NCBI GenBank assembly: GCA_044225365.1
Contig: JBGAIQ010000006.1
Location: 113,236 to 177,235 of the forward strand
Reading direction: 5' to 3'
From: Planctomycetota bacterium
GTDB lineage: Bacteria > Planctomycetota > B15-G4 > JADJEK01
Length of the DNA stretch: 64,000 nt
In this document: piece after piece, positions 1 to 64,000 of the stretch
Layout: the number at the start of each line of letters is the position of its first letter
How positions within the stretch are numbered: position 1 is the stretch's first letter
Position numbers and translations under genes: made by a program
Notes under the pieces: generated by a model
Databases searched by the model: none
What the model was told of the DNA's origin: nothing
Seen by the model: only the letters and a program-made list of their open reading frames with translations

Positions 1-847
1 ATGCACTGACCTGCTCGAACTCGACGGATGCTCTTGCGCCGGCTCGATCCTCCTCGACGAGATCCCGCGTGGCGGTCGACGTGGCCGCGACGACGATCGG
101 TGCATTCGAGTCCGGGCTCGAGCTCGGCAGTGGATTCGCCGCCACCCGTTCCCGCGCCGCGAGAGAACCTCCGTCGCGCATCTCGAATAGGATCCCGATC
201 GCGACGACGAGAAGAGCCGCGGCTCCGATCAACAGAATCTTCTTCATCATCAACGCTCCTTCCAGCGTGGCGACGAGAGACGAGGAAGTGGCGCCCTTCG
301 AGAGGACAGGAAGCAGCGCGGCCCGCCAGTCCATGCCGCGGGCTCCGAACCGCCCTTCGAGCCGTTGGCGCAACTGCGCGAGCGCGCGCTGACTTCGACT
401 TCGCACCGTCGATGCGCCGATCCCCAGCTTCTTCGAGATCTCCGCGGGCGTCATCTCCTCGAGATAGAGCCAGATCACCGTCGATCGATACGGCTCCTCG
501 AGCCGGAACACCGCTTCGAGCACGAGCCCGCGAATCGTCTCGCGTTCGAGAACGTCTTCCGGGGACGGCAGATCGCTCGCCCCGACGACGCGCCCTTCGT
601 GAAAGCGACGGCGACCCTCCCTGCGCAAGCGCTCGCGCAGGAAGTTCCGAAACACGGTTCGCAGGAACGAGGGGAGAGCGGCTGCGTGACGTGGCGGATG
701 AGACGCCACGCGCACGAGCGTTTCCTGAACGACCTCATCCTGCTCGGCCGGATCGGAGAGCAACGCGCGCGCGAGCGAGCGCAGCTTCGACTCGTGCCGG
801 AGAGCGAGGTCGAGCGCTTCTTCGGACCAGTTTCGTTCGCCGTCCAT
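1..847 (-). CDS. ECF sigma-70 factor with C-terminal transmembrane/extension domain (partial, runs off left edge)
   Basis: Absent from the ORF track because there is no stop in the window. Manual translation from ATG at 847 gives MDGERNWSEEALDLALRHESKLRSLARALLSDPAEQDEVVQETL (region 2) and LEEPYRSTVIWLYLEEMTPAEISKKLGIGASTVRSRSQRALAQLR (region 4 HTH). A hydrophobic segment (ILLIGAAALLVVAIGILF) follows, and the frame appears open to the window edge. Confidence 0.85.
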   Translation of the reverse strand, partial: MDGERNWSEEALDLALRHESKLRSLARALLSDPAEQDEVVQETLVRVASHPPRHAAALPSFLRTVFRNFLRERLRREGRRRFHEGRVVGASDLPSPEDVLERETIRGLVLEAVFRLEEPYRSTVIWLYLEEMTPAEISKKLGIGASTVRSRSQRALAQLRQRLEGRFGARGMDWRAALLPVLSKGATSSSLVATLEGALMMKKILLIGAAALLVVAIGILFEMRDGGSLAARERVAANPLPSSSPDSNAPIVVAATSTATRDLVEEDRAGARASVEFEQVSA

Positions 848-913
848 GATCACGAAGGAAGACGCCGGCGCGGCGCGGCGCGTTGCAACAAAATGACGAG
901 ACGGTCGAACCGG

Positions 914-1510
914 TCAGGACTCGTCGTCACCCTTCGCGTCGACGAGCCTCGCGAGTTGGGCGAGTCCCCGAAACAGCAGATGACGCACCGAGTCCTCGGT
1001 CTTGCCCATCCGTTGCGCGACCTCCGCACGCGAGAGACCGAGCACGCGCGACAGGATCACCGCCTCCCGATAGTCCGGCGACAACTGATCGAACGCGCCT
1101 TCGATCTGCTCGAGAGCTTCCTTGCCGCGCACGAGGGCGCTCGGGCCCGCGCTCTTGCGATACACGTCGAGGAGTGCGTCATCGCCGCCGGCCTCTCGCT
1201 TCACGTCGCGCCGTTCCGCCTTCCAGAAGTTCGCGCGATCCGCGACCTTTCTCGCCGCAGCGGTGCAGAGCCAGGCGCGGAATGCTGCTTCGCCCTCCCA
1301 CTTGAATCCCGAGAGGTTCGCCAGGACATCTCGAAACACGGATTGCACGAGGTCGGATGCGCTCTCCTTCGCTCGCAGCTCCGGACCCGCCTTCAGGCGC
1401 ACGAATGCACGGACCTGCGGGATGTGATGCGCGATGAGAGCCTCGACGGCCTCCTTGTCCCCGGTCGCGGCGCGTGCGACGAGCTCGGCTTCGGAATCGT
1501 TATCGGTCAT
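914..1510 (-). CDS. ECF RNA polymerase sigma factor
   Basis: Region 2 (ESASDLVQSVF...FRAWL) and region 4 (LSPDYREAVILSRVLGLSRAEVAQRMGKTEDSVRHLLFRGL); 198 aa; start overlaps the surE stop. Confidence 0.92.
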   Translation of the reverse strand: MTDNDSEAELVARAATGDKEAVEALIAHHIPQVRAFVRLKAGPELRAKESASDLVQSVFRDVLANLSGFKWEGEAAFRAWLCTAAARKVADRANFWKAERRDVKREAGGDDALLDVYRKSAGPSALVRGKEALEQIEGAFDQLSPDYREAVILSRVLGLSRAEVAQRMGKTEDSVRHLLFRGLAQLARLVDAKGDDES

Positions 1511-2219
1511 CGCTCGATCTCTTCGACGCCTCCGGCGCCTGTCCCATCACACTGATCGCGACGCGTCCACCGAAGCAGATCGCGACGTCGTGCGCATCCA
1601 TTGCAACCCTGCGATGGTAGTCGCCTCGATAATGATACTCACCCTTCGACTCCTCGAATCGGATCGGGAGCGGCGAGGGGTCGACGGGAACGAGCGACGT
1701 ACCCGGGAACGCGCTGTCGCGATCGAGATGCGGGAGATTCACGTTGGTGAGACGGCCCTTCGCGTCCTCGCGCGCCAGCACTTCGCGCAGGACGAGCATC
1801 GTCCATTCGCTCGCTCGATTCCAATCGATCTCGCGACCCCGCGCGAGATAGTGGGAGAAGGCGATTCCCGTCACGCCGTGGAAGCTCGCCTCACGCGCCG
1901 CCGCGACCGTTCCCGAATAGAAGACGTCGACTCCGAGGTTTCCGCCGCGATTGATGCCTGACAGCACGACGTCCACTGCCGGCACCAGCACCTCGAGTCC
2001 GAGCCGAACGCAATCCGCGGGCGTTCCATGGATCACGTACCTTCGTTCGCCGTTCGGCTCGACCTTGATCGGCTCGTGCGTCGTCACCCGATGCCCGCAG
2101 CCCGACCACTCGCGAGCCGGCGCGGCCACGAACACTTCCCCGAAAGCGGAGGCGGCGCGAGAGAGAGCTTCGAGCCCCGGAGCGTCGTGCCCATCGTCGT
2201 TGGTGAGAAGGAACCGCAT
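1500..2219 (-). CDS. surE: 5'/3'-nucleotidase SurE
   Basis: Signature motifs LLTNDDG, GTPADCV, SGINRGGNLG..YSGTVAAA, NVNLP. Confidence 0.95.
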   Translation of the reverse strand: MRFLLTNDDGHDAPGLEALSRAASAFGEVFVAAPAREWSGCGHRVTTHEPIKVEPNGERRYVIHGTPADCVRLGLEVLVPAVDVVLSGINRGGNLGVDVFYSGTVAAAREASFHGVTGIAFSHYLARGREIDWNRASEWTMLVLREVLAREDAKGRLTNVNLPHLDRDSAFPGTSLVPVDPSPLPIRFEESKGEYHYRGDYHRRVAMDAHDVAICFGGRVAISVMGQAPEASKRSSDDR

Positions 2220-2383
2220 CTACGACCGAGGATAACGCAGGACGACGCTACCGCCGCCAACGAACCGATTTCGCCGATCCACTCAAGTTGGGCGAAGGAA
2301 TTGCCGATGAGGAACGCACGATCCGGCTCGACGAGACGGCGGTCCAACGAGCCCGTTGCAACCTCGCACCGAGGGAGGAACTC

Positions 2384-2848
2384 ATGTTTCATTGCGCCCG
2401 TAGAACGTCCCTTCTCGTGCTCCTCGCGCTCTCCAGCGCGGCTGTCATCGCGCATCAGCTCTTCGCGCAGACGCCCGTGATCTCGACTCCCGATACCTAC
2501 AAGGAGATCGTGACGCTCACGACCGACTCGAACGGTATCCATGGCAAGGACCCGCAGTCGACGCTCTACACGGTGCCGACGAAGCGCACCTTCGTGATGA
2601 CGACCCTCGTCATCGCGAACGACCAGGACAACTACACGGACGTCCTCGTCAAGGAGAACAGCTCTCGCAAGATCGCGCTGATCCGCGTCCCCCAGAACAC
2701 GACGATCAGTTGCGAGTTCCCGAGCGGCGTCGAGTGGGTCGCGGACTCCAAGGTCAACGTCGAGAACCTGGGCGGCCCGTCCGGCACGGCTCAGGGCGAC
2801 ATCCACGTCACGATCAACGGATTCCTGAAGAAGCCCGTCACGACCTGA
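2384..2848 (+). CDS. hypothetical secreted protein
   Basis: ATG at 2384 after a GGAGG RBS; signal-peptide-like N-terminus; beta-rich mature part; typical GC3 codon usage. Confidence 0.75.
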   Translation: MFHCARRTSLLVLLALSSAAVIAHQLFAQTPVISTPDTYKEIVTLTTDSNGIHGKDPQSTLYTVPTKRTFVMTTLVIANDQDNYTDVLVKENSSRKIALIRVPQNTTISCEFPSGVEWVADSKVNVENLGGPSGTAQGDIHVTINGFLKKPVTT

Positions 2849-2934
2849 CCAGGCTCGACTTCGCCGTTTCCGCGGCCGGGCGGAAGGGTGTACGATTCCC
2901 CCATCGCGATCACAACATCGCGTAGGGGCGAATC

Positions 2935-3312
2935 ATGGACTTCTTCGTCGTACTGTTCGCGATCTGGCTCGTCTTCCGATTCCTCAGCGATCGCCTCGAT
3001 CGAGCGCGCCTCCGCGGACACATGGTCTCGATCGGCTACGACGTCACCGAGATCCGATGGGCCCCCTTCGGACCGGGTTGGTTCGGCCCCCCCGGCGACC
3101 GCATCTATCTCATCACGTACACGGACGCGCGCGGCGAGACGTTTGGTTCGTTCGTGAAGACGAGTCTCACCACCGGGATCTTCTTCACGTACAACCGCCC
3201 CGCCGAGGCCGTTCAGAGCACCAGCCTAGAACTCGCGCAACTCCGCGAGGAGAATGCGCAGCTCCGATCGGAACTCGAAGCACTGCACGGCCCGAGTTCG
3301 ACCGCGTCGTGA
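2935..3312 (+). CDS. hypothetical membrane-anchored protein with C-terminal coiled coil
   Basis: N-terminal hydrophobic helix; C-terminal LELAQLREENAQLRSELEAL. Confidence 0.7.
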   Translation: MDFFVVLFAIWLVFRFLSDRLDRARLRGHMVSIGYDVTEIRWAPFGPGWFGPPGDRIYLITYTDARGETFGSFVKTSLTTGIFFTYNRPAEAVQSTSLELAQLREENAQLRSELEALHGPSSTAS

Positions 3313-3335
3313 CTTCGAGGAATGGGGATGAAGAT

Positions 3336-3353
3336 GCCACGCTGGAGCGTGGC
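3336..3353. repeat. REP-like palindrome GCCACGCT-GG-AGCGTGGC
   Basis: Perfect 8-bp stem in an intergenic position; identical 18-mer at 63961-63978. Confidence 0.75.
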
Positions 3354-3556
3354 GATCCGAGGACTTGGACCGCCCGGCATGGAATGGGAAGGAAGATGCC
3401 ATGCTGAGTGAATCGAAACCGGGCGCGGATTCGCGCATCGAAGCACGGCCTCGCCCCGGCATTTCTCCGCAAGAATCTCGATCCAGTTCGCCGGCGGATG
3501 CGTAACGCTGGGCGTCTGCGGCCGACATTCACCTCGTCCTCGTTGGGAGCGAAGCC

Positions 3557-4447
3557 GTGAAGTTCCTCGTCCTCGCATCGATCTTCCTCCTTCCCGCTCA
3601 GGTCGTCGGCGATCGCGCCGAGCTGCGGCTCTCCCCCAAGAAGAACTCGTCGATCACCTACAAGGTGACGTCGGAAGTGACGCAGTCGATCGACATCGGC
3701 GGCAAGAAGGTCGACTCGACGACCGATCTCGAACGCAGCTACGTCTTCGCCTACGGCAACGCCGACGCCGATGGCACACTGAACGCGACGCTGACCTTCG
3801 GTCCGATCAAGGGGACGCGGAAGGATGGCGCGGGCGAGGCCGTGCACTTCGACTCGACGAGCGCGGCAGCCGAGGGGAAGGCCGCCACGCTCGAAGCCGG
3901 CATCGAGGTCGCGCTGAAGCTCAGCAAGCAGGCCGACATCGTCGAAGCGAAGGGTCTCGCGGGTTCGTTGAAAGCTCGCCTCACCGATCTCACGAAGGGC
4001 GACGCGAAGGCCACCGAAAAGGTGAAGCCGCTCGCCGCCAAGCTCACCGACGATCACTCGAAGAAGGCGCTCGTCGGCCTCGTCCCGCGCCTGCCGAAAT
4101 CGGCGGTCGCCGTCGGCGATCAGTTCGTCGTCGAGCACGGCTGGCACCACTGCTTCGACGTCGTGCGTTGCGTCGAGTTCGACCAGAAGTGCAAGGTCAT
4201 CGCGATCGACTCGGACACCGTCACGATCGAAGTCACGGGCGACAGTCCCGCCAGCGAATCCTCGATCCCGGCCTTCTCCGTCGGCGGCGTCTCGATGGGC
4301 GGCACCCTGGTGTTCTCCCGCAACGATGGCCTCCTGAAATCGATGAACATCCGCGAGAACGTCGCAACGACCGAAAGCACCGCCGCCGGCGGCGTCGCCA
4401 CCGCGACGACGGTCACCGTGACGCGATTCGAACGCTCAGGCCGTTGA
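3557..4447 (+). CDS. hypothetical secreted protein
   Basis: GTG start, signal peptide MKFLVLASIFLLPAQ, 296 aa, normal codon usage. Confidence 0.75.
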   Translation: MKFLVLASIFLLPAQVVGDRAELRLSPKKNSSITYKVTSEVTQSIDIGGKKVDSTTDLERSYVFAYGNADADGTLNATLTFGPIKGTRKDGAGEAVHFDSTSAAAEGKAATLEAGIEVALKLSKQADIVEAKGLAGSLKARLTDLTKGDAKATEKVKPLAAKLTDDHSKKALVGLVPRLPKSAVAVGDQFVVEHGWHHCFDVVRCVEFDQKCKVIAIDSDTVTIEVTGDSPASESSIPAFSVGGVSMGGTLVFSRNDGLLKSMNIRENVATTESTAAGGVATATTVTVTRFERSGR

Positions 4448-5028
4448 TGCTCGGGCCGCGGGGCCGTCCTGGCGCGCTCAGGCCGCGCGGGCCTTTCCTC
4501 CGGCGCTCAGGCCGCGCGGGCCTTTCGCTCGGGCCGCGAACTGGCCCTCGGACGCTCCGGCCGCGGGGCCGTCCTGGCGTTCGCCCGCCAGCCGTGCGGG
4601 CACTAGGTTTGGATTGCCTGCGGCGGCGGAGGTCGTGCGCTCGACGTGGTGGGCGCAAGGAAGCTCCGCTCGGCTCCGCGCGCGGCGGACCGCGCATGCT
4701 CCGCTCGCGGACTTCCTCGCGCCGCCCACTGTGAGCGTTTTTTGAAAGAAGAGAAGATATGCGGAGCGCCGGGCTCCGCCCGGCAACTTCATGAGATGCC
4801 GGGCGGAGCCCGGCGCCCTTATTGAATCTCCTTCCCCATTCGCGCTTAGAGGGAAGCGCGAGCGGGAGTCCGTTCGCGAAGCATGCGCGGTCCGCCGCGC
4901 GCGGAGTCGAACGGAGCTCCCCTCGCGCACACCTCGTAGAGCGCAAACACTACGCCGCCGCAGGCAACACCAACGCAGTGCCCGCGCGGCTGGCGGGCGA
5001 ACGCCAGGACGGCCCCGCGGCCCGAGCA
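4448..5028. mobile_element. MITE/REPIN-like element with 27-bp perfect terminal inverted repeats and nested internal inverted repeats
   Basis: TGCTCGGGCCGCGGGGCCGTCCTGGCG (4448-4474) is the exact reverse complement of 5002-5028. Long imperfect IR arms lie at ~4559-4720 and ~4856-5022. There is a central REP pair at ~4763-4817 and tandem GCTCAGGCCGCGCGGGCCTTTC copies at 4476 and 4505. No transposase or target-site duplication seen. Confidence 0.6.
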
Positions 5029-5029
5029 C

Positions 5030-6958
5030 CTACACTTCTATCCTTGCCCCCAGCTCGACGACGCGATTGGGCGGCAAGTCGAAGTAGGAGGTCGCGGAGG
5101 ACGAGTTGCGCGAGAGGAATTCGAAGAGGAGCTTGCGCGATCGCACCACGACGGGGCCGCGATCGGTGACCACGATCGTCTCGCGGCCGAGGAAGTAGCT
5201 CACTTCATCGGGATCGATGGCGAGTCCACGGCCGCGGCAGAGCTCGAGCACGCGGGGCGCTGTCATCGTTTCCATGAAGCCCTGCCGCGCCGTGACGCGC
5301 CACAAGCCCTGTCCGAGGTTCGTCACCTCGACGCGTTCGTCGAGCTTCACGCGAGGCGTCGGCATCACTTCGAACGTGAGGAGGATGACGCGCTTGTGCA
5401 GCACCTTGCAGTGCTTGAAGAAGTGCAGGAGCACGTGCGGCACACCGCCGGATCGCGCGGAGAGGAAGACGCCGGTGCCCTCGACGCGAGTCACGTCGTG
5501 CTGGCGGAGGTCCTCGAGGAACGCTTCCATCGGGAACAGCGGACCGCGCGTGAGATAGGAATCGCGACCGTTCTTCCACGTGCTCATGACGAGGAAGAGG
5601 ATGAGTCCGGCAACGATGGGCACCCATGCGCCGTGGAGGATCTTTGCGAGACTCGACGTCAGGAATGGCAACTCGATCGCGATGAAAAGACCCGTGAGGG
5701 CCGCGGCGGCCCACAAACCCCAACCCCAACGCCTTCGAGCCACGACGTAGAGCAACATCGTGGTCGTCAGCATCGCTCCCATCACCGCGACGCCGTACGC
5801 GCCTGCGAGTCCGGAGGACGATCGGAACGCGAGCACGAGTGCGATGCAGCCGACCATCAACATCGCGTTGACGACGGGAACGTAGATCTGACCGCGCATC
5901 TGCGACGACGTGTGATCGACGCGCAGGCGCGGCAGATAACCGAGACGCATCGCCTGCTGCGCCATCGAGTAGGCGCCCGAGATCAATGCCTGTGACGCGA
6001 TGATCGCGGCGAACGTGGCAATGACGACGAGCGGGTAGAGGAACCAGCTCGGCGCGAGCTTGTAGAACGGATTCACCGCGGCGTCGGGACCATCCGTGAG
6101 GACGAGCGCGCCCTGGCCGAAGTAGTTGAGCAGCAGCGCGGGATACGCGATGAAGAACCACGCGTAGCGAATCGGCTTCTTGCCGAAGTGTCCCATGTCG
6201 GCGTAGAGAGCTTCGGCGCCGGTGATACAGAGCACGACCGAACCCAGGATGAAGAAGGCATCCTTGCCTTCGTCCTGGAAGAACTGAACGGCGTGCATCG
6301 GATTGATCGCACCGAGGATCTCGGGGTGTTTCAGGATCGAGGGCACTCCGAGGATCCCGATCGTCACGAACCACACGACCATCACGGGACCGAACACGCG
6401 ACCGATGTCGCCCGTCCCATAGGACTGGACGAGGAAGAGCGCGAGCAGGATGACGCATGACAATGGCACGACGAACGGTTCGAACTTGTCGGTCGCAACG
6501 TTGAGACCCTCGACCGCGCCGAGCACCGAGATCGCGGGCGTGATCATCCCGTCGCAGAACAGGAGCGCGGTGGCGAACAGTCCACACGCGACGAGCGTGC
6601 GCAAGACCGTGGGCGAGAGATGCTCGCCCTTCTTCATGTTCGAGACGTGCGGCTGGACGAGCGCGATCAGCGCCATCAGTCCACCGTCCCCTTCGTTGTC
6701 CGCGCGAAGGACGAACGTCAGATACTTGAGGACGACGATCAACGTGATCGCCCAGAACACGAGCGAGAGCAGCCCGTAGACATTCGACGCGTTGATCGCG
6801 ATTCCCGAATGCTCCGAGAAGCACTCTTTGATCGTGTAGAGCGGCGAAGTGCCGATGTCGCCGTAGACGACGCCGAGGGCGGCGAGGCCCAGAGCCATCA
6901 GTTCCTTGCGCGATCTAGGCTCGGCGTGTGCGTCCTTTGGGACGGCAACGGATTGCAT
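5030..6958 (-). CDS. kup: KUP/HAK/KT potassium uptake protein
   Basis: GVVYGDIGTSPLY, LRADNEGDGG, DGMITPAISVL, GAEALYADMGHFG, NRVVELG. Confidence 0.97.
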   Translation of the reverse strand: MQSVAVPKDAHAEPRSRKELMALGLAALGVVYGDIGTSPLYTIKECFSEHSGIAINASNVYGLLSLVFWAITLIVVLKYLTFVLRADNEGDGGLMALIALVQPHVSNMKKGEHLSPTVLRTLVACGLFATALLFCDGMITPAISVLGAVEGLNVATDKFEPFVVPLSCVILLALFLVQSYGTGDIGRVFGPVMVVWFVTIGILGVPSILKHPEILGAINPMHAVQFFQDEGKDAFFILGSVVLCITGAEALYADMGHFGKKPIRYAWFFIAYPALLLNYFGQGALVLTDGPDAAVNPFYKLAPSWFLYPLVVIATFAAIIASQALISGAYSMAQQAMRLGYLPRLRVDHTSSQMRGQIYVPVVNAMLMVGCIALVLAFRSSSGLAGAYGVAVMGAMLTTTMLLYVVARRRWGWGLWAAAALTGLFIAIELPFLTSSLAKILHGAWVPIVAGLILFLVMSTWKNGRDSYLTRGPLFPMEAFLEDLRQHDVTRVEGTGVFLSARSGGVPHVLLHFFKHCKVLHKRVILLTFEVMPTPRVKLDERVEVTNLGQGLWRVTARQGFMETMTAPRVLELCRGRGLAIDPDEVSYFLGRETIVVTDRGPVVVRSRKLLFEFLSRNSSSATSYFDLPPNRVVELGARIEV

Positions 6959-7061
6959 GAGCGGACCCGACTGGCCGAAGGGCGAATCCCGACGATTCTA
7001 GGCGCGGGCGTGCGCGATGCAGCGAAAACGCGGATTCACGCGTAAATACGGCGTTAGAGAC

Positions 7062-8288
7062 TCACTCCGTGTAGTCAAGACTCTTGCCGTGTGTCTCCTC
7101 GACGGGAACGAGCGCGAGTAACGCGATCGCGACAGCGACGACACCGACACGGAGCGCTGCACCGTCGTAGCCATGCTCGCCCTTCCACATCGTGAGCAGC
7201 GCGGTGAGGAGCGGAACGGTTCCGCGCACGAAGTTCGGCGCCGTCGTCGCGACGGTCGCGCGGATGTTCGTGCCGAACTGCTCTGCCGCGAGCGTGACGA
7301 AGACCGACCAGTAGCCGCCTGCGATGCCGATGACGAAACAACTGACGTTGAACGCGAAGAGACTCCTCGGTCCGTAGAGGAAGTAGAGCGCCACCGCGGG
7401 AACGTGCAGTGCGAGGAAGAGAAGCACGACGCGCTTCCTCGCGCCGAAGATCTGGCTCAGGAAACCACTGAGAATGCCGCCGATCGCAAGGCCGGTGTAG
7501 CTCCACAGGACGGCGTCGGACGATTTCGGCGTCGGGTCCATCCCGAGCGCCTTCCCGATCTCCGGTGCGAACAGCACGAGGATGCCGATCACGTACCACG
7601 TTGGCACGCCGATGAAGACGACGCCGAGGTAGCGCAGCAATCGCGCGGGCGGCCAGAACAGGAGGCCGATCGATCCGCGCTTCACGCCCTCCGACTTCGC
7701 CTTCTCGAACATCCCAGACTCGAACGTACCGAATCGCAGCGCGAGGAGCGCGAGGCCGAGCACGCCACCGATGGTGTACGCGCGACGCCAGTCGCCACCT
7801 CCGACGAGCGACGCGACGACGGCGCCGAACACGCCGACGAACGCGACGAGCGTCGTTCCATATCCGCGGGTCTCCTTCGACATCAATTCGGCGACGAGCG
7901 TCACGCCGGCGCCGAGTTCTCCCGCGAGGCCGACGCCCGCGATGAATCGCAGCAGCCGATACATCTCGATCGAATGCACGTGCGCGTTCAGGAGATTCGC
8001 GAGCGAGTACATCAGGATGGTGCCGAACAGCACGGACAAGCGCCCGCGCTTGTCGCCGAGCACGCCCCACAGGATGCCGCCGATCAGCATCCCGTACATC
8101 TGGGTGTCGATCAGCATCTTGCCGGTCGTCGTGATCGCCTCGGGATCGGTGACTCCGAGGTCCTTCAAACTCGCGACGCGTACGACCGCGAACAGGATCA
8201 GATCGTAGATGTCGACGAAATAGCCGAGCGCGGCGACGAGCACGACGAGTCCGACGCGACGCGAATTGCGATCCTCGAGCATGCGCAC
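7062..8288 (-). CDS. MFS transporter
   Basis: About 12 TM segments; motif A GVLGDKRGR; GYFVDIYD; AGELG; AEQFGTNIRAT. Confidence 0.93.
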   Translation of the reverse strand: MRMLEDRNSRRVGLVVLVAALGYFVDIYDLILFAVVRVASLKDLGVTDPEAITTTGKMLIDTQMYGMLIGGILWGVLGDKRGRLSVLFGTILMYSLANLLNAHVHSIEMYRLLRFIAGVGLAGELGAGVTLVAELMSKETRGYGTTLVAFVGVFGAVVASLVGGGDWRRAYTIGGVLGLALLALRFGTFESGMFEKAKSEGVKRGSIGLLFWPPARLLRYLGVVFIGVPTWYVIGILVLFAPEIGKALGMDPTPKSSDAVLWSYTGLAIGGILSGFLSQIFGARKRVVLLFLALHVPAVALYFLYGPRSLFAFNVSCFVIGIAGGYWSVFVTLAAEQFGTNIRATVATTAPNFVRGTVPLLTALLTMWKGEHGYDGAALRVGVVAVAIALLALVPVEETHGKSLDYTE

Positions 8289-8362
8289 TCCCGAACGGGA
8301 TTCGAGCGCGGCGCATGCTACCCGCCGCAGCGTGCGTTGAAGAGCCCGCAGGGCGCTTCAGC

Positions 8363-9037
8363 TCATTGCACCTTCAGCCAGGTGTTCCCATCGCCGCCGA
8401 GCCAGTTGGCCTGATCGACCGGCAAGGTACCCATTCCGAACGACAGGATCGGATAGGCGTCGAGGCCGACCGGGGGCGTGTTCAGTCCGTGGTGATCGAG
8501 GAACGAAGCGTCGCATCCGACCGCCACGCCCTGATCGTTGATCGCGAACGTGCGACGCGCGGCCGAGGAGCTGCGCTTCGGCCAGGCGTAGACGATGAAC
8601 TTCGATTCGGCGAGATTCGGGTCGAGGGAGCCTGCGACGAAACCCCCGCCCGCATGTTCGAGCTGAGGCGTACCGAAAGCCGCGGGCAGGAAGAGCGCAA
8701 AGCAGTAGCCGTCGAGCGAGCCGTAGCCGTTCGAGTCGATCACGCCGAGTTCGGGAGTGAAGGGAAACGCGACCTGCGACAGGAGGAGGGTGCCATCGTC
8801 GCGCAGCGGGACCTGATTCGCCATCTCGCCGAGCGAGCCGTACTCGCCGACGCCGTCGTGATCCTCATCGACGACTTTCAGGGCCTTGAAGGCCACCTCC
8901 GCGAAGTAGATCTCCCGCAGTTTGTCGAGAGCGGCTTGCTCCATCGGCTTGAGCTTCGACGGCGGGGGCGCGGCGTTCGAGCCGCCGGGAACGATGAGGA
9001 CGACCGACACCGCGAGGAGGGACGCGAACCGAATCAT
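8363..9037 (-). CDS. secreted protein with pilin-like/DUF2950-like domain
   Basis: Signal peptide; LREIYFAEVAF..VVDEDHDGVGEYGSLGEM; GYCF; FIVYAWP...RTFAINDQG. Confidence 0.65.
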   Translation of the reverse strand: MIRFASLLAVSVVLIVPGGSNAAPPPSKLKPMEQAALDKLREIYFAEVAFKALKVVDEDHDGVGEYGSLGEMANQVPLRDDGTLLLSQVAFPFTPELGVIDSNGYGSLDGYCFALFLPAAFGTPQLEHAGGGFVAGSLDPNLAESKFIVYAWPKRSSSAARRTFAINDQGVAVGCDASFLDHHGLNTPPVGLDAYPILSFGMGTLPVDQANWLGGDGNTWLKVQ

Positions 9038-9127
9038 GGAAGGTAGCCGTTTCTGGGCCCTTCCGTGATCGGATCGGGGGGAGTCCGAGTTGAGCGCGAT
9101 GTGCGCACTTTTTTGGCCAATCCGCTT

Positions 9128-9147
9128 ACATCATCGCTTCATGATGC
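9128..9147. promoter_or_regulatory. candidate SahR operator (CATCAT-N6-ATGATG palindrome)
   Basis: ACATCATCGCTTCATGATGC lies 15 bp upstream of the ArsR-methyltransferase start and resembles the ATCA-N8-TGAT core of SahR sites. Confidence 0.6.
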
Positions 9148-9162
9148 TATGTTTATCGAGTC

Positions 9163-10140
9163 ATGGCCATCGCCGATTCGACCCTTCCCGGACTGCTGAA
9201 GCTGCTCGCCGATCCGACGCGGTTGCGCATCCTCGCCGTGCTCGAGCGCGAGGAACTGAGCGTCAGCGAGCTGTGCGCCGTGCTCGGCATGGCGCAGAGT
9301 CGGGTGTCGAACCACCTGCGGATCCTGCGCGACGCCGAACTCCTGCTCGAACGGCATTCGGGCGCGAGCACGCACGTGCGGCTCGATTCCAACGCCAATG
9401 CTGCGGCGGCCCGCTTGTGGGGCACGCTGCGCGACGACGTGTCGACGCTGCCGGAGCACTCGGCCGATCTCGTTCGCCTCGACGCGCTCCTCGCGCGGCG
9501 GCGCGCCAAGGCAGGCGACTTCTTCGATCGAGTCGCCGGTCAGTGGGACAAGATCGCGGGCGCGTTCCGCACGGGCCAGGGACGCCTGCGGCTCGCTTCG
9601 CATCTCCTGCCCGCCCATTTCGTCGTGGCCGACCTCGGCTGTGGCACGGGCTACGTCGGCGAAGGACTGCTCGGCGTCGCGAGCAAACTCATCTGCGTCG
9701 ATCGGTCCGAGAAGATGCTCGCAGCCGCGAAGAAGCGGCTCGCGCGAGGACGCGCAGCGATGACCATCGAATTCCGCCGCGGCGAGGTCGATGGCCTCCC
9801 GATCGAAGACGAAGAAGTCGACGGCGTCGTCGCGGGAATGGTGCTGCATCATCTTCCGCGCCTCGACGGCGCCATCGCCGAGATGTTCCGCGTGCTGAAG
9901 CCAGGCGGCGCAGCGGCCATCCTCGAACTCGCACCCCACAAAGAGGCCTGGATGCGGCGCGAACTCAGCGACCGGCACCTCGGCCTCGAAGCAACCGATG
10001 TCCTGTCCGCACTGAAACGCGCGGGCTTCGTCGATGTGGTTCTCGATCCGGTCGACGACCACTATCAGCCGAAAAAGGAAGACGGCGAGGAGGTCTCGCT
10101 GCCCCTGTACATCGCCCGTGGTCGCAAATCCATTTCGTAG
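9163..10140 (+). CDS. sahR: ArsR-family HTH + SAM-dependent methyltransferase-fold regulator (SahR-like)
   Basis: ArsR N-terminus (LADPTRLRIL...QSRVSNHLRIL) fused to a class I MTase (DLGCGTG, MVLHH, RVLKPGG); directly upstream of ahcY. Confidence 0.82.
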   Translation: MAIADSTLPGLLKLLADPTRLRILAVLEREELSVSELCAVLGMAQSRVSNHLRILRDAELLLERHSGASTHVRLDSNANAAAARLWGTLRDDVSTLPEHSADLVRLDALLARRRAKAGDFFDRVAGQWDKIAGAFRTGQGRLRLASHLLPAHFVVADLGCGTGYVGEGLLGVASKLICVDRSEKMLAAAKKRLARGRAAMTIEFRRGEVDGLPIEDEEVDGVVAGMVLHHLPRLDGAIAEMFRVLKPGGAAAILELAPHKEAWMRRELSDRHLGLEATDVLSALKRAGFVDVVLDPVDDHYQPKKEDGEEVSLPLYIARGRKSIS

Positions 10141-10185
10141 GGGCGCACGGCTGTGCGCCCGATTCGTCAACCAAAGGCCCCTCTC

Positions 10186-11667
<1,482 letters not shown>

Positions 11668-11756
11668 GCGGGTTCTAGCCGGGTGCGCGCCTGCGCACTC
11701 GTGCCCACTCCTGCCCACTCCGTCATCGCGACGCGCCGCTCGAGAGCGCGTCGATT

Positions 11757-11832
11757 CGCCGCGGGATTGATTCGCGGACCCGGGATTCGTAGCGTAAATC
11801 GCGCTTCCCGGGTCGCGATCGATTCCGCGGCG
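11757..11832. other. long imperfect intergenic hairpin
   Basis: CGCCGCGGGATTGATTCGCGGACCCGGGA pairs with TCCCGGGTCGCGATCGATTCCGCGGCG (about 27-bp stem with G-U pairs and bulges). Confidence 0.5.
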
Positions 11833-11957
11833 TGCGTTCGCTCTCCGTTCTTCTCCCCTCCTAGCGCGCTCGCCGGCGAACCTCCGATCGCAACCGCACG
11901 CGGGCAACGTGTGGTGATCCGGGGATGGCATTGCGTACGAAAGACCGGGAGCGCGAG

Positions 11958-12524
11958 ATGACCGAAATCGACGCCGGCCCGCAGGTGCTTCCCGCGCCTG
12001 CGGCGCCGCGCATGCTTCGTCTGTCTGCGGGTTTCGTCTACTTCTACTTCGGCTTCCTGAAGTTCTACACGGACCTCAGCCCGGCCGAGCTGCTCGCCAC
12101 GCAGACGATCATGCGCATCTGGCCGTGGCACGTCGACGCCCACACGGTTCTCTTCTGGCTCGCGCTCTCCGAATCCGTGATCGGTCTCGCGTTCTTGCTC
12201 AACATCGGTCTGCGATACGTGCTGTGGATCTTCCTGCTGCATCAGCTCGGAACGTTCCTGCCGCTCGTGCTCTACCCCGAGCTTTGCTTCAAGATCGCGC
12301 CGTTCTCGCCGACCATGGAAGGTCAGTACATTCTGAAGAACCTCATCTCGCTCTCGGCAGGGCTCACCGTGATGATGCCCGCCGTTCGCGCGCGGACCGC
12401 GCGCGAGAAAGCAGAGAAGCAGCAACGCATCGCCGCGAGAAGACCGAACGCAAGCAACACAAGTGCTCCGGCCCCGCGAGAGACGGCCGTCGCACTCGAA
12501 TCCACCCCCGTGAGGCTGCCATGA
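11958..12524 (+). CDS. DoxX-family membrane protein
   Basis: LRLSAGFVYFYFGFLKF, SPAELLA, TM helices, PTMEGQYILKNL. Confidence 0.8.
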   Translation: MTEIDAGPQVLPAPAAPRMLRLSAGFVYFYFGFLKFYTDLSPAELLATQTIMRIWPWHVDAHTVLFWLALSESVIGLAFLLNIGLRYVLWIFLLHQLGTFLPLVLYPELCFKIAPFSPTMEGQYILKNLISLSAGLTVMMPAVRARTAREKAEKQQRIAARRPNASNTSAPAPRETAVALESTPVRLP

Positions 12525-14113
12525 ATCGATCGTCCGAGCGGATCCTCGTCGGTTGCGGGATCATCCTCACCGCGGTCGGGATGCACTGGACCTATCAGAT
12601 GTACAAGGGCACCGAAGCGAGTCGCGTGCCTTCGTTCCTCCCCGAGCCGAGCGAACATTTTCCGATCGCGCAGGCGTCTGCGATCCCCGTCGATCCGATC
12701 CCAGCTGCAACCGCAGCGCCGGCCGATCCCCGGCCGATCGCCACTGTCAGCTCACCCGAACACGACATGCCGCAGAGGGCTCCCGAACTCCTGATCTACC
12801 CGACGATCGAGCGCGGCTTCCGCACGCCTTTCGATCTTTGGCGCTACTACGGCCGCGGGGCTTCGTCGTGGGACACGCCGCTCATGGGAATGCGCTTCGA
12901 GCAGTGGCTCGAATTCCACGACAAGCAGAAGCCGACGTTGATGCGCGAAGTCCACGACTACATGAACTCGCGCTACGACTTCTCCGGCAAGGCGATCCCC
13001 GACCAGAAGATGTCGGGCGGCCGCAAGGCGATCATGGCAGGACCGGTCGCCCGCTTGCCGAACGGGTTCGATTCCTACGAAGCGCTGGCGCGCCTCCCGG
13101 CCAAGGAGATCCGCGAGCGCGACCTGTTCCCGTACAAGCCGCTCGCGCACCCGCTGCAGTCGACCGCACACATGGTCTTCCCCGACATGTGGATCGCTGT
13201 GCACCCGGAGCACGAGCGCTTCGACGTCGGCATGGACATCCCCGACGCATACCTTCCCGAGTTCCCGCCGCCGCTCTTCCTCACCACGCACAAAGAACTC
13301 GGCGACGTCACCTCGGGTCAGGAGGTGACGCTCGAGAACTACTACCCGATCTTCGACGGACTGTTGACGCCCGAGCAGATGGAAGGCCTCAAAGAGCTGC
13401 TTCGTCCCTCGCCGTCGACGTGGTTCAACCAGACGGACCACCGTCTCACGAAGAAACCGTCCCGCGGCGTCTCTTGTCTCGACTGCCACGTGAACGGCCA
13501 CACCAACGGCGCTTTCGAGCTCGCACCCGACTCGCGCCCGCTTCTCGCTCGCCTGCGCGTCGACACGCCCTCGCTTCGGGGAAACTACAACCTCGCGCAG
13601 CTCTCCTCGAAACGCTCGATCCGCAGCATGGACCACTTCGCCGAGGTCGAGGAGTACTTCGACGGTGATCCCGGGATGATGCAAGCGATCGGCCCCCGCG
13701 CGGTGAAACGCGAAGTCTCGACTCGCATGGGCGACTTCAATGCGATCGTGGATTATCCGCCGGCACCAAAGCTCGATCCGCTGCAGCGCCTGCGCAAGGA
13801 CCTCGCGACGGAATCGGAGCTGCGCGGCGAATCCCTGTTCCACGGCAAGGGCCAGTGCATCCAGTGCCACGGCGGCCCGGCCTTCGTCGACGACTACTTG
13901 CACGACCTAGAGGTCGAACGCTTCTACAAGGGCCGTCCCGAAGGCCCGATCAAGACCTTCCCGCTTCGCGGCATCAAGGATTCGCCGCCCTATCTCCACG
14001 ACGGCCGATGCCCGACGCTCGCCGACACGATCGAGTTCTTCGATCTCGTTCTCGAACTCCATCTCACGAAGCAGGAGAAGGGCGATCTCCTGGCGTATCT
14101 GCTTTGCTTGTGA
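12521..14113 (+). CDS. membrane-anchored di-heme cytochrome c (cytochrome c peroxidase/MauG-like superfamily)
   Basis: Two CxxCH motifs (CLDCH, CIQCH), TPSLRG, KTFPLRGIKDSPPYLHDG; N-terminal TM; ATGA overlap with the DoxX stop. Confidence 0.85.
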   Translation: MNRSSERILVGCGIILTAVGMHWTYQMYKGTEASRVPSFLPEPSEHFPIAQASAIPVDPIPAATAAPADPRPIATVSSPEHDMPQRAPELLIYPTIERGFRTPFDLWRYYGRGASSWDTPLMGMRFEQWLEFHDKQKPTLMREVHDYMNSRYDFSGKAIPDQKMSGGRKAIMAGPVARLPNGFDSYEALARLPAKEIRERDLFPYKPLAHPLQSTAHMVFPDMWIAVHPEHERFDVGMDIPDAYLPEFPPPLFLTTHKELGDVTSGQEVTLENYYPIFDGLLTPEQMEGLKELLRPSPSTWFNQTDHRLTKKPSRGVSCLDCHVNGHTNGAFELAPDSRPLLARLRVDTPSLRGNYNLAQLSSKRSIRSMDHFAEVEEYFDGDPGMMQAIGPRAVKREVSTRMGDFNAIVDYPPAPKLDPLQRLRKDLATESELRGESLFHGKGQCIQCHGGPAFVDDYLHDLEVERFYKGRPEGPIKTFPLRGIKDSPPYLHDGRCPTLADTIEFFDLVLELHLTKQEKGDLLAYLLCL

Positions 14114-14130
14114 GAAAGCCGGCCGGAAGC

Positions 14131-14174
14131 AAAACGAGCGGCGCGAGCTGGAAGCCCGTGCCGCTCGTTCTTTC
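14131..14174. terminator. probable bidirectional intrinsic terminator
   Basis: AACGAGCGGC...GCCGCTCGTT stem flanked by AAAA and CTTT, between convergent genes. Confidence 0.65.
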
Positions 14175-14190
14175 GGTCTGACGAATTCGA

Positions 14191-14520
14191 TCAGCGACCG
14201 CGGTAACCGCCGCCACCGCCTCCGCCGCCCCGATACCCGCCGCCGCCACCACCGCCGCCGCCGCCGCCACGCGATTCACGCGCGCGCGCTTCGTTCACGG
14301 TGAGATTGCGACCGCCGTAAGCGGCGCCGTTGAGCGCCTCCATGGCCTTGCGGCCATCGGCGTCGTTCGACATCTCGACGAAGCCGAAGCCGCGCGAGCG
14401 GCCCGTTTCGCGGTCGATGACGATCTGCGCACTGCTCACGTCGCCGTGCGACGAGAACAGATCGCGAAGCTGGGAGTCGGTGCAGTCGTAGGAAAGATTG
14501 CCAACGTAGAGCTTGAGCAC
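14191..14520 (-). CDS. RRM RNA-binding protein with Gly-rich tail
   Basis: RNP2 LYVGNL, RNP1 RGFGFVEM, LTVNEAR, Gly-rich/RGG tail. Confidence 0.95.
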   Translation of the reverse strand: MLKLYVGNLSYDCTDSQLRDLFSSHGDVSSAQIVIDRETGRSRGFGFVEMSNDADGRKAMEALNGAAYGGRNLTVNEARARESRGGGGGGGGGGGYRGGGGGGGGYRGR

Positions 14521-14894
14521 TGGTAAGTGACCTCAACCCGAGGACTACTAGAAACTGACGCTGATTCCTCGGGGAGAACCGGTGTCGCAGCGAGCGGTGG
14601 ATCCACGTTTGGTCCAACCGTCGAAATTCGAGACGTAGTAGCGCCGCGAACCTGGACGGAAGCATAAACGAAAACCCGTCGATTGCGGGGGTGATTCCCG
14701 ATCTTGTCGTCGTGCCCGCTCCGCGCGGTGGAATCCGCGATTCGAGGCCGTGCTCTGTAGCCGAACCCCGTTTCGAGACGATCGCTCGTCGCGACGAACG
14801 ATATCGAATCCTCGGGATCCGAGTTCGCGAACTCACGTTTCGGTCGAATGCGGTGCGAATCGCCGTCGATCCGCACCGCCGGATTGGGACGCGA

Positions 14895-16157
14895 TCAGGG
14901 CGTGTTGACGTAGATCAAGCGATCCGTCGTGTACGAGCTGCCGAAGATCGGAACCGTGTAGGGGCCGAGCAGCGGCGCCGTGTAGTTGTCGGCGAGATCG
15001 GTGAAGCCGCGCACAGGAGCGGAAGCGCCCACGTTCGCGGTCCAGCCGTCCTTCGTCGAGGCGCCGTAGTAGATCCCGATCCACGACCCGCTGCAGGGCG
15101 CGTTGTGCAGGAAGAGCCCTTCATCGACCCACGCGCACTCCTTGCCGGGATAGACGTTGCCATTCGTCCAGCAGCCGATGTTCGAAGTCGTCAGGTTGAA
15201 CCACGGCAGATTCGGGAACGAGAAGTTGAGCGCCTGGAAGCTGCCGTTGACGCCGGTGGCGTCGACGCACGAAGTCGTTCCCTGGAACGATCGGAACTGG
15301 TGATGCTTCGGAGCCGGCGCACCGGGACAGAGGCACGCGCCGCCGAGCAATCCGATCTGACCTCCGACGACGGGATCCTCGACCGCGCAGAACGTCGAGC
15401 CCGGGACGACCATCTCGCGCGAAGCCTCGGCGAGCATCGGCCCGCTCGGCGACGGATTGTTCGATGCCACGAACGGCTGCGTCGTCGAGTGCGGCGCCAC
15501 GATCGCGTACGAACGCGTCGGATGGAACTGACCTGGCCGATCGGAGAAGCCCGGCCGATGGATGAAGAAGTCGCACGCGTGATAGAGCACGACGGCGTTC
15601 TCGCTGATCGCTCCCGATCCGCACGGCGAAGCGTAGTCGACGTACCCGTAGTAGAACGCGGTCGGCTGCGTACCGAAGGGCGCGAGACAGCTCGGCGCGG
15701 GACAGGGCGGAACGATGCCGGTGAGGACGACCTGCAGATCGGCCTTTGCCACGAAGCGCCACACTTGCCGCGCGATGCCGCTCGGCGCCGTCTCCGTCCA
15801 GGTGCGCGTGTAGTCGAGCGTCACCTTACCGGTGAGCACGGGGCTACCCGTGGCGACGTCGATCGCAGTGAGCAGGGAGACGAACTCCGCGCACCTCACC
15901 GAGGACGGCGCACTCATTGTCACCGTGAGATTGTTGAGCACCGCGGGAACGCAGTTGTTCCAGCAGATGCCGAGTCCCGGCAGCGTGACGGCCGGGAACG
16001 CGGGCAAGGTCGCCGTCGTCGGCGCGCAGCAGGTCGTGAACGAGAGATTGTCGGGGCCGACGCAGAGCTGAGCGCTCGCTCGGGACGTAAACGAGAAAAG
16101 GCCGAGTCCCACCGCAAACGCGGACATGACGCGGCCAAGAAGATGCGGATTGCGCAT
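14895..16157 (-). CDS. secreted cysteine-rich hypothetical protein
   Basis: ATG at 16157 after AGGAGG; signal peptide ending ASA-Q; 17 Cys in the mature part. Confidence 0.8.
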   Translation of the reverse strand: MRNPHLLGRVMSAFAVGLGLFSFTSRASAQLCVGPDNLSFTTCCAPTTATLPAFPAVTLPGLGICWNNCVPAVLNNLTVTMSAPSSVRCAEFVSLLTAIDVATGSPVLTGKVTLDYTRTWTETAPSGIARQVWRFVAKADLQVVLTGIVPPCPAPSCLAPFGTQPTAFYYGYVDYASPCGSGAISENAVVLYHACDFFIHRPGFSDRPGQFHPTRSYAIVAPHSTTQPFVASNNPSPSGPMLAEASREMVVPGSTFCAVEDPVVGGQIGLLGGACLCPGAPAPKHHQFRSFQGTTSCVDATGVNGSFQALNFSFPNLPWFNLTTSNIGCWTNGNVYPGKECAWVDEGLFLHNAPCSGSWIGIYYGASTKDGWTANVGASAPVRGFTDLADNYTAPLLGPYTVPIFGSSYTTDRLIYVNTP

Positions 16158-16512
16158 TTCGATCCTCCTTCGAGGAATGGGCGAGGTGTGGGATCCCGAA
16201 CGACGCCACGATCCTAACCGATAATGCCGAATTCGGCACGCGAAGGGTCGAGACCCGGCCGGTGCCCCCATGACTCTTTGGTCAGCGCCGGGCGAACCCT
16301 TGTTACCCCCCGGACGGGGCTCGGTAGACCGGTCGACACGAAACCGATCCCTCGCCGACGAACGCGCATTCGCGATGCGCGCGAATTCCGGCGACGCCAT
16401 CGCCCCCACCTCTGCGACTGGCGCGAGGATCGAGAATCCTCCGCTCATCCATCCCACCGCCTCGCGAGTGGATGCGCGGTTCGACTCATCCCCTCCCGAC
16501 GAAGGAGTTCCC

Positions 16513-17013
16513 ATGCGTACGAATCCAGCATTGCGGCACCGTGTCGAACAGGATCTCGCCGCGCTTCTCGACGTCAACGGAGCGCGACGACGAGCCGCGC
16601 GACTCGATCTCGTCGCATTCGGGCCTCGCGTCTCGGGTCTTCTCGAGTATCGCCTTGCTCACGGCAGCCCGGCGCAGCGGATCGCCGCTGCCCACGTGCT
16701 GAGCGACGTCCCGAGTGATCGGGCCATCCTCGCGCTGCTCAGGAGTTTCGAGGATCCCGACCCCGGCGTACGTTTCTCCGCGGCCGACGCGCTCGCGGAA
16801 CATTCCGAACATGCCATCCGTCCCCTCCTGCGCGCGCTGATCGATCGCGGGCACTCGCCCTGGTTCCGCGAATGCGCGGCGCAGTGCTTCTCACGGCTCT
16901 CCGGGCGGGGCGTGCGGACGGGTGCCGGCCGCGTCGCAGCCGCACTGCTCGACTCACGCCGCTTCGTGCTGATCCCGCTGCTCGCGTTGGAAGCCCTCTC
17001 CGGCGACGGATGA
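16513..17013 (+). CDS. HEAT-repeat protein
   Basis: GAAGGAG RBS; repeats QRIAAAHVL..RAILALL and DPDPGVRFSAADALAE..AIRPLL. Confidence 0.7.
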   Translation: MRTNPALRHRVEQDLAALLDVNGARRRAARLDLVAFGPRVSGLLEYRLAHGSPAQRIAAAHVLSDVPSDRAILALLRSFEDPDPGVRFSAADALAEHSEHAIRPLLRALIDRGHSPWFRECAAQCFSRLSGRGVRTGAGRVAAALLDSRRFVLIPLLALEALSGDG

Positions 17014-17107
17014 CCCTGTGATGTGGGGCAGCCACCTGCCCCGCTTTCTCCATCTCTCGAGTACGCCAAGAACGCCCAGGCGAGCGACTCGCGTTATCCT
17101 CGGCGAC

Positions 17108-17773
17108 GTGAAATCCAAACCGAGACGAGACGACGCGGCCGCGCAGGAAGCCATCGCGAGTGACGCCGACGACTTCGTGACGATCCTGCGTCGCGAACTC
17201 ACGCGGCGCTGCCACGCGAATGCGCATTACTCGCTTCGCGCTTTCGCACGCGACCTGCGATGCGATCACTCTTCGCTGTCGCAACTCCTTCGCGGTCGCC
17301 GCAAGCTCACGCCCGCGATCGTCCTGAAGCTCGCTCCGCGCCTTCGACTCGACGCCCCCACCGCCGAGCGCCTCGCTGGGTTGGCCGCGCGAAACTCGTT
17401 CGCCGAGCCCGCGGCGTTGAAGCTCGCGAGAGCGCTCACCTGCGATGCCTGGTGCGCGCTCGCCGAGTGGCCGCATCTCGCGATCCTCGAACTCACGCGT
17501 CTGCCCGAGTTCCGCACCGACAGTCGCTTCATCGCACGCGTCCTCGGCGCCACCGTCGACGAGGTCAACATCGCGCTGCAGCGACTCCTGCGCCTCGGCC
17601 TCCTCGAGATGGTCTCGCCGCAGAAGTGGATCGACCGGACCGCAGCGACCTCGATGGACGCATTCGCGCGTGCGACCGTGCGGAAACTGCTCGAACGACT
17701 GAAATCGCTCGCGGACGAACCCGCGGCGGAACCGCAACGCAGAACGAAACCGAGAAGGAGAGTACGCCGATGA
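17108..17773 (+). CDS. XRE-like HTH protein of TIGR02147/DUF4423 type
   Basis: YSLRAFARDL...SLSQLLRGRRKLT, WPHLAILEL, IARVLG...ALQRLLRLGLL; start uncertain (GTG at 17108). Confidence 0.7.
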   Translation: MKSKPRRDDAAAQEAIASDADDFVTILRRELTRRCHANAHYSLRAFARDLRCDHSSLSQLLRGRRKLTPAIVLKLAPRLRLDAPTAERLAGLAARNSFAEPAALKLARALTCDAWCALAEWPHLAILELTRLPEFRTDSRFIARVLGATVDEVNIALQRLLRLGLLEMVSPQKWIDRTAATSMDAFARATVRKLLERLKSLADEPAAEPQRRTKPRRRVRR

Positions 17774-18132
17774 GTCATCCCGTCACGCAGTTCCAGATCC
17801 TCGCGAAGGACCCCGAGAGCGTCGCGCGCTTCTTCGGCCGACTCTTCGGCTGGCACATCGACGCCAACAACCCTCTTGGTTACCGCAGGATCGAAACGGG
17901 CAGCAAGGATGGCATCCAGGGCGGCATCTGGCCCGCGCCTCCGCAGGCGCCCGATTTCGTGCAGCTCTTCATCGATGTGGACGATGTCGCGGCGATCGTG
18001 AAGAAGGCCGAGGACGGCGGCGCAAAGGTGCTCGTCCCGCCGACCGTGCTTCCAGAAGGCGACGAGATGGCGGTGCTCCTTGCCCCGAATCAGATGTCGT
18101 TCGCCGTTCAGCGCAAATCGAAGCGCGCTTGA
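17770..18132 (+). CDS. VOC/glyoxalase-family protein
   Basis: MSHPVTQFQI..DPE...FFGRLFGW, GIQGGI, FIDVDDV...GGAKVLVPP; ATGA overlap with the upstream gene. Confidence 0.88.
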   Translation: MSHPVTQFQILAKDPESVARFFGRLFGWHIDANNPLGYRRIETGSKDGIQGGIWPAPPQAPDFVQLFIDVDDVAAIVKKAEDGGAKVLVPPTVLPEGDEMAVLLAPNQMSFAVQRKSKRA

Positions 18133-18138
18133 TGGAGT

Positions 18139-19032
18139 TCAGTCCGGCTCGGGGGCGTTGCTGGACATCCAAGCGATCGCACGCTCGATCTCGAATCGCA
18201 TGCGATCGCGCGGATAGCGACAGCGCCGCCCGTGACCGGGCAGGATCCATTCGAACGACAGGTCCGCGAGCCGCTTCGTCGAGGCGATGAGCCGATCCCA
18301 GTCGTACCAGCAGGCCGACCGGAACCCGTAGACCTGATCGAGCCGCGCGCTGTACGCAATGTGATCGCCGGTGAACAGCGCCTCGTCACGGAACAGGAGA
18401 CACGCCGAACCGCGCGTGTGTCCGGGCGTCGGGATGACGAGGAGATCCCCGGCGAGTGGATGCGGCGCATCCCCCGTGATGCGAATCTCGGGAGCAGCAC
18501 CCAGCGTCGCAGCGTCGCCGGCATGCATCACGCGCTCGCAGGCGAAGTGCTCGGTCCACTTCGCATGATCGGCGACGTCGTCGCCATGGGTGAGGAAGAG
18601 CCACTTCACGCCGCCCATGGCCTCGATCTTCTCGACGAGCGGCCGCACGAAGCGCGGACTATCGACAAGGACGTTGCCGTCCGTCCGCCGCACGAAGTAG
18701 CTCGTCGCGCCGAAGCTCTTCTCGCTGTGGAAGCCGCAGTGGAAGATCTCGTCCGTGATCGGCAACGGGAAGTCGTGCGTCGCGGCGGCAAGCCCGCGCT
18801 TCGACTCTCCTTCGACTCCGATGGAGGCCGTCGGGCAGGCGAGGAGCGCGTGTAACGCGGCACGTGTCTCCGGCGCGCGCGGACCGGGCTGGGCGATCAC
18901 CGCGGACTGCTCGCCGCTTCGCCGAAAGACTTCGGGTGCCATCCAACGACAGGTGTCGCAGTCGATGCACGTCGAGTCGACGTAGAAATCGCCCGGAACG
19001 TTCTCCACACGACGTTGCTTCGGATTCGCCAT
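18139..19032 (-). CDS. ferredoxin-fused metallo-beta-lactamase-fold hydrolase
   Basis: N-terminal CIDCDTC...CP Fe-S motif; THGDDVADH, TPGHTRGS, FTGDH, LPGHG. Confidence 0.88.
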   Translation of the reverse strand: MANPKQRRVENVPGDFYVDSTCIDCDTCRWMAPEVFRRSGEQSAVIAQPGPRAPETRAALHALLACPTASIGVEGESKRGLAAATHDFPLPITDEIFHCGFHSEKSFGATSYFVRRTDGNVLVDSPRFVRPLVEKIEAMGGVKWLFLTHGDDVADHAKWTEHFACERVMHAGDAATLGAAPEIRITGDAPHPLAGDLLVIPTPGHTRGSACLLFRDEALFTGDHIAYSARLDQVYGFRSACWYDWDRLIASTKRLADLSFEWILPGHGRRCRYPRDRMRFEIERAIAWMSSNAPEPD

Positions 19033-19121
19033 GATCCCTTCCTGTAGCGCGAACGGCGGCAGATCCAACTCCGGTCGGATCCGCTACCATGCTGCGCTCC
19101 CGCCGCAATCGGAGCAACCGC

Positions 19122-21398
19122 ATGGCCACGCCCGCCCATTCGCCGCTCGTCCTTCGTTCGTCCTATCTCGCGACCTGTGTCGCCGCCTTCGCGCTCTCCG
19201 CGCTGGCCGGACCCACCAAGTCGACGATCACGCTCGAGCAGACCGCCGGGCGCGGCGGACGCATTCAATTCAACAGTTCGTTGAAGCAGTACCGTTTCGA
19301 CTCCGATGGCGCACTCCTTTCCGATGGGGGTAAGCGACTCGATCCGAAAACGCTCGCCGAACTGCCCGCCAAAGCCGTGGACCCGAAGGCGGCTGGTTCG
19401 GAGGCATCGAAGGTCGAACGCCTCGATCGCGATGCGACCGTCGCCGCACTTTCGAAGCTCTCCGCGATCGGGAAGGACAAGGCCGTTTCGCTGGTCGACG
19501 GCGCGCGCGCGACATACGAACCCGCTGAGATCGCGAAGACCCGACTCGTCCTCTCCGACGGTGGCGCGTTCTACGTGAAGGGTGACACGGCGAAGGTCGT
19601 GATCGAGAGCGGCGGCGCGCCGATCGAACTGCCGACGTTCGTGAAGGCGACGAATCGCGTCGTGTTCGTGCGAGGCAACGATCTGTTCGCGATCGATCTC
19701 GTCGACGGGTCCCTCACTCGAATCACCGATACGGGCAGCAGCACGATCCTGAACGGCAAACTCGACTGGGTGTACCAGGAGGAGGTCTACGGCCGATCGA
19801 AGTTCACCGGCTACTTCCCGAGCGGGGACGGCAAGCACCTCGCCTTTCTCACGCTCGACGAAGGCAAGGTCTTCGACTTCCCGATCGTCGACCCGATCAC
19901 GCAAGGTGATTTCCGCGGCCGCCTCGAGCTCATGAAGTACCCGAAGGCAGGCGATCCGAACCCGAGCGTGAAACTCTCGCTCTACGACGTGATCGCGAAG
20001 AAGTCGGTGCCGGTCGATCTCGGGAAGTACGCCAGCGACGAACCCATCGTCGCGGTCGTCACGTTCACGCCCGATTCGAAGCTCTGCCTCGCGGTCATCC
20101 AGGATCGCCGCCAGACCTATGCCGATCTCATCGCGATCGACCCGTCGACCGGCGAATGGAAGCCCTGGATCCACGAGGGCTCGAAGTCGTGGGTCGATCG
20201 CCCCGACGAACCGCGATGGCTGAACGACGGCGGTTTCTTGTGGATGAGCCAGCGCACCGGATACCTCCACGTCTACCGCTATCTCGCCAACGGCGGCCTT
20301 CAGAATGCGGTCACGACGGGTGACGGTTCGGTCGCGTCGATCCTCGACGTCGACGAGAAGGCCGGCGAACTGTGGTTCATCGGGAAGAAGGACGGAGCGA
20401 TCAACAAGAACTTGTATCGCTGCCGCCTCGACGGAAGCGGCCTCACGCGCATCACGCAGGGCGATGGCACGCACAACGTCGAACTCGCGCCCGACAAGCA
20501 GTATCTCCTCGATACGTTTTCCTCGCTCACCCAGCCGCCCGCCGTTTCCCTCTGCGATCGCGACGGCAAGGTGCTGCGCGTGCTCGACGAGAGCAAGGTG
20601 TCGAACGACTACGAGATCGCGAAGTGGCAGCTGATGCCCGTGAAGGCTCGTGACGGCGTGACGATCGATGCCGCATTCCAGAAGCCGATCGACTTCGACG
20701 CGACGGCGTCGTATCCGATCTGGATCACGACCTACTCCGGTCCCGCGATGCCCACGCTGTCGAATCGCTGGTCCGTGAGTGCGTGGAATCAGTTCCTCGC
20801 GCAGAACGGCGTCATCGTGATGATGGTGAACGTGCGGTCGGCTTCCGACGCCGGCCAGTGCCTCACCGAGTCGTGCTATCGCCAGCTCGGCAAGCAGGAG
20901 CTGATGGACATCGAGGACGCGATCGCCGCGCTCGCGACGAACCCCTGGGCCGATGGCGGCCGCGTCGGCATCACGGGCTACAGCTACGGCGGGTTCATGA
21001 CGGCGTACGCGATGACGCACAGCGACAAGTTCGCGCTCGGCATCGCGGGCGGAGGCGTCTACGACTGGCGCATGTACGACACGATCTACACCGAACGCTA
21101 CATGGACCTGCCGAAGAACAACGCCGCCGGATACGACGCGAGCTCGGTGATCAAGGCGGCGAAGAACCTGCACGGGCACCTGCTCTTCCACCACGGCGTC
21201 AACGACGACAACGTGCACCTGCAGAACGCGCTGCAGTTCGTCTACGCGCTCGAGAAGGCCGACAAGTCGTTCGAGTTCATGCCGTATCCCGAGTCCGGCC
21301 ACGGCATCGGCGACCGCGATCTGGCATGGCACAACCGCCAGCTCGAGTGGAAGGAGATCGACCGTTATCTCGTGCACGGTCGCCCGACTCGGAATTGA
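19122..21398 (+). CDS. S9B dipeptidyl peptidase IV-like protein
   Basis: DWVYQEE, YPKAGD, nucleophile GYSYGG, HGVNDDNVH, YPESGH. Confidence 0.94.
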   Translation: MATPAHSPLVLRSSYLATCVAAFALSALAGPTKSTITLEQTAGRGGRIQFNSSLKQYRFDSDGALLSDGGKRLDPKTLAELPAKAVDPKAAGSEASKVERLDRDATVAALSKLSAIGKDKAVSLVDGARATYEPAEIAKTRLVLSDGGAFYVKGDTAKVVIESGGAPIELPTFVKATNRVVFVRGNDLFAIDLVDGSLTRITDTGSSTILNGKLDWVYQEEVYGRSKFTGYFPSGDGKHLAFLTLDEGKVFDFPIVDPITQGDFRGRLELMKYPKAGDPNPSVKLSLYDVIAKKSVPVDLGKYASDEPIVAVVTFTPDSKLCLAVIQDRRQTYADLIAIDPSTGEWKPWIHEGSKSWVDRPDEPRWLNDGGFLWMSQRTGYLHVYRYLANGGLQNAVTTGDGSVASILDVDEKAGELWFIGKKDGAINKNLYRCRLDGSGLTRITQGDGTHNVELAPDKQYLLDTFSSLTQPPAVSLCDRDGKVLRVLDESKVSNDYEIAKWQLMPVKARDGVTIDAAFQKPIDFDATASYPIWITTYSGPAMPTLSNRWSVSAWNQFLAQNGVIVMMVNVRSASDAGQCLTESCYRQLGKQELMDIEDAIAALATNPWADGGRVGITGYSYGGFMTAYAMTHSDKFALGIAGGGVYDWRMYDTIYTERYMDLPKNNAAGYDASSVIKAAKNLHGHLLFHHGVNDDNVHLQNALQFVYALEKADKSFEFMPYPESGHGIGDRDLAWHNRQLEWKEIDRYLVHGRPTRN

Positions 21399-21406
21399 CG
21401 GCGCGG

Positions 21407-22459
21407 TCAGCGCGTGAGGTCGGCGTCGAACACGACGATCGGAGCGTCGGTCCCGGGCATCGCTTGCGAACCGTAGTGACGCTCGGAATCACGTTTGATG
21501 TTCCCGAGCTGCGAACGCAACGACTCGCCGCGATCGTCGTCGCTGTCGGGCACGCCATCGAGATCGAATCCGAACTCGCGAACGACGAGCCACGCGACGA
21601 GCCGTCCGTCGCTCGTCTTCACCGGTAGGTACGTGTCGCATCCCGCGAGCCAGTAGAAGTCCGGGCTCGCGGAGTAGACGTCGCATCGCATGTGTCCCGA
21701 CGCGTCGACACGATCGAGGACTTGCAGATCGCAGTGATAGGTCGAGAAGGGAAACGGAAGGTCGCTCTCGAAGCGCACGGTGTACGTCGAGAAGCGCCCG
21801 AGATCGGAAGCGATTCCCGTCTTGAACGAGTTCTTCAGCATCCCGATCTCGAGGTACGACGCGCGGGGTCGGTCGGGATAGGTCGGATAGTCGCGTTCGA
21901 CGTTCTTGATCGTGCGCAGATCCGCGAACACGAGAACCGCGCCTTGCACCAGGCAAGCCTGTTCACCCGATCCCGGCACGCCGAGCGAGCGGCCCGCCTT
22001 CAACAGCGAGCCGAACCAGATTCCGTCGTTCCGAAGGTCCTTCTCGGGCGACCAAGAACCGCTCTTCAGACCCGAATCGGAGAGCAGCTCGAGCGCGGCT
22101 TCCATCACATCGCTCGGGAGGTCCTTGCGCTCGCGCTTCAACCTCGCGAGCCCGCTTCCCGCCGGATCCTTCGCATCCTGCTGCGATCGCACGGCAGCGA
22201 CGAGATCGCCGAAGGTCGTCGCCCGCGCCACCTCGGATGCGCCGCGCGCGGGCGCGAACGAGCGCTCGAGCAACGCCTTCGCGGTCACCAACTGGGACCG
22301 CGAATCCTGGAGCACGATGTCCGAGAGCAGGTAGCGCGTGTCGATCCCCACCTCGGCGATGCTCTTCACACGCGGGACCGCGGATCCCTGCTCATCGGCT
22401 CGATCGCCGGCAGGCGGGAGTAGCGCAGCGAACGAGAGAATGGCGTGCGCGAGCATCAT
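21407..22459 (-). CDS. hypothetical secreted protein, last gene of the fatty-acid modification operon
   Basis: Signal-like MMLAHAILSFAALL; ATGA overlap with the DUF2878 stop. Confidence 0.65.
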   Translation of the reverse strand: MMLAHAILSFAALLPPAGDRADEQGSAVPRVKSIAEVGIDTRYLLSDIVLQDSRSQLVTAKALLERSFAPARGASEVARATTFGDLVAAVRSQQDAKDPAGSGLARLKRERKDLPSDVMEAALELLSDSGLKSGSWSPEKDLRNDGIWFGSLLKAGRSLGVPGSGEQACLVQGAVLVFADLRTIKNVERDYPTYPDRPRASYLEIGMLKNSFKTGIASDLGRFSTYTVRFESDLPFPFSTYHCDLQVLDRVDASGHMRCDVYSASPDFYWLAGCDTYLPVKTSDGRLVAWLVVREFGFDLDGVPDSDDDRGESLRSQLGNIKRDSERHYGSQAMPGTDAPIVVFDADLTR

Positions 22460-23040
22460 TGGGAAACGGCTCCCGTCGTCTCCGGTCCGCCGGTGATCGC
22501 TCGAGGGGGCAAGCGAGGCGGGAGAGAGGCGTTCGACTTCACGAGCTTCGCGACGAACACCGAGGCTGCGCAGAGCGAGAGGCTCCACACGCTCGCGATG
22601 ATCGGGATCGAACGCTCGAGCGGCTCGCCGAACTTCACCGCGCCGAGGCGTTGCCCGGCGAGGTAGGAGAGCGGTGCCGCGACCGCACCGAGCACGGCGG
22701 CGAGCGCGACTCGCCCGACGATCCAGGAGAACGAGTGCAGGAAGGTGGCGGCGAAGAGAACCCACATCGCCACGATCCACGGTGGGCAGAGATACGGAGA
22801 AAGTTGTCCGGAATAGGCGAGAGCACCGCTCGAGGCGACTACCGAATCGACGACGAATCCGAACGGGATCGCGGCGAGCAAGACCTTCGATTCGAGTCGC
22901 CGGTCGCGGACGAAGAGCAAGTGAACGAAGGCGACGGCGAGGAGCGTGAACGTCGCGATCCACGGGCGGCCGTTGCCCGCGAGGATCACCCCCGCGAACC
23001 AAGCACCCTGGAACAGCACGAAGTTCACGAAGTTGCGCAT
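22456..23040 (-). CDS. DUF2878-family membrane protein
   Basis: NFVLFQGAW, PPWIVAMWVLFAATF, APLSYLAG; usual neighbour of cfa/DUF1365. Confidence 0.85.
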   Translation of the reverse strand: MRNFVNFVLFQGAWFAGVILAGNGRPWIATFTLLAVAFVHLLFVRDRRLESKVLLAAIPFGFVVDSVVASSGALAYSGQLSPYLCPPWIVAMWVLFAATFLHSFSWIVGRVALAAVLGAVAAPLSYLAGQRLGAVKFGEPLERSIPIIASVWSLSLCAASVFVAKLVKSNASLPPRLPPRAITGGPETTGAVSQ

Positions 23041-24350
23041 CGACTCTCGACTCGGATGGGAATCATCGGCGCCGCGAGCGGCGGCACGATCGAATCGATT
23101 CGGCAACGCGGCTTCGTGAGGACGACCTGCACGTCTCCGAGCACTCGTTCCTCGAAGCCACCTTCGCAATACGCGAAGTAGAACTCGAACAAGCGGCGGA
23201 ATCGCGCATCGAGGCCGAGCGCAGTGAGGCGGGTTTCATTGCGCAGCATGCGCTCTCGCCAGGCGCGAAGCGTCGGGGCGTAATGCGGCCCGATGTCCTC
23301 GAGATGGAAGATCTTCATGTCGGTCGCTCGCCGGACGCTCGTTGCGATCGCTTCGACCGAAGGGATGCAACTGCCCGGAAAGATGTATCGCTGGATGAAG
23401 TCAACCGACTTGAGTGCGCTGACGTAGTTCTGATCCTGGATCGTGATCGCCTGCAGCATCATCGCGCCACCCGGCCGCAGACGGTCCGCACAGGCTCGGA
23501 AGTAGGCGTCGTAGAATTCGTGACCGACGGCTTCGATCATCTCGATCGAGACCACCCGATCGAACCGACCTTGGTCTCCGAGATCGCGATAGTCCTTCAG
23601 CAAGATCGTGACCCGGTCCTCGAGGCCTGCCGCCCGAACTCGCTGCTGCGCGAGCTCGAACTGGGCCGGCGAGATCGTCGTGGTCGTGACGTGGACTCCG
23701 TAGCGGCTCGCGGCGTGGATCGCGAATCCGCCCCATCCGGTGCCGATCTCGAGCACTCGCTGGTTCGGCTCGAGCGCGAGCTTCTTGCAGATGCGATCGA
23801 GCTTCGCGACCGACGCCTCTTCGAGCGTCATTCCCGGGCGATCGAACACCGCGCACGAGTACATCCATGTCGGGTCGAGGAACGTCGAGAAGAAATCGTT
23901 GCCGAGGTCGTAGTGGTCGCGAATGTTCTTCTGACTGCCCTCGCGCGTGTTGCGGCGTCGGCGATGATAGTGCTTCAGCACGAACGCACCGAGGCGCGCG
24001 AGACCGCCCTCCATCCCATTCAGCGCCTGCCGATTCGCCGCGAAGATGCGAATGACGGCGACCAGGTCGTCGGCCGTGAAGAAACCGTCGGCGTACGCCG
24101 AACCCGCGCCCACCGATCCCTCGAAGGCGACGAGGGAGTAGAATCGTTCGTCGAGCACTCGGATCGTGGCCGCGACGGGGAACTCGTCCGTCGCCCGACC
24201 GAACTCGAACGTCCGCGGGCCATCGATGAGAGTCAGATGTCCGTGCTCGATGCGACGAAGCCGCTCCACGACCTGGCGCGCGAGGAACGACCCTCGCGAG
24301 GCTTCCGGTTTCGTCGCTGCGATGCGTTGGCTCGTATCGAATTCGCTCAT
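23025..24350 (-). CDS. cfa: cyclopropane-fatty-acyl-phospholipid synthase family methyltransferase (UfaM-like)
   Basis: NIRDHYDLGNDFF, MYSCA, LEIGTGWG, SIEMIEAVG, DFIQRYIFPG, YFAYCEGGF. Confidence 0.92.
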   Translation of the reverse strand: MSEFDTSQRIAATKPEASRGSFLARQVVERLRRIEHGHLTLIDGPRTFEFGRATDEFPVAATIRVLDERFYSLVAFEGSVGAGSAYADGFFTADDLVAVIRIFAANRQALNGMEGGLARLGAFVLKHYHRRRRNTREGSQKNIRDHYDLGNDFFSTFLDPTWMYSCAVFDRPGMTLEEASVAKLDRICKKLALEPNQRVLEIGTGWGGFAIHAASRYGVHVTTTTISPAQFELAQQRVRAAGLEDRVTILLKDYRDLGDQGRFDRVVSIEMIEAVGHEFYDAYFRACADRLRPGGAMMLQAITIQDQNYVSALKSVDFIQRYIFPGSCIPSVEAIATSVRRATDMKIFHLEDIGPHYAPTLRAWRERMLRNETRLTALGLDARFRRLFEFYFAYCEGGFEERVLGDVQVVLTKPRCRIDSIVPPLAAPMIPIRVESRCATS

Positions 24351-25165
24351 GTTCGAGGGGTCCTGCTCGGCGCTTCTTTTACGTCCCCGACCGCCTTCTG
24401 GTCGGAAAGGGTGGGGTGCGAATAGAACGTGGCGCCCTTCAGCCGCAGCCGAAGAGCCTGCCAGTAGATCGCGAGAACGACCTTCGCCGTGAGCCAAGGG
24501 TGGACGAGCAGAGTTCGAGCGAGTGAAACCGCCGACATCTCGCGACGTGATAGGGCCATCGTCGCCGCGAAGAACACGCGACCGCCGCGCGCGTTCTCCA
24601 TGTGAATCGATGCTCGGTCCTCGGGCACAGTGAACTTCCAGTCATACTCGCAATCCATGGCGATGAACGGCGAGACGTGGAACGTCTTGGCGAAGTGAAA
24701 CTGCAGAGCCAATGTGCCGCGAGTCGCCGCGGCCGCGGCATCCAGCACGTAGGTGTGTCGCTCGAGCCAGGGGGTGTTCGTGATCTCGGCGGCGATCGCG
24801 TCGAGAGCGCCGGCAGCGTCGTAGCAGTAGTAGAACGTCACCGGATTGAACGAGAGGAAGAACATCCGCGGCGTCGTGAGCATTCGGACGCGTCCGTTCG
24901 GGCGCCGTCCGAGTCGTTTCTCGACGGTATCGAGGACCGCTTGCTTCAACGGGACGGCCGCGTCGCCGTGATAGTCGGCGCGCCGGAACCAGGCCAGAGC
25001 CGGACGCGACGTGGACCAGAACCAGCGTCCGGCGAAGACCGTGTCGAGTTCGTCGAGATCGAGCAGGACGAAGCAGACGTCGTACTCGAACTCGTGTGCG
25101 ACGGAATCGTTTCGCGCATGTCGGACTCTGCCGAAGTAGAGCGCGTTGTTCGAGGCTCCACTCAC
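24347..25165 (-). CDS. DUF1365-family protein (UfaO-like)
   Basis: GRVRHAR, FNPVTFYYC, EITNTPWLERHTY, KTFHVSPF, IYWQALRL.KG. Confidence 0.9.
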   Translation of the reverse strand: MSGASNNALYFGRVRHARNDSVAHEFEYDVCFVLLDLDELDTVFAGRWFWSTSRPALAWFRRADYHGDAAVPLKQAVLDTVEKRLGRRPNGRVRMLTTPRMFFLSFNPVTFYYCYDAAGALDAIAAEITNTPWLERHTYVLDAAAAATRGTLALQFHFAKTFHVSPFIAMDCEYDWKFTVPEDRASIHMENARGGRVFFAATMALSRREMSAVSLARTLLVHPWLTAKVVLAIYWQALRLRLKGATFYSHPTLSDQKAVGDVKEAPSRTPRT

Positions 25166-26403
25166 GACAACGCCTCCCCGAACGCCCGTGCGACGGCGAG
25201 TCCGCTCTTCACTCCGTCCTCGTGGAACCCGTAACCGAGGTAGGCCCCGCAGTAGAACGTGTTCCGGACTCCTTGGATCGAATCGACGCGCGACTGCGCT
25301 TGGATTGCGTCCCGCGTGTAGATCGGATGTTCGTATTCGAACTTCTGCAGGATCGCGCCGCTGGCGAGGCGCTCGTCGCGATTCAGGGTCACGCAGTATT
25401 CGCGCTTCGACGTGAGGGACTGCAGCCGGTTCATCCAGTAGGTCACGCCGAGTTCACCTTCTCCGTCGCGATGGTAGTTCCACGCCGCCCAGGCCTTTCT
25501 CCTCCGGGGCAGGATCGACGAATCGGTGTGCAGGGTGACGGCGTTCTTCTGATACGGGATCGCGGAGAGGACGGCACGTTCCGCGTCACTCGGATCCTCG
25601 AGCATGCGTAACGCTTGATCGCTGTGGGCCGCGATGATGACGCGATCGAATCTCTCCACCGTGCCGCCGCGCGTCCGGACGTGTACGCCGTCCGCGTCGC
25701 GTCGCACGCTCGCGATCGGGCAGTTGGTTCGAACCGAGTCCTCGAAGCCAGCGACGAGTCGCTCGACGTAGGTCGACGAGCCGCCCTTCACGACGTACCA
25801 CTGCGGACGATCGTCCACCGTCAGGAATCCATGATTGTCGAAGAAGCGCGCGAACGTCGGGAAGGGGAACTCGAGCATCCGCGAGGGCTCCGCCGACCAG
25901 ATCGCGGCGCCCATCGGCACGATGTAGCGCTCGACGAAACTTCGGCCGTATCCGTGCTCGCGAATGAAGTCACCGAGAGTGATGTCGGCGGAACCATTCG
26001 CGGCAAAGCGCGTCGCGTCGCGATTGAATCGCAGGATGTCGCGCACCATCGACAGGAAGCTCGGGCGGAGGAGATTCCGTCGTTGCGCGAAGAGGGTATC
26101 GAGCGAGGTTCCGTTGTACTCGATCCCGGAGTCCTCGCACCGCACCGAGAAACTCATGTCGCTCTTCTGGGAGGCGACGCCGAGCGCTTTCAGCAGTCGA
26201 ATGAAGTTCGGATACGTGCGTTCGTTGAAGACGATGAATCCGGTATCGACCGCGAGCTCGCGATCCTCGTCGCGGACTCGCACCGTGTGCGTGTGGCCGC
26301 CGATCCAGTCGTTGGCTTCGAATAGGGTGACCTCGTGGTGCCGGCGCAACAGGTACCACGCCGTGAGACCCGAGATCCCCGCTCCGACGATGGCGATCTT
26401 CAT
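25162..26403 (-). CDS. FAD-dependent oxidoreductase, amine-oxidase family (UfaD-like)
   Basis: GAGISG, GGHTHT, VDTGFIVFNERTYPN, AWAAWNY, GYGFHEDG. Confidence 0.9.
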   Translation of the reverse strand: MKIAIVGAGISGLTAWYLLRRHHEVTLFEANDWIGGHTHTVRVRDEDRELAVDTGFIVFNERTYPNFIRLLKALGVASQKSDMSFSVRCEDSGIEYNGTSLDTLFAQRRNLLRPSFLSMVRDILRFNRDATRFAANGSADITLGDFIREHGYGRSFVERYIVPMGAAIWSAEPSRMLEFPFPTFARFFDNHGFLTVDDRPQWYVVKGGSSTYVERLVAGFEDSVRTNCPIASVRRDADGVHVRTRGGTVERFDRVIIAAHSDQALRMLEDPSDAERAVLSAIPYQKNAVTLHTDSSILPRRRKAWAAWNYHRDGEGELGVTYWMNRLQSLTSKREYCVTLNRDERLASGAILQKFEYEHPIYTRDAIQAQSRVDSIQGVRNTFYCGAYLGYGFHEDGVKSGLAVARAFGEALS

Positions 26404-27404
26404 GATCGTTCCGGCTGCACGTTCTTCGGATCACGGGCCTCACGACGGACTCCGGCACGCTCGCCGGGATAGACGTGCGCAGGGACGGGGCGCAGATCCG
26501 AGATGAGCCCGAGAGCTTCGAGGACGCGCAATCCCAGGTACGTGATGTCGATCTCGTACCAGGCGAAGCCCTGCTTCACCGAGTGCGGGTAGTGATGGTG
26601 ATTGTTGTGCCAGCCCTCGCCGAACGTGAGCGCCGCGAGCCACGGGTTGTTCCGACTTTCGTCGCCCGTCTCATAACGCCGGGAGCCGAAGCGGTGCGAG
26701 AGTGAATTGATCGTGCAGGTCGCGTGGAAGAGCACCACGGTCGAGATGAAATACCCCCAGACCACGAGTTGCATTCCGCTCGTCCCGAGTTGCGGAGATG
26801 CGAGTTCCAGGAACCGACCGACGGCGTAGAGGGAGGCGGCGAGGATCAGGGGGGCGAAGGTGTCGAAGCGGTCGAGGAATCTCAGTTCCCTATATCGGGC
26901 GAGATCGGGAACGGCTCCCACGGGAGTCGCGAAGTTCTCCTTCGACATGATCCATCCCATGTGCGACCAGAGCATCCCGTGCCGACCCGGTGAGTGAACG
27001 TCGTCCGCGGTGTCGCTCACTCGATGGTGATTGCGATGGTGTCCCGCCCACCACAAGGGTCCGCGCTGCGTCGCGGTCGCGCCGGTGAAGGCGAAGACGA
27101 ATTGCATGAATCTCGAAGTACGGAACGAGCGATGGGAGAAGTAGCGGTGATAGAAGCCGGTGATGGCGAACATCCGAACGGCATAGAGCACGAGCGCCGC
27201 GGCCACCGCGATCGTGCTCACGCCGTAGACGAATGCGAGCAGACACGCGGCATGCAGCAGGACGAACGGCAGGCATCGCAGCCAGTCGATCTCCTTCGTC
27301 GTCGGGTTCGCCATCGGAGCGTGCGCGTTGTCGAACCAACGCCGCAACGTCGCAAGCACACTCGAGCGAAGGCCCGTGGATCTCTCCGCCGATCGAGATC
27401 TCAC
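26400..27404 (-). CDS. acyl-CoA/acyl-lipid delta-9 desaturase
   Basis: His boxes [20 protein letters not shown]; start taken as the GTG overlapping the upstream stop (alternative ATG at 27314). Confidence 0.92.
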
Positions 27405-28462
27405 GAGCGCCCTCCATTGCGCTTGCTGAAGAGGTAGTGAGCGACCCACCACTCCGAGCCATCGTTCCAGGCGAACAGCTCCGCGCAAGCGAGGAAGAAG
27501 ACGCGCCAGCGTTGGAACCACTTCTCGCCCTCGCCCGCGCCGTACGTGCGATCGAAGAGCGCGATCACGGCATCGCGATGGCGATCGATCCGATCGAGCC
27601 AGGCTTCCGCCGTCCTCCCGTAGTGGACGCCGCTCACGACCCAATGGTCGTCCGCGGCGAGATCGTCCTGGAAGTGCAGAAAGAGGTCGTCGGAGGGCAT
27701 CTGGCCTCCGGTGAAGAAGTACCTCCCCATCCAATCGTCGTCGCTCTCGGTCTCGAACGGATAGGCCGCCTGCTTGTGACAGAAGACGTGGAAGAACAGC
27801 TTGCCGTCGGCTTCGAGCCAGGTCGCGATACGCGCGAAGAGCTCCTCGTAGTTCCGAAGGTGCTCGAACATCTCGACCGACACGACCCGATCGAATCGCG
27901 CTTCGCCTGCGTGCTGCGGCGGCTCGAACGTGTTGATGTCGGCCGTGATGATCTCGACGTTCGTGCGCCCGATCTCCGCGAGTCGTTTCTCGATGTGCTT
28001 CTTCTGCGACGCGGAGTTCGAGACCGCGACGATCCGGGCATTCGGATACCGCTCCGCCATCCAAACGGTGAGCGATCCCCAGCCGCAGCCGAGTTCGAGG
28101 ATCCGCTGGCCATCCGCGAGATTCGCGCGTTCGCAGGTCATACGGAGCATGTCGGCCTCGGCGACGTCGAGGTCGGCCACCCCTTCGTTGAAGTAGGCCG
28201 AGCTGTACTTTCGATGACGACCCAGCACGAGTTCGAAGAACTCGGGCGGCACTTCGTAATGCTGCTCGTTGGCAGCGCGAGTCTCGATCGCGAGCGGACT
28301 CTGCCGCAACGCCTCGATCCAACGGCGCTGACGCTCACTGCGCGCCTCGACTCCGCCGCGTTCGAGCTCGCCGATTCGACGCTTCAGGAGCCTTCGAATG
28401 CCGTAGCGGAGCATGGGCCGCGGCACGATGCCTTTGTCGATGATGGTGTCGAGGAGGGGCAA
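27401..28462 (-). CDS. CFA-synthase-like SAM-dependent methyltransferase
   Basis: [45 protein letters not shown]. Confidence 0.9.
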
Positions 28463-28471
28463 GTTCGAACC

Positions 28472-29275
28472 TCAGGCTGAAGTACGGGGGAACCAGGGAA
28501 TGAACGGGCTCGTGGTGCGCTGATACTCGCGATACGCGTCGCCACGCGAGCGGAGCGCCTGCGTCTCGGTCGGCGGGATGCCGGTGACCTTGAGCACGAG
28601 GAGGAGCATCACCGGCGGCGCGATCCAGGTCATCCAGTCGTAACTGAAGGATCCGCCGCTCGCGAGGATGGGATACGCGAGCCAGTGCAGCCACTCGAAG
28701 AAGTAGTTGGGATGCCGAGAGTATCGCCACAGGCCGACACGACAGACCTTGCCTCGATGACTCGAATCCGATCGGAACCTCTCCAATTGTCGGTCGGCGA
28801 CCGCCTCACCGAGGATCGATGCGACGAAACAGGCACCCCCGAACGCCAGTGGCAGCGCAGTCCCAGGAGGATCGAGAAGGACACCGAGACAGGACAAGGA
28901 CAGCACGACGACGGAGAGAGCCTGAGCCTGGAAGAAGCCGAAGAACCAGCCGTGCGCCGAGGCGCCTTTCGCGGCGCGGATCGCCGCATAACGCCCGTCC
29001 TCCTTCACGTGCCCGAGGACGCGGTGCGCAAGGAGATGCCACGCGAGCCGGACGGCCCACGTGCAGACGAGGACGACGACGACCCACGACGCCGCATCTC
29101 GCCGCTCGAGCGCGATCGCGTAGAAGATCGCGGTCGGCGCGAAGGCGAACGACCAGACCACATCGACGATGCTCGCGTCCTCCCGACGCTTCTGGACGAC
29201 CCACGCGGCCGCGAAGAGGACGGCAAGGCCGCCCCAAGCGAGCAGGAGGATCGAGGTCGTATGGAGCACCGTCAT
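28472..29275 (-). CDS. DUF1295-family membrane protein (steroid 5-alpha-reductase-like)
   Basis: IVDVVWS, EDGRY, ADRQL, GLWRYSRHPNYFFEW, TGIPPTE, YQRTTSPFIPW. Confidence 0.9.
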   Translation of the reverse strand: MTVLHTTSILLLAWGGLAVLFAAAWVVQKRREDASIVDVVWSFAFAPTAIFYAIALERRDAASWVVVVLVCTWAVRLAWHLLAHRVLGHVKEDGRYAAIRAAKGASAHGWFFGFFQAQALSVVVLSLSCLGVLLDPPGTALPLAFGGACFVASILGEAVADRQLERFRSDSSHRGKVCRVGLWRYSRHPNYFFEWLHWLAYPILASGGSFSYDWMTWIAPPVMLLLVLKVTGIPPTETQALRSRGDAYREYQRTTSPFIPWFPRTSA

Positions 29276-29293
29276 GGGAGTCTCGTCCTCCCC

Positions 29294-29321
29294 TTCGCAG
29301 CCGGCACCCAACCTGGATTCA
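29294..29321 (-). promoter_or_regulatory. candidate ECF (SigK/RpoE-type) promoter TGAATCC-N17-CGAA
   Basis: Minus strand reads TGAATCC-aggttgggtgccggctg-CGAA just upstream of the GGAGG RBS of the DUF1295 gene; resembles ATCC...CGAA/CGTA ECF promoters. Confidence 0.4.
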
Positions 29322-29362
29322 ACCGCCTGTCTTTTTTTCGAGATGAGCCGCGTCCGTCGGGG

Positions 29363-32266
29363 TCATGGGACCTTGCACCGTTCCAAGCCGGCCTTCGCCG
29401 CATCGAGCAGCCCGCCACGCGCTCCGAGATCGATCACGCGCGAGTAGCACGCCTTTGCGAGCGGCTTCGCATCGTCGCCCTCCGAGCACTCGTAGACGCG
29501 CCCGAGTTGGAAGAACGGCTCTGCGGTGTACGGAAAGGCCTCCGCGAGACCCCGAGCGTCCGCGGCGAGCTTCGTATCGGCGTGATCGCCGCGAGCGAAT
29601 CGCTCCGTGCGCGCGGTGATCGCTGCGAGACGATCGATGTACGCAGGGGACGCCCCCTTCAGGAATTCGTCGCTGATGCGCGTCATCGCATCGATGTCGC
29701 CATCGTTCGCGAGTCGGTCGTAGACGCGGGATCGCAACGCGAGGTTGCCGGACACCGCGAGAAGTCTCTGAGTGATCGCCGTGACATCGCGATCGACCCG
29801 GGATACGGCGTCGATCAGCGCCCGATCCACTGCGCCGGTGCAGGCCGTCTCGATCGCCTCCGGGCGCGTACCGACGAAGAGTCGGCGTCCGAGGCGTTGA
29901 TCGAGGGTGTCCGCGATTCGAGCAGCGTCGTTGCGATCGTGATCGAGGCCGGAGACGACGAAGTCGCACGCCGAGACTCCGACCGCGAACTCGGCATCCG
30001 CATAGACAGCGAAGGCCGGTCGCGAGAACGGGAGTTGAGTGGGACCCGAATCGACCCACTCACCGCCCGCCGCGATCACCGTCCTCGCGACGAGCGCCGC
30101 GAGCAACGCAGCCCCTTCCGACCCGCAGAGGTAGGCCCCCCTGGTCACGCGAAGCACATCGATCACGTCGTCGACTCCGCGCGCTTCGGTCGGCAGCGAC
30201 AATCCGAATCGCTCGCGTGCCCCGTGATCCGCGGCGCCGAGGAACGCCTCGATTGCGGCCGGCGATTCGATCGCAGCCCAAGGCGAGCTGAACTTGCATT
30301 GCGCGATCGCGTCGCGCGCGACCTCGCGCATCATCTGCGCGGACGGGAGCGCGCACGCTCCTCCGAGTCGCCGCGCGTCGTCGAGCGGGATCGAGTAGAA
30401 GTTCCACCGCGATCCCTTGTCGTCGAGCGCCGAGGTCGCTGCGAAGAGGAGCTTCCCTCCGGCGACACTCATCCCGACGCCGTCCGTGCCGCCGAGGAGG
30501 CGTTCGCGCGAGCCGTCCGCATGAATCCACCAGATCCCGTAGGTTTCGTTCTCCGGGGCGCCCGTGAAGAGGACACCGTCGTCGGCTCGCGCCAGTTCGC
30601 GCAGGTACGAGTATCGCAGCAGGTCGGTACGCACGCCGCTACGGAGGTCCAGGCTCGAGAGGGAGCCGGGACGATCCCCCGAAACGTCGACCTCGGTGAC
30701 GCCGACGTACAGGAGCTTCGCCGACGCATCGAGTTGACTATCTCCGACCCAGCCGGGTCTCCACGTCGCGATCGGTCGCTCGGCGCCATCCACTCCACGC
30801 AAGACGAAGTCGATCGGAACCGCGGTCTCTTGGACCACGAACCCGAGCGGGACGGGACCCTTCGTCGCATTCGAGTAGCGGACGAGCGCGATCCCAGAGT
30901 CGGTCTCGCCGCAGAGTCGCGTCGCGGAGAACGACACCGGGGCCTCCTGGCCTTCCGGGCCGATTCGAACGAGTCCGTCACGGCCCTGCGTGATCAACGA
31001 GTTGCCGAGCGTCGAGACTCCCCGACCCTGTACCTCACTCCCTTCGTAGAGAGGTTTTGCAGCGACGAAGTCGCGCTCGATTCGCAGGATGGACCGGCGA
31101 GTCGTGACGAGGATCCCACCGTCGAGGGCGGCATCGGCATCGACGACATCGAAGTCGAGGCTCGTAACGAATCGGCTCGCCGAGAGGAAGGCGGCGAACT
31201 CCGCTCCAGGTGTCCTGTGCGCCTTGGAAGCGGGCGGCAGCGTGAAGGGATCGAGGGGTCGAGGAGGATCGATCGTGATCGAATCGATCAAGGCCCGACG
31301 GATGCGGGAGACGGATTCGACCGGCGCTGGGTAGATCAGTCGGATGTCGATCGTTCTCTCGGCGGAGATCTCCGCGACGATCATCTCGATCATTTGCCCC
31401 TTGTTCCCAGGCATCTGGCGGACTTCGCGCAGGGCCGGCTTTCCGGCGAGTTGGAAGCGAGTGCGCGGCATCTCGGCGGGGATCGACTCGTCGCACCCGA
31501 CCTTGGCGACGATGTCGTCGAGTACTCCCTCGAGTCCCGCGGGATCGGGCTTCGAACCTCGTAGGAAGTGGACCGCCACGTCCCCGTTGGGGCTGACGAG
31601 CGAGAGCAGAGGATCGTTCGCGACCTTCTTCGCGTCGATCTCCGCAGGCACGTGCGAGACACGCACGGCCGAATCGTCGACTCGCACGATGCGGGTGCGC
31701 GGGCGCGTCGACCGTCCCCACGGGCTCTTCGCGCTCGGGAATTCGAGAGCGGTCCGAAGCTTCGTCCCATCGGCCTCGCCGTCCTTCGCGCGATCGGCAT
31801 CGATCTGGGACAGGATTAGGAAACCTAGTCCATTGCGCGATACGACCTGGACCACTGCGTGGCGTCGAACCTTGAGCTCGGTGATCTCGCACGAGAGTCG
31901 GCTCCAGTCGGTCTCCGTCGTCGAGGACTCCGAGGAGTGGAACTCGAACTCCGACGTGATCTTCGCGTCGAGATTGCGGTCGAGCGCACCGAACCAGTTC
32001 TCGATCACTCGTCGATGATCGGCCTCGACATCGACGGTTTGGCCGCACTCGACGACGAACAAGTACGTGTACGCCTTCTTCTCGGAGTCCACCTCGCGAA
32101 CGAACTGGTCGTCGCCGGCGCTCGCCACGATCCGCTGCCGCCTCCATCCCTCGTCGCAGTGCATCTTCGCGCCATGGGTCCCGATGTCGAAGTCTTCGCG
32201 CGCGATCGAGACTCGAGCCCCGGCGAGACATGCGAGCGCGACGATTCCATCGGCGATTCGGCGCAC
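29363..32266 (-). CDS. large (967 aa) secreted hypothetical protein
   Basis: GTG at 32266 after AAGGAGG; signal-like N-terminus; beta-rich middle; TPR-like C-terminus (FFQLGRVYE...AKACYSRVIDL). Confidence 0.7.
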   Translation of the reverse strand: MRRIADGIVALACLAGARVSIAREDFDIGTHGAKMHCDEGWRRQRIVASAGDDQFVREVDSEKKAYTYLFVVECGQTVDVEADHRRVIENWFGALDRNLDAKITSEFEFHSSESSTTETDWSRLSCEITELKVRRHAVVQVVSRNGLGFLILSQIDADRAKDGEADGTKLRTALEFPSAKSPWGRSTRPRTRIVRVDDSAVRVSHVPAEIDAKKVANDPLLSLVSPNGDVAVHFLRGSKPDPAGLEGVLDDIVAKVGCDESIPAEMPRTRFQLAGKPALREVRQMPGNKGQMIEMIVAEISAERTIDIRLIYPAPVESVSRIRRALIDSITIDPPRPLDPFTLPPASKAHRTPGAEFAAFLSASRFVTSLDFDVVDADAALDGGILVTTRRSILRIERDFVAAKPLYEGSEVQGRGVSTLGNSLITQGRDGLVRIGPEGQEAPVSFSATRLCGETDSGIALVRYSNATKGPVPLGFVVQETAVPIDFVLRGVDGAERPIATWRPGWVGDSQLDASAKLLYVGVTEVDVSGDRPGSLSSLDLRSGVRTDLLRYSYLRELARADDGVLFTGAPENETYGIWWIHADGSRERLLGGTDGVGMSVAGGKLLFAATSALDDKGSRWNFYSIPLDDARRLGGACALPSAQMMREVARDAIAQCKFSSPWAAIESPAAIEAFLGAADHGARERFGLSLPTEARGVDDVIDVLRVTRGAYLCGSEGAALLAALVARTVIAAGGEWVDSGPTQLPFSRPAFAVYADAEFAVGVSACDFVVSGLDHDRNDAARIADTLDQRLGRRLFVGTRPEAIETACTGAVDRALIDAVSRVDRDVTAITQRLLAVSGNLALRSRVYDRLANDGDIDAMTRISDEFLKGASPAYIDRLAAITARTERFARGDHADTKLAADARGLAEAFPYTAEPFFQLGRVYECSEGDDAKPLAKACYSRVIDLGARGGLLDAAKAGLERCKVP

Positions 32267-32304
32267 GGAACTTCCTCCTTCGGACGCCCGCGCGCGGGCC
32301 CGAG

Positions 32305-33081
32305 TCACGGCTGAGCGAGTGCAGCGATGCGGGATCGGTCCGAAACCACCACCCCGCCCGGTTTCTCCACGGTCACGGCGAACAACGCGGGCTCGGTCAC
32401 GCGAATCTTCGCTTCGATCGGCACGATCGCGTCCGGGCCCTCGCAGTCGAACACGCCGCCATCGACCGGGTAGCGATCGTCGCGCGTCTTGTCGAAGATC
32501 CACAGTTGGTATTGCTCGGCCTTGGCCTCGTTCGCTTTGAGGCCATGGAAGACCATGAAGCCCCGCTGCTCCTCAGAGGACCACACCACCTCGCCGTTCA
32601 TACCGGACCCGGTTCCAAGCGGATCCGGCCCGGCCTTCCAGTTCCAACGCTTCACATCGTGCGCGCGCGCGACGAGGCGATCCACCTCGAGTTGCGCCGC
32701 GGCGAGCGAGCGGTCGCCGAAAGTCTCGCGGGGAGTCTTCAGCAGGAAGAGGAATCCCGTGAGGACGACTGCGGCTGCGGCGAGATAGACGAGCGTATGC
32801 AAGCGGCGGAGTCCCTTGGGCGCCGATCGGGACTCGCCGGCCTGGGCCGTCGCCCGCAGGATCCGATCCCGCAGTGATGGCGGTAGCGGCTCCCGATCGC
32901 GCGCAGCGATCGCAAGGTCGGCCTCGGCGACGGTCTCCATCAGCACTCGACGGGGCACGTCGCGATGTCGCGCGAGCAGATGATCGAGTTCGCTGCGTTC
33001 CGACGCCGCGAGGCAGCCGAGGGCCTCGTCGGCGAGCAGTTCGAGCAAGCGCTCGCGCTCGGTTCGAAGAGTGCCGCTCAT
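32305..33081 (-). CDS. RskA-type anti-sigma factor
   Basis: ELLADEALGCL..SE, PPSLRDRIL, single TM, C-terminal QYQLWI...VDGGVF...FAVTVEKPGGV; ATGA overlap with the sigma gene. Confidence 0.88.
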   Translation of the reverse strand: MSGTLRTERERLLELLADEALGCLAASERSELDHLLARHRDVPRRVLMETVAEADLAIAARDREPLPPSLRDRILRATAQAGESRSAPKGLRRLHTLVYLAAAAVVLTGFLFLLKTPRETFGDRSLAAAQLEVDRLVARAHDVKRWNWKAGPDPLGTGSGMNGEVVWSSEEQRGFMVFHGLKANEAKAEQYQLWIFDKTRDDRYPVDGGVFDCEGPDAIVPIEAKIRVTEPALFAVTVEKPGGVVVSDRSRIAALAQP

Positions 33082-33662
33082 GATGGGACCTCCGCCGAAC
33101 CCGAAGCTCGGGGGTCGCCGGGTCGATCGTCCACTTCACCAAGGAGTCGCTTCACGGCGAGCAGTCCGCGGCGAGCGTGGGACTTCACCGTCCCGAGCGG
33201 CAGCTTCAGCAGACGGGAGATTCCGTCGTGTGAGATCCCCTTCATGATCGAGAGTTCGAGGATCCTGCGGCGTTCGGGATCGAGTGTGTCGAGAGCTTTC
33301 CGCACTCGCGAGGTCTCGTCCCCGATCTCCGCGACCGACTCCTCGGGAATGGGCGCGGATGGTTCGGCGACATTGTCGAGCGATGCGGTCCCTGCCTGAC
33401 GCTCGGCCTGACGACGACGATCGACGATTCGCCGCCGCGCGATCATCGCGACGAACGCGGCCTCGGGCGCGATCGTCGCATCGAAGCGCGCGGCCGCCTT
33501 CCAGATCGCGACGAAGGCGTCCTGCGCGGCGTCCTCCGCGTCGGCGGCGCTGTACGACAATCGGCGAGCGAGCGACCAGACGAGACCACCGTAGCGATCG
33601 AGACACTCCTCGACCGCCTTGGGATCACCTCGCCCGATACGTTCCAGGATCGATTCGCTCAC
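33078..33662 (-). CDS. ECF sigma factor (SigK-like)
   Basis: DAEDAAQDAFVAIWKAAARFD, IARRRIVD, GISH..IS..LKLPLGTVKSHARRGL; GTG start at 33662. Confidence 0.92.
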   Translation of the reverse strand: MSESILERIGRGDPKAVEECLDRYGGLVWSLARRLSYSAADAEDAAQDAFVAIWKAAARFDATIAPEAAFVAMIARRRIVDRRRQAERQAGTASLDNVAEPSAPIPEESVAEIGDETSRVRKALDTLDPERRRILELSIMKGISHDGISRLLKLPLGTVKSHARRGLLAVKRLLGEVDDRPGDPRASGSAEVPS

Positions 33663-34069
33663 GCGCTCGCAACTGCCTCCAACGTCGCCCTGCGCACGGA
33701 CTGCGCGGGACGAGGAGGATGGAACCGAATTCTGCGCGGCATCGCAACCGGGAATCAGGGCGATCTCGTCGATCTCGCATTCGCGACCGTGCGGGTGCGC
33801 TCGCGCATCTCTTGCCCAGGCAGCGTGAATCACCGCGAACGGCGAAGAAGCCGCCTCGAATCCGGTGCAGGTGGAGACCAAGGTTCTCGGGCTCTCGTTT
33901 CGAGGTTCGGTCGCGCGCCGAGACGGAGTGCCTCTACGATCCCGCGCAACGGCTGTTATCCTGTGGCGAGCCCGCGACGGATGCAGCGAAGCCGGAAAGA
34001 CTCGTTGCGAACGGCGATCAGGTCGCAGTACACCAAGGCGTTCATCGAGAGACGAAGAGACCGGGCAGC

Positions 34070-35482
34070 ATGTTCGAGCGATTCACCGACACGGCGGCGG
34101 AGGCGCTGCGCATAGCGGAGCGCGAGGCGGATGCCGCGTGCCGTAGTGCGGTTGGGAGCGAGCACCTGCTCCTCGGGCTCTTCCAGGTGCGAGCCGTCGC
34201 CTCGATCGTGTTGAGACAGTCGGGGGGAGATCTCGACCGCTGCCGCGCCCATCTCGCGAAATCGATGGGTGGCGCTCACGTCGCGATCGCACGTCACCTC
34301 CGCCGCGCGCTGCGCAAGAGCCTTGGCGACGTATCCCAGCGCTACAGCACGAACCTCGCCCGAGTGCTCGCCCTCGCGGAGGAGGCCGCTCGCGAACTCG
34401 CACACCCCAAGGTGGGGACCGAGCACCTGCTCTGGGCGCTCGTCGAACACGCGGATGGAATCACTCGATCTTACTTCGAGTCGATCGAACTCTCACCGGA
34501 GCAAGCTCGGCGACAGATCCTCGAGATGCTGCGCGTCGCGCAGACGGCGTTGAAGGATCAGGGAGCGGACGATCGTCGCGGAAGGAAGCGTCGGTCACCT
34601 CTGCTCGACATGTTCACGACGGATCTCGTGCGTCGCGCGCGAAAGAACAAGCTGCCGCGATTGATCCGCCGCACTGCCGAGGCGCAACGCATCCACGAGG
34701 CGATGCTCCGCATGATCGCGCGCAATGCGCTCGTCGTCGGCGAGAACGGGTGCGGGAAGACCGCTCTCGTTCAGACCTTTGCCAAGGAGATTGCGCTCGG
34801 CGGAGCCCCGGAACCGCTCCTGCGCAAACGCATCCTCGAACTCGATCCCATCCTCCTCGTCGCCGGCACGAAGTACCGCGGGGAGTTCGAAGAACGGATC
34901 ACGAACCTCCTGCTCGAGATCCAGAAGGCGGGCGACGTCATCCTCTTCATCGACGACGTCCATCTCCTCGCACTGCCGTCCACCCAGGGCAGGAATGACG
35001 GCGCGGCCGGTGTGTCGAATCTGATGCACTTGCTCTCGCCCGCGATCGATCGATTCGAGGTGCAGATGATCGCGACCTGCGCCAAGAGCGCCGAGTCGCG
35101 GGTCATCGAGCAGTTCCCGACGCTCGGCACCGCGTTCCACCGTATCGTGCTCTCCCCTCCCAGCCGCGACGTGGTGCTCGCGATCCTGAACAAGAAGCGA
35201 CCCGAATACGAGGCTCATCATCGCCTGCGGATCGAGCCCGCGGCGCTCGCGACCGTTCTCGCCGCGGCCGAAGCGTCGCTCGGCGTGGATCCATCGGAAT
35301 CGCTCGTCGTCTCCGCACTCAAGATGCTCGATCGTGCCGCGTCGGAGGCCGTGCTCGATCGCGAACTGCGCAACCGCGAACGCACCGCCCTCGATGCCGC
35401 AGCCGTACGCGAACTCCTCGTCCTCGCGCAGGCGAACCCGCGCCATCCAACGCCAACGGCGAAGGCGGATTCGAATGCTTGA
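34070..35482 (+). CDS. ClpC-like protein 1: Clp N-domain + single AAA+ (D1) module
   Basis: MFERFTD, GSEHLLLGL and GTEHLLWAL repeats, Walker A GENGCGKT, pore loop AGTKYRGEFEER, Walker B ILFIDD; 470 aa, no D2. Confidence 0.88.
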   Translation: MFERFTDTAAEALRIAEREADAACRSAVGSEHLLLGLFQVRAVASIVLRQSGGDLDRCRAHLAKSMGGAHVAIARHLRRALRKSLGDVSQRYSTNLARVLALAEEAARELAHPKVGTEHLLWALVEHADGITRSYFESIELSPEQARRQILEMLRVAQTALKDQGADDRRGRKRRSPLLDMFTTDLVRRARKNKLPRLIRRTAEAQRIHEAMLRMIARNALVVGENGCGKTALVQTFAKEIALGGAPEPLLRKRILELDPILLVAGTKYRGEFEERITNLLLEIQKAGDVILFIDDVHLLALPSTQGRNDGAAGVSNLMHLLSPAIDRFEVQMIATCAKSAESRVIEQFPTLGTAFHRIVLSPPSRDVVLAILNKKRPEYEAHHRLRIEPAALATVLAAAEASLGVDPSESLVVSALKMLDRAASEAVLDRELRNRERTALDAAAVRELLVLAQANPRHPTPTAKADSNA

Positions 35483-37193
35483 ACGAGCTTCCGAACGCTG
35501 CCGCGACGCGCTCGAACGGGCGCGGCAACACGCCCTGCGGTTCCGCCACACACGGATCGGCACTTCGCATCTCCTGCTCGGCCTGCTCGACGAGGGCGCC
35601 GGCGTCGGGACATCGACGCTCCGTCACCTCGGTGTGGAGGTCAAGGTCGTCCGCGCCGAGATCGAGAGTCGCCTGCAGCCGGGAGCCGGAGTGATCGGGC
35701 GCAAGGCGATGCCCTTCGACGAGGAGTGTCGTGCGGCGCTCGCCGCGGCCGTGGGAGCGGCGAAGGAGCGCAACAGCCCCTACGTCGGCACCGAACACCT
35801 GCTCCTCGGTCTGCTCGCCGACGCTCACAGCTTCTCCGCTCGCGTACTCGACAAGTTCGGGATCACGCACAACGACGCCGCCGCGGCAGCCGCCGAGTTG
35901 AAGGCGGATCCGCAGCGCCCCGCGTCCGCCCGGGCGCAGGATTCCCGGGATCGCAAGCCGCGTTCGCCTCGCCTCGGACCCACGAGCCAGCTCGACACCA
36001 TCGCCGTCGACCTCGCGAATCGCACGCAGCGCCGTCAACTCCGTCCCGTATGTGGTCGCTTCGCCGAACTCGAACGCATCAAGCACCTCCTCTCCCAAGA
36101 GCCACGCACTTCGGTATTCGTGCTCGGCAAGAGCGGAGTGGGCAAGACGTCGGCAGTGTTCGCGCTCGCGCGCGACATCCTCATCGGCAGCGTCCCGTCC
36201 GCACTCCTCGGCAAGCGCATGCTCGCGATCGATCCCGTACGACTTGCCGCGGGATGCCGGCACAAGGACCAGCTCGAACAACGCGTCGACGAGATCGTCG
36301 CGCAAGCCGAACGCGCACGCGACGTGATCCTCGTGTTCGACGATGCCGGCTGGCTCTTGAACGGGGTGCATGACATTCATGATCACCACGACGGCCACAT
36401 CGGCCACTTCGAGGGAACGACGCACTCGCTCCAGCGCGGTCGCGAAGCGCGCGACGACGCGCCAGCCGGACTCGAGAGCGAACGACCGTCCAACCCGGAC
36501 GTCACCGACATGTTCGCGCGCTTCCGACCGGCGCTCGAAGCGCGCCGACTCCAGGCGATCCTCACCCTCGCGCCGAACGGCGAACCGGACGCGGAGAGCA
36601 AGCTCCTGCGGGCGAACTTCGGTGATTGGTTCGAATGCGTCTCGCTCTTCCCGGCCGACATCGATCGGACTCTGATGACGGTCTACGAACTGCGGGAGCA
36701 ACTCGAGAACCATCATCGGGTGACCATCACCGAAGATGCTCTGAAGACCGCCGTCCAACTCGCCGTTTCGGCGGGCGACAAGAACGATCTGCTCACCACC
36801 GCGCTCCGCCTCGTCGACGAAACCGGAGCACGCCTCACCGCACGCGCTTTCACCCCACCCGTTCGCGCCACCAAGCTGGTTCGCGAGATCGAGAAGCTCG
36901 AGGCCGCGCGCTCCGAGGCGTTCGAGCGCAAGGATCATTCCGACGCCGCACGACGCTTCGACGAAGCTCGCGCGAATCGTGAGCTGCTCGAACAGATCGA
37001 GCGACGCTGGCGCACGGAGCTTCGCGAGAAGCTGCGGGTCGTCGACGAGACCGCGATCGCGGAGACCTGGTCGATCCACGGCGGTTATCGTACGGCTGAG
37101 CCGAATCGAGCGACGCCGCGGGCCGACGCTCCATCGTTCGAACCGCCCACCGAACCCACCGAGTCCAGCAAGCCATCGGACGGCGGCGCATGA
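35475..37193 (+). CDS. ClpC-like protein 2: Clp N-domain + D1 + UVR-like M-domain, with His-rich insert
   Basis: GTSHLLLGL and GTEHLLLGL, GKSGVGKT, AGCRHKDQLEQR, ILVFDD, coiled coil EIEKLEAARSEAFERKDHSDAARRFD; 572 aa; 8-bp overlap with paralog 1. Confidence 0.85.
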   Translation: MLERASERCRDALERARQHALRFRHTRIGTSHLLLGLLDEGAGVGTSTLRHLGVEVKVVRAEIESRLQPGAGVIGRKAMPFDEECRAALAAAVGAAKERNSPYVGTEHLLLGLLADAHSFSARVLDKFGITHNDAAAAAAELKADPQRPASARAQDSRDRKPRSPRLGPTSQLDTIAVDLANRTQRRQLRPVCGRFAELERIKHLLSQEPRTSVFVLGKSGVGKTSAVFALARDILIGSVPSALLGKRMLAIDPVRLAAGCRHKDQLEQRVDEIVAQAERARDVILVFDDAGWLLNGVHDIHDHHDGHIGHFEGTTHSLQRGREARDDAPAGLESERPSNPDVTDMFARFRPALEARRLQAILTLAPNGEPDAESKLLRANFGDWFECVSLFPADIDRTLMTVYELREQLENHHRVTITEDALKTAVQLAVSAGDKNDLLTTALRLVDETGARLTARAFTPPVRATKLVREIEKLEAARSEAFERKDHSDAARRFDEARANRELLEQIERRWRTELREKLRVVDETAIAETWSIHGGYRTAEPNRATPRADAPSFEPPTEPTESSKPSDGGA

Positions 37194-38707
37194 TCGATGC
37201 AAATGCCGCAGGAGCGGAGGTCCAGGCATCCGCCCTCGAAGAAGCCATGACCGACACGACCGCGCCAGCTCCCACCGGATTGCTCAGCATCGCGATGCAC
37301 GAAGCTCGCGAACTGTCGCACGATCACGTGGGAACCGAACATCTCCTGCTCGGACTCCTGCTCGAAGAAGGCGGAGCCGCACGGGCGATCCTGAACGAGC
37401 AGGGCATCACGGCCGAGCAGCTCCGAGCCGAGTTGAAGCGGGCGATCGGCGCGTCGACCGAAAAGGCTTCGAACAGTCCGCTCCCCATCACTCCGCGAGT
37501 GAAGCAAGCCCTCGAGAGCGGCGCCGAGGCCGCGCGACGCACCCATCACGGCGACGTTCGGTCGGAGCACGTGCTGCTCGGACTGCTCGATCAGGCCGAT
37601 GGCCTCGCGCGGCGCGCGCTCGAGCGTTTCTCCGTCGACATCGATGAATGCCGCCGCCGCACGCAGGAGCGCCTGCGAAGCGACGCACAGAACGACGACA
37701 AGCCCGAGCCGCGCGAGGCCGAGATCCCGGCGCTCGAAGCGTTCGGCGAAGAAGTGGCGGTTCGCGAATCCGAGAGCCTCGGGCTCGCGCCCATTCCGCC
37801 ATTCGACCATGCAGTGCTCGTCGGACTCCTGCGGCGGGAGAATCGGGCGATCCTTCTGTGCGGAGCGAGCGGCTGCGGAAAGACGAGCGCCGCGAAACGG
37901 CTCGGCGCCGCATTGCGTTCACGACGCGGGGCGTTCGAACTGCCGCTGCGCCGTCTCGTCGCGATCCCGCTGCCCTGCATCGTCGCCGGCGCGCGACACC
38001 GCGGGCGAGTCGAGGAACGCCTGCGCATCGTGTTCAAGGAAGCGGCGGAGAGTGGCGACGTCGCGCTCTTCTTCGACGACTTCGAGTGCGTCCTCGGCTG
38101 CAACGAACTCGCGCTCGCGCTCGAACTCGCGATGGCGGCTTTCACGATCCCGATCGTCGCCGCCATCGATACGGTGGCTCTCGAGACGCTCGCTCGCAAT
38201 CACCCCTCGCTCTACTCGCGATTCGTGCGAATGGCCGTCCCACCGCTCCTCGAGACCGCGCTCGATGCCGCGCTTCGCGAGCAGGCGAGGCGACTCGAGC
38301 AATTCCATTCGATGCGGATCACGGATGCTGCGCTCGTCGCTGCCGCCGATGCCGGTTCGGCCGATTCCCGCGGCCACGGCGCGTCGCGCCTGTCGAACGC
38401 GATCACGTTGCTCGACCGCGCGGCCGCCGCGGTTCGCGCCGCGATGCTGCGGCCGTCGCCTGCGATCAAGACCGTGCTCGCGGATGCGATCCGCTTCGAG
38501 CGCGAGGCCGATCAGGCCGCCGCCGAGGGTGACGAGCGCCGATGCGCGAGTCTCGCCGCCAAAGCAGGCGCCTCGCGAGCGACCGCTCACGCGCTGATCC
38601 TCGCGTTGTCCTCCACGGCATCTTCGGTCGAACTCACGGCCGAACACGTCCAAGTTGCGCGTCGTCGCGCCACCGCACGTCCGCCTTCACCCAAGATGCA
38701 CACCTGA
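37190..38707 (+). CDS. ClpC-like protein 3: Clp N-domain + D1
   Basis: GTEHLLLGL and RSEHVLLGL, GASGCGKT, AGARHRGRVEER, LFFDD; 505 aa; ATGA overlap. Confidence 0.85.
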   Translation: MIDANAAGAEVQASALEEAMTDTTAPAPTGLLSIAMHEARELSHDHVGTEHLLLGLLLEEGGAARAILNEQGITAEQLRAELKRAIGASTEKASNSPLPITPRVKQALESGAEAARRTHHGDVRSEHVLLGLLDQADGLARRALERFSVDIDECRRRTQERLRSDAQNDDKPEPREAEIPALEAFGEEVAVRESESLGLAPIPPFDHAVLVGLLRRENRAILLCGASGCGKTSAAKRLGAALRSRRGAFELPLRRLVAIPLPCIVAGARHRGRVEERLRIVFKEAAESGDVALFFDDFECVLGCNELALALELAMAAFTIPIVAAIDTVALETLARNHPSLYSRFVRMAVPPLLETALDAALREQARRLEQFHSMRITDAALVAAADAGSADSRGHGASRLSNAITLLDRAAAAVRAAMLRPSPAIKTVLADAIRFEREADQAAAEGDERRCASLAAKAGASRATAHALILALSSTASSVELTAEHVQVARRRATARPPSPKMHT

Positions 38708-38717
38708 CAGGGCCAGA

Positions 38718-40205
38718 ATGTTCGAACGCTTCACCGATCGCACGCGCCGCGTGCTCGTCCTCGCGCGCCAGCACGCCCATCGCATGCAACACGCGGCACT
38801 CGAGGCGCATCACCTCCTGCTCGGAATGCTGGAAGAGGCGAAGGCGACCGACGGCAGCGCGGAGCGACTCCTCGGCATCGACATCGAGAGCGCCAAGGCG
38901 ATGGTCGATCGGATCGCGCCGCTCGGCAACCGTCCACCCGACGCTCACGACGCGCTGCCCTTCGGTCCGTCCGCGCGTGCACTCCTCGTGCGCGCCACCG
39001 CCGAGGCCGATGCATCGCGTTCGGAGGGCGTCGATCTCGAACACCTCGTCCTCGCGCTCGCGCTGGATGAGAGCCACCCGGCGGCCAAGCTCGTCGAACA
39101 GAACGGACGATCGCTCGAACAGGTTCGTCGCGACGTGCGGGACATCCTCGCCCCGCGCGCGCACGAGCTCGAGTCGGTCGTCGAGGAGACGCATCGCACG
39201 CCTGCCCTGGATGCGTTCTGCCACAATCTCGTCGATCGCGCTCACCAAGGCCAGCTCGACCCGTTCGTCGGCCGAGGCGCCGAACTGGAACGTCTCTACG
39301 AGATCCTCTTGTGCCGCCGCGACGCCAACGCGCTGCTCGTCGGATCGAGTGGTTCCGGCAAGACCGCGCTCGCCCGCGGTCTCGCGATCGCCATCGCCGA
39401 AGGCACGGCTCCCACACCGCTGCTGTCGGCCAAGCTCTTCGCCGTCAACTCGCTTGCTCTTCTCGCCGGCACGCGGTATCGCGGGCAGCTCGAAGAACGC
39501 GTGAAGGCGCTGCTCTACGAAGCACGCAAGCTCTCGCAGGTCATCCTCTTCATCGACGACGCACAAGCGTTGCTCGGCGAAGAGGGCGCATCGACCGCTT
39601 GGCTCACCCACGACGTCCCCGGCGCCGGCTTCCTCTCGATGTTGAAGCACGCCTTCGACGCCGCCGAGACGAGGTTCATCCTCGCGCTCGACAGTGCGGC
39701 GCTCGCGCGCTTCCGCATCGCGCAGCCTTCGGCGCAGCGCCACCTCCAGGAGATCGACGTCGCACCGGCGAGCAAGAGCGAGACCGGTGACATCCTTCGC
39801 GCACTGAAGCCCCAGTTCGAGCTCTATCACGACGTCCGCATCGACGACGCCGCTCTCGCGACCGCGGTGCTGCAACGCCCGCGCCTGCAATCGCCGGGAG
39901 ACCCCAAGGACCGTGCGCTGCCGGGTCGAGCCGTCGATCTCATCGATCGGGCGTGCTCGGAGATCGCGCTCGCCTCGACCGAGCCGACCGAGGACCTGAA
40001 GCAGATCGAATCCGAGATCGCGCGACTCCAGCACGAGGAAGCGGAGAACGTGAAGGCGCGCGAATACATCGCGGCCGCCGCTGGCCGCGAAGCCCTCGAC
40101 ACCCTCGAGAAGCGCCGGGAGCGAATCCTGTCGGAGCGTCGCGGTCAACGCGCCGTCGACGCCGCCGCGATCGAGCGCGCGGCGGCCAGTCTCGCCGGCG
40201 TCTGA
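38718..40205 (+). CDS. ClpC-like protein 4: Clp N-domain + D1 + M-domain
   Basis: MFERFTDRTRRVL, LDPFVGR..EL, GSSGSGKT, AGTRYRGQLEER, ILFIDD, RALPGRAVDLIDRA; 495 aa. Confidence 0.88.
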   Translation: MFERFTDRTRRVLVLARQHAHRMQHAALEAHHLLLGMLEEAKATDGSAERLLGIDIESAKAMVDRIAPLGNRPPDAHDALPFGPSARALLVRATAEADASRSEGVDLEHLVLALALDESHPAAKLVEQNGRSLEQVRRDVRDILAPRAHELESVVEETHRTPALDAFCHNLVDRAHQGQLDPFVGRGAELERLYEILLCRRDANALLVGSSGSGKTALARGLAIAIAEGTAPTPLLSAKLFAVNSLALLAGTRYRGQLEERVKALLYEARKLSQVILFIDDAQALLGEEGASTAWLTHDVPGAGFLSMLKHAFDAAETRFILALDSAALARFRIAQPSAQRHLQEIDVAPASKSETGDILRALKPQFELYHDVRIDDAALATAVLQRPRLQSPGDPKDRALPGRAVDLIDRACSEIALASTEPTEDLKQIESEIARLQHEEAENVKAREYIAAAAGREALDTLEKRRERILSERRGQRAVDAAAIERAAASLAGV

Positions 40206-40213
40206 ACGAACGC

Positions 40214-41596
40214 TCAGCCGTCGAGCGGCAGGAGCCGCACGTTCTTGAAGTGGATCTCCGCTCCTTCGGACTGCAGGCAGATGTGGCCCTTCACGCGGTC
40301 GGCTTCCGAGCCTTCGTTGAGAATCGTGCCGTTCACGGAGAGAACGACCGTTCCGTGATCGACCGTGATGCGGTAGTGGTTCCACTCGCCGATCGGCTTC
40401 TCGAAATGCTCGCCCGCATGCGTGCGCTTGGTGTTGCGGCCGTTCTTGCGATCCGCCGCGGTCTTCACCGGGAATTCCTCGATCTGCCAGAAGTCACCCG
40501 CGCTGTCGGACTCGAGCTGGGCTTCGAGGGACTTCGGCCACACCATGTCCTTGCCCGTCATACGCACGAGGACGCCGCTGTTGCGGCCGCCCTTGTCGCT
40601 CGGCTCCCACTGCCAGTCGACTTCGAGGATGTAGTCCTGGTAGTCGGCCTCGGTGCGGATGTAGCCGGCCGGGTTGCCCTTGCACACGATCATTCCGTCG
40701 CGCACCGACCACACCTGATCCATCTTCACGTTTGGATCGGTGAGGCAATAGGTCCAACCCTTCAGATCCTTGCCATCGAAGAGATCGATCCACGTGTCCT
40801 TCACGTCGCCCGTCGCGGCCCATTCACAGCCGCGAACCAGGAGCCGCTGGAACTGCCAGTCCTCGTGGGACGTGTGCGTCTCCGGCTTGTCGCGCCATAC
40901 GTGGCCGAGGGGCGTGTGGAAGACACGCGCCTTGCCGTACTGACCCACCATGATCATCGGTTCGTTCTGACCCGTGCCGCCTTCCTTGGGATCGGAGAAC
41001 GCGGTCGCGAGGACGGTGTAGGGCACGTTCTGCGCGTTCACGAGTTTGTGATACAGCTCGTCGGGATGCTGGCGCACTTCGCCGAGGCCGCGGGTGATCG
41101 GATGCGTGTAGTCGCCGATCGTGAGATCGAAGGGATGGTAGGTGCCATGGCCCGTCCCAGCGCGCCACAGGTGCCCGACGATCTTCTCGTACTCCGTGAA
41201 TCCCGGGAACGCGTTGTTCGCTGCATGGATCACGGCGACGTTGACTCCACCGGCGACCGCCGCGACGAAGCCCTTGTTCGCCGCATCGCTCCACGGCTTG
41301 CCGTTGTAGTCGAGCAGGATGAGCTTGTACTTCGAGAGCGCCGCCGCATCGGCCAGCGTTTCGCTCGGCGTCGTCGTGATCGTGACCTCGAACTTTCCGC
41401 TTCCCTCGAGCACGCGCTTCATGCTGCGGCTCGTGAAATCGAAGTCGTGGTTGTTCTCTCCGGTCACGATGAGCGTCGGGATCTTCTCGGCGTTGGCGCG
41501 AGGGGCGATTGGCGGAACGTCGGCGGCGGACGCTCGATTCATCGTGAAGAGCGAAAGGGTGGCGGTCACGAGGGCGAGGATGGCGCGAACATTCAT
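40214..41596 (-). CDS. secreted ThuA-like + DUF1080 (family 16 glycoside hydrolase-like) protein
   Basis: Signal peptide; TGENNH, DELYH, YGKARVFHTPLGH; DLFDGKDLKGW, NSGV, KPIGEWNHYRI, GHICLQSEG. Confidence 0.88.
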   Translation of the reverse strand: MNVRAILALVTATLSLFTMNRASAADVPPIAPRANAEKIPTLIVTGENNHDFDFTSRSMKRVLEGSGKFEVTITTTPSETLADAAALSKYKLILLDYNGKPWSDAANKGFVAAVAGGVNVAVIHAANNAFPGFTEYEKIVGHLWRAGTGHGTYHPFDLTIGDYTHPITRGLGEVRQHPDELYHKLVNAQNVPYTVLATAFSDPKEGGTGQNEPMIMVGQYGKARVFHTPLGHVWRDKPETHTSHEDWQFQRLLVRGCEWAATGDVKDTWIDLFDGKDLKGWTYCLTDPNVKMDQVWSVRDGMIVCKGNPAGYIRTEADYQDYILEVDWQWEPSDKGGRNSGVLVRMTGKDMVWPKSLEAQLESDSAGDFWQIEEFPVKTAADRKNGRNTKRTHAGEHFEKPIGEWNHYRITVDHGTVVLSVNGTILNEGSEADRVKGHICLQSEGAEIHFKNVRLLPLDG

Positions 41597-41721
41597 GACG
41601 AAGGGGGCTCCTGGCCGAACACTGGGATCGGCCGGGATGGTACTCTTATCCCTGTCCGCGAGAAACCCGGAGTCGGTTCGCGACCGCACGGGATCTTCTG
41701 TGGAGAAGGAGCGAACCAATC

Positions 41722-42645
41722 ATGTTCGATTCAACGGGTACGCGCCGAAACGTCCGTGTTTCGCGATGGATCGCCGTCGCGTCGCTCGCGGCATCCCTGT
41801 TCGGGGTCGCCGGGATCGCCAGCGCTCAGGTCGGCAAGCCGATCCCCCACCCGCCGAAGCTGCCCCCGAATCCGCTGAAGCAGAACCCGTACAAGAAGAG
41901 TTGGCTGAATCGCGACAAGAACGCGCCGTCCAACACCAAGTCGGCGGACGACAAAACGCCGGTCGCGGCGGTCGGCAACTTCGATCTCGGCCAACGCATT
42001 CGCTGCGATCTGCCGAACAAGGGCTCGCGCGGAACCGCGCGCTTCAAAGCGATCAAGGGAACGAAGGTCAGCTTCTCCGCGGCGACCACCGGCAAGGTCG
42101 GCAAATCGACCGTCAGCCTGACGAAGGAGGACGGGTCGATCGTCGCTCCCTTCAAGCAGGATGGCCGACGCTTCGAGATCGTCGACGTCGAGATCCCCGA
42201 GAGCGGCGCGTATCACGTGAAGTTCCTGCATGACGGCGACGGAGCCGTGCAGTTCGTGATGGGGACCCGCGCCGAGATCCCCGAGACGTTCGAATCCACC
42301 CTCGGGATCGCCACCGACGGCGCGCGAAAGGTCGAGATCCCCGGTGGCGAGGGTCGCTCGATCCGGAGCATCGAGATCGTTCCCGTCGCTCCTGGCGAGA
42401 CGATCGATGCCCGCGTCACGATCACCGACGACCACCACGAGAAGATCGCTTCGCTCGAGGGTTTCGGACTGAAGCCGTTGAAGCCCGATCTCGAGATCGC
42501 GAGGGCGATCTCGATCGATCAGTACATCTCGTATCAGTGCGACGTCTGGCTGGTGCGCGGAACCTCACCGCAATCCGCGATCGTGCGGGTTCACTTCGTG
42601 AATCCGCCGAGCGCGACGGGTACGGTCGATCTGCGCGTGCCGTGA
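41722..42645 (+). CDS. hypothetical secreted protein
   Basis: Signal peptide ending ASA-Q, Pro-rich linker, beta-rich domains. Confidence 0.7.
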   Translation: MFDSTGTRRNVRVSRWIAVASLAASLFGVAGIASAQVGKPIPHPPKLPPNPLKQNPYKKSWLNRDKNAPSNTKSADDKTPVAAVGNFDLGQRIRCDLPNKGSRGTARFKAIKGTKVSFSAATTGKVGKSTVSLTKEDGSIVAPFKQDGRRFEIVDVEIPESGAYHVKFLHDGDGAVQFVMGTRAEIPETFESTLGIATDGARKVEIPGGEGRSIRSIEIVPVAPGETIDARVTITDDHHEKIASLEGFGLKPLKPDLEIARAISIDQYISYQCDVWLVRGTSPQSAIVRVHFVNPPSATGTVDLRVP

Positions 42646-42670
42646 CGACGCCGCGTTCGTCGCATCGTCG

Positions 42671-43504
42671 ATGAGATGCGTCGTCACCGGCGGCAACGCC
42701 GGAATCGGGCGCGCCACCGTCGCGGGACTCCTGCTCGCGCAGGCCGAAGTGACGATGATCTGTCGGGACCGCGCACGCGGCGAATCCGCGCAGCGCGAAC
42801 TCGAGCGCGAAACCGGAAGACGCCCCGATCTTCATCTCGCCGATCTCGCCCATCTGCGCGACGTGGAAAGCGCCGGCAAGGACATCGCCGACCGATACGG
42901 AGCGGTCGATGTCCTGATCAACAACGCTGCGATCCTGCCGAAGCGCCGTGAAACGAGCCGCGATGGTTTCGAACTGCAATTCGCCGTCAATCATCTCGCG
43001 TACGTCGCACTCACGAACGCGCTCCTCCCCGCGCTCGAGAAGAGCGGCGCGGGACGCGTCGTGATCGTCGCCTCGAACGCGCATCGGCGCGCCACGCTCG
43101 ATCTCGACGACCTGCAGGCGAAACGTCGCTACCGCGCTGGACGGCAGTATTGCGCGACGAAGCTGATGAACGTGCTGTTCTCGAATGCCCTCGCCAGACG
43201 GGTTCGGAACGTCACGGTGAACAGCCTGCACCCCGGCGTGATCGGAACGGGACTCCTCTTGAACTACCTGCCGCTCGGTTTCCTCCTTCGCCCGGTCATC
43301 GGACTGCTTGCCGACGAACCGAAGAACGGCGCGAAGACCTCGCTCCACCTTGCGCTGTCGCAAGACGTCGCGAGCACCACGGGGAAGTACTTCCAGGATT
43401 GCGTCGAGACCACGCCATCGAGCGCGGCGCTGGATGCGGAACTGCAATCGAAGCTCTACGATCGGACGCTTTCGATCCTCGAGGCGGCTCGCACCTCGAA
43501 GTAA
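42671..43504 (+). CDS. SDR-family oxidoreductase
   Basis: TGGNAGIG, NNAA, FAVNHL, catalytic YCATK, LHPGVI. Confidence 0.92.
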   Translation: MRCVVTGGNAGIGRATVAGLLLAQAEVTMICRDRARGESAQRELERETGRRPDLHLADLAHLRDVESAGKDIADRYGAVDVLINNAAILPKRRETSRDGFELQFAVNHLAYVALTNALLPALEKSGAGRVVIVASNAHRRATLDLDDLQAKRRYRAGRQYCATKLMNVLFSNALARRVRNVTVNSLHPGVIGTGLLLNYLPLGFLLRPVIGLLADEPKNGAKTSLHLALSQDVASTTGKYFQDCVETTPSSAALDAELQSKLYDRTLSILEAARTSK

Positions 43505-43525
43505 CCGTGAAGCCCAAGGTCTTCC

Positions 43526-44830
43526 ATGGCGATGGTTCCAAAGTCCCAGCTCGCAGCGCACGATGCGGCCCGCCGCCGATTCCTCGCGACCACGGCGGCT
43601 GCGTGCGCTCTGCCGCTCGTCGGCAGTGAGCTCGCCGATGCGCGCGCCGCCGCCGAGGAACAGTTCCCCGAACTCGTCGACGAGCGAGGAGCGCTCGAAG
43701 GCATCCGTCCCGAAGAACGCGCGGCGCGGCGGAAGCGACTCGGCGAGATCCTCGCGAAGAACCAACTCGACGCCTACCTGTGCGAGGACGGTCCCACTCT
43801 CCATTATCTCGCGGGAATCAACTGGGGCCTCTCGGAACGGATCTTCGCGCTCGTCGTCCTCGCCGACGGATCGCACTTCTTCCTCTCGCCCGCCTTCGAG
43901 GCGGAGAAGGCACGCCTGCGCATCGAGGGCAAGGATGGCCCCGGCGGCGAGATCGTCGCCTGGAACGAAGACGAGTACGCCTGGAAGCCGCTCGCGGCCG
44001 CGCTCAAGAAGCGCGGCGCCGAGCGGGTCGCGGTCGATCCCTACCTCCGATTCTTCGCCGCCAACAACCTTGCACGCGAGATCGGCGCGGCCAATGTCGT
44101 CTCGGGACAAAACGTTCGCACCGAGCTTCGCGGAGTGAAGGACCGTCGCGAGATCGAGCTGTTGCGACGCGCCTGCGAACTCACGCAGAAGGCACTCGGC
44201 GCCACCGCGAAGCGCGTGAAGATCGGGATGACGGGCGCGGAGATATCGCTCCTCATCGATACGGCCCTCAAGAAGACCGGACTCACGAGCACGTGGAACC
44301 TGTCGCTCGTCGGTCCCGCGGCGGCCTACCCGCATGGCGGCTCGTCGTCCGCAAGATTGGAGAAGGGCCAATTCCTGCTCATCGATTGTGGTGGCGAGTA
44401 TCACGAGTACCAGAGCGACAACACGCGGACGTGGTGCGTCGAAGGTCCGCCCGATCCTGAAGCGTTGAAAGCCTGGCACGCCGTCTATGACGCGCAGCGT
44501 CGCGCCTTCGATGTGGCGGCGGCGGGGAAGGTCTGCGGCGACATCGATCGCGCCGCTCGCGAGGCGATCGAACGCGCTGGATTCCAGAGCGACTACAAGA
44601 ACTTCACGCATCGCCTCGGCCACGGCATCGGAATGGAAGGTCATGAAGACCCGTATTTCGACAAGGGCAGCAAGGTCGTGCTCGAGCCGGGCATGACGCT
44701 CTCGAACGAGCCCGGCCTCTACTTCCTTGGACGATTCGGCATCCGCCTCGAGGACATCCTGCTCGTCACGAAGAACGGCAGTGAGTGCTTCGGCGCGCCG
44801 CAAAACGTTCCGGATCGTCCGGTCGGCTGA
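43526..44830 (+). CDS. Tat-exported Xaa-Pro (M24) peptidase
   Basis: ARRRFL Tat motif; YPHG, IDCG..YQSDNTRT, HRLGHGIGMEGHE, SNEPG, GIRLED. Confidence 0.92.
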   Translation: MAMVPKSQLAAHDAARRRFLATTAAACALPLVGSELADARAAAEEQFPELVDERGALEGIRPEERAARRKRLGEILAKNQLDAYLCEDGPTLHYLAGINWGLSERIFALVVLADGSHFFLSPAFEAEKARLRIEGKDGPGGEIVAWNEDEYAWKPLAAALKKRGAERVAVDPYLRFFAANNLAREIGAANVVSGQNVRTELRGVKDRREIELLRRACELTQKALGATAKRVKIGMTGAEISLLIDTALKKTGLTSTWNLSLVGPAAAYPHGGSSSARLEKGQFLLIDCGGEYHEYQSDNTRTWCVEGPPDPEALKAWHAVYDAQRRAFDVAAAGKVCGDIDRAAREAIERAGFQSDYKNFTHRLGHGIGMEGHEDPYFDKGSKVVLEPGMTLSNEPGLYFLGRFGIRLEDILLVTKNGSECFGAPQNVPDRPVG

Positions 44831-44843
44831 AACGAACCGACCC

Positions 44844-45386
44844 ATGGGAATCCTCGACCTCTTCCGTCGCGACAAGTCGGGCCTGCTCATTCGCTGCGCG
44901 ATGTGCAAGGTGCACACGACGTATCCGCTCACGCAGAGAAACGAGTTCGTCGTCCATTCGTGCGATGCCGACATCCTCGTTCGAGAACGCGACGAGTCTG
45001 CGGACGAAGCCGCGCTCGACCACTTCGTCAAGGCCTACGAGAAGGGTCCGCCGGAGAGCGACGATCTCGTCGCCCTGCGGGATCGACTGCTCTACGAAAC
45101 GGGCGAAGGCGCGATCCCCGGGCTCGAGGATCTGCTCTATCGCATCAAGTACGAGCTCGGCGAGCCCTGGCCCTTCTCCGAGATCTCACGCCGCGTCGCG
45201 GACGTGAAGGCGATCCCGCTCCGCATCGACTGGGGCAACGAACTCGAGATGGTGCTGCATCGCATGAAGAAGTTCGCGATCACACAGCGGCAGTTCACCA
45301 GCGTGGCTCCAAGTGCGCGCCCGATCCTCGCCGACAAACTCGCTCGATTGAAGAAGGAGCCCTTGGTCCCGCTCGAAGAGGATTGA
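44844..45386 (+). CDS. hypothetical protein with CxxC motif
   Basis: MGILDLF start, CAMC and HSC; normal codon usage; in series with its neighbours. Confidence 0.65.
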   Translation: MGILDLFRRDKSGLLIRCAMCKVHTTYPLTQRNEFVVHSCDADILVRERDESADEAALDHFVKAYEKGPPESDDLVALRDRLLYETGEGAIPGLEDLLYRIKYELGEPWPFSEISRRVADVKAIPLRIDWGNELEMVLHRMKKFAITQRQFTSVAPSARPILADKLARLKKEPLVPLEED

Positions 45387-45503
45387 AACGAACTTCACTT
45401 TGAACTCGAAGAGGGTCCAAGTAGAACGTTCCGTTCCACGGAAACGACTCGTTCGTGAATTCCGAAGACGCGCGAGGCGCGGGAATTCGCACCCCCACCC
45501 CAC

Positions 45504-46454
45504 ATGATGCTTCGCCGCAAATTCCTCGTCGCTGGTCTCATCGTCGCCGGTCTCGGTTACGGCGCGTTCAAGGTCCATCAGAAGTACGTACCGGATCCGG
45601 CCGCGAGCCATGCGATCCCGGCGTTCACGATTCCGCCGAAGAAGCCGGGCGAGACCTACATACGCTTCTTCGCCTTCGGCGATTCGGGTACGGGCGGCAA
45701 GGGGCAGAAGAAGGTGGCGGAGGCGATGCAGGCCAATGTCGCCGAGGGCCTCGACTTCATCATCCTGCTCGGGGACAACTTCTATCCCGACGGCGTGAAG
45801 ACCGCCGACGATCCGCTCTGGAGGCCCTATATCGCCGAGCCCTACGAGGTCTTCGGCAGGCCGATCTATCCGAGCCTCGGCAATCACGATCACAACGGGA
45901 ATTGGCAGGCGCAGGTCGACCACAGCAAGCTCGACTCGCTGTGGCGAATGCCCGCCGCGTATTACACGATGACGCAGGCGCTCGGCGATGGCCAGGAAGC
46001 GCTCTTCGTCGCGATCGACTCCGACTCGATCGGCAACAAGGCGGCGGGCGGCGACACGCAGAGGGCGTGGCTCGAACAGGTACTGAAGGCTTCGACGGCG
46101 CGCTGGAAGATCGTCTACGGCCACCATCCGCTGTATTCGACCGGTGAGCATGGCGATCGCGATTCGATCCGCGGCCGGCTCGAGAAGATCTTCGTCGACA
46201 ACGAGGTCGACCTCTACTTCTGCGGCCACGATCACTCGCTTCAGTTCATCGGAGACCGCTCGGGAGTTCGCTACGTGGTCTCCGGCGGCGGCGGTGGAGA
46301 GGACAACGCGACGAACGTCGACTGGCGCGACGACATCCAGTACGCCGCGACGCGCGGCGGCTTCGTCGCGGCGCGCTTGTCGAAGGACGAGTGCGTGCTC
46401 GAGTACATCCGTCCCGATGGGAAGGTCCAGTACGCGACGTCGTGGACCAAGTGA
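45504..46454 (+). CDS. calcineurin-like metallophosphoesterase (purple acid phosphatase type)
   Basis: FGDSG, LGDNFY, GNHD, GHHP, GHDH. Confidence 0.93.
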   Translation: MMLRRKFLVAGLIVAGLGYGAFKVHQKYVPDPAASHAIPAFTIPPKKPGETYIRFFAFGDSGTGGKGQKKVAEAMQANVAEGLDFIILLGDNFYPDGVKTADDPLWRPYIAEPYEVFGRPIYPSLGNHDHNGNWQAQVDHSKLDSLWRMPAAYYTMTQALGDGQEALFVAIDSDSIGNKAAGGDTQRAWLEQVLKASTARWKIVYGHHPLYSTGEHGDRDSIRGRLEKIFVDNEVDLYFCGHDHSLQFIGDRSGVRYVVSGGGGGEDNATNVDWRDDIQYAATRGGFVAARLSKDECVLEYIRPDGKVQYATSWTK

Positions 46455-46470
46455 GACTCGGGGAATTGGC

Positions 46471-48024
46471 TCAGCGGCCGGAATCGACCTCGTCGCGATC
46501 GATTCGCTGATAGGACGTGCGAACGCCCGGCCCGATCTCGGTGTCGTAGCTCTTCAGATCCGCAAGGTCGACGCGCGCGCGAAACCAGCCGGGAGGTGCG
46601 GCGACGGGGACATCGATGAAGCCCTCGGCATCGATCGTCACGCGGAGTTGAATGTCCGCGAGGAGATCGCCGTCGTGCGAGCTGAGGCGCAGTCGCACCG
46701 GCACCGCACTCGGGACCTTCCATTCCCAGCCGTCGTGCAGCCTGGCCTGCAGATGCGTCTCGGCGAGATCCTCGATTCGGCCACTCGCCTTCGCGATCTT
46801 GCCGGTTTCGAACACGACCGGGACGACCGCCGACGCCGCGAACAGTAGCCACCGTCCCGGGGGAGCGTTCTTCACGCGCACGGTCGTCGATCCACCCTCG
46901 GTCTGGATCTCGAACACCGCAGGCAGACCGACGCCCGATGGCGTGCGGAGATCGAGGTCGTTGTTCGACAGCGCGCTTGGCTGCTGCCGCACGTCGACGA
47001 ACGTCACTTCTGCCGAGCACGGTTCCTCGCGGCGGATCTCGAGCTGCGTGCGATCGCCGCCCGTCACGTCGATCTCTTGCATTGCGAACGAATCCGCCTG
47101 CGAGGCGATCAAGGCGTAACGTCCCGCCGGGATTCCGACGAGGCGCATCGGGAAGATCGGATGCTCGAGCACGAATCTCGAGGCTCCGGGTGCAGCGCCG
47201 ATCCGTTCGATCCGAAGGCGATCGAATCGAGCATCGTCGTTCGAGCCGAGTTCGAGCGCGCCGAGCGATGCTGCGAGCGCCGACGTATCCACGCCGTACT
47301 CGACGAGTCCATCGCCTTCCTTCCACGGTACGGCCTCGATCTCCCTCCCGCGAAACTCGAGGGCGAGTCGGCCGACGAATCCCGCGACCACGTCGACCTG
47401 GAATCTCCCGCTCTCGATATCGACTTTCGCCTCGGGCTCGCCGCCCGGCGGGATCCCTCGATGGTCGTACCGCGCGACGAGTCGCGACGCCCCCGTGAAC
47501 GGGAAGTACTCCGTGACACCGTCGTCGCCCTTCGAGCCCACGGTCTCGTCGTGACCGGCCTGTGAGGGGAACAGTTGCGCGAGGTCACCGGGCGCGAGCG
47601 CGCGGCTCTCCGAATCGAGGAGGATGCCTTTGATCGTGGAGTACGTCGTGGCGGCGAGCGCGACATCGAGGGGGATCGAGCCCGTGCCGCTCGCGACGTC
47701 GAACTCGGTTGCGGCGTCGGCGCAGCCTTCGCGCTGCGCGACGAGGCGGTGCCTTCCCACGTCGTACGTATTCAGCGCATAGCGCCCGTCGAAGCCGCTC
47801 TTGCCGTTCGCGATCGACTGGAACTTCCCGTCTTCCTTCGCGACATAGAGCACGACGGTCGTCTTGTCGGCATAGACCCCGTCGGGCGCGAGGATCCGTC
47901 CGCGCACCGTGTGCAGCGATGGCGCGGCGAGTCCCCGCTCCTGCGACTGCGTCTCGCACGCCGTTGACGCCGCGAGGAACCCGCAGACGAATCCGAATGC
48001 TGCGCGAGACAGGAGACCGTTCAC
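46471..48024 (-). CDS. secreted protein with carboxypeptidase-regulatory-like (beta-sandwich) domains
   Basis: Signal or lipoprotein-like N-terminus; TVRGRIL..DG, DGRYAL, IKGILLD, PAGRY. Confidence 0.65.
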   Translation of the reverse strand: MNGLLSRAAFGFVCGFLAASTACETQSQERGLAAPSLHTVRGRILAPDGVYADKTTVVLYVAKEDGKFQSIANGKSGFDGRYALNTYDVGRHRLVAQREGCADAATEFDVASGTGSIPLDVALAATTYSTIKGILLDSESRALAPGDLAQLFPSQAGHDETVGSKGDDGVTEYFPFTGASRLVARYDHRGIPPGGEPEAKVDIESGRFQVDVVAGFVGRLALEFRGREIEAVPWKEGDGLVEYGVDTSALAASLGALELGSNDDARFDRLRIERIGAAPGASRFVLEHPIFPMRLVGIPAGRYALIASQADSFAMQEIDVTGGDRTQLEIRREEPCSAEVTFVDVRQQPSALSNNDLDLRTPSGVGLPAVFEIQTEGGSTTVRVKNAPPGRWLLFAASAVVPVVFETGKIAKASGRIEDLAETHLQARLHDGWEWKVPSAVPVRLRLSSHDGDLLADIQLRVTIDAEGFIDVPVAAPPGWFRARVDLADLKSYDTEIGPGVRTSYQRIDRDEVDSGR

Positions 48025-48028
48025 GACC

Positions 48029-48865
48029 TCAGCTCTCCTTGGTGCTCCGCACGAACGCGCGGACGCGATTCATGAAGTCGACGACGTGGAACGGGCGACC
48101 GCGTACGCCGTAGAGATCGATGCCCCCCTTCACGGGATCGCGCCGCGGATCGAGCGCCTGCTTCAGGATGCGCTCCTTCGTCATCGGGTACGGCGCTTCC
48201 GTGGCCTTACCGATGGTGAAGCCCTGCGCGAACAGGAAATCGAGGAGCGCCTCCGGCTTGCAGCCCCGCAAGGCGTACGGCCAGAACTCGAGGAGCATCG
48301 CACAGTCCTTGCTCGACTCGAGCACCTTCGACATGCCCTGGAGCGCGAGCCACTCGGATCCCTGCGTGTCGATCTTGATGAACTTCACGGGACCCGAGAC
48401 GAATTCGTCGACGGGCGCGATCTGGATCTCGACTTCGGTGCCGCTCCCCATGTCCTGCGGCCGATTCCCCTCGACGACGCGATTGTCGCCGAAGTTCGAG
48501 GCTCCGATCGCGATCTTCGCACTGCCCCGCTTGTCGCCCGCGGCGACGCGATGGAGGACGCCCTTGCCCTGGAACTTCGCCATCGCGCGCTGCATGTTTC
48601 GCTCGGCGAGATCGGCGATGCCGGGCACGGGCTCGAAGGCGATCACTTCCGCCCCCGCGGCGATCGCCTGCACAGCGAACCACCCGACATTGGCGCCGAG
48701 ATCCAGCACGCGATCCCCGGGACGGATGTTGCGCCGGAACAGGAGCGTCTCGTGATCGGCCCACGAACCCTTCTCGATCGCGGGGCCGATGATGGCATCG
48801 CCGACCAGGACGTCGAACTCGATGCCGAGACTCTTCACGAAGACGGTTTTCGACGCGAACTGCAT
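48029..48865 (-). CDS. FkbM-family methyltransferase
   Basis: VLDLGANVGWF, AFEP, FIKIDTQGSE..ALQG, LEFWP. Confidence 0.9.
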   Translation of the reverse strand: MQFASKTVFVKSLGIEFDVLVGDAIIGPAIEKGSWADHETLLFRRNIRPGDRVLDLGANVGWFAVQAIAAGAEVIAFEPVPGIADLAERNMQRAMAKFQGKGVLHRVAAGDKRGSAKIAIGASNFGDNRVVEGNRPQDMGSGTEVEIQIAPVDEFVSGPVKFIKIDTQGSEWLALQGMSKVLESSKDCAMLLEFWPYALRGCKPEALLDFLFAQGFTIGKATEAPYPMTKERILKQALDPRRDPVKGGIDLYGVRGRPFHVVDFMNRVRAFVRSTKES

Positions 48866-48914
48866 TCTCTGCCTCGCATGGGAAGGATCGGCAGGATCAT
48901 AAGCAATCCAGCAC

Positions 48915-49090
48915 GGACCGCCGGGCTCCGCCCGGCTCTTTTGGAGGGGAAGGGAAAGAAGAGGAAGAAAAGAGCCAGGCAGAGCCTGGCGGTCCGATCC
49001 GGACCGCCGGGCTCCGCCCGGCTCTTCGATCGCCGAAGAGAAGGACGATGCCAGGCAGAGCCAGGCGGTCCGATTCGACCGCCTGGCGGT
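48915..49090. repeat. cluster of four alternately oriented REP-like hairpins (BIME-like)
   Basis: GGACCGCCGGGCTCCGCCCGGCTCT at 48915-48939 and 49001-49025; inverted variants at 48971-48995 and 49050-49071. Confidence 0.8.
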
Positions 49091-49161
49091 AGAAGCGAAT
49101 CTCCGCGCGGGCGGTCGGCATGGGATAGACTTCGCAATCCTCGCCGGCATTGGAGATCTGC

Positions 49162-51744
49162 ATGTGCGGAGTCATCGGATACGTGTGTGAGCGGCATCGC
49201 GACGACCTCGGAGTCGTGGCGGGCGAGCTACTGCGGCAGCTCGAGTACCGCGGATACGACTCGACCGGCGCCGCCGTGCAAGGGCGAGATCTGGACATCG
49301 CGATCGCGAAGGGCGTCGGCGCGCCGTCGGCGGTGATCGGCCCACTCGGCATCACCAAGATGAAGGGCAGCATCCTCTGCGGGCAGGTCCGATGGGCGAC
49401 GTTCGGAGCCGTCGACGAGTCGAACGCGCAACCCCACCTCATGCGGTGCAAGACGCTGTTCTACGGGGCCCACAACGGCAACGTGACGAATTGCGATGAC
49501 CTGAAGACGTGGCTCACCTCGGAAGGCCATCGCGTGCTCTCCGACAACGACGGCGAGATGGTCGTCCACACGATCGAGCACTACTTCGCGATCGAGCTCG
49601 AGAAGCTCCCCGGGTCGCGGCGCAACGATCGCGATGCGCGACGTCTCGCGATGCGCTCTGCGGTGGCGAATGGCGCGCGGCGACTTCGCGGCTCGTATGC
49701 GGCGGTCGTCGTGGATCCGACCTCGCGACGGCTGTACGCGATCAAACAAGGATCGAGCCTCTACTTCGGCATCGGGCGCGACGACGCGGGCGGCGAATTC
49801 GCGATCGCCTCGTCGGATCTCTCCGCCGTGCTGCGCGTCACGCGAGTGCTCGTCCCGCTCGCCGAGGGCGAGTACGTGGAGTTCGAGCCTGGCCATTTCC
49901 AGGTGTTCAAGCTGGGAGGCGAGGGCCCAGGAACCGCGGTGGATCGCGTTCCCGTCCGCAGTCGGCTGCGAGCGAAGGACACCGCGCTCCTACCCCGCTT
50001 CGCGACCTTCATGGAGCAGGAGATCGCGGCGCAGGAAGAGACCTGCCGCGACGTGATCCGCCTGTTCCAGGGCGGCAGCGAGGACGGTCGCGCGCTCCAC
50101 GGTTTCTTCTCGTCGCTCGCTCCAAAAGAAGCCGAAACACTCCACCTCGCGCTCGAGACCCTGCGCGGTCGAACCGACGACGAGGGCATCCGCGCGGAGA
50201 TCGATTCACTGGCGCGGTCGGACGCCATTGCGACCATCGTCTCTCGGCTCGATTCCTCGCTCGCGAGTTCACTCGGAACGACTCGTAGCGATCGCTTCGG
50301 CTCCTCGGAGGCCGGATTCTTCACGGACCTGATGTCGTTTGCGAAAGCTCCGTCCGAAGGCCTGCTCGTGCGTCTCCTCGACGCCTACGTCGAGCACGGT
50401 GAGACGGCGGAGTTCGAGGTGGCCGTCACCCGCTTCTGCCGCATGCTCTCGAAGACTCTCGATTCCGGCGGCCGCGTCTACGCTCTCTGCTGCGGCAGCT
50501 CGTATCACGCGGCGCGCGCGGCGGCGCTCTTCTTCGACGAAATCGCGGCGACGTCGATCGTCCCCGTCCTGCCTGGTGAGTTCCGCGGACAACACGCCCG
50601 ATCGGTCAAGGACGGCGATCTCGTCATCGCCGTCTCGCAGAGCGGCGAGACGAAGGACGTCATCGACGTCCTGAACGACATCGCCGCGTCGGGCAAGAGC
50701 GTCGCGTGCGTCGCGCTCGTGAACAACGTGAACTCCACCCTCGCGCAGGAGAAGTGCGACGTCCTGATCCCGCTGCGGTGCGGCGTCGAGGTCGCGGTCC
50801 CCGCGACGAAGAGCTTCATGAATCAGGTGGCGACGTTCTACTGCCTCGCCCTTCGCCTCGCGCGCTCGCGCGAGGCGACCGCGGCGGATGCTCGTGCGCG
50901 CGAGGAGAAACTCGCCCTCCTGCCAGGACTCGTGCGCGACACGTTGATGTCGACGACCGAGGCGACGGACGAAGCCGCGCAACTCCTCCACCTCGTCCCG
51001 AGCCTCCACATCCTCGCGACGAAACTCGTCGCCGTGGCGAAGGAAGGCGCCCTCAAGATCCGCGAGGTCGTGCTGAACCACACCGAAGGATTCGAGGGCT
51101 CGGAGTTCAAGCACGGGCCGAACACGATCCTCGGCGTCAACACCTTGTTCGGACCGCGCGAGGTGAACGCGCTCCTGCGCGAAGTCGCGAATCAGGCGGA
51201 GCGAATCGCGGAGAAGTCGATGGCGGCCGGCACGAGCGGCGCGGCGCTCCTTGCTCTGTTCCGAACGATCCTCGAAGCGCCGTTCACGCACGACGACTCC
51301 CAGATCGCGCTCGACGGAAACGGCCGCGCCATCGTGTCCGAGATCCTCGACCGCGACGCGATGTTCGCGCAGCTCCGCTCGGACTACCCGCTCGTCTACG
51401 TCTGTGGCCCGAACGAGCGCGATGTCGCGCTCACGGTCTCGCAGATCAACACGCACAAGATCCGTGGCTCCTGCAGCGTCATGATCGCCGAGGAGAACGC
51501 GTCGCTGCGGCAGGCGATCGAGAAAGCGCCGACCAACAATCCGAACTACCGCTCGGTCTACATCCCGCTGCCTCGCACCGGCGACACGTTGCTCACCGTG
51601 TTCTCCGCGACGATCGTGCTGCAGCGCCTCGCTCTCGGGATGAGCACATTGAAAGCGGCGTATCTCGATCGCATCGGCTTCAAGGACCACGGCGTGCACC
51701 CCGACGTGCCGAAGAACGTGAGCAAGTCGATCACGGTCGACTGA
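49162..51744 (+). CDS. glmS: glutamine--fructose-6-phosphate aminotransferase-like protein with large insertions (860 aa)
   Basis: MCG N-terminal nucleophile, EYRGYDS, RWAT, HNG, CGSSYHA, SQSGET, EGALK, EFKHGP, C-terminal PKNVSKSITVD. Confidence 0.85.
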   Translation: MCGVIGYVCERHRDDLGVVAGELLRQLEYRGYDSTGAAVQGRDLDIAIAKGVGAPSAVIGPLGITKMKGSILCGQVRWATFGAVDESNAQPHLMRCKTLFYGAHNGNVTNCDDLKTWLTSEGHRVLSDNDGEMVVHTIEHYFAIELEKLPGSRRNDRDARRLAMRSAVANGARRLRGSYAAVVVDPTSRRLYAIKQGSSLYFGIGRDDAGGEFAIASSDLSAVLRVTRVLVPLAEGEYVEFEPGHFQVFKLGGEGPGTAVDRVPVRSRLRAKDTALLPRFATFMEQEIAAQEETCRDVIRLFQGGSEDGRALHGFFSSLAPKEAETLHLALETLRGRTDDEGIRAEIDSLARSDAIATIVSRLDSSLASSLGTTRSDRFGSSEAGFFTDLMSFAKAPSEGLLVRLLDAYVEHGETAEFEVAVTRFCRMLSKTLDSGGRVYALCCGSSYHAARAAALFFDEIAATSIVPVLPGEFRGQHARSVKDGDLVIAVSQSGETKDVIDVLNDIAASGKSVACVALVNNVNSTLAQEKCDVLIPLRCGVEVAVPATKSFMNQVATFYCLALRLARSREATAADARAREEKLALLPGLVRDTLMSTTEATDEAAQLLHLVPSLHILATKLVAVAKEGALKIREVVLNHTEGFEGSEFKHGPNTILGVNTLFGPREVNALLREVANQAERIAEKSMAAGTSGAALLALFRTILEAPFTHDDSQIALDGNGRAIVSEILDRDAMFAQLRSDYPLVYVCGPNERDVALTVSQINTHKIRGSCSVMIAEENASLRQAIEKAPTNNPNYRSVYIPLPRTGDTLLTVFSATIVLQRLALGMSTLKAAYLDRIGFKDHGVHPDVPKNVSKSITVD

Positions 51745-51798
51745 ACGCGTTCGCCGTTGCGGTCGGACTTGGCATAATGGGGGAACGAGGAGGGTGCC

Positions 51799-53025
51799 AT
51801 GCTCACCAGCGCCGTATTACGATTCGTGCTCGCTCTCCAGGAAGCGCCGAAGCCCAAGCCCGTGCCGTGGCCCGCTTCTTCGATCTCGCCATGGACGAAG
51901 CAGGAGATCGGACCGGGGCCGATCACGAATCTACTGAAGGTCGTCAGTGAGGCGGGACCGATCGCGATCGAGTTCGGTTCGGACAAGGCCGCAGCCGGCG
52001 TTCGACTCGTGGACAAGCTGACGATCGAAACCGCGCCCCCTTCATGGCGCGTGTTCCTCGAGGACACGCTTCGCCATCACGGCCTCACGATCGAGCACTG
52101 CGGCCAGATCCTCGCCTTGCGTTCAGTGAACGACGAGGTCGATGGCACGGCAACGTTCGACGACCGAGTCTTCGTGCCCGTCGAATCCGTCGAACGCTTC
52201 GCGGATCTCGACCGCTCGCTCATCACGGTGTTCAAGGCGACGAAGGCGACGCCGGAACGAATCCTCGAGGAGTCGAAGGAGCGGTTTCCCGCGGGCTCGA
52301 GCCTCCGCTTGCGCGCCGTCGATGGCGCCCCAATCCTCGCCCTTTCGGGCCGCGCCGTGGAACTCGTGCCACAGATTCCCTGGATTCGCTCGGTCGCCGA
52401 CGTGGGCGAGCCTCGATCCGAAGATCCCCCGAAGGACGCGCCTCCCGGCACCGGAGACGAACTCATTCTCCAGTTCGACGAGACGGGTGGAACGCCGCTC
52501 GCCGATCTCGTGGCCTATGCGAACGAGAAAGGCAAGGTTCCCTTGCCCCTCTCCGATCCGCAGCTCGGGTCGGAGAAAAGAACGGTTCACTGGCGCCTCT
52601 CCGATCCGCAGCTCGGGTCGCGAAAGTTGCTGATGTTCGGACGGGTTCGAGTCCCCGCCGAGGCATTCCCGTCGTTCGTGGAGGACATCGCGCGAGCGAT
52701 GCGCCTTCGAGTTCGTGAGACGGAAACGGAGAGGATCCTGCTCGACGATTCCACGGGTTCGGCGGCCGAGGAGCGAGAGGCGAGTCTCGCGGATCTCGAC
52801 TCCATTCGTCATCGCCGGGCTCAATTCATGCTGCGCGTCCCGCTCGAGCATCTCGATGCGCAACGCGCCGTGAGCTTCCTTCACGCCTACTGCGGCAATG
52901 CTCGCTTCGAACGCGCGATCCCGGAGAAGGGCAGGAACGAACTACGCCTGTACGGCCCGGGTCATCTGGTTGCGAGGAACGCCGACTTGATCCGCGCATG
53001 CGATCGGCTCGCCGCCGAGAAGTGA
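51799..53025 (+). CDS. secreted protein resembling tandem secretin N-domains without a secretin barrel
   Basis: GAGGAGG RBS; signal-like N-terminus; VPLEHLDAQRAVSFL...IPEKGRNELRLYGP..LVARNADLIRACD resembles a secretin_N repeat. Confidence 0.55.
   Translation: MLTSAVLRFVLALQEAPKPKPVPWPASSISPWTKQEIGPGPITNLLKVVSEAGPIAIEFGSDKAAAGVRLVDKLTIETAPPSWRVFLEDTLRHHGLTIEHCGQILALRSVNDEVDGTATFDDRVFVPVESVERFADLDRSLITVFKATKATPERILEESKERFPAGSSLRLRAVDGAPILALSGRAVELVPQIPWIRSVADVGEPRSEDPPKDAPPGTGDELILQFDETGGTPLADLVAYANEKGKVPLPLSDPQLGSEKRTVHWRLSDPQLGSRKLLMFGRVRVPAEAFPSFVEDIARAMRLRVRETETERILLDDSTGSAAEEREASLADLDSIRHRRAQFMLRVPLEHLDAQRAVSFLHAYCGNARFERAIPEKGRNELRLYGPGHLVARNADLIRACDRLAAEK
52548..52620 (+). repeat. 25-bp exact direct repeat within a CDS
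   Basis: CCTCTCCGATCCGCAGCTCGGGTCG at 52548-52572 and 52596-52620 (48-bp period, encodes LSDPQLGS twice). Confidence 0.9.
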
Positions 53026-53164
53026 CGTCGTCAGGGCCCGTTCCGATCGCGCGCGCTACGGTCGAATTCGCGACAAGGGCGAAGCGGGACGCACCGCCGC
53101 GTTCCCTATGATCCCGCCGCATGTCGTCCGTTCGCATCGAGGCAGGCAATCAGAGAGTGCGGCC

Positions 53165-55153
53165 ATGATCTCCATCCTCACCGTGATCTCGTTGGCCGTC
53201 ACCGATCCGTTCGCGATGCGGGACACGCGCGTGCTCGACGCGCGGAAACTCCACCTCGGCAACAACACCGACAAGCGGTTCGGCGACGTGTCCGAGACGG
53301 CGCAGGGCGAGCGCTTCGAGACCGATTTCGATGCGAAGGCCAACTCGTCCGAACAGGTCCTGCTGCTCTACCAGCGCGACGTCTCCGATGCGTGGCGCGT
53401 CGAGATCAACGGCCGCGTCATCGGCTCGCTCGCGCGCGAGGCCGCGGCGTTCACGTTGCGACTTCGCGTCCCGCCGGGCACGTTGATCGACGGCAAGAAC
53501 CACCTCGTGGTCCGCCCGGAGAAGGTGAACGACGACATCATCGTCGGCGATGTGCAGCTCGACTCACGCTCGCTGAAGGAGATGCTGCAGCTCGAGACCG
53601 TCGCGATCCGCGTCACCGACAAGGCCGGCAAGCCCATCCCCGCGCGCGTCGACATCGTGCGCACTTCCGGCGCCAGGACGAAGCCCCAGCTCTACGACTT
53701 CGCGGCTCGGCTCGCGGCGCGCAATGGCGTCGTGTATTCGGGCGACGGCGCGATCGACGTCGCGATCGAGCCCGGAACCTACGAGGTCTTCGCGACCCGC
53801 GGAATGGAATGGGGCGTGGCGAAGGCGAGCTTCGAGCTCGACGGTGTCGGCGATTCGAAGCTCGTCCTCGCGATCGACCGCGAAGTCGATACGACGGGCT
53901 ACGTCGCCGCCGACACGCACGTCCACACGCTCACGTACTCCGGGCACGGCGATTCGTCCGTCGAGGAGCGGATGGTCACGCTCGCGGGCGAAGGCGTCGA
54001 ACTCGCGGTCGCGACGGATCACAACCACCACACCGACTATCGGCCGATCGAGACCTCGATGCATCTCGACGCCGAGTTCACTCCCGTGATCGGCAACGAG
54101 GTGACGACCGACATCGGGCACTTCACGGCCTTTCCCTTCGCTGCGAATTCGCCGGTGCCGAACTGGAAGCTCGGCGACTACGTGAAGCTCGTCGCCGAGA
54201 TGCGCGACAAGGGCGCGAAGGTCGTGTTCCTCAATCATCCGAGGTGGCCGTCGTACGACGCGTTCAAGGTGTTCGAGCTCGATCCGTTCACCGGGATGAT
54301 GGGAAGCAAGGCGCCGCAGTTCACCTTCGACGGCATCGAGGTGGTGAACACGAACACGCCGACGATCGACGGCCCCACGGTCCTGCGCGACTGGTTCGGC
54401 CTGTTGAACGCGGGTCATCGCCTCTTCGCCGTCGCGTCGTCCGATTCGCACACGGTCGCCTCGCCGGTCGGACTCGGCCGCACCTACGTCCTCTCCAAGA
54501 CCGACGACCCGTCGCGCATCGACATCGACGAATGCTGCGCGAACTACCACGCGGGCCGGTTCTCCGCGGCGCTCGGGATCTTCGTGACCTACACGGTGAA
54601 CGGCGAGCCCTCGAGTTCGACGATCGCAACGCACGGCGCGCCGCTCCACGTCGTGGCGCAGGTGCGCTACGCGAGCTGGATCCCGTGCAAGCGCCTCGTC
54701 GCGTATGTCGACGGCGCCGAAGTCGCACGGCAGGAATTCGACGGCTACGTCGGGAGGCAGGGCCGCGAGCTCACGTTCGACATCCCCGCTCCCCGTCACG
54801 ACGGCTGGGTCACGGTCGTCGCCGAGGGCGACGACGCTCCCTACGACTTCTGGCCGACGGGTGAGAAGTACACGCTCGGCGTCGCTCAGCCCGTCTTCCT
54901 CGATGCCGATGCGGACGGTCGCGTGGCCACGCTCATGGAGATCGCAAAGCTCGCGCTCGCGAAGGCGTCGTCCTGGAAGGACGCCATCGCAAACGTCGAC
55001 GACGGCGCCGCGATCCAGGTGCTTGCCCTCGTGCTCGCCGATGCGCCCTCGGGCGTGGAACGCGAGATCGCCACGTTTGGGGAGTCCGGAGCGGGCGGGC
55101 GGGCGTTGCTCGCTTCGTTCTTGAAGTCGCGCTTCGCCAGCCGGAAGTGGTAG
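53165..55153 (+). CDS. PHP-like (CehA/McbA-family) metallohydrolase
   Basis: DTHVHT..SGHGDS, ATDHN, GNEVT..GHF, NHPR, SSDSH. Confidence 0.85.
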   Translation: MISILTVISLAVTDPFAMRDTRVLDARKLHLGNNTDKRFGDVSETAQGERFETDFDAKANSSEQVLLLYQRDVSDAWRVEINGRVIGSLAREAAAFTLRLRVPPGTLIDGKNHLVVRPEKVNDDIIVGDVQLDSRSLKEMLQLETVAIRVTDKAGKPIPARVDIVRTSGARTKPQLYDFAARLAARNGVVYSGDGAIDVAIEPGTYEVFATRGMEWGVAKASFELDGVGDSKLVLAIDREVDTTGYVAADTHVHTLTYSGHGDSSVEERMVTLAGEGVELAVATDHNHHTDYRPIETSMHLDAEFTPVIGNEVTTDIGHFTAFPFAANSPVPNWKLGDYVKLVAEMRDKGAKVVFLNHPRWPSYDAFKVFELDPFTGMMGSKAPQFTFDGIEVVNTNTPTIDGPTVLRDWFGLLNAGHRLFAVASSDSHTVASPVGLGRTYVLSKTDDPSRIDIDECCANYHAGRFSAALGIFVTYTVNGEPSSSTIATHGAPLHVVAQVRYASWIPCKRLVAYVDGAEVARQEFDGYVGRQGRELTFDIPAPRHDGWVTVVAEGDDAPYDFWPTGEKYTLGVAQPVFLDADADGRVATLMEIAKLALAKASSWKDAIANVDDGAAIQVLALVLADAPSGVEREIATFGESGAGGRALLASFLKSRFASRKW

Positions 55154-55183
55154 TCTTTCGGGCTTGACCCCGGAGCAAGAACG

Positions 55184-56230
55184 ATGATCGAGATCCGCAC
55201 CCTTGCCAGTGCAGCGAGCGCCCTCGCCGCCGCCATCGACAGGAAGACGAACGACGCCGCGGCGATCGTCGCACCCATCGCCGACCCGACGGTGAAGGCC
55301 GCGCTCGGCGAGTTGCTCGCGACCGGCGGCAAGGCGCCGTCCCTGACTCCCGGCGGCAAGCTCGGCGACGCCACGATCGAGACTCGGCTCTCGGAAGCGA
55401 ATGCCGCTCCTTCGTACAAGCTGAAGAACGGGGATCAGGAACTCGTCGCGAAGGCGATCCCGGGGGCGACCGCGCTCGATCGCTCGCGGGCCATCCTGAC
55501 GCAGATTCGCGCCGCGGCGGCGAGCTCACCTCACGTCGCGAAGCCCATTGGATTCCACGTCGAGAATGGTTTCGCCTTCGCCGTACGCCCGTTCGTGCCG
55601 GGAGTGACGCTGGCCCGCATCATGGCGCTCCTCATGAAGGAGGAAGTGCCCCCCGACTCGCCCACCTGGCGACTCGCGGCGGGCGCGCGCGGCGGCGGAG
55701 CGAACGTCACGGGCGCAAAGATCGTCTGTCGCTTCGGACTGCACGTGGCCGAAGCGCTCGAAGCCTTGAACGCCCAACAGGCGATCCACGGCGCGATCAA
55801 GCCCGAGAACCTCGTCTGCGACGACACCGTGAAGCCCACGCTGACCGACGCGGGGATCGGCGCGCCGATCGCTCCGTACGAAGCGCCGGAAGTCCTCGCC
55901 GCGACCGATCGCGCCGCCGCCCGCAATGCACACTCCGATCTCTACGCGCTCGGCGCGCTCATGTACTTCGGTCTCACGCGCCACTCCGTCTTCGAAGGCG
56001 ACGTCGCCGCGATGGAGCGCGCCACGCAGAAGGACAAGCCGCAGAGCCCGCTGAAGTTCAATTTCAAGGCGAGCAACGAGATGTCGACGATCACGCTCGC
56101 CCTGCTCGAGAAGGATCCGAGCAAGCGCTACGCGAACGCGAAGGAACTGCGCGAGGATCTCGACCGCTACCACACGAACCTTCCGATCCAGCGGAAGGGA
56201 CCCGGCCTATTTTCCCGACTGTTCGGATGA
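55184..56230 (+). CDS. Ser/Thr protein kinase-fold protein, probable pseudokinase
   Basis: LVAK, HGAIKPEN, DAG, YEAPE, SDLYALG, LEKDPSKRY. Confidence 0.8.
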   Translation: MIEIRTLASAASALAAAIDRKTNDAAAIVAPIADPTVKAALGELLATGGKAPSLTPGGKLGDATIETRLSEANAAPSYKLKNGDQELVAKAIPGATALDRSRAILTQIRAAAASSPHVAKPIGFHVENGFAFAVRPFVPGVTLARIMALLMKEEVPPDSPTWRLAAGARGGGANVTGAKIVCRFGLHVAEALEALNAQQAIHGAIKPENLVCDDTVKPTLTDAGIGAPIAPYEAPEVLAATDRAAARNAHSDLYALGALMYFGLTRHSVFEGDVAAMERATQKDKPQSPLKFNFKASNEMSTITLALLEKDPSKRYANAKELREDLDRYHTNLPIQRKGPGLFSRLFG

Positions 56231-56530
56231 GAGCGGCGGCGGCGGGGGCATGTCCTTCTGCCGAACCTGATCCGCACCGAGCGACGACAGCCACAGTCGT
56301 GCGATGACATAGGGCAGCAGGCTGCCGACGAGGAAGGCGAGCGGCCGCACCGGCTTCCTGTAACCCGCTTTCATCAGCGTGAAGATCGCGAAGACGACGA
56401 ACAGGATCATGAACTGGAGTTCGATCGGGAAGGGCCACACCCAGAGCATGGTGGTGGCGACGATGCCTCCCGATGCGAGCCAGAGGAGGATCGACAGCGT
56501 TCGCGTCGGCGGTTTTCTATCGTCGGTCAT
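56207..56530 (-). CDS. small membrane protein
   Basis: Three hydrophobic segments; overlaps the kinase 3' end by 24 bp. Confidence 0.6.
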   Translation of the reverse strand: MTDDRKPPTRTLSILLWLASGGIVATTMLWVWPFPIELQFMILFVVFAIFTLMKAGYRKPVRPLAFLVGSLLPYVIARLWLSSLGADQVRQKDMPPPPPLSSEQSGK

Positions 56531-56687
56531 CGCGGTTTCGAGTCGACAGGGTTGCCCGGGCGCATTCAAGGGGCAAGGGCGCCAAACGGGGCGGGCATGC
56601 CGCGGCTTCCCGTCGCAGGTGACTCGGCGCGATCACGAACCTTGACACACTTGCCGATTGCTTCGGCCGTTCCTCCGCGCTTTGCTC

Positions 56688-58358
56688 ATGCGGATGGAAT
56701 CGAGTTCGACCGAATCTCCACCGCCGGCGCTCGGCAGCCCGCACTGGGACAACGCGCGCACTCCGTGGCTCGTGTTCTTCCTCGGATTCCTCGTCTTCAG
56801 CATCGCCGGGCTGAAGCGCGACATCTGGGCACCGGACGAAACGCGACACGCCGAGGTCGCGGCGGAGATGATTCGCGGTCACGATTACGTCGTGCCCCGT
56901 CTCAACGGAGAGGAATACCCCGACAAGCCGCCGCCGCCGTTCTGGCTGATGACGATTCCGATGCGCGTCTTCGGCGCGGACAACGCTTGGGCCGCGCGAC
57001 TTCCGTTCGCGCTCGCCGTCGGCCTCATCCTGGCGCTGACCTACACGATGACGAGGAGGCTGTTCGACGCGAGGGTCGCCCTCACGGCGACGCTCCTGCT
57101 CGCCTCGGCCGGGGAGTTCGCTTGGCTCGGCCAGCGCGTGAGTCTCGACGTCTTCCAGGCGCTCTTCGTGCTCCTCGCCATCGTCGCGTGGTTGCGCGAG
57201 CAGCGCGGCGAAGGATCGACGATCGCCAATGGGCTGATGTTCTTCGCAGCGTGCGGGGCCGGACTCTCGACGAAGGGACCGACCGCGATACTCATCCCCT
57301 TTGCCGCCGTGATCGGTCACGGCCTCGCGACGGGAACCTTGCGCCGTCTCGGATCGTGGCGATTCCTGCTCGGAATCCCGCTGATGCTCGCGATCGTCGC
57401 GATCTGGCTCGTTCCCGCCGCCCGCGCGGCGAGCCCGGACTACCTCCACGCGATCCTCGGTGAGAAGAGCTTCGGTCGCTTCACCAACGCGATCAACCAC
57501 GAACACCCGTTCCACTACTACTTGATCGAGTGGCCGGTCGAGTTCCTTCCCTGGTCGCCGATCCTGCTCATCGCCGTGTTCCTCGCCTTCAAGAAGGAGG
57601 TCGAGGGCGATCGGGGCGCGAAGCGACTGTTGTACTTCTGGATCGGCATCCCGTTCCTGGTGCTCTCGATCTCACAAACGAAGCGCGGCAACTACCTGCT
57701 CCCGCTCTATCCCGCGGCGGCCATGTTGTGCGCCGTGGTGCTGCACCAGCTCGACGCGCGCATCGACAGTCGGGCGAGCGTGGTCCTCCACGGGATCCTG
57801 CGTGGATTCGCCCTGCTCTTCGTGATCGCCGGCGTGATCGCCGCGGCGATCCCGTTCACGAGACTCCTCGATGAACACGACCTGCCGAACATCGTGCCTG
57901 CCGGCATCGTCGTGGGCGCCGTCATTTGCCTGATCGGGGCGGTCGCGTTCCTGCGCGGTGGCGAGAGCATGGTGACTCTGCAGCGCACGCTGGCTTCGGG
58001 GATGATGATCCTCGTTCCAGTCGTGGGCCTCGTCCTCGCCCCCGTGATCGACGCCGAGAAGTCGGATCGATTGATCGCGGAGAAGCTGATCGAACTCGGC
58101 GCTCGCGACTCCAAGAAGCCGATCGCGTTCCTGCGCTACTCCCCCGAAGCCGCACGCTTCTACTCGGGGCTCGACTGTCGCGAGGTCTACGACCGCGACG
58201 AACTCGCCGACGCCCTCAACCGCGGGGAATACGATTTCGCCGTCATCGACTCCGACAAATGGGAGAAGCTGCGCCAGGCGCTCCCCGACACGGTGAAGGC
58301 CGGTCCCGCGGGGAAGGGCCGCGCGCGCCTCGTCTACGTGATCGATATGCGGCCCTGA
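56688..58358 (+). CDS. ArnT/PMT-like (GT83/GT39) membrane glycosyltransferase
   Basis: PDETRHAEVAAEM, VPRLNG..YPDKPP, TKGP, HPFHYY, KRGNYLLP. Confidence 0.9.
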   Translation: MRMESSSTESPPPALGSPHWDNARTPWLVFFLGFLVFSIAGLKRDIWAPDETRHAEVAAEMIRGHDYVVPRLNGEEYPDKPPPPFWLMTIPMRVFGADNAWAARLPFALAVGLILALTYTMTRRLFDARVALTATLLLASAGEFAWLGQRVSLDVFQALFVLLAIVAWLREQRGEGSTIANGLMFFAACGAGLSTKGPTAILIPFAAVIGHGLATGTLRRLGSWRFLLGIPLMLAIVAIWLVPAARAASPDYLHAILGEKSFGRFTNAINHEHPFHYYLIEWPVEFLPWSPILLIAVFLAFKKEVEGDRGAKRLLYFWIGIPFLVLSISQTKRGNYLLPLYPAAAMLCAVVLHQLDARIDSRASVVLHGILRGFALLFVIAGVIAAAIPFTRLLDEHDLPNIVPAGIVVGAVICLIGAVAFLRGGESMVTLQRTLASGMMILVPVVGLVLAPVIDAEKSDRLIAEKLIELGARDSKKPIAFLRYSPEAARFYSGLDCREVYDRDELADALNRGEYDFAVIDSDKWEKLRQALPDTVKAGPAGKGRARLVYVIDMRP

Positions 58359-58379
58359 AACGGGCTCGCCCGCTGCGCG

Positions 58380-59336
58380 CTACCGCTCGCGGCGCATGAC
58401 GAGTGTGATGCCCACGAACATCGCGATCGCGGTGATGCCGCTCATCGGAGTCAGCTTCTCACCGAGCCACAGCGCGCTCGCCCCGCCCGTGATCAAAGGC
58501 TGCATGTAGATGAAGAACGCCGTGGTCGACGCCGGCACCCTGGCGAGCGCGTAAGCGTTGAGCAGGTAGGCGAGGATCGTCGGGAAGACGAGGGTGTAGG
58601 CCATCGCCCACCACGCCCGCTCGTGGCCCGCGATCGAAGGCAGGAGAGTGGTGCCCCGCGCGAACCACGGCAGCGCGAAGATCGAGAGGACGTAGACCCA
58701 CGCGACGAGGAAGAGGGGCGAATGTCGCCGCATGAGCGGCTTCGCGAGCACGAGGTAGACGGAGTAGACGAGCGCGTTCGTCATCAGGAATGCGACGCCG
58801 ATCACCTGATCGGGATGCGCCGCGTCCTTCTTCTCGAGCATCAACGGGACCGTTCCCGCGAGCGCGACGACGATGCCGACGACGCGGACGAGGCGCGGCT
58901 TCTCCTGGCGCACGAGGATCGCGACGCCGTACGTGAAGACCGGGATCAGGCACATGACGAGACCCGTCGCCGTGCCGCTGCTGCGCTGGCGGCCCTCGAG
59001 GTAGAACCCCTGGTTGAGTGCGACGGAGAGCAGGGAGAGCACGAAGAGCAGCGACCACTCGCCGCGCTTCGGAATCGCCTCCGCGCCAAGTCGGAAGAAG
59101 ACGAGTGCTCCAAGGACGACGGAGCCGACCGCGATCCGCCAGAACGCGATCGCCGACGGGGAGAACGCGTGGTCCTCGAACGCGAACTGCAACACGACGG
59201 GAAAGAGCCCGAAGAAGAACTGCACGGCGAGGAGCGCGATCAGTCCTTTTCCGACTTCGCGAGCGCTCGCATCCCGCGGAACTCCTCGCGAGGTTTCGGT
59301 CGGACTCACGCTGCTCGTTTCCCGGGTGGTTTGCAT
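58380..59336 (-). CDS. EamA/DMT-family transporter
   Basis: About 10 TM segments in two EamA repeats; LVRQEK, LWLGEKL. Confidence 0.9.
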   Translation of the reverse strand: MQTTRETSSVSPTETSRGVPRDASAREVGKGLIALLAVQFFFGLFPVVLQFAFEDHAFSPSAIAFWRIAVGSVVLGALVFFRLGAEAIPKRGEWSLLFVLSLLSVALNQGFYLEGRQRSSGTATGLVMCLIPVFTYGVAILVRQEKPRLVRVVGIVVALAGTVPLMLEKKDAAHPDQVIGVAFLMTNALVYSVYLVLAKPLMRRHSPLFLVAWVYVLSIFALPWFARGTTLLPSIAGHERAWWAMAYTLVFPTILAYLLNAYALARVPASTTAFFIYMQPLITGGASALWLGEKLTPMSGITAIAMFVGITLVMRRER

Positions 59337-59409
59337 TCCGTCGAACGATAGCGCAGCGAGGCGCGCAAAGATATTCGACGCTGGACCCCCGGATGCGAAC
59401 GAAAACCGC

Positions 59410-61254
59410 TCAACGCATGGGTCGAGCGATCACGACGACATCGTCTTCTCGCGCGATGATCCGTGCATCCGATGGCCAAAGGGTCGGGATCGCTGCCGGT
59501 TCACCGAGGACCTTCCCGATCGACGAACCCTTCAGCACGATCGCGACCCGTGACCCGGCGCGCAATTCGCCATCGAAGCGTTCGATCACACTGCCGTCGC
59601 GGGAGACATCGGTGATGTCCGACACCGGACGATGGAGGTAGTACGCGAAGCTCTCGATCCGCACACCGCGGGAGACGACGCGATCGTAGGGCGCGAGGAT
59701 GTCCGTCAACTTCGACGCGATCGCACGCTGCGAGCGAACCTCGAGGTCCTGCGGCGAAGCCATGAGTCCGATCGTGAGCGCCAGGACGATTCCGGTCGCC
59801 AAGAGACCGACGCCGAAGCCTGCGTCGCCGGCAGCGAGTCGTCGCGAACCGAAGAAGAGTCCCGCTGAGAGGAATGCCAGCGCAACGCCGAGCACGCGCG
59901 ACGAGATCGCATCTCCGATCGGCTCACTGCGAACGAGCAGGACGCACGCGGCGAGCGCGCAGACGATGGACGAACCGCGAAGCAGAGCAAGCGTGAGTCC
60001 CGATCCGATGCGATGTGGGATCTCGTCCGCGTTCGATCGATCCGCGATCGCGACGAGCGCTCGCGCCACGAGCAGCGCCGCGGCGGGGAGCGCAGGGAGG
60101 ACGTAGGTGATGAGCTTCCCACCGGGGACGCTGAAGAAGAAGACGACGCCGACGACCCACGCGAGGAGGAAGGCGTCCGCGCGCTCCTGCGTCGTCGACC
60201 TCGATCGGGAGGAGCGCCATGCGCGGGCGATCGCCTGCGGGAGCGCGAGCGACCACGGCAGCAGCACCAGCGGAACGATCCCCGCGAAGTAGTACACGCC
60301 CTCGCGATGCACCGAGCCTTCGAGCCGCGCGCCGATCTCGAAGCGCAGGAGTTCCGCGAATCGTGGCCAACCCTGGACGACCGCGATCGCGACGTACCAC
60401 CAGGCGCCCATCAGCACGCCGACGAGCGGCAACGCGAGCCAGCGCGCACCTCGCCACGCGAGCCTTCCCGGCGACCGGAAGGCTCGCCGGACGCCGATGC
60501 CGATCACGAGGATCAGCGGCAAACTCGTCGCGACGCCGAGCGCCTTCGACAACTTCTCCTGGTCGTCGGGATCGATCCGCGAATTCACGAACGAGGCGAA
60601 ACACGCCAACGCGAGCAGGACTAGGGCGCGCTTCGAGTCGCGGACACCCGATCCACTCGGCGCGAATGCGAGGTCGGCGACCACGACCGCAATCGCGCAG
60701 AACGCAGGGGTCGCCTTCGCGAGCACCGCGAGGCCGAATCCGACGACGAACAAGAGCGCGAGCCTGCGCGACCGCGATGGCTCGCGCGGCATTGCGACGA
60801 ATCCGAGCACGGCTGCAAGCGCGAGGGTCGAGAACGCGGAGAACGTCATGTCGGTGACGCACGTTCGCGCGAGTACGAAGAAGAGCGGCGTCGTGGTCAG
60901 CACCGCGCCGGCGACGAGTCCCACGCGACGCGAGTACAAGCGCGAGCCAAGAGCGATCGTGATCGCGAGCATCAAGAGCCCTGCGACGATCGACGGCAGG
61001 CGCGCGGACAGTTCACTCGCCCCGCCGCAAGCTCGCATGCTGATCGCGGTGAGCCAGTAGAATAGCGGCGGCTTGTTGATGCGCGGCTGGCCGTTGAACT
61101 CGGGTACGAGGAGTGAACCGCCTTCCGCCATCTCGCGCGCGGCCCCGGCGTAGCGCGGCTCATCCGGATCGATGAGGGGAAGGGTCGAAACGCGATGGAA
61201 GCACAATGCGGTGTAAGCGAGCGCGATCAAGATGTAGGGTACGTATCGCCGCAT
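59410..61254 (-). CDS. ArnT-like (GT83/GT39) membrane glycosyltransferase
   Basis: PDEPRYA..AREM, VPEFNG.PRINKPPLFYW, ARLPS, KLITYVLP; start uncertain (ORF open to 61395). Confidence 0.88.
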   Translation of the reverse strand: MRRYVPYILIALAYTALCFHRVSTLPLIDPDEPRYAGAAREMAEGGSLLVPEFNGQPRINKPPLFYWLTAISMRACGGASELSARLPSIVAGLLMLAITIALGSRLYSRRVGLVAGAVLTTTPLFFVLARTCVTDMTFSAFSTLALAAVLGFVAMPREPSRSRRLALLFVVGFGLAVLAKATPAFCAIAVVVADLAFAPSGSGVRDSKRALVLLALACFASFVNSRIDPDDQEKLSKALGVATSLPLILVIGIGVRRAFRSPGRLAWRGARWLALPLVGVLMGAWWYVAIAVVQGWPRFAELLRFEIGARLEGSVHREGVYYFAGIVPLVLLPWSLALPQAIARAWRSSRSRSTTQERADAFLLAWVVGVVFFFSVPGGKLITYVLPALPAAALLVARALVAIADRSNADEIPHRIGSGLTLALLRGSSIVCALAACVLLVRSEPIGDAISSRVLGVALAFLSAGLFFGSRRLAAGDAGFGVGLLATGIVLALTIGLMASPQDLEVRSQRAIASKLTDILAPYDRVVSRGVRIESFAYYLHRPVSDITDVSRDGSVIERFDGELRAGSRVAIVLKGSSIGKVLGEPAAIPTLWPSDARIIAREDDVVVIARPMR

Positions 61255-61445
61255 TCGCCCGCGCCGTAAGAGTCGTTCGAGATCGTTCTCGATCGTAGGT
61301 CTCGGGAACAGAGGCGATGCAACGACCTTTGGTTTTCGCGACATTGTCATCGCGATCGGCCGTTCCCATTCTCGAAGCGATCGCGCGCCGATCATGAACG
61401 GCTCATCGATCGCGGTTAGCGCATCCGCGCGAACGGAGAACTTGC

Positions 61446-62030
61446 ATGGCCCTCACCCCGTCGACGATGGCTCCGCTTCGGAGTCTCGCGCCCGATTTCG
61501 AACTCGAGGATGCGACCGGAAAGAAGTGGAAGCTCCAGGATTTCCGCGACGCACCGGGGCTCGTCGTCATCTTCCTGTGCAACCACTGCCCGTACGTGAA
61601 GCACATTCGATCCGTCCTCGCCGCCTTCTCGCAGGAGTACCGGGCGAAGGGTCTCGCGATCGTCGGAATCAACGCGAACGACTTCACGCAGGAGAAGTTC
61701 GCCGGTGATCGACCCGAGTTGATGAAGGAGGAAGCGATCTCCGCCGGATATGCGTTTCCCTATCTCGTCGACAAGACGCAAGAGGTCGCCAAGGCCTACA
61801 CGGCCGCGTGCACGCCGGACTTCTTCGTCTACGACCGGGCGCGACGGCTCGTGTATCGCGGCCAGTTCGACGCCTCGCGTCCGGGGAACTCCATTCCCGT
61901 GACCGGCGAAGACCTGCGTCGCGCCTGCGATGCGTTGCTCGCCGGATCTCCCCTCGACGAGAACCAGCGTCCGAGCATCGGATGCAACATCAAATGGAAG
62001 CCGGGCAACGAACCGCCCTATGCGCGCTGA
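61446..62030 (+). CDS. thioredoxin-like (AhpC/TSA-type) protein
   Basis: APDFEL, CNHCPYV, AACTPDFF, YRGQFD, PSIGCNIKW. Confidence 0.92.
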   Translation: MALTPSTMAPLRSLAPDFELEDATGKKWKLQDFRDAPGLVVIFLCNHCPYVKHIRSVLAAFSQEYRAKGLAIVGINANDFTQEKFAGDRPELMKEEAISAGYAFPYLVDKTQEVAKAYTAACTPDFFVYDRARRLVYRGQFDASRPGNSIPVTGEDLRRACDALLAGSPLDENQRPSIGCNIKWKPGNEPPYAR

Positions 62031-62141
62031 AGCTCCGAGAAGTTCCGTGTTGCCCGCGAAGAGAACGAAACTACATCGACTGCCGCCCTCTCGCTGCCGC
62101 TCTACCGGAGGGCACCCCATCTTCGAGGAAGGAAGATCGCG

Positions 62142-63902
62142 ATGCGTCACCGCCTGATCCCTGTCAGCGCCGTGTTCCTTGGAATCGCGAGCTTGTGCTC
62201 GCAGGCCCACGCCCAATCGTTCAACAATCTCTGGATCCAGTTCGTCAACGACACGACGAATCGACTCCCGATGGGACCGACCGCCGTGTCGAGCGCGAAC
62301 GATGAGATCGACTTCGACTACGGCGACCTCGACCGCGACGGCTACATCGACCTCGTCGTGGCGCGCAAGGAACCGTTCACGACGCCGGGCAAGCGCACGA
62401 ACATCCTCCTGATGAACGAGCATGGCGTGCTGACCGATCGCACCGTGCAGTATGCGTCCAACGCGGACGTCGCGGGCGATCAGGGTTTCCGGACGCCGAC
62501 GAATTGCCGCGACATCAAGGTCGCGGACGTCGACAACGATGGCTGGCTCGATGTCATTACGTCGGTCGTGATCAGTCCCGGCGACCCGAAGTGGATCAGC
62601 CATCCGCGCGTGTACCACAACCAGGGCAACGACGTGCAAGGGCACTGGCTCGGTCTGAAGTTCGAGAACAATCGCATCCCGCAGCTCATGGTCGGCAATC
62701 AGCCGACCTTCGCGAACGGCTGCTCGATCCTGGTCGGGGACGTGACAGGAGATGGCGCGCCGGAGCTCTACATCGTCGACTACGACAACGGCGACGTACT
62801 CGACACCAACGATCGCCTGCTCGTGAACGACGGCAACGGCTACTTCACCGATCAGACGGCGCAGCGTGTTTCGAGTGCCATGACGAGTTCGAACTTCGGC
62901 ACCGCGGGCCGGATCGCGGACATCAACGGGGACGGGGCGAACGACATCATCAAGTCGATGAATGCTCCGGTGGTCGTCGCTTACAACGACCCGACGAACG
63001 TAGGCAATCTGAATCTCGTCCAGACGCCGTATGCGGCATCGCAGTACAACATGGACGCGGCCGATCTGAACAACGACGGACGCCTCGACTTCATCGCGTC
63101 GGACGACGGACCCGACCACTATTTGTTCAATCTTGGCAACGATGCTCTCGGCCGCGTGATCTGGTCGTCGTCGCAGAACTACAAGTTCCTTTCCGGCGGC
63201 GACGACTCCGTCGGCGGCAACGCGCATATCGTCGACCTCGACGGCGACGGCTGGGCTGACACGCTCCACGCCGACGTCGACGTCGACATCCCGGGCTGTT
63301 CGCGCCGCCTCCACGTCTATCACAATGCCGGCGGCACCGCGGGCCAGCAGGTCGTGTTGCGCGAGGAGCGCGAGAGCGCCGCGAATTCGAGCTGGCTCGG
63401 TGCGAAGGGCCTTCTCGCCGGCGATCTGCAGGGCACGTACGACGTCGCCGCGTTCGACATCGACAACGACGGCGACAAGGACCTCGTCATCGGCCGCTGC
63501 GCCGGCACGTACGTGTTCATGAACACGTCTCCGCCGTTCTGTCAGGCGACCGCACACGCCGCGAGCAAGGGCGACGGGCATCTCTCCGCCTGCGGCCAGC
63601 AGTTGTGGACCGGTCAGGCGTCGACCCTCAGCATCTCTGGAGGACCGAGCAACGGCGTCGCACTCATGCTCGTTTCGACTCAGGCGGGAACGCAGGCTGC
63701 GTTCGGCGGGCAAGTCCTCGCCCCCTTCAATTTCGCTTTCACGCTGCCGCTCGATCCGAGCGGCGCGATCGCGCTACCCGTGAACGGCGGCGGCGGCACG
63801 GTGGCGGGCGTCTCGATCTACGTGCAAGCGCTATTGGCCGTACCCGCAACGTCGACGGTCACCGACATCACCGAAGTGGTCGGGCTCCAATTCCATAGTT
63901 GA
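62142..63902 (+). CDS. secreted FG-GAP/VCBS repeat protein
   Basis: Signal peptide (AHA-Q); repeats DLDRDGYIDL, DVDNDGWLDV, DINGDGANDI, DLNNDGRLDF, DLDGDGWAD, DIDNDGDKDL. Confidence 0.9.
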   Translation: MRHRLIPVSAVFLGIASLCSQAHAQSFNNLWIQFVNDTTNRLPMGPTAVSSANDEIDFDYGDLDRDGYIDLVVARKEPFTTPGKRTNILLMNEHGVLTDRTVQYASNADVAGDQGFRTPTNCRDIKVADVDNDGWLDVITSVVISPGDPKWISHPRVYHNQGNDVQGHWLGLKFENNRIPQLMVGNQPTFANGCSILVGDVTGDGAPELYIVDYDNGDVLDTNDRLLVNDGNGYFTDQTAQRVSSAMTSSNFGTAGRIADINGDGANDIIKSMNAPVVVAYNDPTNVGNLNLVQTPYAASQYNMDAADLNNDGRLDFIASDDGPDHYLFNLGNDALGRVIWSSSQNYKFLSGGDDSVGGNAHIVDLDGDGWADTLHADVDVDIPGCSRRLHVYHNAGGTAGQQVVLREERESAANSSWLGAKGLLAGDLQGTYDVAAFDIDNDGDKDLVIGRCAGTYVFMNTSPPFCQATAHAASKGDGHLSACGQQLWTGQASTLSISGGPSNGVALMLVSTQAGTQAAFGGQVLAPFNFAFTLPLDPSGAIALPVNGGGGTVAGVSIYVQALLAVPATSTVTDITEVVGLQFHS

Positions 63903-63915
63903 TGGATTCCGCGGA

Positions 63916-64000
63916 GGACCGACGGGCTCTGCCCGGCTCTTCTCCCCCGGCCGATCCCATGCCACGCTGGAGCGTGGCGCTCCGACGGACCGCCGGGCTC
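63916..64000. repeat. REP-like hairpin cluster (runs off right edge)
   Basis: GGACCGACGGGCTCTGCCCGGCTCT (~63916-63940), GCCACGCTGGAGCGTGGC (63961-63978), GGACCGCCGGGCTC (63987-64000). Confidence 0.75.

Follow-up and report, generated by a model that had tools for sequence, protein, structure and literature searches.

Hsp100/Clp proteins are ATP-driven unfoldases. In the 64,000-nucleotide stretch of Planctomycetota DNA analyzed here (the window), four tandem plus-strand genes, A to D, encode relatives of ClpC in which the catalytic Walker-B Glu is replaced by Asp. The locus raises the question of whether these proteins can still work as unfoldases and, if not, what they might do with ATP.

The earlier note described the four products as Clp paralogs and placed them at 34941-39560. 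This interval covers the DNA from Walker B of A to Walker B of D, but the genes span 34070-40205, and each encodes a half-size ClpC relative:

34070..35482, plus strand: gene A, 470 aa; Clp_N repeats, AAA+ D1 and lid, without M-domain and without D2 (Pfam Clp_N, AAA, AAA_lid_9)
35475..37193, plus strand: gene B, 572 aa; Clp_N, D1, lid and M-domain (Pfam; ClpC structure alignment)
37190..38707, plus strand: gene C, 505 aa; Clp_N, degenerate D1, lid and helical tail (Pfam; ClpC structure alignment)
38718..40205, plus strand: gene D, 495 aa; Clp_N, D1, lid and M-domain (Pfam; ClpC structure alignment)

The tight spacing was counted in favor of coexpression: A and B overlap by 8 nt, with the start of B lying over the stop of A, B and C overlap by 4 nt (ATGA), and C and D are separated by 10 nt. 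An alternative ATG at 37247 would give a C protein of 486 aa; the C orthologs begin near this Met, and gene C may start there instead of at 37190.

Pfam Clp_N was detected in all four proteins (E values from 3.9e-06 to 1.3e-25), as were AAA (below the cutoff in B) and AAA_lid_9, and the N-domain and D1 profiles also matched all four. The reading frames stop after this single module (A at 35482, B at 37193, C at 38707 and D at 40205), and a profile search for a second AAA+ module (D2) in all six frames of the window gave no match. The D2 of ClpC/ClpB does much of the motor work, and the ClpP-docking loop sits in the D2 of ClpC. With D2 absent, the ClpP-docking part is thus missing from all four proteins, which are N-D1(-M) halves and not full Clp paralogs. 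Matches to the NCBIfam ClpA/B/G/K/V models (734-949 positions) end at about position 270-445 and score 75-212 bits against cutoffs of 885-1900. Gene A matches positions 1-397 of the 853 in the ClpB model with 179 bits (cutoff, 1232), and even the best score, 211.6 bits for D versus ClpB (cutoff, 1232.1), leaves every ClpA, ClpB, ClpV, ClpG and ClpK equivalog cutoff unreached.

The best sequence and structure matches of A to D are ClpC/ClpC1 chains. The AF2 model of D (pLDDT 90.5) comprises an N-domain, an AAA+ module and a coiled coil, with ClpC chains as its best PDB matches; that of B (pLDDT 85.3) comprises an N-domain, an AAA+ module and an M-domain coiled coil. In line with this, the M-domain profile matches B and D (modeled coiled coils at residues 463-518 and 425-477, respectively). 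It gives no match in A or C; the coiled coil of C is weak, and the A orthologs end approximately 37 residues past the lid. The four proteins have the N-domain repeats, the D1 fold and the lid in common with ClpC, a class I Hsp100/Clp protein (here of the Planctomycetota type), and B and D add a short M-domain resembling that of ClpC. In contrast to ClpC, they lack D2 and with it the ClpP-docking region, have Asp for Glu and eroded sensor-1 and Arg-finger segments, and are only 28-39% identical to it in D1. B additionally carries an insert, which is missing in 3/3 B orthologs and falls in a region (residues 305-340) modeled with pLDDT <50:

36360..36458, plus strand: His-rich insert in B, 33 residues, just past Walker B in the pore-loop-2 region

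Using phmmer against solved ClpC/ClpC1 chains, we found that the motifs align opposite GEPGVGKT, AGTKYRGEFE, ILFIDELH and ALERRFQ. The following strings are therefore homologous motifs and not look-alikes:

34739-34762, plus strand: Walker A/P-loop of A, GENGCGKT
36126-36149, plus strand: Walker A/P-loop of B, GKSGVGKT
37862-37885, plus strand: Walker A/P-loop of C, GASGCGKT
39342-39365, plus strand: Walker A/P-loop of D, GSSGSGKT
34862-34885, plus strand: pore loop 1 of A, KYRG
36249-36272, plus strand: pore loop 1 of B, RHKD
37985-38008, plus strand: pore loop 1 of C, ARHRG, His in 4/4
39465-39488, plus strand: pore loop 1 of D, TRYRG
34940..34963, plus strand: Walker B of A, ILFIDDVH, DD codons GACGAC, DD in 5/5 A-type proteins
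36327..36350, plus strand: Walker B of B, ILVFDDAG, DD codons GACGAT, DD in 4/4 B-type proteins
38063..38086, plus strand: Walker B of C, ALFFDDFE, DD codons GACGAC, DD in 4/4 C-type proteins
39543..39566, plus strand: Walker B of D, ILFIDDAQ, DD codons GACGAC, DD in 6/6 D-type proteins
35117-35137, plus strand: Arg-finger segment of A, PTLGTAF, no Arg
36612-36632, plus strand: Arg-finger segment of B, ANFGDWF, no Arg
38204-38224, plus strand: Arg-finger segment of C, PSLYSRF, Arg (SR) kept in only 1/4 C-type proteins
39726-39746, plus strand: Arg-finger segment of D, PSAQRHL, one Arg of the finger pair, 'RH' in 6/6

The earlier note had read a Walker-B change from DE to DD in all four paralogs, and a pore-loop Tyr in A and D (KYRG, RYRG) replaced by His in B and C (RHKD, RHRG). 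Both readings were borne out; the Walker-B strings lie at homologous positions in the ClpC alignments. Its description of eroded Arg fingers holds for A, B and C (Arg in 0/5, 1/4 and 1/4 proteins), including the unconserved Arg of C, but not fully for D, which keeps one Arg in 6/6. At the finger positions, A reads GTA, B GDW, C YSR and D QRH, and the canonical paired RRF is absent in all four. Sensor-1, where the canonical segment is GATT with its Thr, is also lost in all four (ATCA in A, LTLA in B, AAID in C and LALD in D). Neither this loss nor the half-size architecture appeared in the earlier note.

We found 15 orthologs, which are rare, come from environmental sources and are 41-61% identical. 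Each gene has its own set: four for A (50-58% identical), three for B (44-57%; 489-508 aa), three for C (41-46%) and five for D (55-59%). An ortholog check for DD had been proposed, and DD was present in 15/15 and DE in 0/15; together with the window proteins, DD occurs in 19/19. In contrast, the D1 Walker B of relatives with two AAA+ modules reads DE in 318/321, so that the DD state goes beyond chance. A single base change in the DD codons (GAC/GAT) would give Glu, and still Glu is found in 0/19 members, a pattern that speaks for selection against full activity. Judging by these alignments, the second Walker-B Asp is itself under selection. Only 16 of approximately 505 columns are invariant across all 19 proteins, among them both Walker-B Asp residues, one P-loop Gly and the pore-loop Gly/E-x-R.

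Conservation within the groups is uneven. Per group, invariant columns number 0-1 of 5 in the sensor-1 segment and 0-3 of 7 in the Arg-finger segment, whereas the pore-1 segment has 6/8 in A, 7/8 in C and 6/8 in D, against backgrounds of 0.23-0.32. The pore loop of B is poorly conserved (1/8 invariant columns; His in 2/4). In A, B and C, the N-domains are conserved at least as well as the ATPase core.

In a tree from a quick search, the orthogroups comprise 5 (A), 4 (B), 4 (C) and 6 (D) intact proteins, each with an SH-aLRT of 100, and nest among Planctomycetota-type ClpC. The closest full-length matches are ClpC proteins of named Phycisphaerae, Isosphaeraceae and Humisphaera (33-36% identity). 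The best reading of the sequence data is that the four genes derive from Planctomycetota-type ClpC. The grouping of A, B, C and D has an SH-aLRT of 88 in this quick tree, with stems of 0.86-1.27 changes per column, and long-branch attraction possibly lies behind it. Most simply, the DE-to-DD change predates the duplications, as had been proposed, although support for the clade (88) is lower than the full support of each orthogroup.

A scan of reference-genome contigs with the D-family alignment yielded 53 loci (best identity, 39%), all ordinary Clp ATPases, and 0 orthologs. tblastn of D matched 2233 plasmid and 176 phage records, all at <60% identity; among the matches listed (25 plasmid, 15 phage), identities were 28-34%, and most were ordinary ClpC/ClpB or unannotated. 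For orthologs P0123 (A), P0241 (C) and P0004 (D), the longest contig given is 32058 bp in each case, and for P0240 (C) and P0002 (D) it is 8936 bp. These matching lengths hint that the same cassette is present elsewhere.

The eroded catalytic motifs, the long tree branches and the low within-group identity relative to ClpC could be read as the decay of functionless duplicates. This is barely credible: the reading frames are intact in 4/4 window genes and in 15/15 orthologs of similar length, motif variants such as ARHRG, TRYRG and 'RH' are conserved in an orthogroup-specific manner, B and D give confident models, and GC3 in the B and D reading frames is 0.79-0.82, like that of neighboring genes. 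Indeed, intact orthogroups with an SH-aLRT of 100 point to selection, not decay.

Is nucleotide still bound? The P-loop skeleton G-x-x-G-x-G-[K/R]-[T/S] retains [K/R][T/S] in 19/19 proteins, and the Mg-binding Walker-B Asp is likewise kept in 19/19. Walker A was said to be intact, which is true of the four window proteins but not of all orthologs, since Lys is replaced by Arg in 4/15 of them (P0121, P0123, P0242 and P0006; 4/19 overall). In P0242, Asn additionally replaces a P-loop Gly, and the P-loop of P0361 starts with APSG. These changes suggest that nucleotide binding may already be dispensable in some lineages. They would suit nucleotide-independent scaffolds or adaptors that use the AAA+ fold as a platform for the N-domain, the best conserved part of A, B and C, with DD as a structural leftover; moreover, many wider short relatives lack the P-loop, pore loop and Walker B. 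We consider this explanation highly unlikely for A to D. The P-loop skeleton and both Walker-B Asp residues persist throughout the four orthogroups, in proteins with a mutual identity of only 21-39%, which is hard to explain without bound nucleotide/Mg, and Lys-to-Arg retains the positive charge.

A different possibility is that A to D act together as a functional single-ring unfoldase or disaggregase, in which Asp would act as a slower, weaker base in a slow but real motor, D would give the Arg and the Tyr/His pore loops would pull. The classic Clp 'trap' variants, invoked in the earlier note, are Glu-to-Gln or Glu-to-Ala and not Glu-to-Asp. According to the accessible part of PMC7756269, Glu-to-Asp is usual in the degenerate sites of heterodimeric ABC exporters, where ATP is bound and, it seems, still hydrolyzed, at a rate far slower than the transport cycle. 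The Walker-B change there is, as far as that text goes, the same as in A to D, but ABC proteins belong to a different P-loop fold family and provide only an analogy of mechanism. The strong conservation of pore loop 1 in A, C and D, the P-loop and Mg-binding Asp in all 19 proteins and the Arg of D (6/6) would also suit a motor. Nevertheless, sensor-1 is lost, Arg fingers are absent from A and from nearly all B and C proteins, the P-loop Lys has become Arg in 4/19, at most one kind of interface would be catalytically complete, and the Asp is invariant despite the proximity of Glu codons. A working motor is, in our estimate, distinctly unlikely.

From the motif pattern and the ABC analogy, we infer that A to D bind ATP and hydrolyze it poorly. 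With the ATP pocket kept and the ATP-splitting residue swapped, their probable role is to hold or regulate proteins rather than to unfold them. Our tentative preference, to which we give slightly less than an even chance, is that the four half-size ClpC derivatives coassemble into an ATP-binding, slowly hydrolyzing or nonhydrolyzing holder or regulator. The nucleotide pocket retains its binding skeleton, while the hydrolysis apparatus is dismantled by the Glu-to-Asp change and the loss of sensor-1 and of every trans-acting Arg except that of D. A to D would form a mixed single-tier ring or oligomer, in which ATP would promote assembly or act as a switch and would be hydrolyzed slowly or not at all. 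The only Arg at the site of a neighboring subunit may come from D, and clients or a partner would be bound and held by the well-conserved N-domains and by the pore-1 loops, which carry Tyr in A and D and His in C, with no processive threading into a protease. The group-specific pore loops and the lone conserved Arg of D fit the earlier suggestion of specialized subunits.

NSF D2 carries Asp at the catalytic Walker-B position. In the accessible part of PMC5070193, NSF D2 is described as undergoing nucleotide-dependent hexamerization, and the D1 of Pex1/Pex6 as lacking conserved Arg fingers, making no ATPase contribution and possibly serving hexamerization. Pex1/6 is, moreover, a heterohexamer of paralogs (PMC5070193 and PMC4490564, from the accessible text of both). 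As far as these sources go, NSF D2 and Pex1/6 D1 resemble A to D in keeping the AAA fold with little or no hydrolysis and in the link to hexamerization. However, their degenerate tier shares a chain with an active tier, they are eukaryotic and belong to another AAA clade, whereas A to D have no active tier. LAP1 and LULL1 are AAA-like partners that donate an Arg. The AAA+ ATPase TorsinA needs one of these separate activators (LAP1/LULL1) for activity, according to the accessible portion of PMC4999309, and this resembles the role proposed for D as the sole Arg donor. TorsinA, however, is eukaryotic, membrane associated and unrelated in sequence; there, an inactive partner activates an active ATPase, a direction that may not apply to A to D. 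Among bacteria, ClpI of Actinomycetota is an extra class of ClpC/ClpB-like paralogs recently recognized by bioinformatics; in the part of PMC10149685 accessible to us, ClpI keeps ATP hydrolysis and unfoldase features, unlike the single-module, degenerate A to D.

The domain content of B and D equals that of the engineered ClpC(1-485), which is among their matches (PDB 3pxg, 'MecA121 and ClpC1-485 complex'; partial entry). As far as this entry goes, ClpC(1-485) is a laboratory truncation with canonical motifs, whereas A to D are natural, occur as four diverged copies and have degenerate sites. The entry, with an N-D1-M fragment solved together with the adaptor MecA, suggests that such a half can still engage ClpC partners. 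This leads to a further explanation, that A to D modulate the full-length ClpC of the host, either in mixed rings via D1/M-domain surfaces or by capping its resting state. Having neither D2 and the ClpP loop nor catalytic residues, A to D would then dampen ClpCP proteolysis or redirect it, possibly during activity of a neighboring ECF sigma factor. The descent from Planctomycetota-type ClpC (tree; closest full-length matches of 33-36% identity), the M-domain retained in B and D and the divergent orientation of A to D relative to an ECF sigma/anti-sigma pair agree with this:

33078-33881, minus strand: ECF sigma factor (Pfam Sigma70_r2/r4), true start probably near 33662, divergent to A-D
32305-33081, minus strand: RskA-type anti-sigma factor (Pfam RskA_C), spanning 32305..33881 with the sigma gene

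Nonetheless, we regard modulation of ClpC as unlikely: a D1 identity of 28-39% leaves the fit of the interface uncertain, four distinct conserved paralogs exceed the needs of a simple inhibitor, and A has no M-domain.

NCBIfam SigK-like and anti-sigma models match the pair below their cutoffs, and a functional link with A to D is proposed only on the basis of gene position. The window contains neither ClpP nor a full-length ClpC, and also no known adaptor by which the genes could be assigned to a pathway. The promoter scan returned 0 sigma-70-like sites, and the terminator scan returned 2 terminator-like sites, both inside C, versus 3.8 expected. Inspection by eye of the interval from the sigma gene to A revealed no convincing ECF-type GGAAC motif. 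An atlas search with a 1046-aa neighbor was uninformative (best score, 0.75). Two other roles were considered for the cassette. Membership in an anti-phage defense system was rejected, as PADLOC gave only P-loop-level matches over 40-140 residues (mad8, 5e-05; TRIP13, 8.3e-05; IetA, 9.1e-04) and none for B and C. A natural-product decoy of the ClpC N-domain was also rejected, because there are no biosynthetic genes among the annotated neighbors and the proteins far exceed the size of an N-domain.

Returning to the preferred holder or regulator, we asked how widely such proteins occur. The catalytic Glu is missing from at least 29 other short Clp-like cluster representatives, and this residue is lost in 48/96 short proteins compared to 3/321 two-module ones, in a sample biased by the collection mode. 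In many of these wider short relatives, the P-loop is unrecognizable. By their sequences, the four genes fall within this broader group of short Clp-like proteins with degenerate catalytic sites. The numbers suggest that D2 loss linked with Glu loss may be a general evolutionary path from unfoldase to binder. In its fullest form, the proposal would be that the cassette encodes a hetero-oligomeric ring of four specialized, hydrolysis-crippled ClpC halves, with ATP as a structural or timing ligand, D as the sole Arg donor and alternating Tyr/His pore loops clamping a client, and that it represents the tip of a widespread, so far overlooked family of half-size Clp 'pseudo-unfoldases' acting as stress holdases or switches; taken as a whole, this is doubtful.

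We found no paper describing half-size or DD-type bacterial ClpC homologs in the main texts of the open-access literature and bioRxiv, and no description in the literature searched of a bacterial Hsp100/Clp protein that has naturally lost its motor and kept its substrate-facing parts. Where sources give these proteins a name, it is 'ATP-dependent Clp protease ATP-binding subunit ClpC', which is almost certainly wrong and calls for caution in annotation. If our reading is true, the four-paralog cassette would be a natural experiment on an AAA+ ring that works with ATP binding alone. As a candidate for a bacterial hetero-oligomeric AAA+ assembly, it is a rarity.

Four tandem Clp-like genes, designated A to D, were found in the window, whose G+C content is approximately 65%:

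34070-35482, + strand: gene A, 470 aa
35475-37193, + strand: gene B, 572 aa
37190-38707, + strand: gene C, 505 aa (486 aa if the ATG at 37247 is used)
38718-40205, + strand: gene D, 495 aa

The overlap is 8 nt between genes A and B and 4 nt (ATGA) between B and C, and C is separated from D by 10 nt. The start codons of A, B, and D agree with the N-terminal sequences of related proteins (MFERFTD…/MLER…), and the C orthologs start near the second Met of C. The genes cover 34070-40205; the interval assigned to them in the earlier note (34941-39560) reaches only from Walker B of A to that of D.

The earlier note described four Clp paralogs. It had been overlooked that they are not full Clp ATPases: next to the first AAA+ module (D1), the second (D2) is missing. 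Pfam revealed only Clp_N, AAA, and AAA_lid_9 in the four proteins, and the NCBIfam ClpA/B/V/G/K models matched with their first halves only (75-212 bits versus cut-offs of 885-1900). Using profiles made from 40 full-length relatives, we detected the N-domain and D1 in all four genes and the coiled-coil M-domain in B and D, while no profile match to D2 was obtained in six frames of the whole window. AlphaFold2 models of D and B (pLDDT 90.5 and 85.3, respectively) comprised an N-domain, an AAA+ module, and a coiled coil of two helices. We conclude that A to D are natural N-D1(-M) halves. The ClpP-docking loop of ClpC sits in D2, the module missing from them. The best structural matches of D in the PDB were ClpC chains, and neither ClpP nor full-length ClpC nor an adaptor was found in the window.

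All motif strings listed in the earlier note were present in the sequence. In phmmer alignments to solved ClpC/ClpC1 chains, they corresponded to GEPGVGKT (Walker A), AGTKYRGEFE (pore loop 1), ILFIDELH (Walker B), and ALERRFQ (arginine fingers). As stated in the earlier note, Walker B reads DD in 4/4 proteins, and A and D carry Tyr as the pore-loop aromatic residue, B and C His. The arginine-finger pair is TA, DW, SR, and RH in A, B, C, and D, respectively, and sensor-1 (GATT in ClpC) was lost too (ATCA, LTLA, AAID, and LALD). Directly after Walker B, protein B harbors a His-rich insert (residues 296-328, window positions 36360-36458; 8 His in 33 residues), which is missing in 3/3 B orthologs, is disordered in the model, and may bind metal. 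In the D1 of Hsp100 proteins, this region forms pore loop 2. In the D family, the loop after Walker B (GEEGASTAS…; window positions 39570-39640, D residues ~286-305) is conserved and ~10 residues longer, with several positions invariant in 6/6 proteins and residues 289-296 flexible in the model (pLDDT <50).

Orthologs were retrieved for D (five, 55-59% identity), A (four, 50-58%), B (three, 44-57%), and C (three, 41-46%). They stem from environmental sources, are similar in length to the window proteins, and are called ClpC by the databases that name them. Beyond the orthologs, identity falls to ≤36% and the matches are full-length ClpC, the named ones belonging to Phycisphaerae, Isosphaeraceae, Humisphaera, and other Planctomycetota. 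A contig scan covering one genome per species yielded no ortholog; its matches were ordinary Clp ATPases with at most 39% identity. The longest contig listed was 32058 bp for each of the relatives P0123 (A-type), P0241 (C-type), and P0004 (D-type), and 8936 bp for each of P0240 (C) and P0002 (D). These matching entries hint that the cassette recurs elsewhere.

Conservation of the Walker-B DD extended to all 19 orthogroup members (A 5/5, B 4/4, C 4/4, D 6/6). The P-loop K/R followed by T/S was also kept in 19/19, in all members of each group, with Arg replacing Lys in P0121, P0123, P0242, and P0006. Pore loop 1 is K/R-Y-R-G in 5/5 A, A-R-H-R-G in 4/4 C, and T-R-Y-R-G in 6/6 D proteins, and mixed in B (His 2, Tyr 1, Lys 1). 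The claim of eroded arginine fingers held for A (Arg in 0/5), B (1/4, P0360), and C (1/4, the window copy only); D keeps one Arg of the pair (Arg341 in the window copy, "RH") in 6/6. The pairwise identity of A to D in the window is only 21-39% (N-domain, D1 core, and lid), and in the alignment of the 19 proteins, invariance is confined to 16 of ~505 columns, including the two Walker-B Asp residues, one P-loop Gly, and the pore-loop Gly followed by E-x-R. Within groups, the pore-1 segment, invariant at 6/8 (A), 7/8 (C), and 6/8 (D) positions, stands far above the background of 0.23-0.32; no such excess is seen for the sensor-1 and finger segments. In A, B, and C, the N-domain is conserved no less than the ATPase core. 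DD is encoded by GAC GAC in A, C, and D and by GAC GAT in B. Since a single transversion would yield Glu, we conclude that the Walker-B Asp is kept by selection and not by mere drift.

A quick IQ-TREE analysis (LG+C20+F+G4 PMSF) of the N-D1-M region was conducted with 66 rows: all 19 members of the orthogroups, a further 29 short degenerate proteins chosen for their noncanonical motifs, and 12 ClpC and 6 ClpB proteins trimmed before D2. Each orthogroup received an SH-aLRT of 100, and A+B+C+D formed one clade (support 88) within a clade of support 95 that holds seven other short proteins. With ClpB as the outgroup, A to D and the short relatives nested among Planctomycetota-type ClpC. A single origin of A to D is likely but not secure, given the long stems (0.86-1.27), the deviating composition of eight rows, and the quick search. 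Duplication clearly took place before the four to six sampled lineages diverged.

The proteins collected are a biased sample, as the proteins of the window served as its seed. In the two-module relatives (D1 + D2), the D1 Walker B is DE in 318/321 and reads DD, ED, and RD in the remaining three. Among 82 further proteins with D1 and without D2, 48 have the Glu, 29 do not, and 5 are gapped there. The 48 look like fragments, because their lengths scatter (291-880 aa) and several short matches with canonical motifs carry the NCBI label "partial." Of the 29 (DD 9, ED 6, DR 3, others), 21 are 481-509 aa long, and many short relatives are without P-loop and pore loop as well. ESM Atlas clusters with Clp_N, AAA, and lid comprise 433-578 aa, and their commonest phyla include Actinomycetota, Acidobacteriota, Fervidibacterota, Planctomycetota, Pseudomonadota, and Bacillota. 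Half-size, catalytically degenerate Clp-like proteins thus occur beyond this cassette as well. A literature search found nothing on half-size degenerate ClpC-like proteins; ClpI is another class, whose members, according to PMC10149685, retain features both of ATP hydrolysis and of an active unfoldase.

In another short Clp-like group (P0280, P0288, and P0436; 679-685 aa), the P-loop and GATT are intact, but Walker B reads "DR" and the finger "GF"; the group forms its own clade in the tree (support 100). Furthermore, Clostridia MAGs encode full-length two-module Clp ATPases with DD in D1 (loci L016, 9956-12229; L022, 5686-8433; L023, 9266-12013). Their D1 Walker B reads MIVFIDDA or IVLFIDDI and D2 is present, indicating that the same substitution arose independently with the second motor retained.

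Immediately downstream of D and convergent to it (40214-41719, − strand) lies a gene for a fusion of ThuA and a 3-keto-disaccharide hydrolase (DUF1080-type), typical of the Planctomycetota/Verrucomicrobiota gene repertoire. Ordinary genes at 55184-56230 and 56658-61395 code for a protein with a protein-kinase domain and for two glycosyltransferases of the PMT type (dolichyl-phosphate-mannose family) around an EamA transporter. A to D gave no match to defence systems. Upstream, one run is divergent from gene A:

24347-33881, − strand: run from ECF sigma factor to DUF1365

It encodes an ECF sigma factor resembling SigK, an anti-sigma factor of the RskA type, an unknown protein (~960-1046 aa) whose N-terminus is lipobox-like (…ALAC…), DUF1295, cyclopropane-fatty-acid (CFA) synthase, fatty-acid desaturase, flavin amine oxidase, and DUF1365. 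According to PMC5507510, the conserved RpoE-ChrR oxidative/singlet-oxygen core regulon includes CFA synthase and flavin oxidase; the lipid-modifying genes of the run resemble this regulon, but the anti-sigma type differs. No promoter was assignable in a promoter scan, and the tie between this run and the Clp-like genes is drawn from position only.

In A to D, the nucleotide-binding skeleton is kept, with an invariant and conservative Glu-to-Asp change and a lost sensor-1; the trans-arginines are mostly lost, the pore loops and N-domains kept, and D2 absent. This pattern best fits a nucleotide-binding, slow or non-hydrolysing module, as supported by analogy: according to PMC7756269, degenerate sites of ABC exporters bearing the same Glu-to-Asp change seemingly still hydrolyse ATP, at a rate far below that of the transport cycle, and PMC5070193 links the degenerate AAA tiers NSF D2 and Pex1/6 D1 to hexamerisation. 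Among the alternatives, that A to D are modulators mixing with full-length ClpC is, in our estimate, unlikely; a slow but genuine single-ring unfoldase is less likely than such modulators, but likelier than nucleotide-independent scaffolds, which we regard as improbable, and decay of the four genes seems very improbable. As the four paralogs are co-translated and co-conserved and have complementary features (Arg in D only; pore loops with Tyr or His), they could assemble into a mixed oligomer. We tentatively favor, at somewhat less than an even chance, that A to D constitute a nucleotide-binding, slow or non-hydrolysing module in such a mixed oligomer.

Follow-up and report, generated by a model that had tools for sequence, protein, structure and literature searches.

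A conserved four-gene operon of anciently diverged ClpC paralogues with a single AAA+ module in a planctomycete

We analysed a 64,000-nucleotide stretch of planctomycete DNA (the window) in which four tightly packed, co-oriented genes, here called G1-G4, span positions 34070-40205. The cassette and its upstream flank consist of the following features.

32305..33081, minus strand: anti-sigma factor neighbour (RskA_C domain); its gene overlaps the end of the sigma gene
33078..33662, minus strand: ECF-type sigma factor neighbour (Sigma70_r2, Sigma70_r4_2, Sigma70_ECF), divergent from G1
33663..34069, no strand: 407-bp intergenic region separating G1 from the divergent ECF sigma gene
34070..35482, plus strand: G1, 470 aa
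35475..37193, plus strand: G2, 572 aa
37190..38707, plus strand: G3, 505 aa (486 aa with a start at 37247)
38718..40205, plus strand: G4, 495 aa

The end of G1 runs 8 bp into G2, an ATGA overlap joins G2 to G3, and 10 bp lie between G3 and G4, so that the coordinates bear out the consecutive, closely spaced layout given in a preliminary description of this DNA. G3 may instead start at the ATG at 37247, as this is where the match to orthologue N-termini begins and its structural model has low pLDDT over the first ~28 residues; a 53-bp gap would then replace the ATGA overlap. Contigs from four other sequencing runs, at ~94-96% identity, cross all three gene junctions (contigs were accepted at a likeness of at least 80%, and some may derive from other organisms); as these close strains carry the same junctions, we rejected an assembly or annotation artefact.

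The 407-bp intergenic region presumably holds the promoters of both G1 and the ECF sigma gene, whose start we set by eye at GTG 33662. A scan for sigma-70-like promoters and terminators found no sigma-70-like site in 33663-34069 and nothing at the operon ends, and matches to Rfam were absent from the window as a whole and from 33500-34200. The ECF-type promoter pattern GGAAC-N15-18-CGT matched 19 times in the window against 13.7 expected, with no match in 33663-34069. The sigma/anti-sigma pair are neighbours of G1-G4, and may at most be putative members of the system.

Each of the four proteins combines a Clp N-domain with the first AAA+ module of a ClpA/B/C protein. In Pfam, Clp_N (PF02861) scored above its cut-off in all four (27-90 bits), AAA in three (G2 reached 17.1 bits against a cut-off of 21.2) and AAA_lid_9 in three (G1 reached 20.8 against 22.8), with AAA and AAA_lid_9 both matched in all four at E<=0.01. 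At the same threshold AAA_2, ClpB_D2-small and UVR matched none of the four. The NCBIfam ClpA, ClpB and ClpV models, of 734-853 positions, aligned to each protein only over the first ~270-445 positions, with scores of 110-212 bits against cut-offs of 885-1232. Because D2 is absent, no ClpP-docking loop of the LGF/IGF type is possible. In terms of Hsp100/Clp class I, G1-G4 have Clp_N and a D1 with AAA_lid_9 and lack D2, and the cassette family lacks the catalytic D1 site (Walker B hhhhDE with a trans arginine-finger pair). The preliminary description had proposed this content, an N-domain and first module with neither D2 nor docking loop, and both model libraries agree with it, except that the UVR motif it had expected did not appear. 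It had also placed all four C-termini near the linker that precedes D2. An M-domain-like coiled coil is found in G2, G3 and G4 by alignment, and in the models of G3 and G4, but is absent from all five G1-type proteins; the description needs amending for G1.

Two other identities were considered and rejected. The proteins are not T6SS ClpV, as they lack D2 and three of the four score lower with ClpV than with ClpB and ClpA; at the thresholds used, Pfam assigned no T6SS family to any of 47 ORF translations from the window. PADLOC returned only generic P-loop matches (mad8, TRIP13 and IetA, E 5e-5 to 9e-4), and G2, G3 and a 1046-aa neighbour had no PADLOC match at all. As the preliminary description had noted of the surroundings, the cassette contig is without clpP; clpP matches lie on contigs C28 and C90 of the same genome, and the full-length ClpC gene lies on contig C97, where an mcsB-like kinase gene adjoins it.

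The four proteins differ in their domain ends and motifs. G1 has a Clp N-domain and a ClpC-type D1 and lacks both M-domain and D2; by alignment it and its four orthologues (P0137-P0140, 469-494 aa, 50-58% identity) end at about ClpC residue 460, with a junction-like motif directly after the D1 small domain. Its Walker A is GENGCGKT, its Walker B FIDD and its pore loop GTKYRG, and the arginine finger is absent. G2 runs from N-domain through D1 and an M-domain-like coiled coil to a D1/D2 junction motif and a tail of ~30 aa; its Walker B is VFDD, its pore loop is degenerate (CRHKD) and the arginine finger is again absent. A His-rich insert of ~45 aa follows the Walker B in this genome's copy of G2 only, and its three orthologues (P0255-P0257) have 489-508 aa and 44-57% identity. 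G3 has an N-domain, D1 and M-domain-like helices, a Walker B of FFDD, and a pore loop, GARHRG, in which His replaces Tyr in all four G3-type members; its three orthologues (P0125-P0127) have 459-479 aa and 41-46% identity. G4 comprises N-domain, D1 and M-domain and stops precisely at the D1/D2 junction; it has a Walker B of FIDD and a pore loop of GTRYRG, and its type alone retains one Arg at the arginine-finger pair (RH in 6/6). Of the four proteins, G4 most resembles ClpC. Its five orthologues (P0006-P0010) have 487-494 aa and 55-59% identity. AlphaFold2 models of G3 (pLDDT 88.9) and G4 (pLDDT 90.5, M-domain helices at 425-477, best Foldseek matches to ClpC structures) show an alpha/beta core, and confidently predict that both proteins fold as a ClpC N-D1-M unit.

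In total, 15 orthologues were found on metagenome contigs, all preserving the short length and each 41-59% identical to its own type, compared with 21-30% between types. In quick trees of 68 and 40 rows, each paralogue set forms a clade with SH-aLRT support of 100, and the four types join as a single clade with support of 97 in one tree and 81 in the other. The family sits in the ClpC part of the 68-row tree; in one tree it is nested with planctomycete ClpC (clade SH-aLRT 100), with ClpC of other phyla and the genome's own ClpB outside. The comparison with full-length ClpC called for in the preliminary description therefore resolves four separate clades among planctomycete ClpC, and G1-G4 are 28-34% identical to the ClpC of their own genome. 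Within types, identity is 50-65% in the N-domain, 43-64% in the D1 large subdomain and 62% in the G4 M-domain, making the N-domain the most, or joint most, conserved part of each. We conclude that the locus is a conserved four-gene operon of anciently diverged planctomycete ClpC paralogues.

Strain variation points the same way. Among the best-supported 40 of 969 differences from close strains, 22 fall in G1-G4. Synonymous changes account for 19 of these 22, and 18 of them lie at third codon positions, which indicates that the genes are under purifying selection. We strongly disfavour the view that G1-G4 are decaying, functionless remnants of full-length clpC duplicates, and regard it as very improbable: degenerate catalytic motifs and a sparse distribution would fit decay, but the frames are intact, the orthologues are of equal length, the listed differences are mostly synonymous, the fold predictions are confident, and every domain is conserved within each type. 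The earlier proposal of a selected architecture rather than decay is thus upheld, by orthologue length and clades as well as by the selection check it had called for.

The types also occur together elsewhere. Taking contigs of identical bp size to be the same contig, we place G1-, G3- and G4-type proteins together on contigs of 8,936, 28,242, 32,058 and 55,109 bp, G1 and G3 types on one of 16,710 bp, G1 and G4 types on one of 13,083 bp, and G1 and G2 types on one of 15,719 bp, the only shared contig to which G2-type orthologues are tied. Beyond these metagenome contigs the search for the cassette failed in genomes of relatives, as none of 41 other genomes of the class and none of 400 sampled genomes of the phylum carried it. 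The cassette is rare, and its absence from all 41 other class genomes indicates that it is dispensable for the class lineage. A metagenome scan with the G1 orthologue P0138 gave 12 loci, all 28-35% identical and not including its own 15,719-bp contig; the nine ORFs complete within their contigs were ClpC-like genes of 824-928 aa. A GTDB-wide pattern scan with the G4 alignment gave 53 loci, of which, at a best identity of 39%, none is orthologous. Two short-ORF candidates, L078 (genome G006, contig C143) and L088 (genome G004, contig C871), were rejected as ClpC-like genes cut by contig ends. Further short-ORF matches in relatives, including one on contig C815 of genome G009, lie mostly on short contigs.

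The catalytic and contact residues of the 19-member cassette family (G1-G4 and the 15 orthologues) have changed in a type-specific pattern. Walker B reads DD in 19/19, against DE in 14 of the 17 full-length relatives; G1-G4 all retain a P-loop, and across the family the Walker A Lys is kept in 15/19 and is Arg in the other four; and the arginine-finger pair aligns as RR in only 1/19. The pore-loop Tyr is present in 5/5 G1 types and 6/6 G4 types, in 1/4 G2 types and in 0/4 G3 types. The M-domain tip carries an aromatic residue in 6/6 G4 types and 3/4 G2 types, and a non-aromatic one in G3. In the N-domain, a Glu equivalent to ClpC E106 is present in 19/19, and the repeat-1 pocket Glu is missing from 6/6 G4 types and 3/4 G2 types. 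With DD throughout and arginine fingers gone save one in the G4 type, the motifs fit the earlier idea of pseudo-enzymes. "Pseudo-ATPase" is nonetheless a tentative term, as Asp for Glu in Walker B may permit slow hydrolysis, and, given the Walker A Arg in 4/19, nucleotide binding is not universal across the family.

We tentatively favour an explanation in which the four products form a hetero-oligomeric, ATP-binding, hydrolysis-poor ring of a single tier that holds clients and is unable to feed ClpP. The proteins would come together as a mixed ring or spiral of one tier, in which ATP would serve as glue and not as fuel. The pore-loop tyrosines of G1 and G4 would grip polypeptide, G4 would be the sole provider of a trans-acting arginine, the M-domain tips of G2 and G4 would make ring-ring or partner contacts, and the N-domains of all four would dock clients or adaptors. 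Lacking both the D2 motor and the loop that docks on ClpP, a complex of this kind could bind and retain clients but would be unable to thread them into ClpP. The overlapping or near-abutting gene junctions would imply translational coupling, which we count in favour of co-assembly. A point against it is that there is no simple way to arrange four kinds of subunit in a hexamer. A complex prediction for G3 (172-505) with G4 (160-495), using a 69-row alignment for each and no controls, gave a median score of 0.30 against a mark of 0.32, which weighs on neither side of the question of binding.

Full-length ClpC is the best sequence and fold match to the cassette proteins, the closest solved structures being M. 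tuberculosis ClpC1 (8a8u), S. aureus ClpC (6em8/6em9) and B. subtilis ClpC (3j3s). Common to both are the two-repeat N-domain, D1 with AAA_lid_9 and, in G2-G4, the short M-domain; the cassette proteins differ in lacking D2 and its docking loop, in having DD in place of DE, and in having lost their arginine fingers save one in the G4 type. ClpC is described as a hexamer of one protein (PMC12583610), in contrast to the four distinct paralogues encoded in one operon here. In its resting state, as PMC12583610 describes it, N-domains contact M-domains and AAA1, and M-domains make head-to-head contacts; key sites given there are F436 at the M tip and the pArg pockets E32 and E106. A matching span has also been crystallised: ClpC(1-485) with MecA (PDB 3pxg; six chains, 468-residue sequence) covers N-domain, D1 and M-domain to the D1/D2 junction. 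That fragment is an engineered, adaptor-bound truncation of an active enzyme, whereas the cassette proteins are natural, conserved and degenerate in their catalytic motifs.

These correspondences raise the possibility, which we consider unlikely though deserving of weight, that G1-G4 act on the genome's own full-length ClpC, co-assembling with it or capping it via their M-domain tips and so repressing, activating or retargeting ClpCP; mutual binding among the four would be compatible with this. The cassette proteins have the domains involved in the ClpC resting state and adaptor binding (N-domain, AAA1 and M-domain), the tip aromatic and the E106-equivalent Glu are widely kept, the family is nested with planctomycete ClpC, and the genome has a full ClpC beside an mcsB-like arginine kinase. 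However, the clpC and mcsB genes lie on a different contig and thus show no linkage to the cassette; the low identity to the genome's ClpC lowers the odds of mixed D1 rings; an M-domain is lacking in G1, and the tip in G3 is not aromatic; and four distinct conserved paralogues exceed the needs of a simple modulator. ClpB, too, has the repeat-2 Glu, which is therefore not diagnostic of pArg binding.

Mycobacterial ClpC2, an N-domain-only protein without an AAA+ module, offers another comparison. It is described as a non-proteolytic, pArg-linked paralogue (bioRxiv 10.64898/2026.06.30.735635), and resembles the cassette proteins in representing part of ClpC in addition to the full-length enzyme. 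By analogy, G1-G4 might be decoys or sponges whose N-domains soak up pArg proteins, adaptors or ClpC-targeting natural products, buffering ClpCP. The conservation of the N-domains and the mcsB-like kinase in the genome fit this idea, as does the precedent of ClpC2 itself, but an N-domain would suffice for such a role; the cassette proteins have a D1 ring module in all four and an M-domain in three, and D1, the G1 and G4 pore loops and the G4 M-domain are conserved too. The loss of the repeat-1 pocket Glu in all G4 and most G2 types also argues against it, as does the absence of a biosynthetic gene cluster among the scanned window ORFs, and we judge decoys to be improbable.

Hsp100/Clp unfoldases are homo-hexameric double-ring motors, and Hsp100 proteins mutated in Walker B behave as substrate traps. 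In clamp loaders, chloroplast FtsHi and Torsin, separately encoded AAA+ paralogues work together with some sites dead, and in Torsin-LAP1 the arginine finger comes from the partner. Hetero-oligomeric AAA+ assemblies with degenerate subunits have been described for FtsHi and for Torsin-LAP1/LULL1 (PMC8197885, PMC4999309, PMC10500165). The likeness to the ring we favour is one of analogy only: these proteins belong to other AAA+ clades and lack a Clp N-domain, and hetero-assembly is demonstrated there and inferred here. If the holding ring is real, it would show in bacteria, with a protease-coupled unfoldase as the starting point, the route by which other systems came to hetero-oligomeric AAA+ assemblies containing dead subunits, and it would be a natural counterpart of the laboratory Walker-B "trap" mutants. 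These implications are bounded by the rarity of the cassette and by an assembly that we infer; the system is directly testable, as the four genes, 6.1 kb in all, can be expressed together.

The D1-only architecture is not special to this locus, and the earlier description goes too far in this respect: Clp_N+AAA+AAA_lid_9 proteins of ~430-580 aa form many clusters, uncharacterised, in several phyla. In Atlas clusters of 55-185 members the most frequent sources are Actinomycetota, Acidobacteriota, Planctomycetota, Pseudomonadota and Bacillota, and a library search returned many single representatives of ~490 aa. These proteins share the architecture of the cassette proteins, fall outside the four cassette clades, and stand singly where they can be placed in a genome, as in our own, where contig C70 carries a 437-aa D1-only Clp-like copy alone between thiamine-related genes. 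The distinctive feature of this locus is that four paralogues are conserved as a cassette. A search of the literature, subscription journals and supplements excepted, turned up nothing published about either D1-only ClpC-like proteins or a cassette of this kind. A comparable class is ClpI of Actinomycetota, a bioinformatically defined set of ClpC-like proteins, some without the ClpP-binding motif, described as double-ringed with intact ATPase motifs (PMC10149685). ClpI is likewise an extra class of ClpC-like paralogue, differing from the single-module, motif-degenerate cassette proteins; its survey left out most shorter sequences as "possibly fragmentary genes" (PMC10149685).

The single occurrence of D1-only proteins elsewhere, such as the C70 copy and the ~490-aa representatives, would suit four independent homo-oligomers with separate jobs, and the co-location of the types could be mere tandem duplication. 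We nevertheless regard independent homo-oligomers as rather improbable: the types have stayed adjacent while diverging to 21-30% identity, their genes overlap or nearly abut, and their defects are complementary, with the arginine only in the G4 type and the pore Tyr in the G1 and G4 types.

A more detailed version of the holding ring, doubtful as a whole, would make it a fixed-order, ATP-locked, ClpP-independent holdase or sequestrase, with G4 as arginine donor, G1 and G4 as grippers, and G2 and G4 as M-domain connectors; it may act on pArg-marked or stress-damaged proteins and may be turned on together with the adjacent ECF sigma stress module, and D1-only Clp proteins at large would be an overlooked, widespread class of pseudo-ATPases. 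If true, this would draw attention to the large set of short Clp_N+D1 proteins put aside by surveys as fragments. Among 28 such proteins that we picked, a biased set drawn from matches to degenerate G2, Walker B reads DE in 3/28 and the arginine-finger pair RR in 4/28, and those ends that could be cleanly placed fall near ClpC residues ~500-513. The databases name D1-only proteins "ClpC" (JGI) or "AAA family ATPase" (NCBI).

The preliminary description placed four consecutive, co-oriented half-ClpC genes (G1-G4, names that we also use for their products) at 34070-40205, and the window sequence confirms their positions and shared orientation.

Features of the cassette locus
34070-35482, + strand: G1, ORF
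35475-37193, + strand: G2, ORF
37190-38707, + strand: G3, ORF
38718-40205, + strand: G4, ORF
33078-33662, - strand: ECF sigma factor gene, divergent, upstream of G1
32305-33081, - strand: RskA_C anti-sigma factor gene, upstream of G1
Upstream, beyond the anti-sigma gene, - strand: gene for a protein of 1046 aa that matched no family
Next on the - strand: DUF1295, two cyclopropane-fatty-acid-synthase-like (CMAS-like), amine oxidase and DUF1365 genes
Downstream of G4, convergent: ThuA/3-keto-disaccharide hydrolase gene

The overlap between G1 and G2 is 8 bp long, G2 runs into G3 through an ATGA overlap, and a gap of 10 bp separates G3 from G4. The open frames have the high third-position G+C typical of true genes (the genome is 65% G+C); the stop-to-stop frame of G1, which includes 786 upstream bases, failed a crude third-position G+C filter. 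G3 possibly starts at an alternative ATG at 37247, because the N-termini of its orthologues match from there and its first ~28 residues model poorly.

All four products matched Clp_N, AAA and AAA_lid_9 in Pfam, and none matched AAA_2, ClpB_D2-small or UVR (E<=0.01 throughout); this is the domain content that had been predicted, except that UVR was expected and not detected. On the NCBIfam models of ClpB, ClpA, ClpV, ClpG and ClpK, G1-G4 align only over the initial ~270-445 positions, with scores far under every model's cut-off. Each of the four lacks D2, the second AAA+ module of ClpA/B/C, as the preliminary description has it; a difference from that description is that G1 and its orthologues also lack the M-domain, the coiled coil in the small subdomain of the first module (D1). 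AlphaFold2 gave confident models of G4 and G3 (pLDDT 90.5 and 88.9); ClpC structures were the best structural matches of the G4 model, and ClpC1 and ClpC ranked first in a sequence search of solved structures. G1-G4 are ClpC derivatives but do not qualify as class I Clp unfoldases, having neither D2, nor a catalytic Walker B, nor the ClpP loop. They also differ from ClpC2, which consists of the N-domain only, whereas G1-G4 carry D1 too, and from ClpI, described as double-ring, in having D1 only. Our literature search, which covered neither supplements nor subscription journals, found no publication on D1-only Clp proteins; one survey excluded shorter Clp sequences, treating them as potential gene fragments (PMC10149685).

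Metagenome data contain separate orthologues of every one of the four genes, and these are equally short rather than full-length ClpC.

Metagenome orthologues of the cassette proteins
G4: 5 orthologues, 487-494 aa, 55-59% identity
G1: 4 orthologues, 469-494 aa, 50-58% identity
G3: 3 orthologues, 459-479 aa, 41-46% identity
G2: 3 orthologues, 489-508 aa, 44-57% identity

Below these, the match lists drop to full-length ClpC and other Clp-N proteins at ~29-36% identity. We built maximum-likelihood trees of the N-D1-M region by quick searches with SH-aLRT support only, one of 68 rows and one of 40, from which the three rows on long branches and, to save computing time, 25 more were removed. In both, every window gene groups with its own orthologues as a clade (SH-aLRT 100); the union of these four clades, which lies among planctomycete ClpC and further short forms, has SH-aLRT 97 in the larger tree and 81 in the smaller. 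It follows that the divergence into four types had taken place by the time their host organisms last shared an ancestor. Within each type, conservation spans all domains. Strains with ~94-96% identity to the window are represented by contigs in four other public runs (three studies), which extend across the three gene junctions as well as the spacer between the sigma factor gene and G1; among 40 strain differences listed, out of 969, 22 fall in G1-G4, 19 of them synonymous and 18 at third codon positions. Decay of clpC copies is strongly disfavoured by the same-length orthologues of each gene, the fully supported clades, the all-domain conservation and the mostly synonymous strain differences, and the earlier view of a selected architecture stands on the same observations.

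The cassette family, comprising the window proteins and their orthologues (19 proteins: five G1, four G2, four G3 and six G4 types), has Walker B as DD in every member; 14 of 17 full-length relatives have DE. On this motif, the catalytic Walker B appears blunted, in agreement with the pseudo-enzyme idea of the preliminary description. The Walker A lysine is retained in 15/19 and is Arg in the other four. The arginine-finger pair (ERRFQ in ClpC) is lost in the G1, G2 and G3 types, with one Arg left in the window's G3, and is reduced in all six G4-type proteins to a single invariant Arg (RH), which is Arg341 in G4 itself. The pore-loop tyrosine is present in 5/5 G1 and 6/6 G4 types, replaced by His in 4/4 G3 and variable in G2. 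In S. aureus ClpC, E106 and E32 are reported to be the crucial pArg-pocket residues and F436 the M-domain tip contact (PMC12583610). The E106 equivalent, a Glu of N-domain repeat 2, occurs in all 19 proteins and is not diagnostic of pArg binding, because ClpB has it too; the E32 equivalent in repeat 1 occurs in all G1 and G3 types, one of four G2 and none of six G4. An aromatic residue at the M-domain tip is found in 6/6 G4 and 3/4 G2 types. A His-rich insert of ~45 residues (36330-36470) directly follows Walker B in G2; it is missing from all three G2 orthologues, is therefore specific to this genome, and could be a metal-binding loop or merely a tolerated expansion.

Co-location was read from the size of each protein's longest contig in protein tables, not from contig DNA. 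G1-, G3- and G4-type proteins share longest contigs of equal size (8,936, 28,242, 32,058 and 55,109 bp), as do G1 and G3 types (16,710 bp), G1 and G4 types (13,083 bp) and G1 and G2 types (15,719 bp). The 15,719-bp contig and a further orthologue contig of 76,705 bp are JGI contigs, and the others are Logan contigs. This indirect evidence, hard to explain otherwise, points to co-location of the types in other organisms. The orthologues come from metagenome data; in genomes, searches for G4 gave no orthologue among 30 relatives, the 41 other genomes of the class or 400 sampled genomes of the phylum (E<=1e-85), and a pattern scan across GTDB, with each species represented by one genome, gave none either. 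We conclude that these four specialised half-ClpC proteins, all of them catalytically blunted, make up a cassette that is rare yet conserved.

In double-ring Clp proteins D1 serves chiefly in assembly, whereas most of the motor activity comes from D2, and Walker-B mutants behave as substrate traps. We propose, at somewhat under an even chance, that the G1-G4 products co-assemble into a mixed single-tier ring or spiral. ATP binding would serve assembly, with hydrolysis slow or nil, and the N-domains, together with the pore loops of G1 and G4, would grip a client polypeptide; because D2 and the docking loop are missing, the client could not be delivered to ClpP. A hetero-oligomer is favoured because four old paralogues stay together and translationally coupled, with different functional subsets and the same catalytic substitution, an overall pattern also shown by hetero-oligomeric AAA+ assemblies with dead subunits; that the products are decoys, or that each protein functions independently, is less likely. 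The main rival, compatible with a mixed ring, is that they act on full-length ClpC: the surfaces of N-domain, AAA1 and M-domain from which ClpC forms its resting state, and with which it binds adaptors, are precisely those present in G1-G4 (PMC12583610). The original interpretation of a selected hetero-oligomeric single ring is thus partly supported, its conserved, blunted half-ClpC cassette being the part that sequence comparison bears out.

The genome's full-length ClpC (838 aa) has an mcsB-like arginine kinase gene just upstream, and the genome also has ClpB; clpP, reported as absent from the window, lies on other contigs. A third double-ring Clp protein of ~793 aa (contig C33:195425-197806, + strand), ClpA-like or atypical, has a divergent N-domain, no M-domain and intact Walker motifs in both rings. 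A fifth short Clp_N and P-loop protein, of 437 aa, is solitary (contig C70:55128-56441, - strand; locus L084:5129-6442) and is flanked by thiamine-phosphate-synthase-like and AIR-synthase-family (thiL-like) genes; it has an intact Walker A, ED as Walker B and neither M-domain nor D2, and no close orthologue among 30 relatives.

Base composition is flat across the cassette locus, and the remaining window is ordinary-looking chromosome. The minus-strand run at 23028-33662 is headed by the ECF sigma/anti-sigma pair, followed by the 1046-aa protein, DUF1295, a CMAS-like methyltransferase, amine oxidase, DUF1365 and the second CMAS-like gene. We take this set to resemble the lipid-modifying core of ECF-controlled singlet-oxygen/oxidative-stress regulons; if so, the Clp-like cassette would adjoin a stress module. 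At 12125-16577 and 21410-23002, both strands carry long ORFs (383-662 aa) that had no Pfam match (E<=1e-5), and none passed a crude codon-position G+C filter.

D1-only proteins with Clp_N, AAA and AAA_lid_9 are common in databases, named 'ClpC' by JGI and 'AAA family ATPase' by NCBI. Many forms of ~480-510 aa occur in a representative protein library, and ESM Atlas holds D1-only clusters of 55-185 members, commonest in Actinomycetota, Acidobacteriota, Planctomycetota and other phyla. Among 28 such proteins, a sample biased because it was picked from matches to the degenerate G2, three have DE as Walker B and four retain RR. Three full-length ClpC-like proteins (P0306, P0312 and P0305; 773-812 aa) branch among the short forms with DD, ED or RD as D1 Walker B, and a D2 P-loop was seen in two and not found in P0306; the three may represent an intermediate stage linking ClpC to the D1-only forms. 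A metagenome protein (P0233, 726 aa) has a precomputed Pfam list of ATP:guanido phosphotransferase (McsB-type kinase), Clp_N, UVR, AAA and AAA_lid_9, which suggests that an arginine kinase and a D1-only ClpC are naturally fused in it. Single-module D1-like homologues (ORFs of 455-607 aa, 22-33% identical to G1 or G4; loci L054, L055, L058, L061, L062, L065-L068, L071, L073, L074 and L076) occur in Desulfobacterales, Coprobacillus, other Bacilli and Bacillota, and one Bacteroidales MAG, so Clp relatives with a single ring of D1 type are not confined to Planctomycetota.
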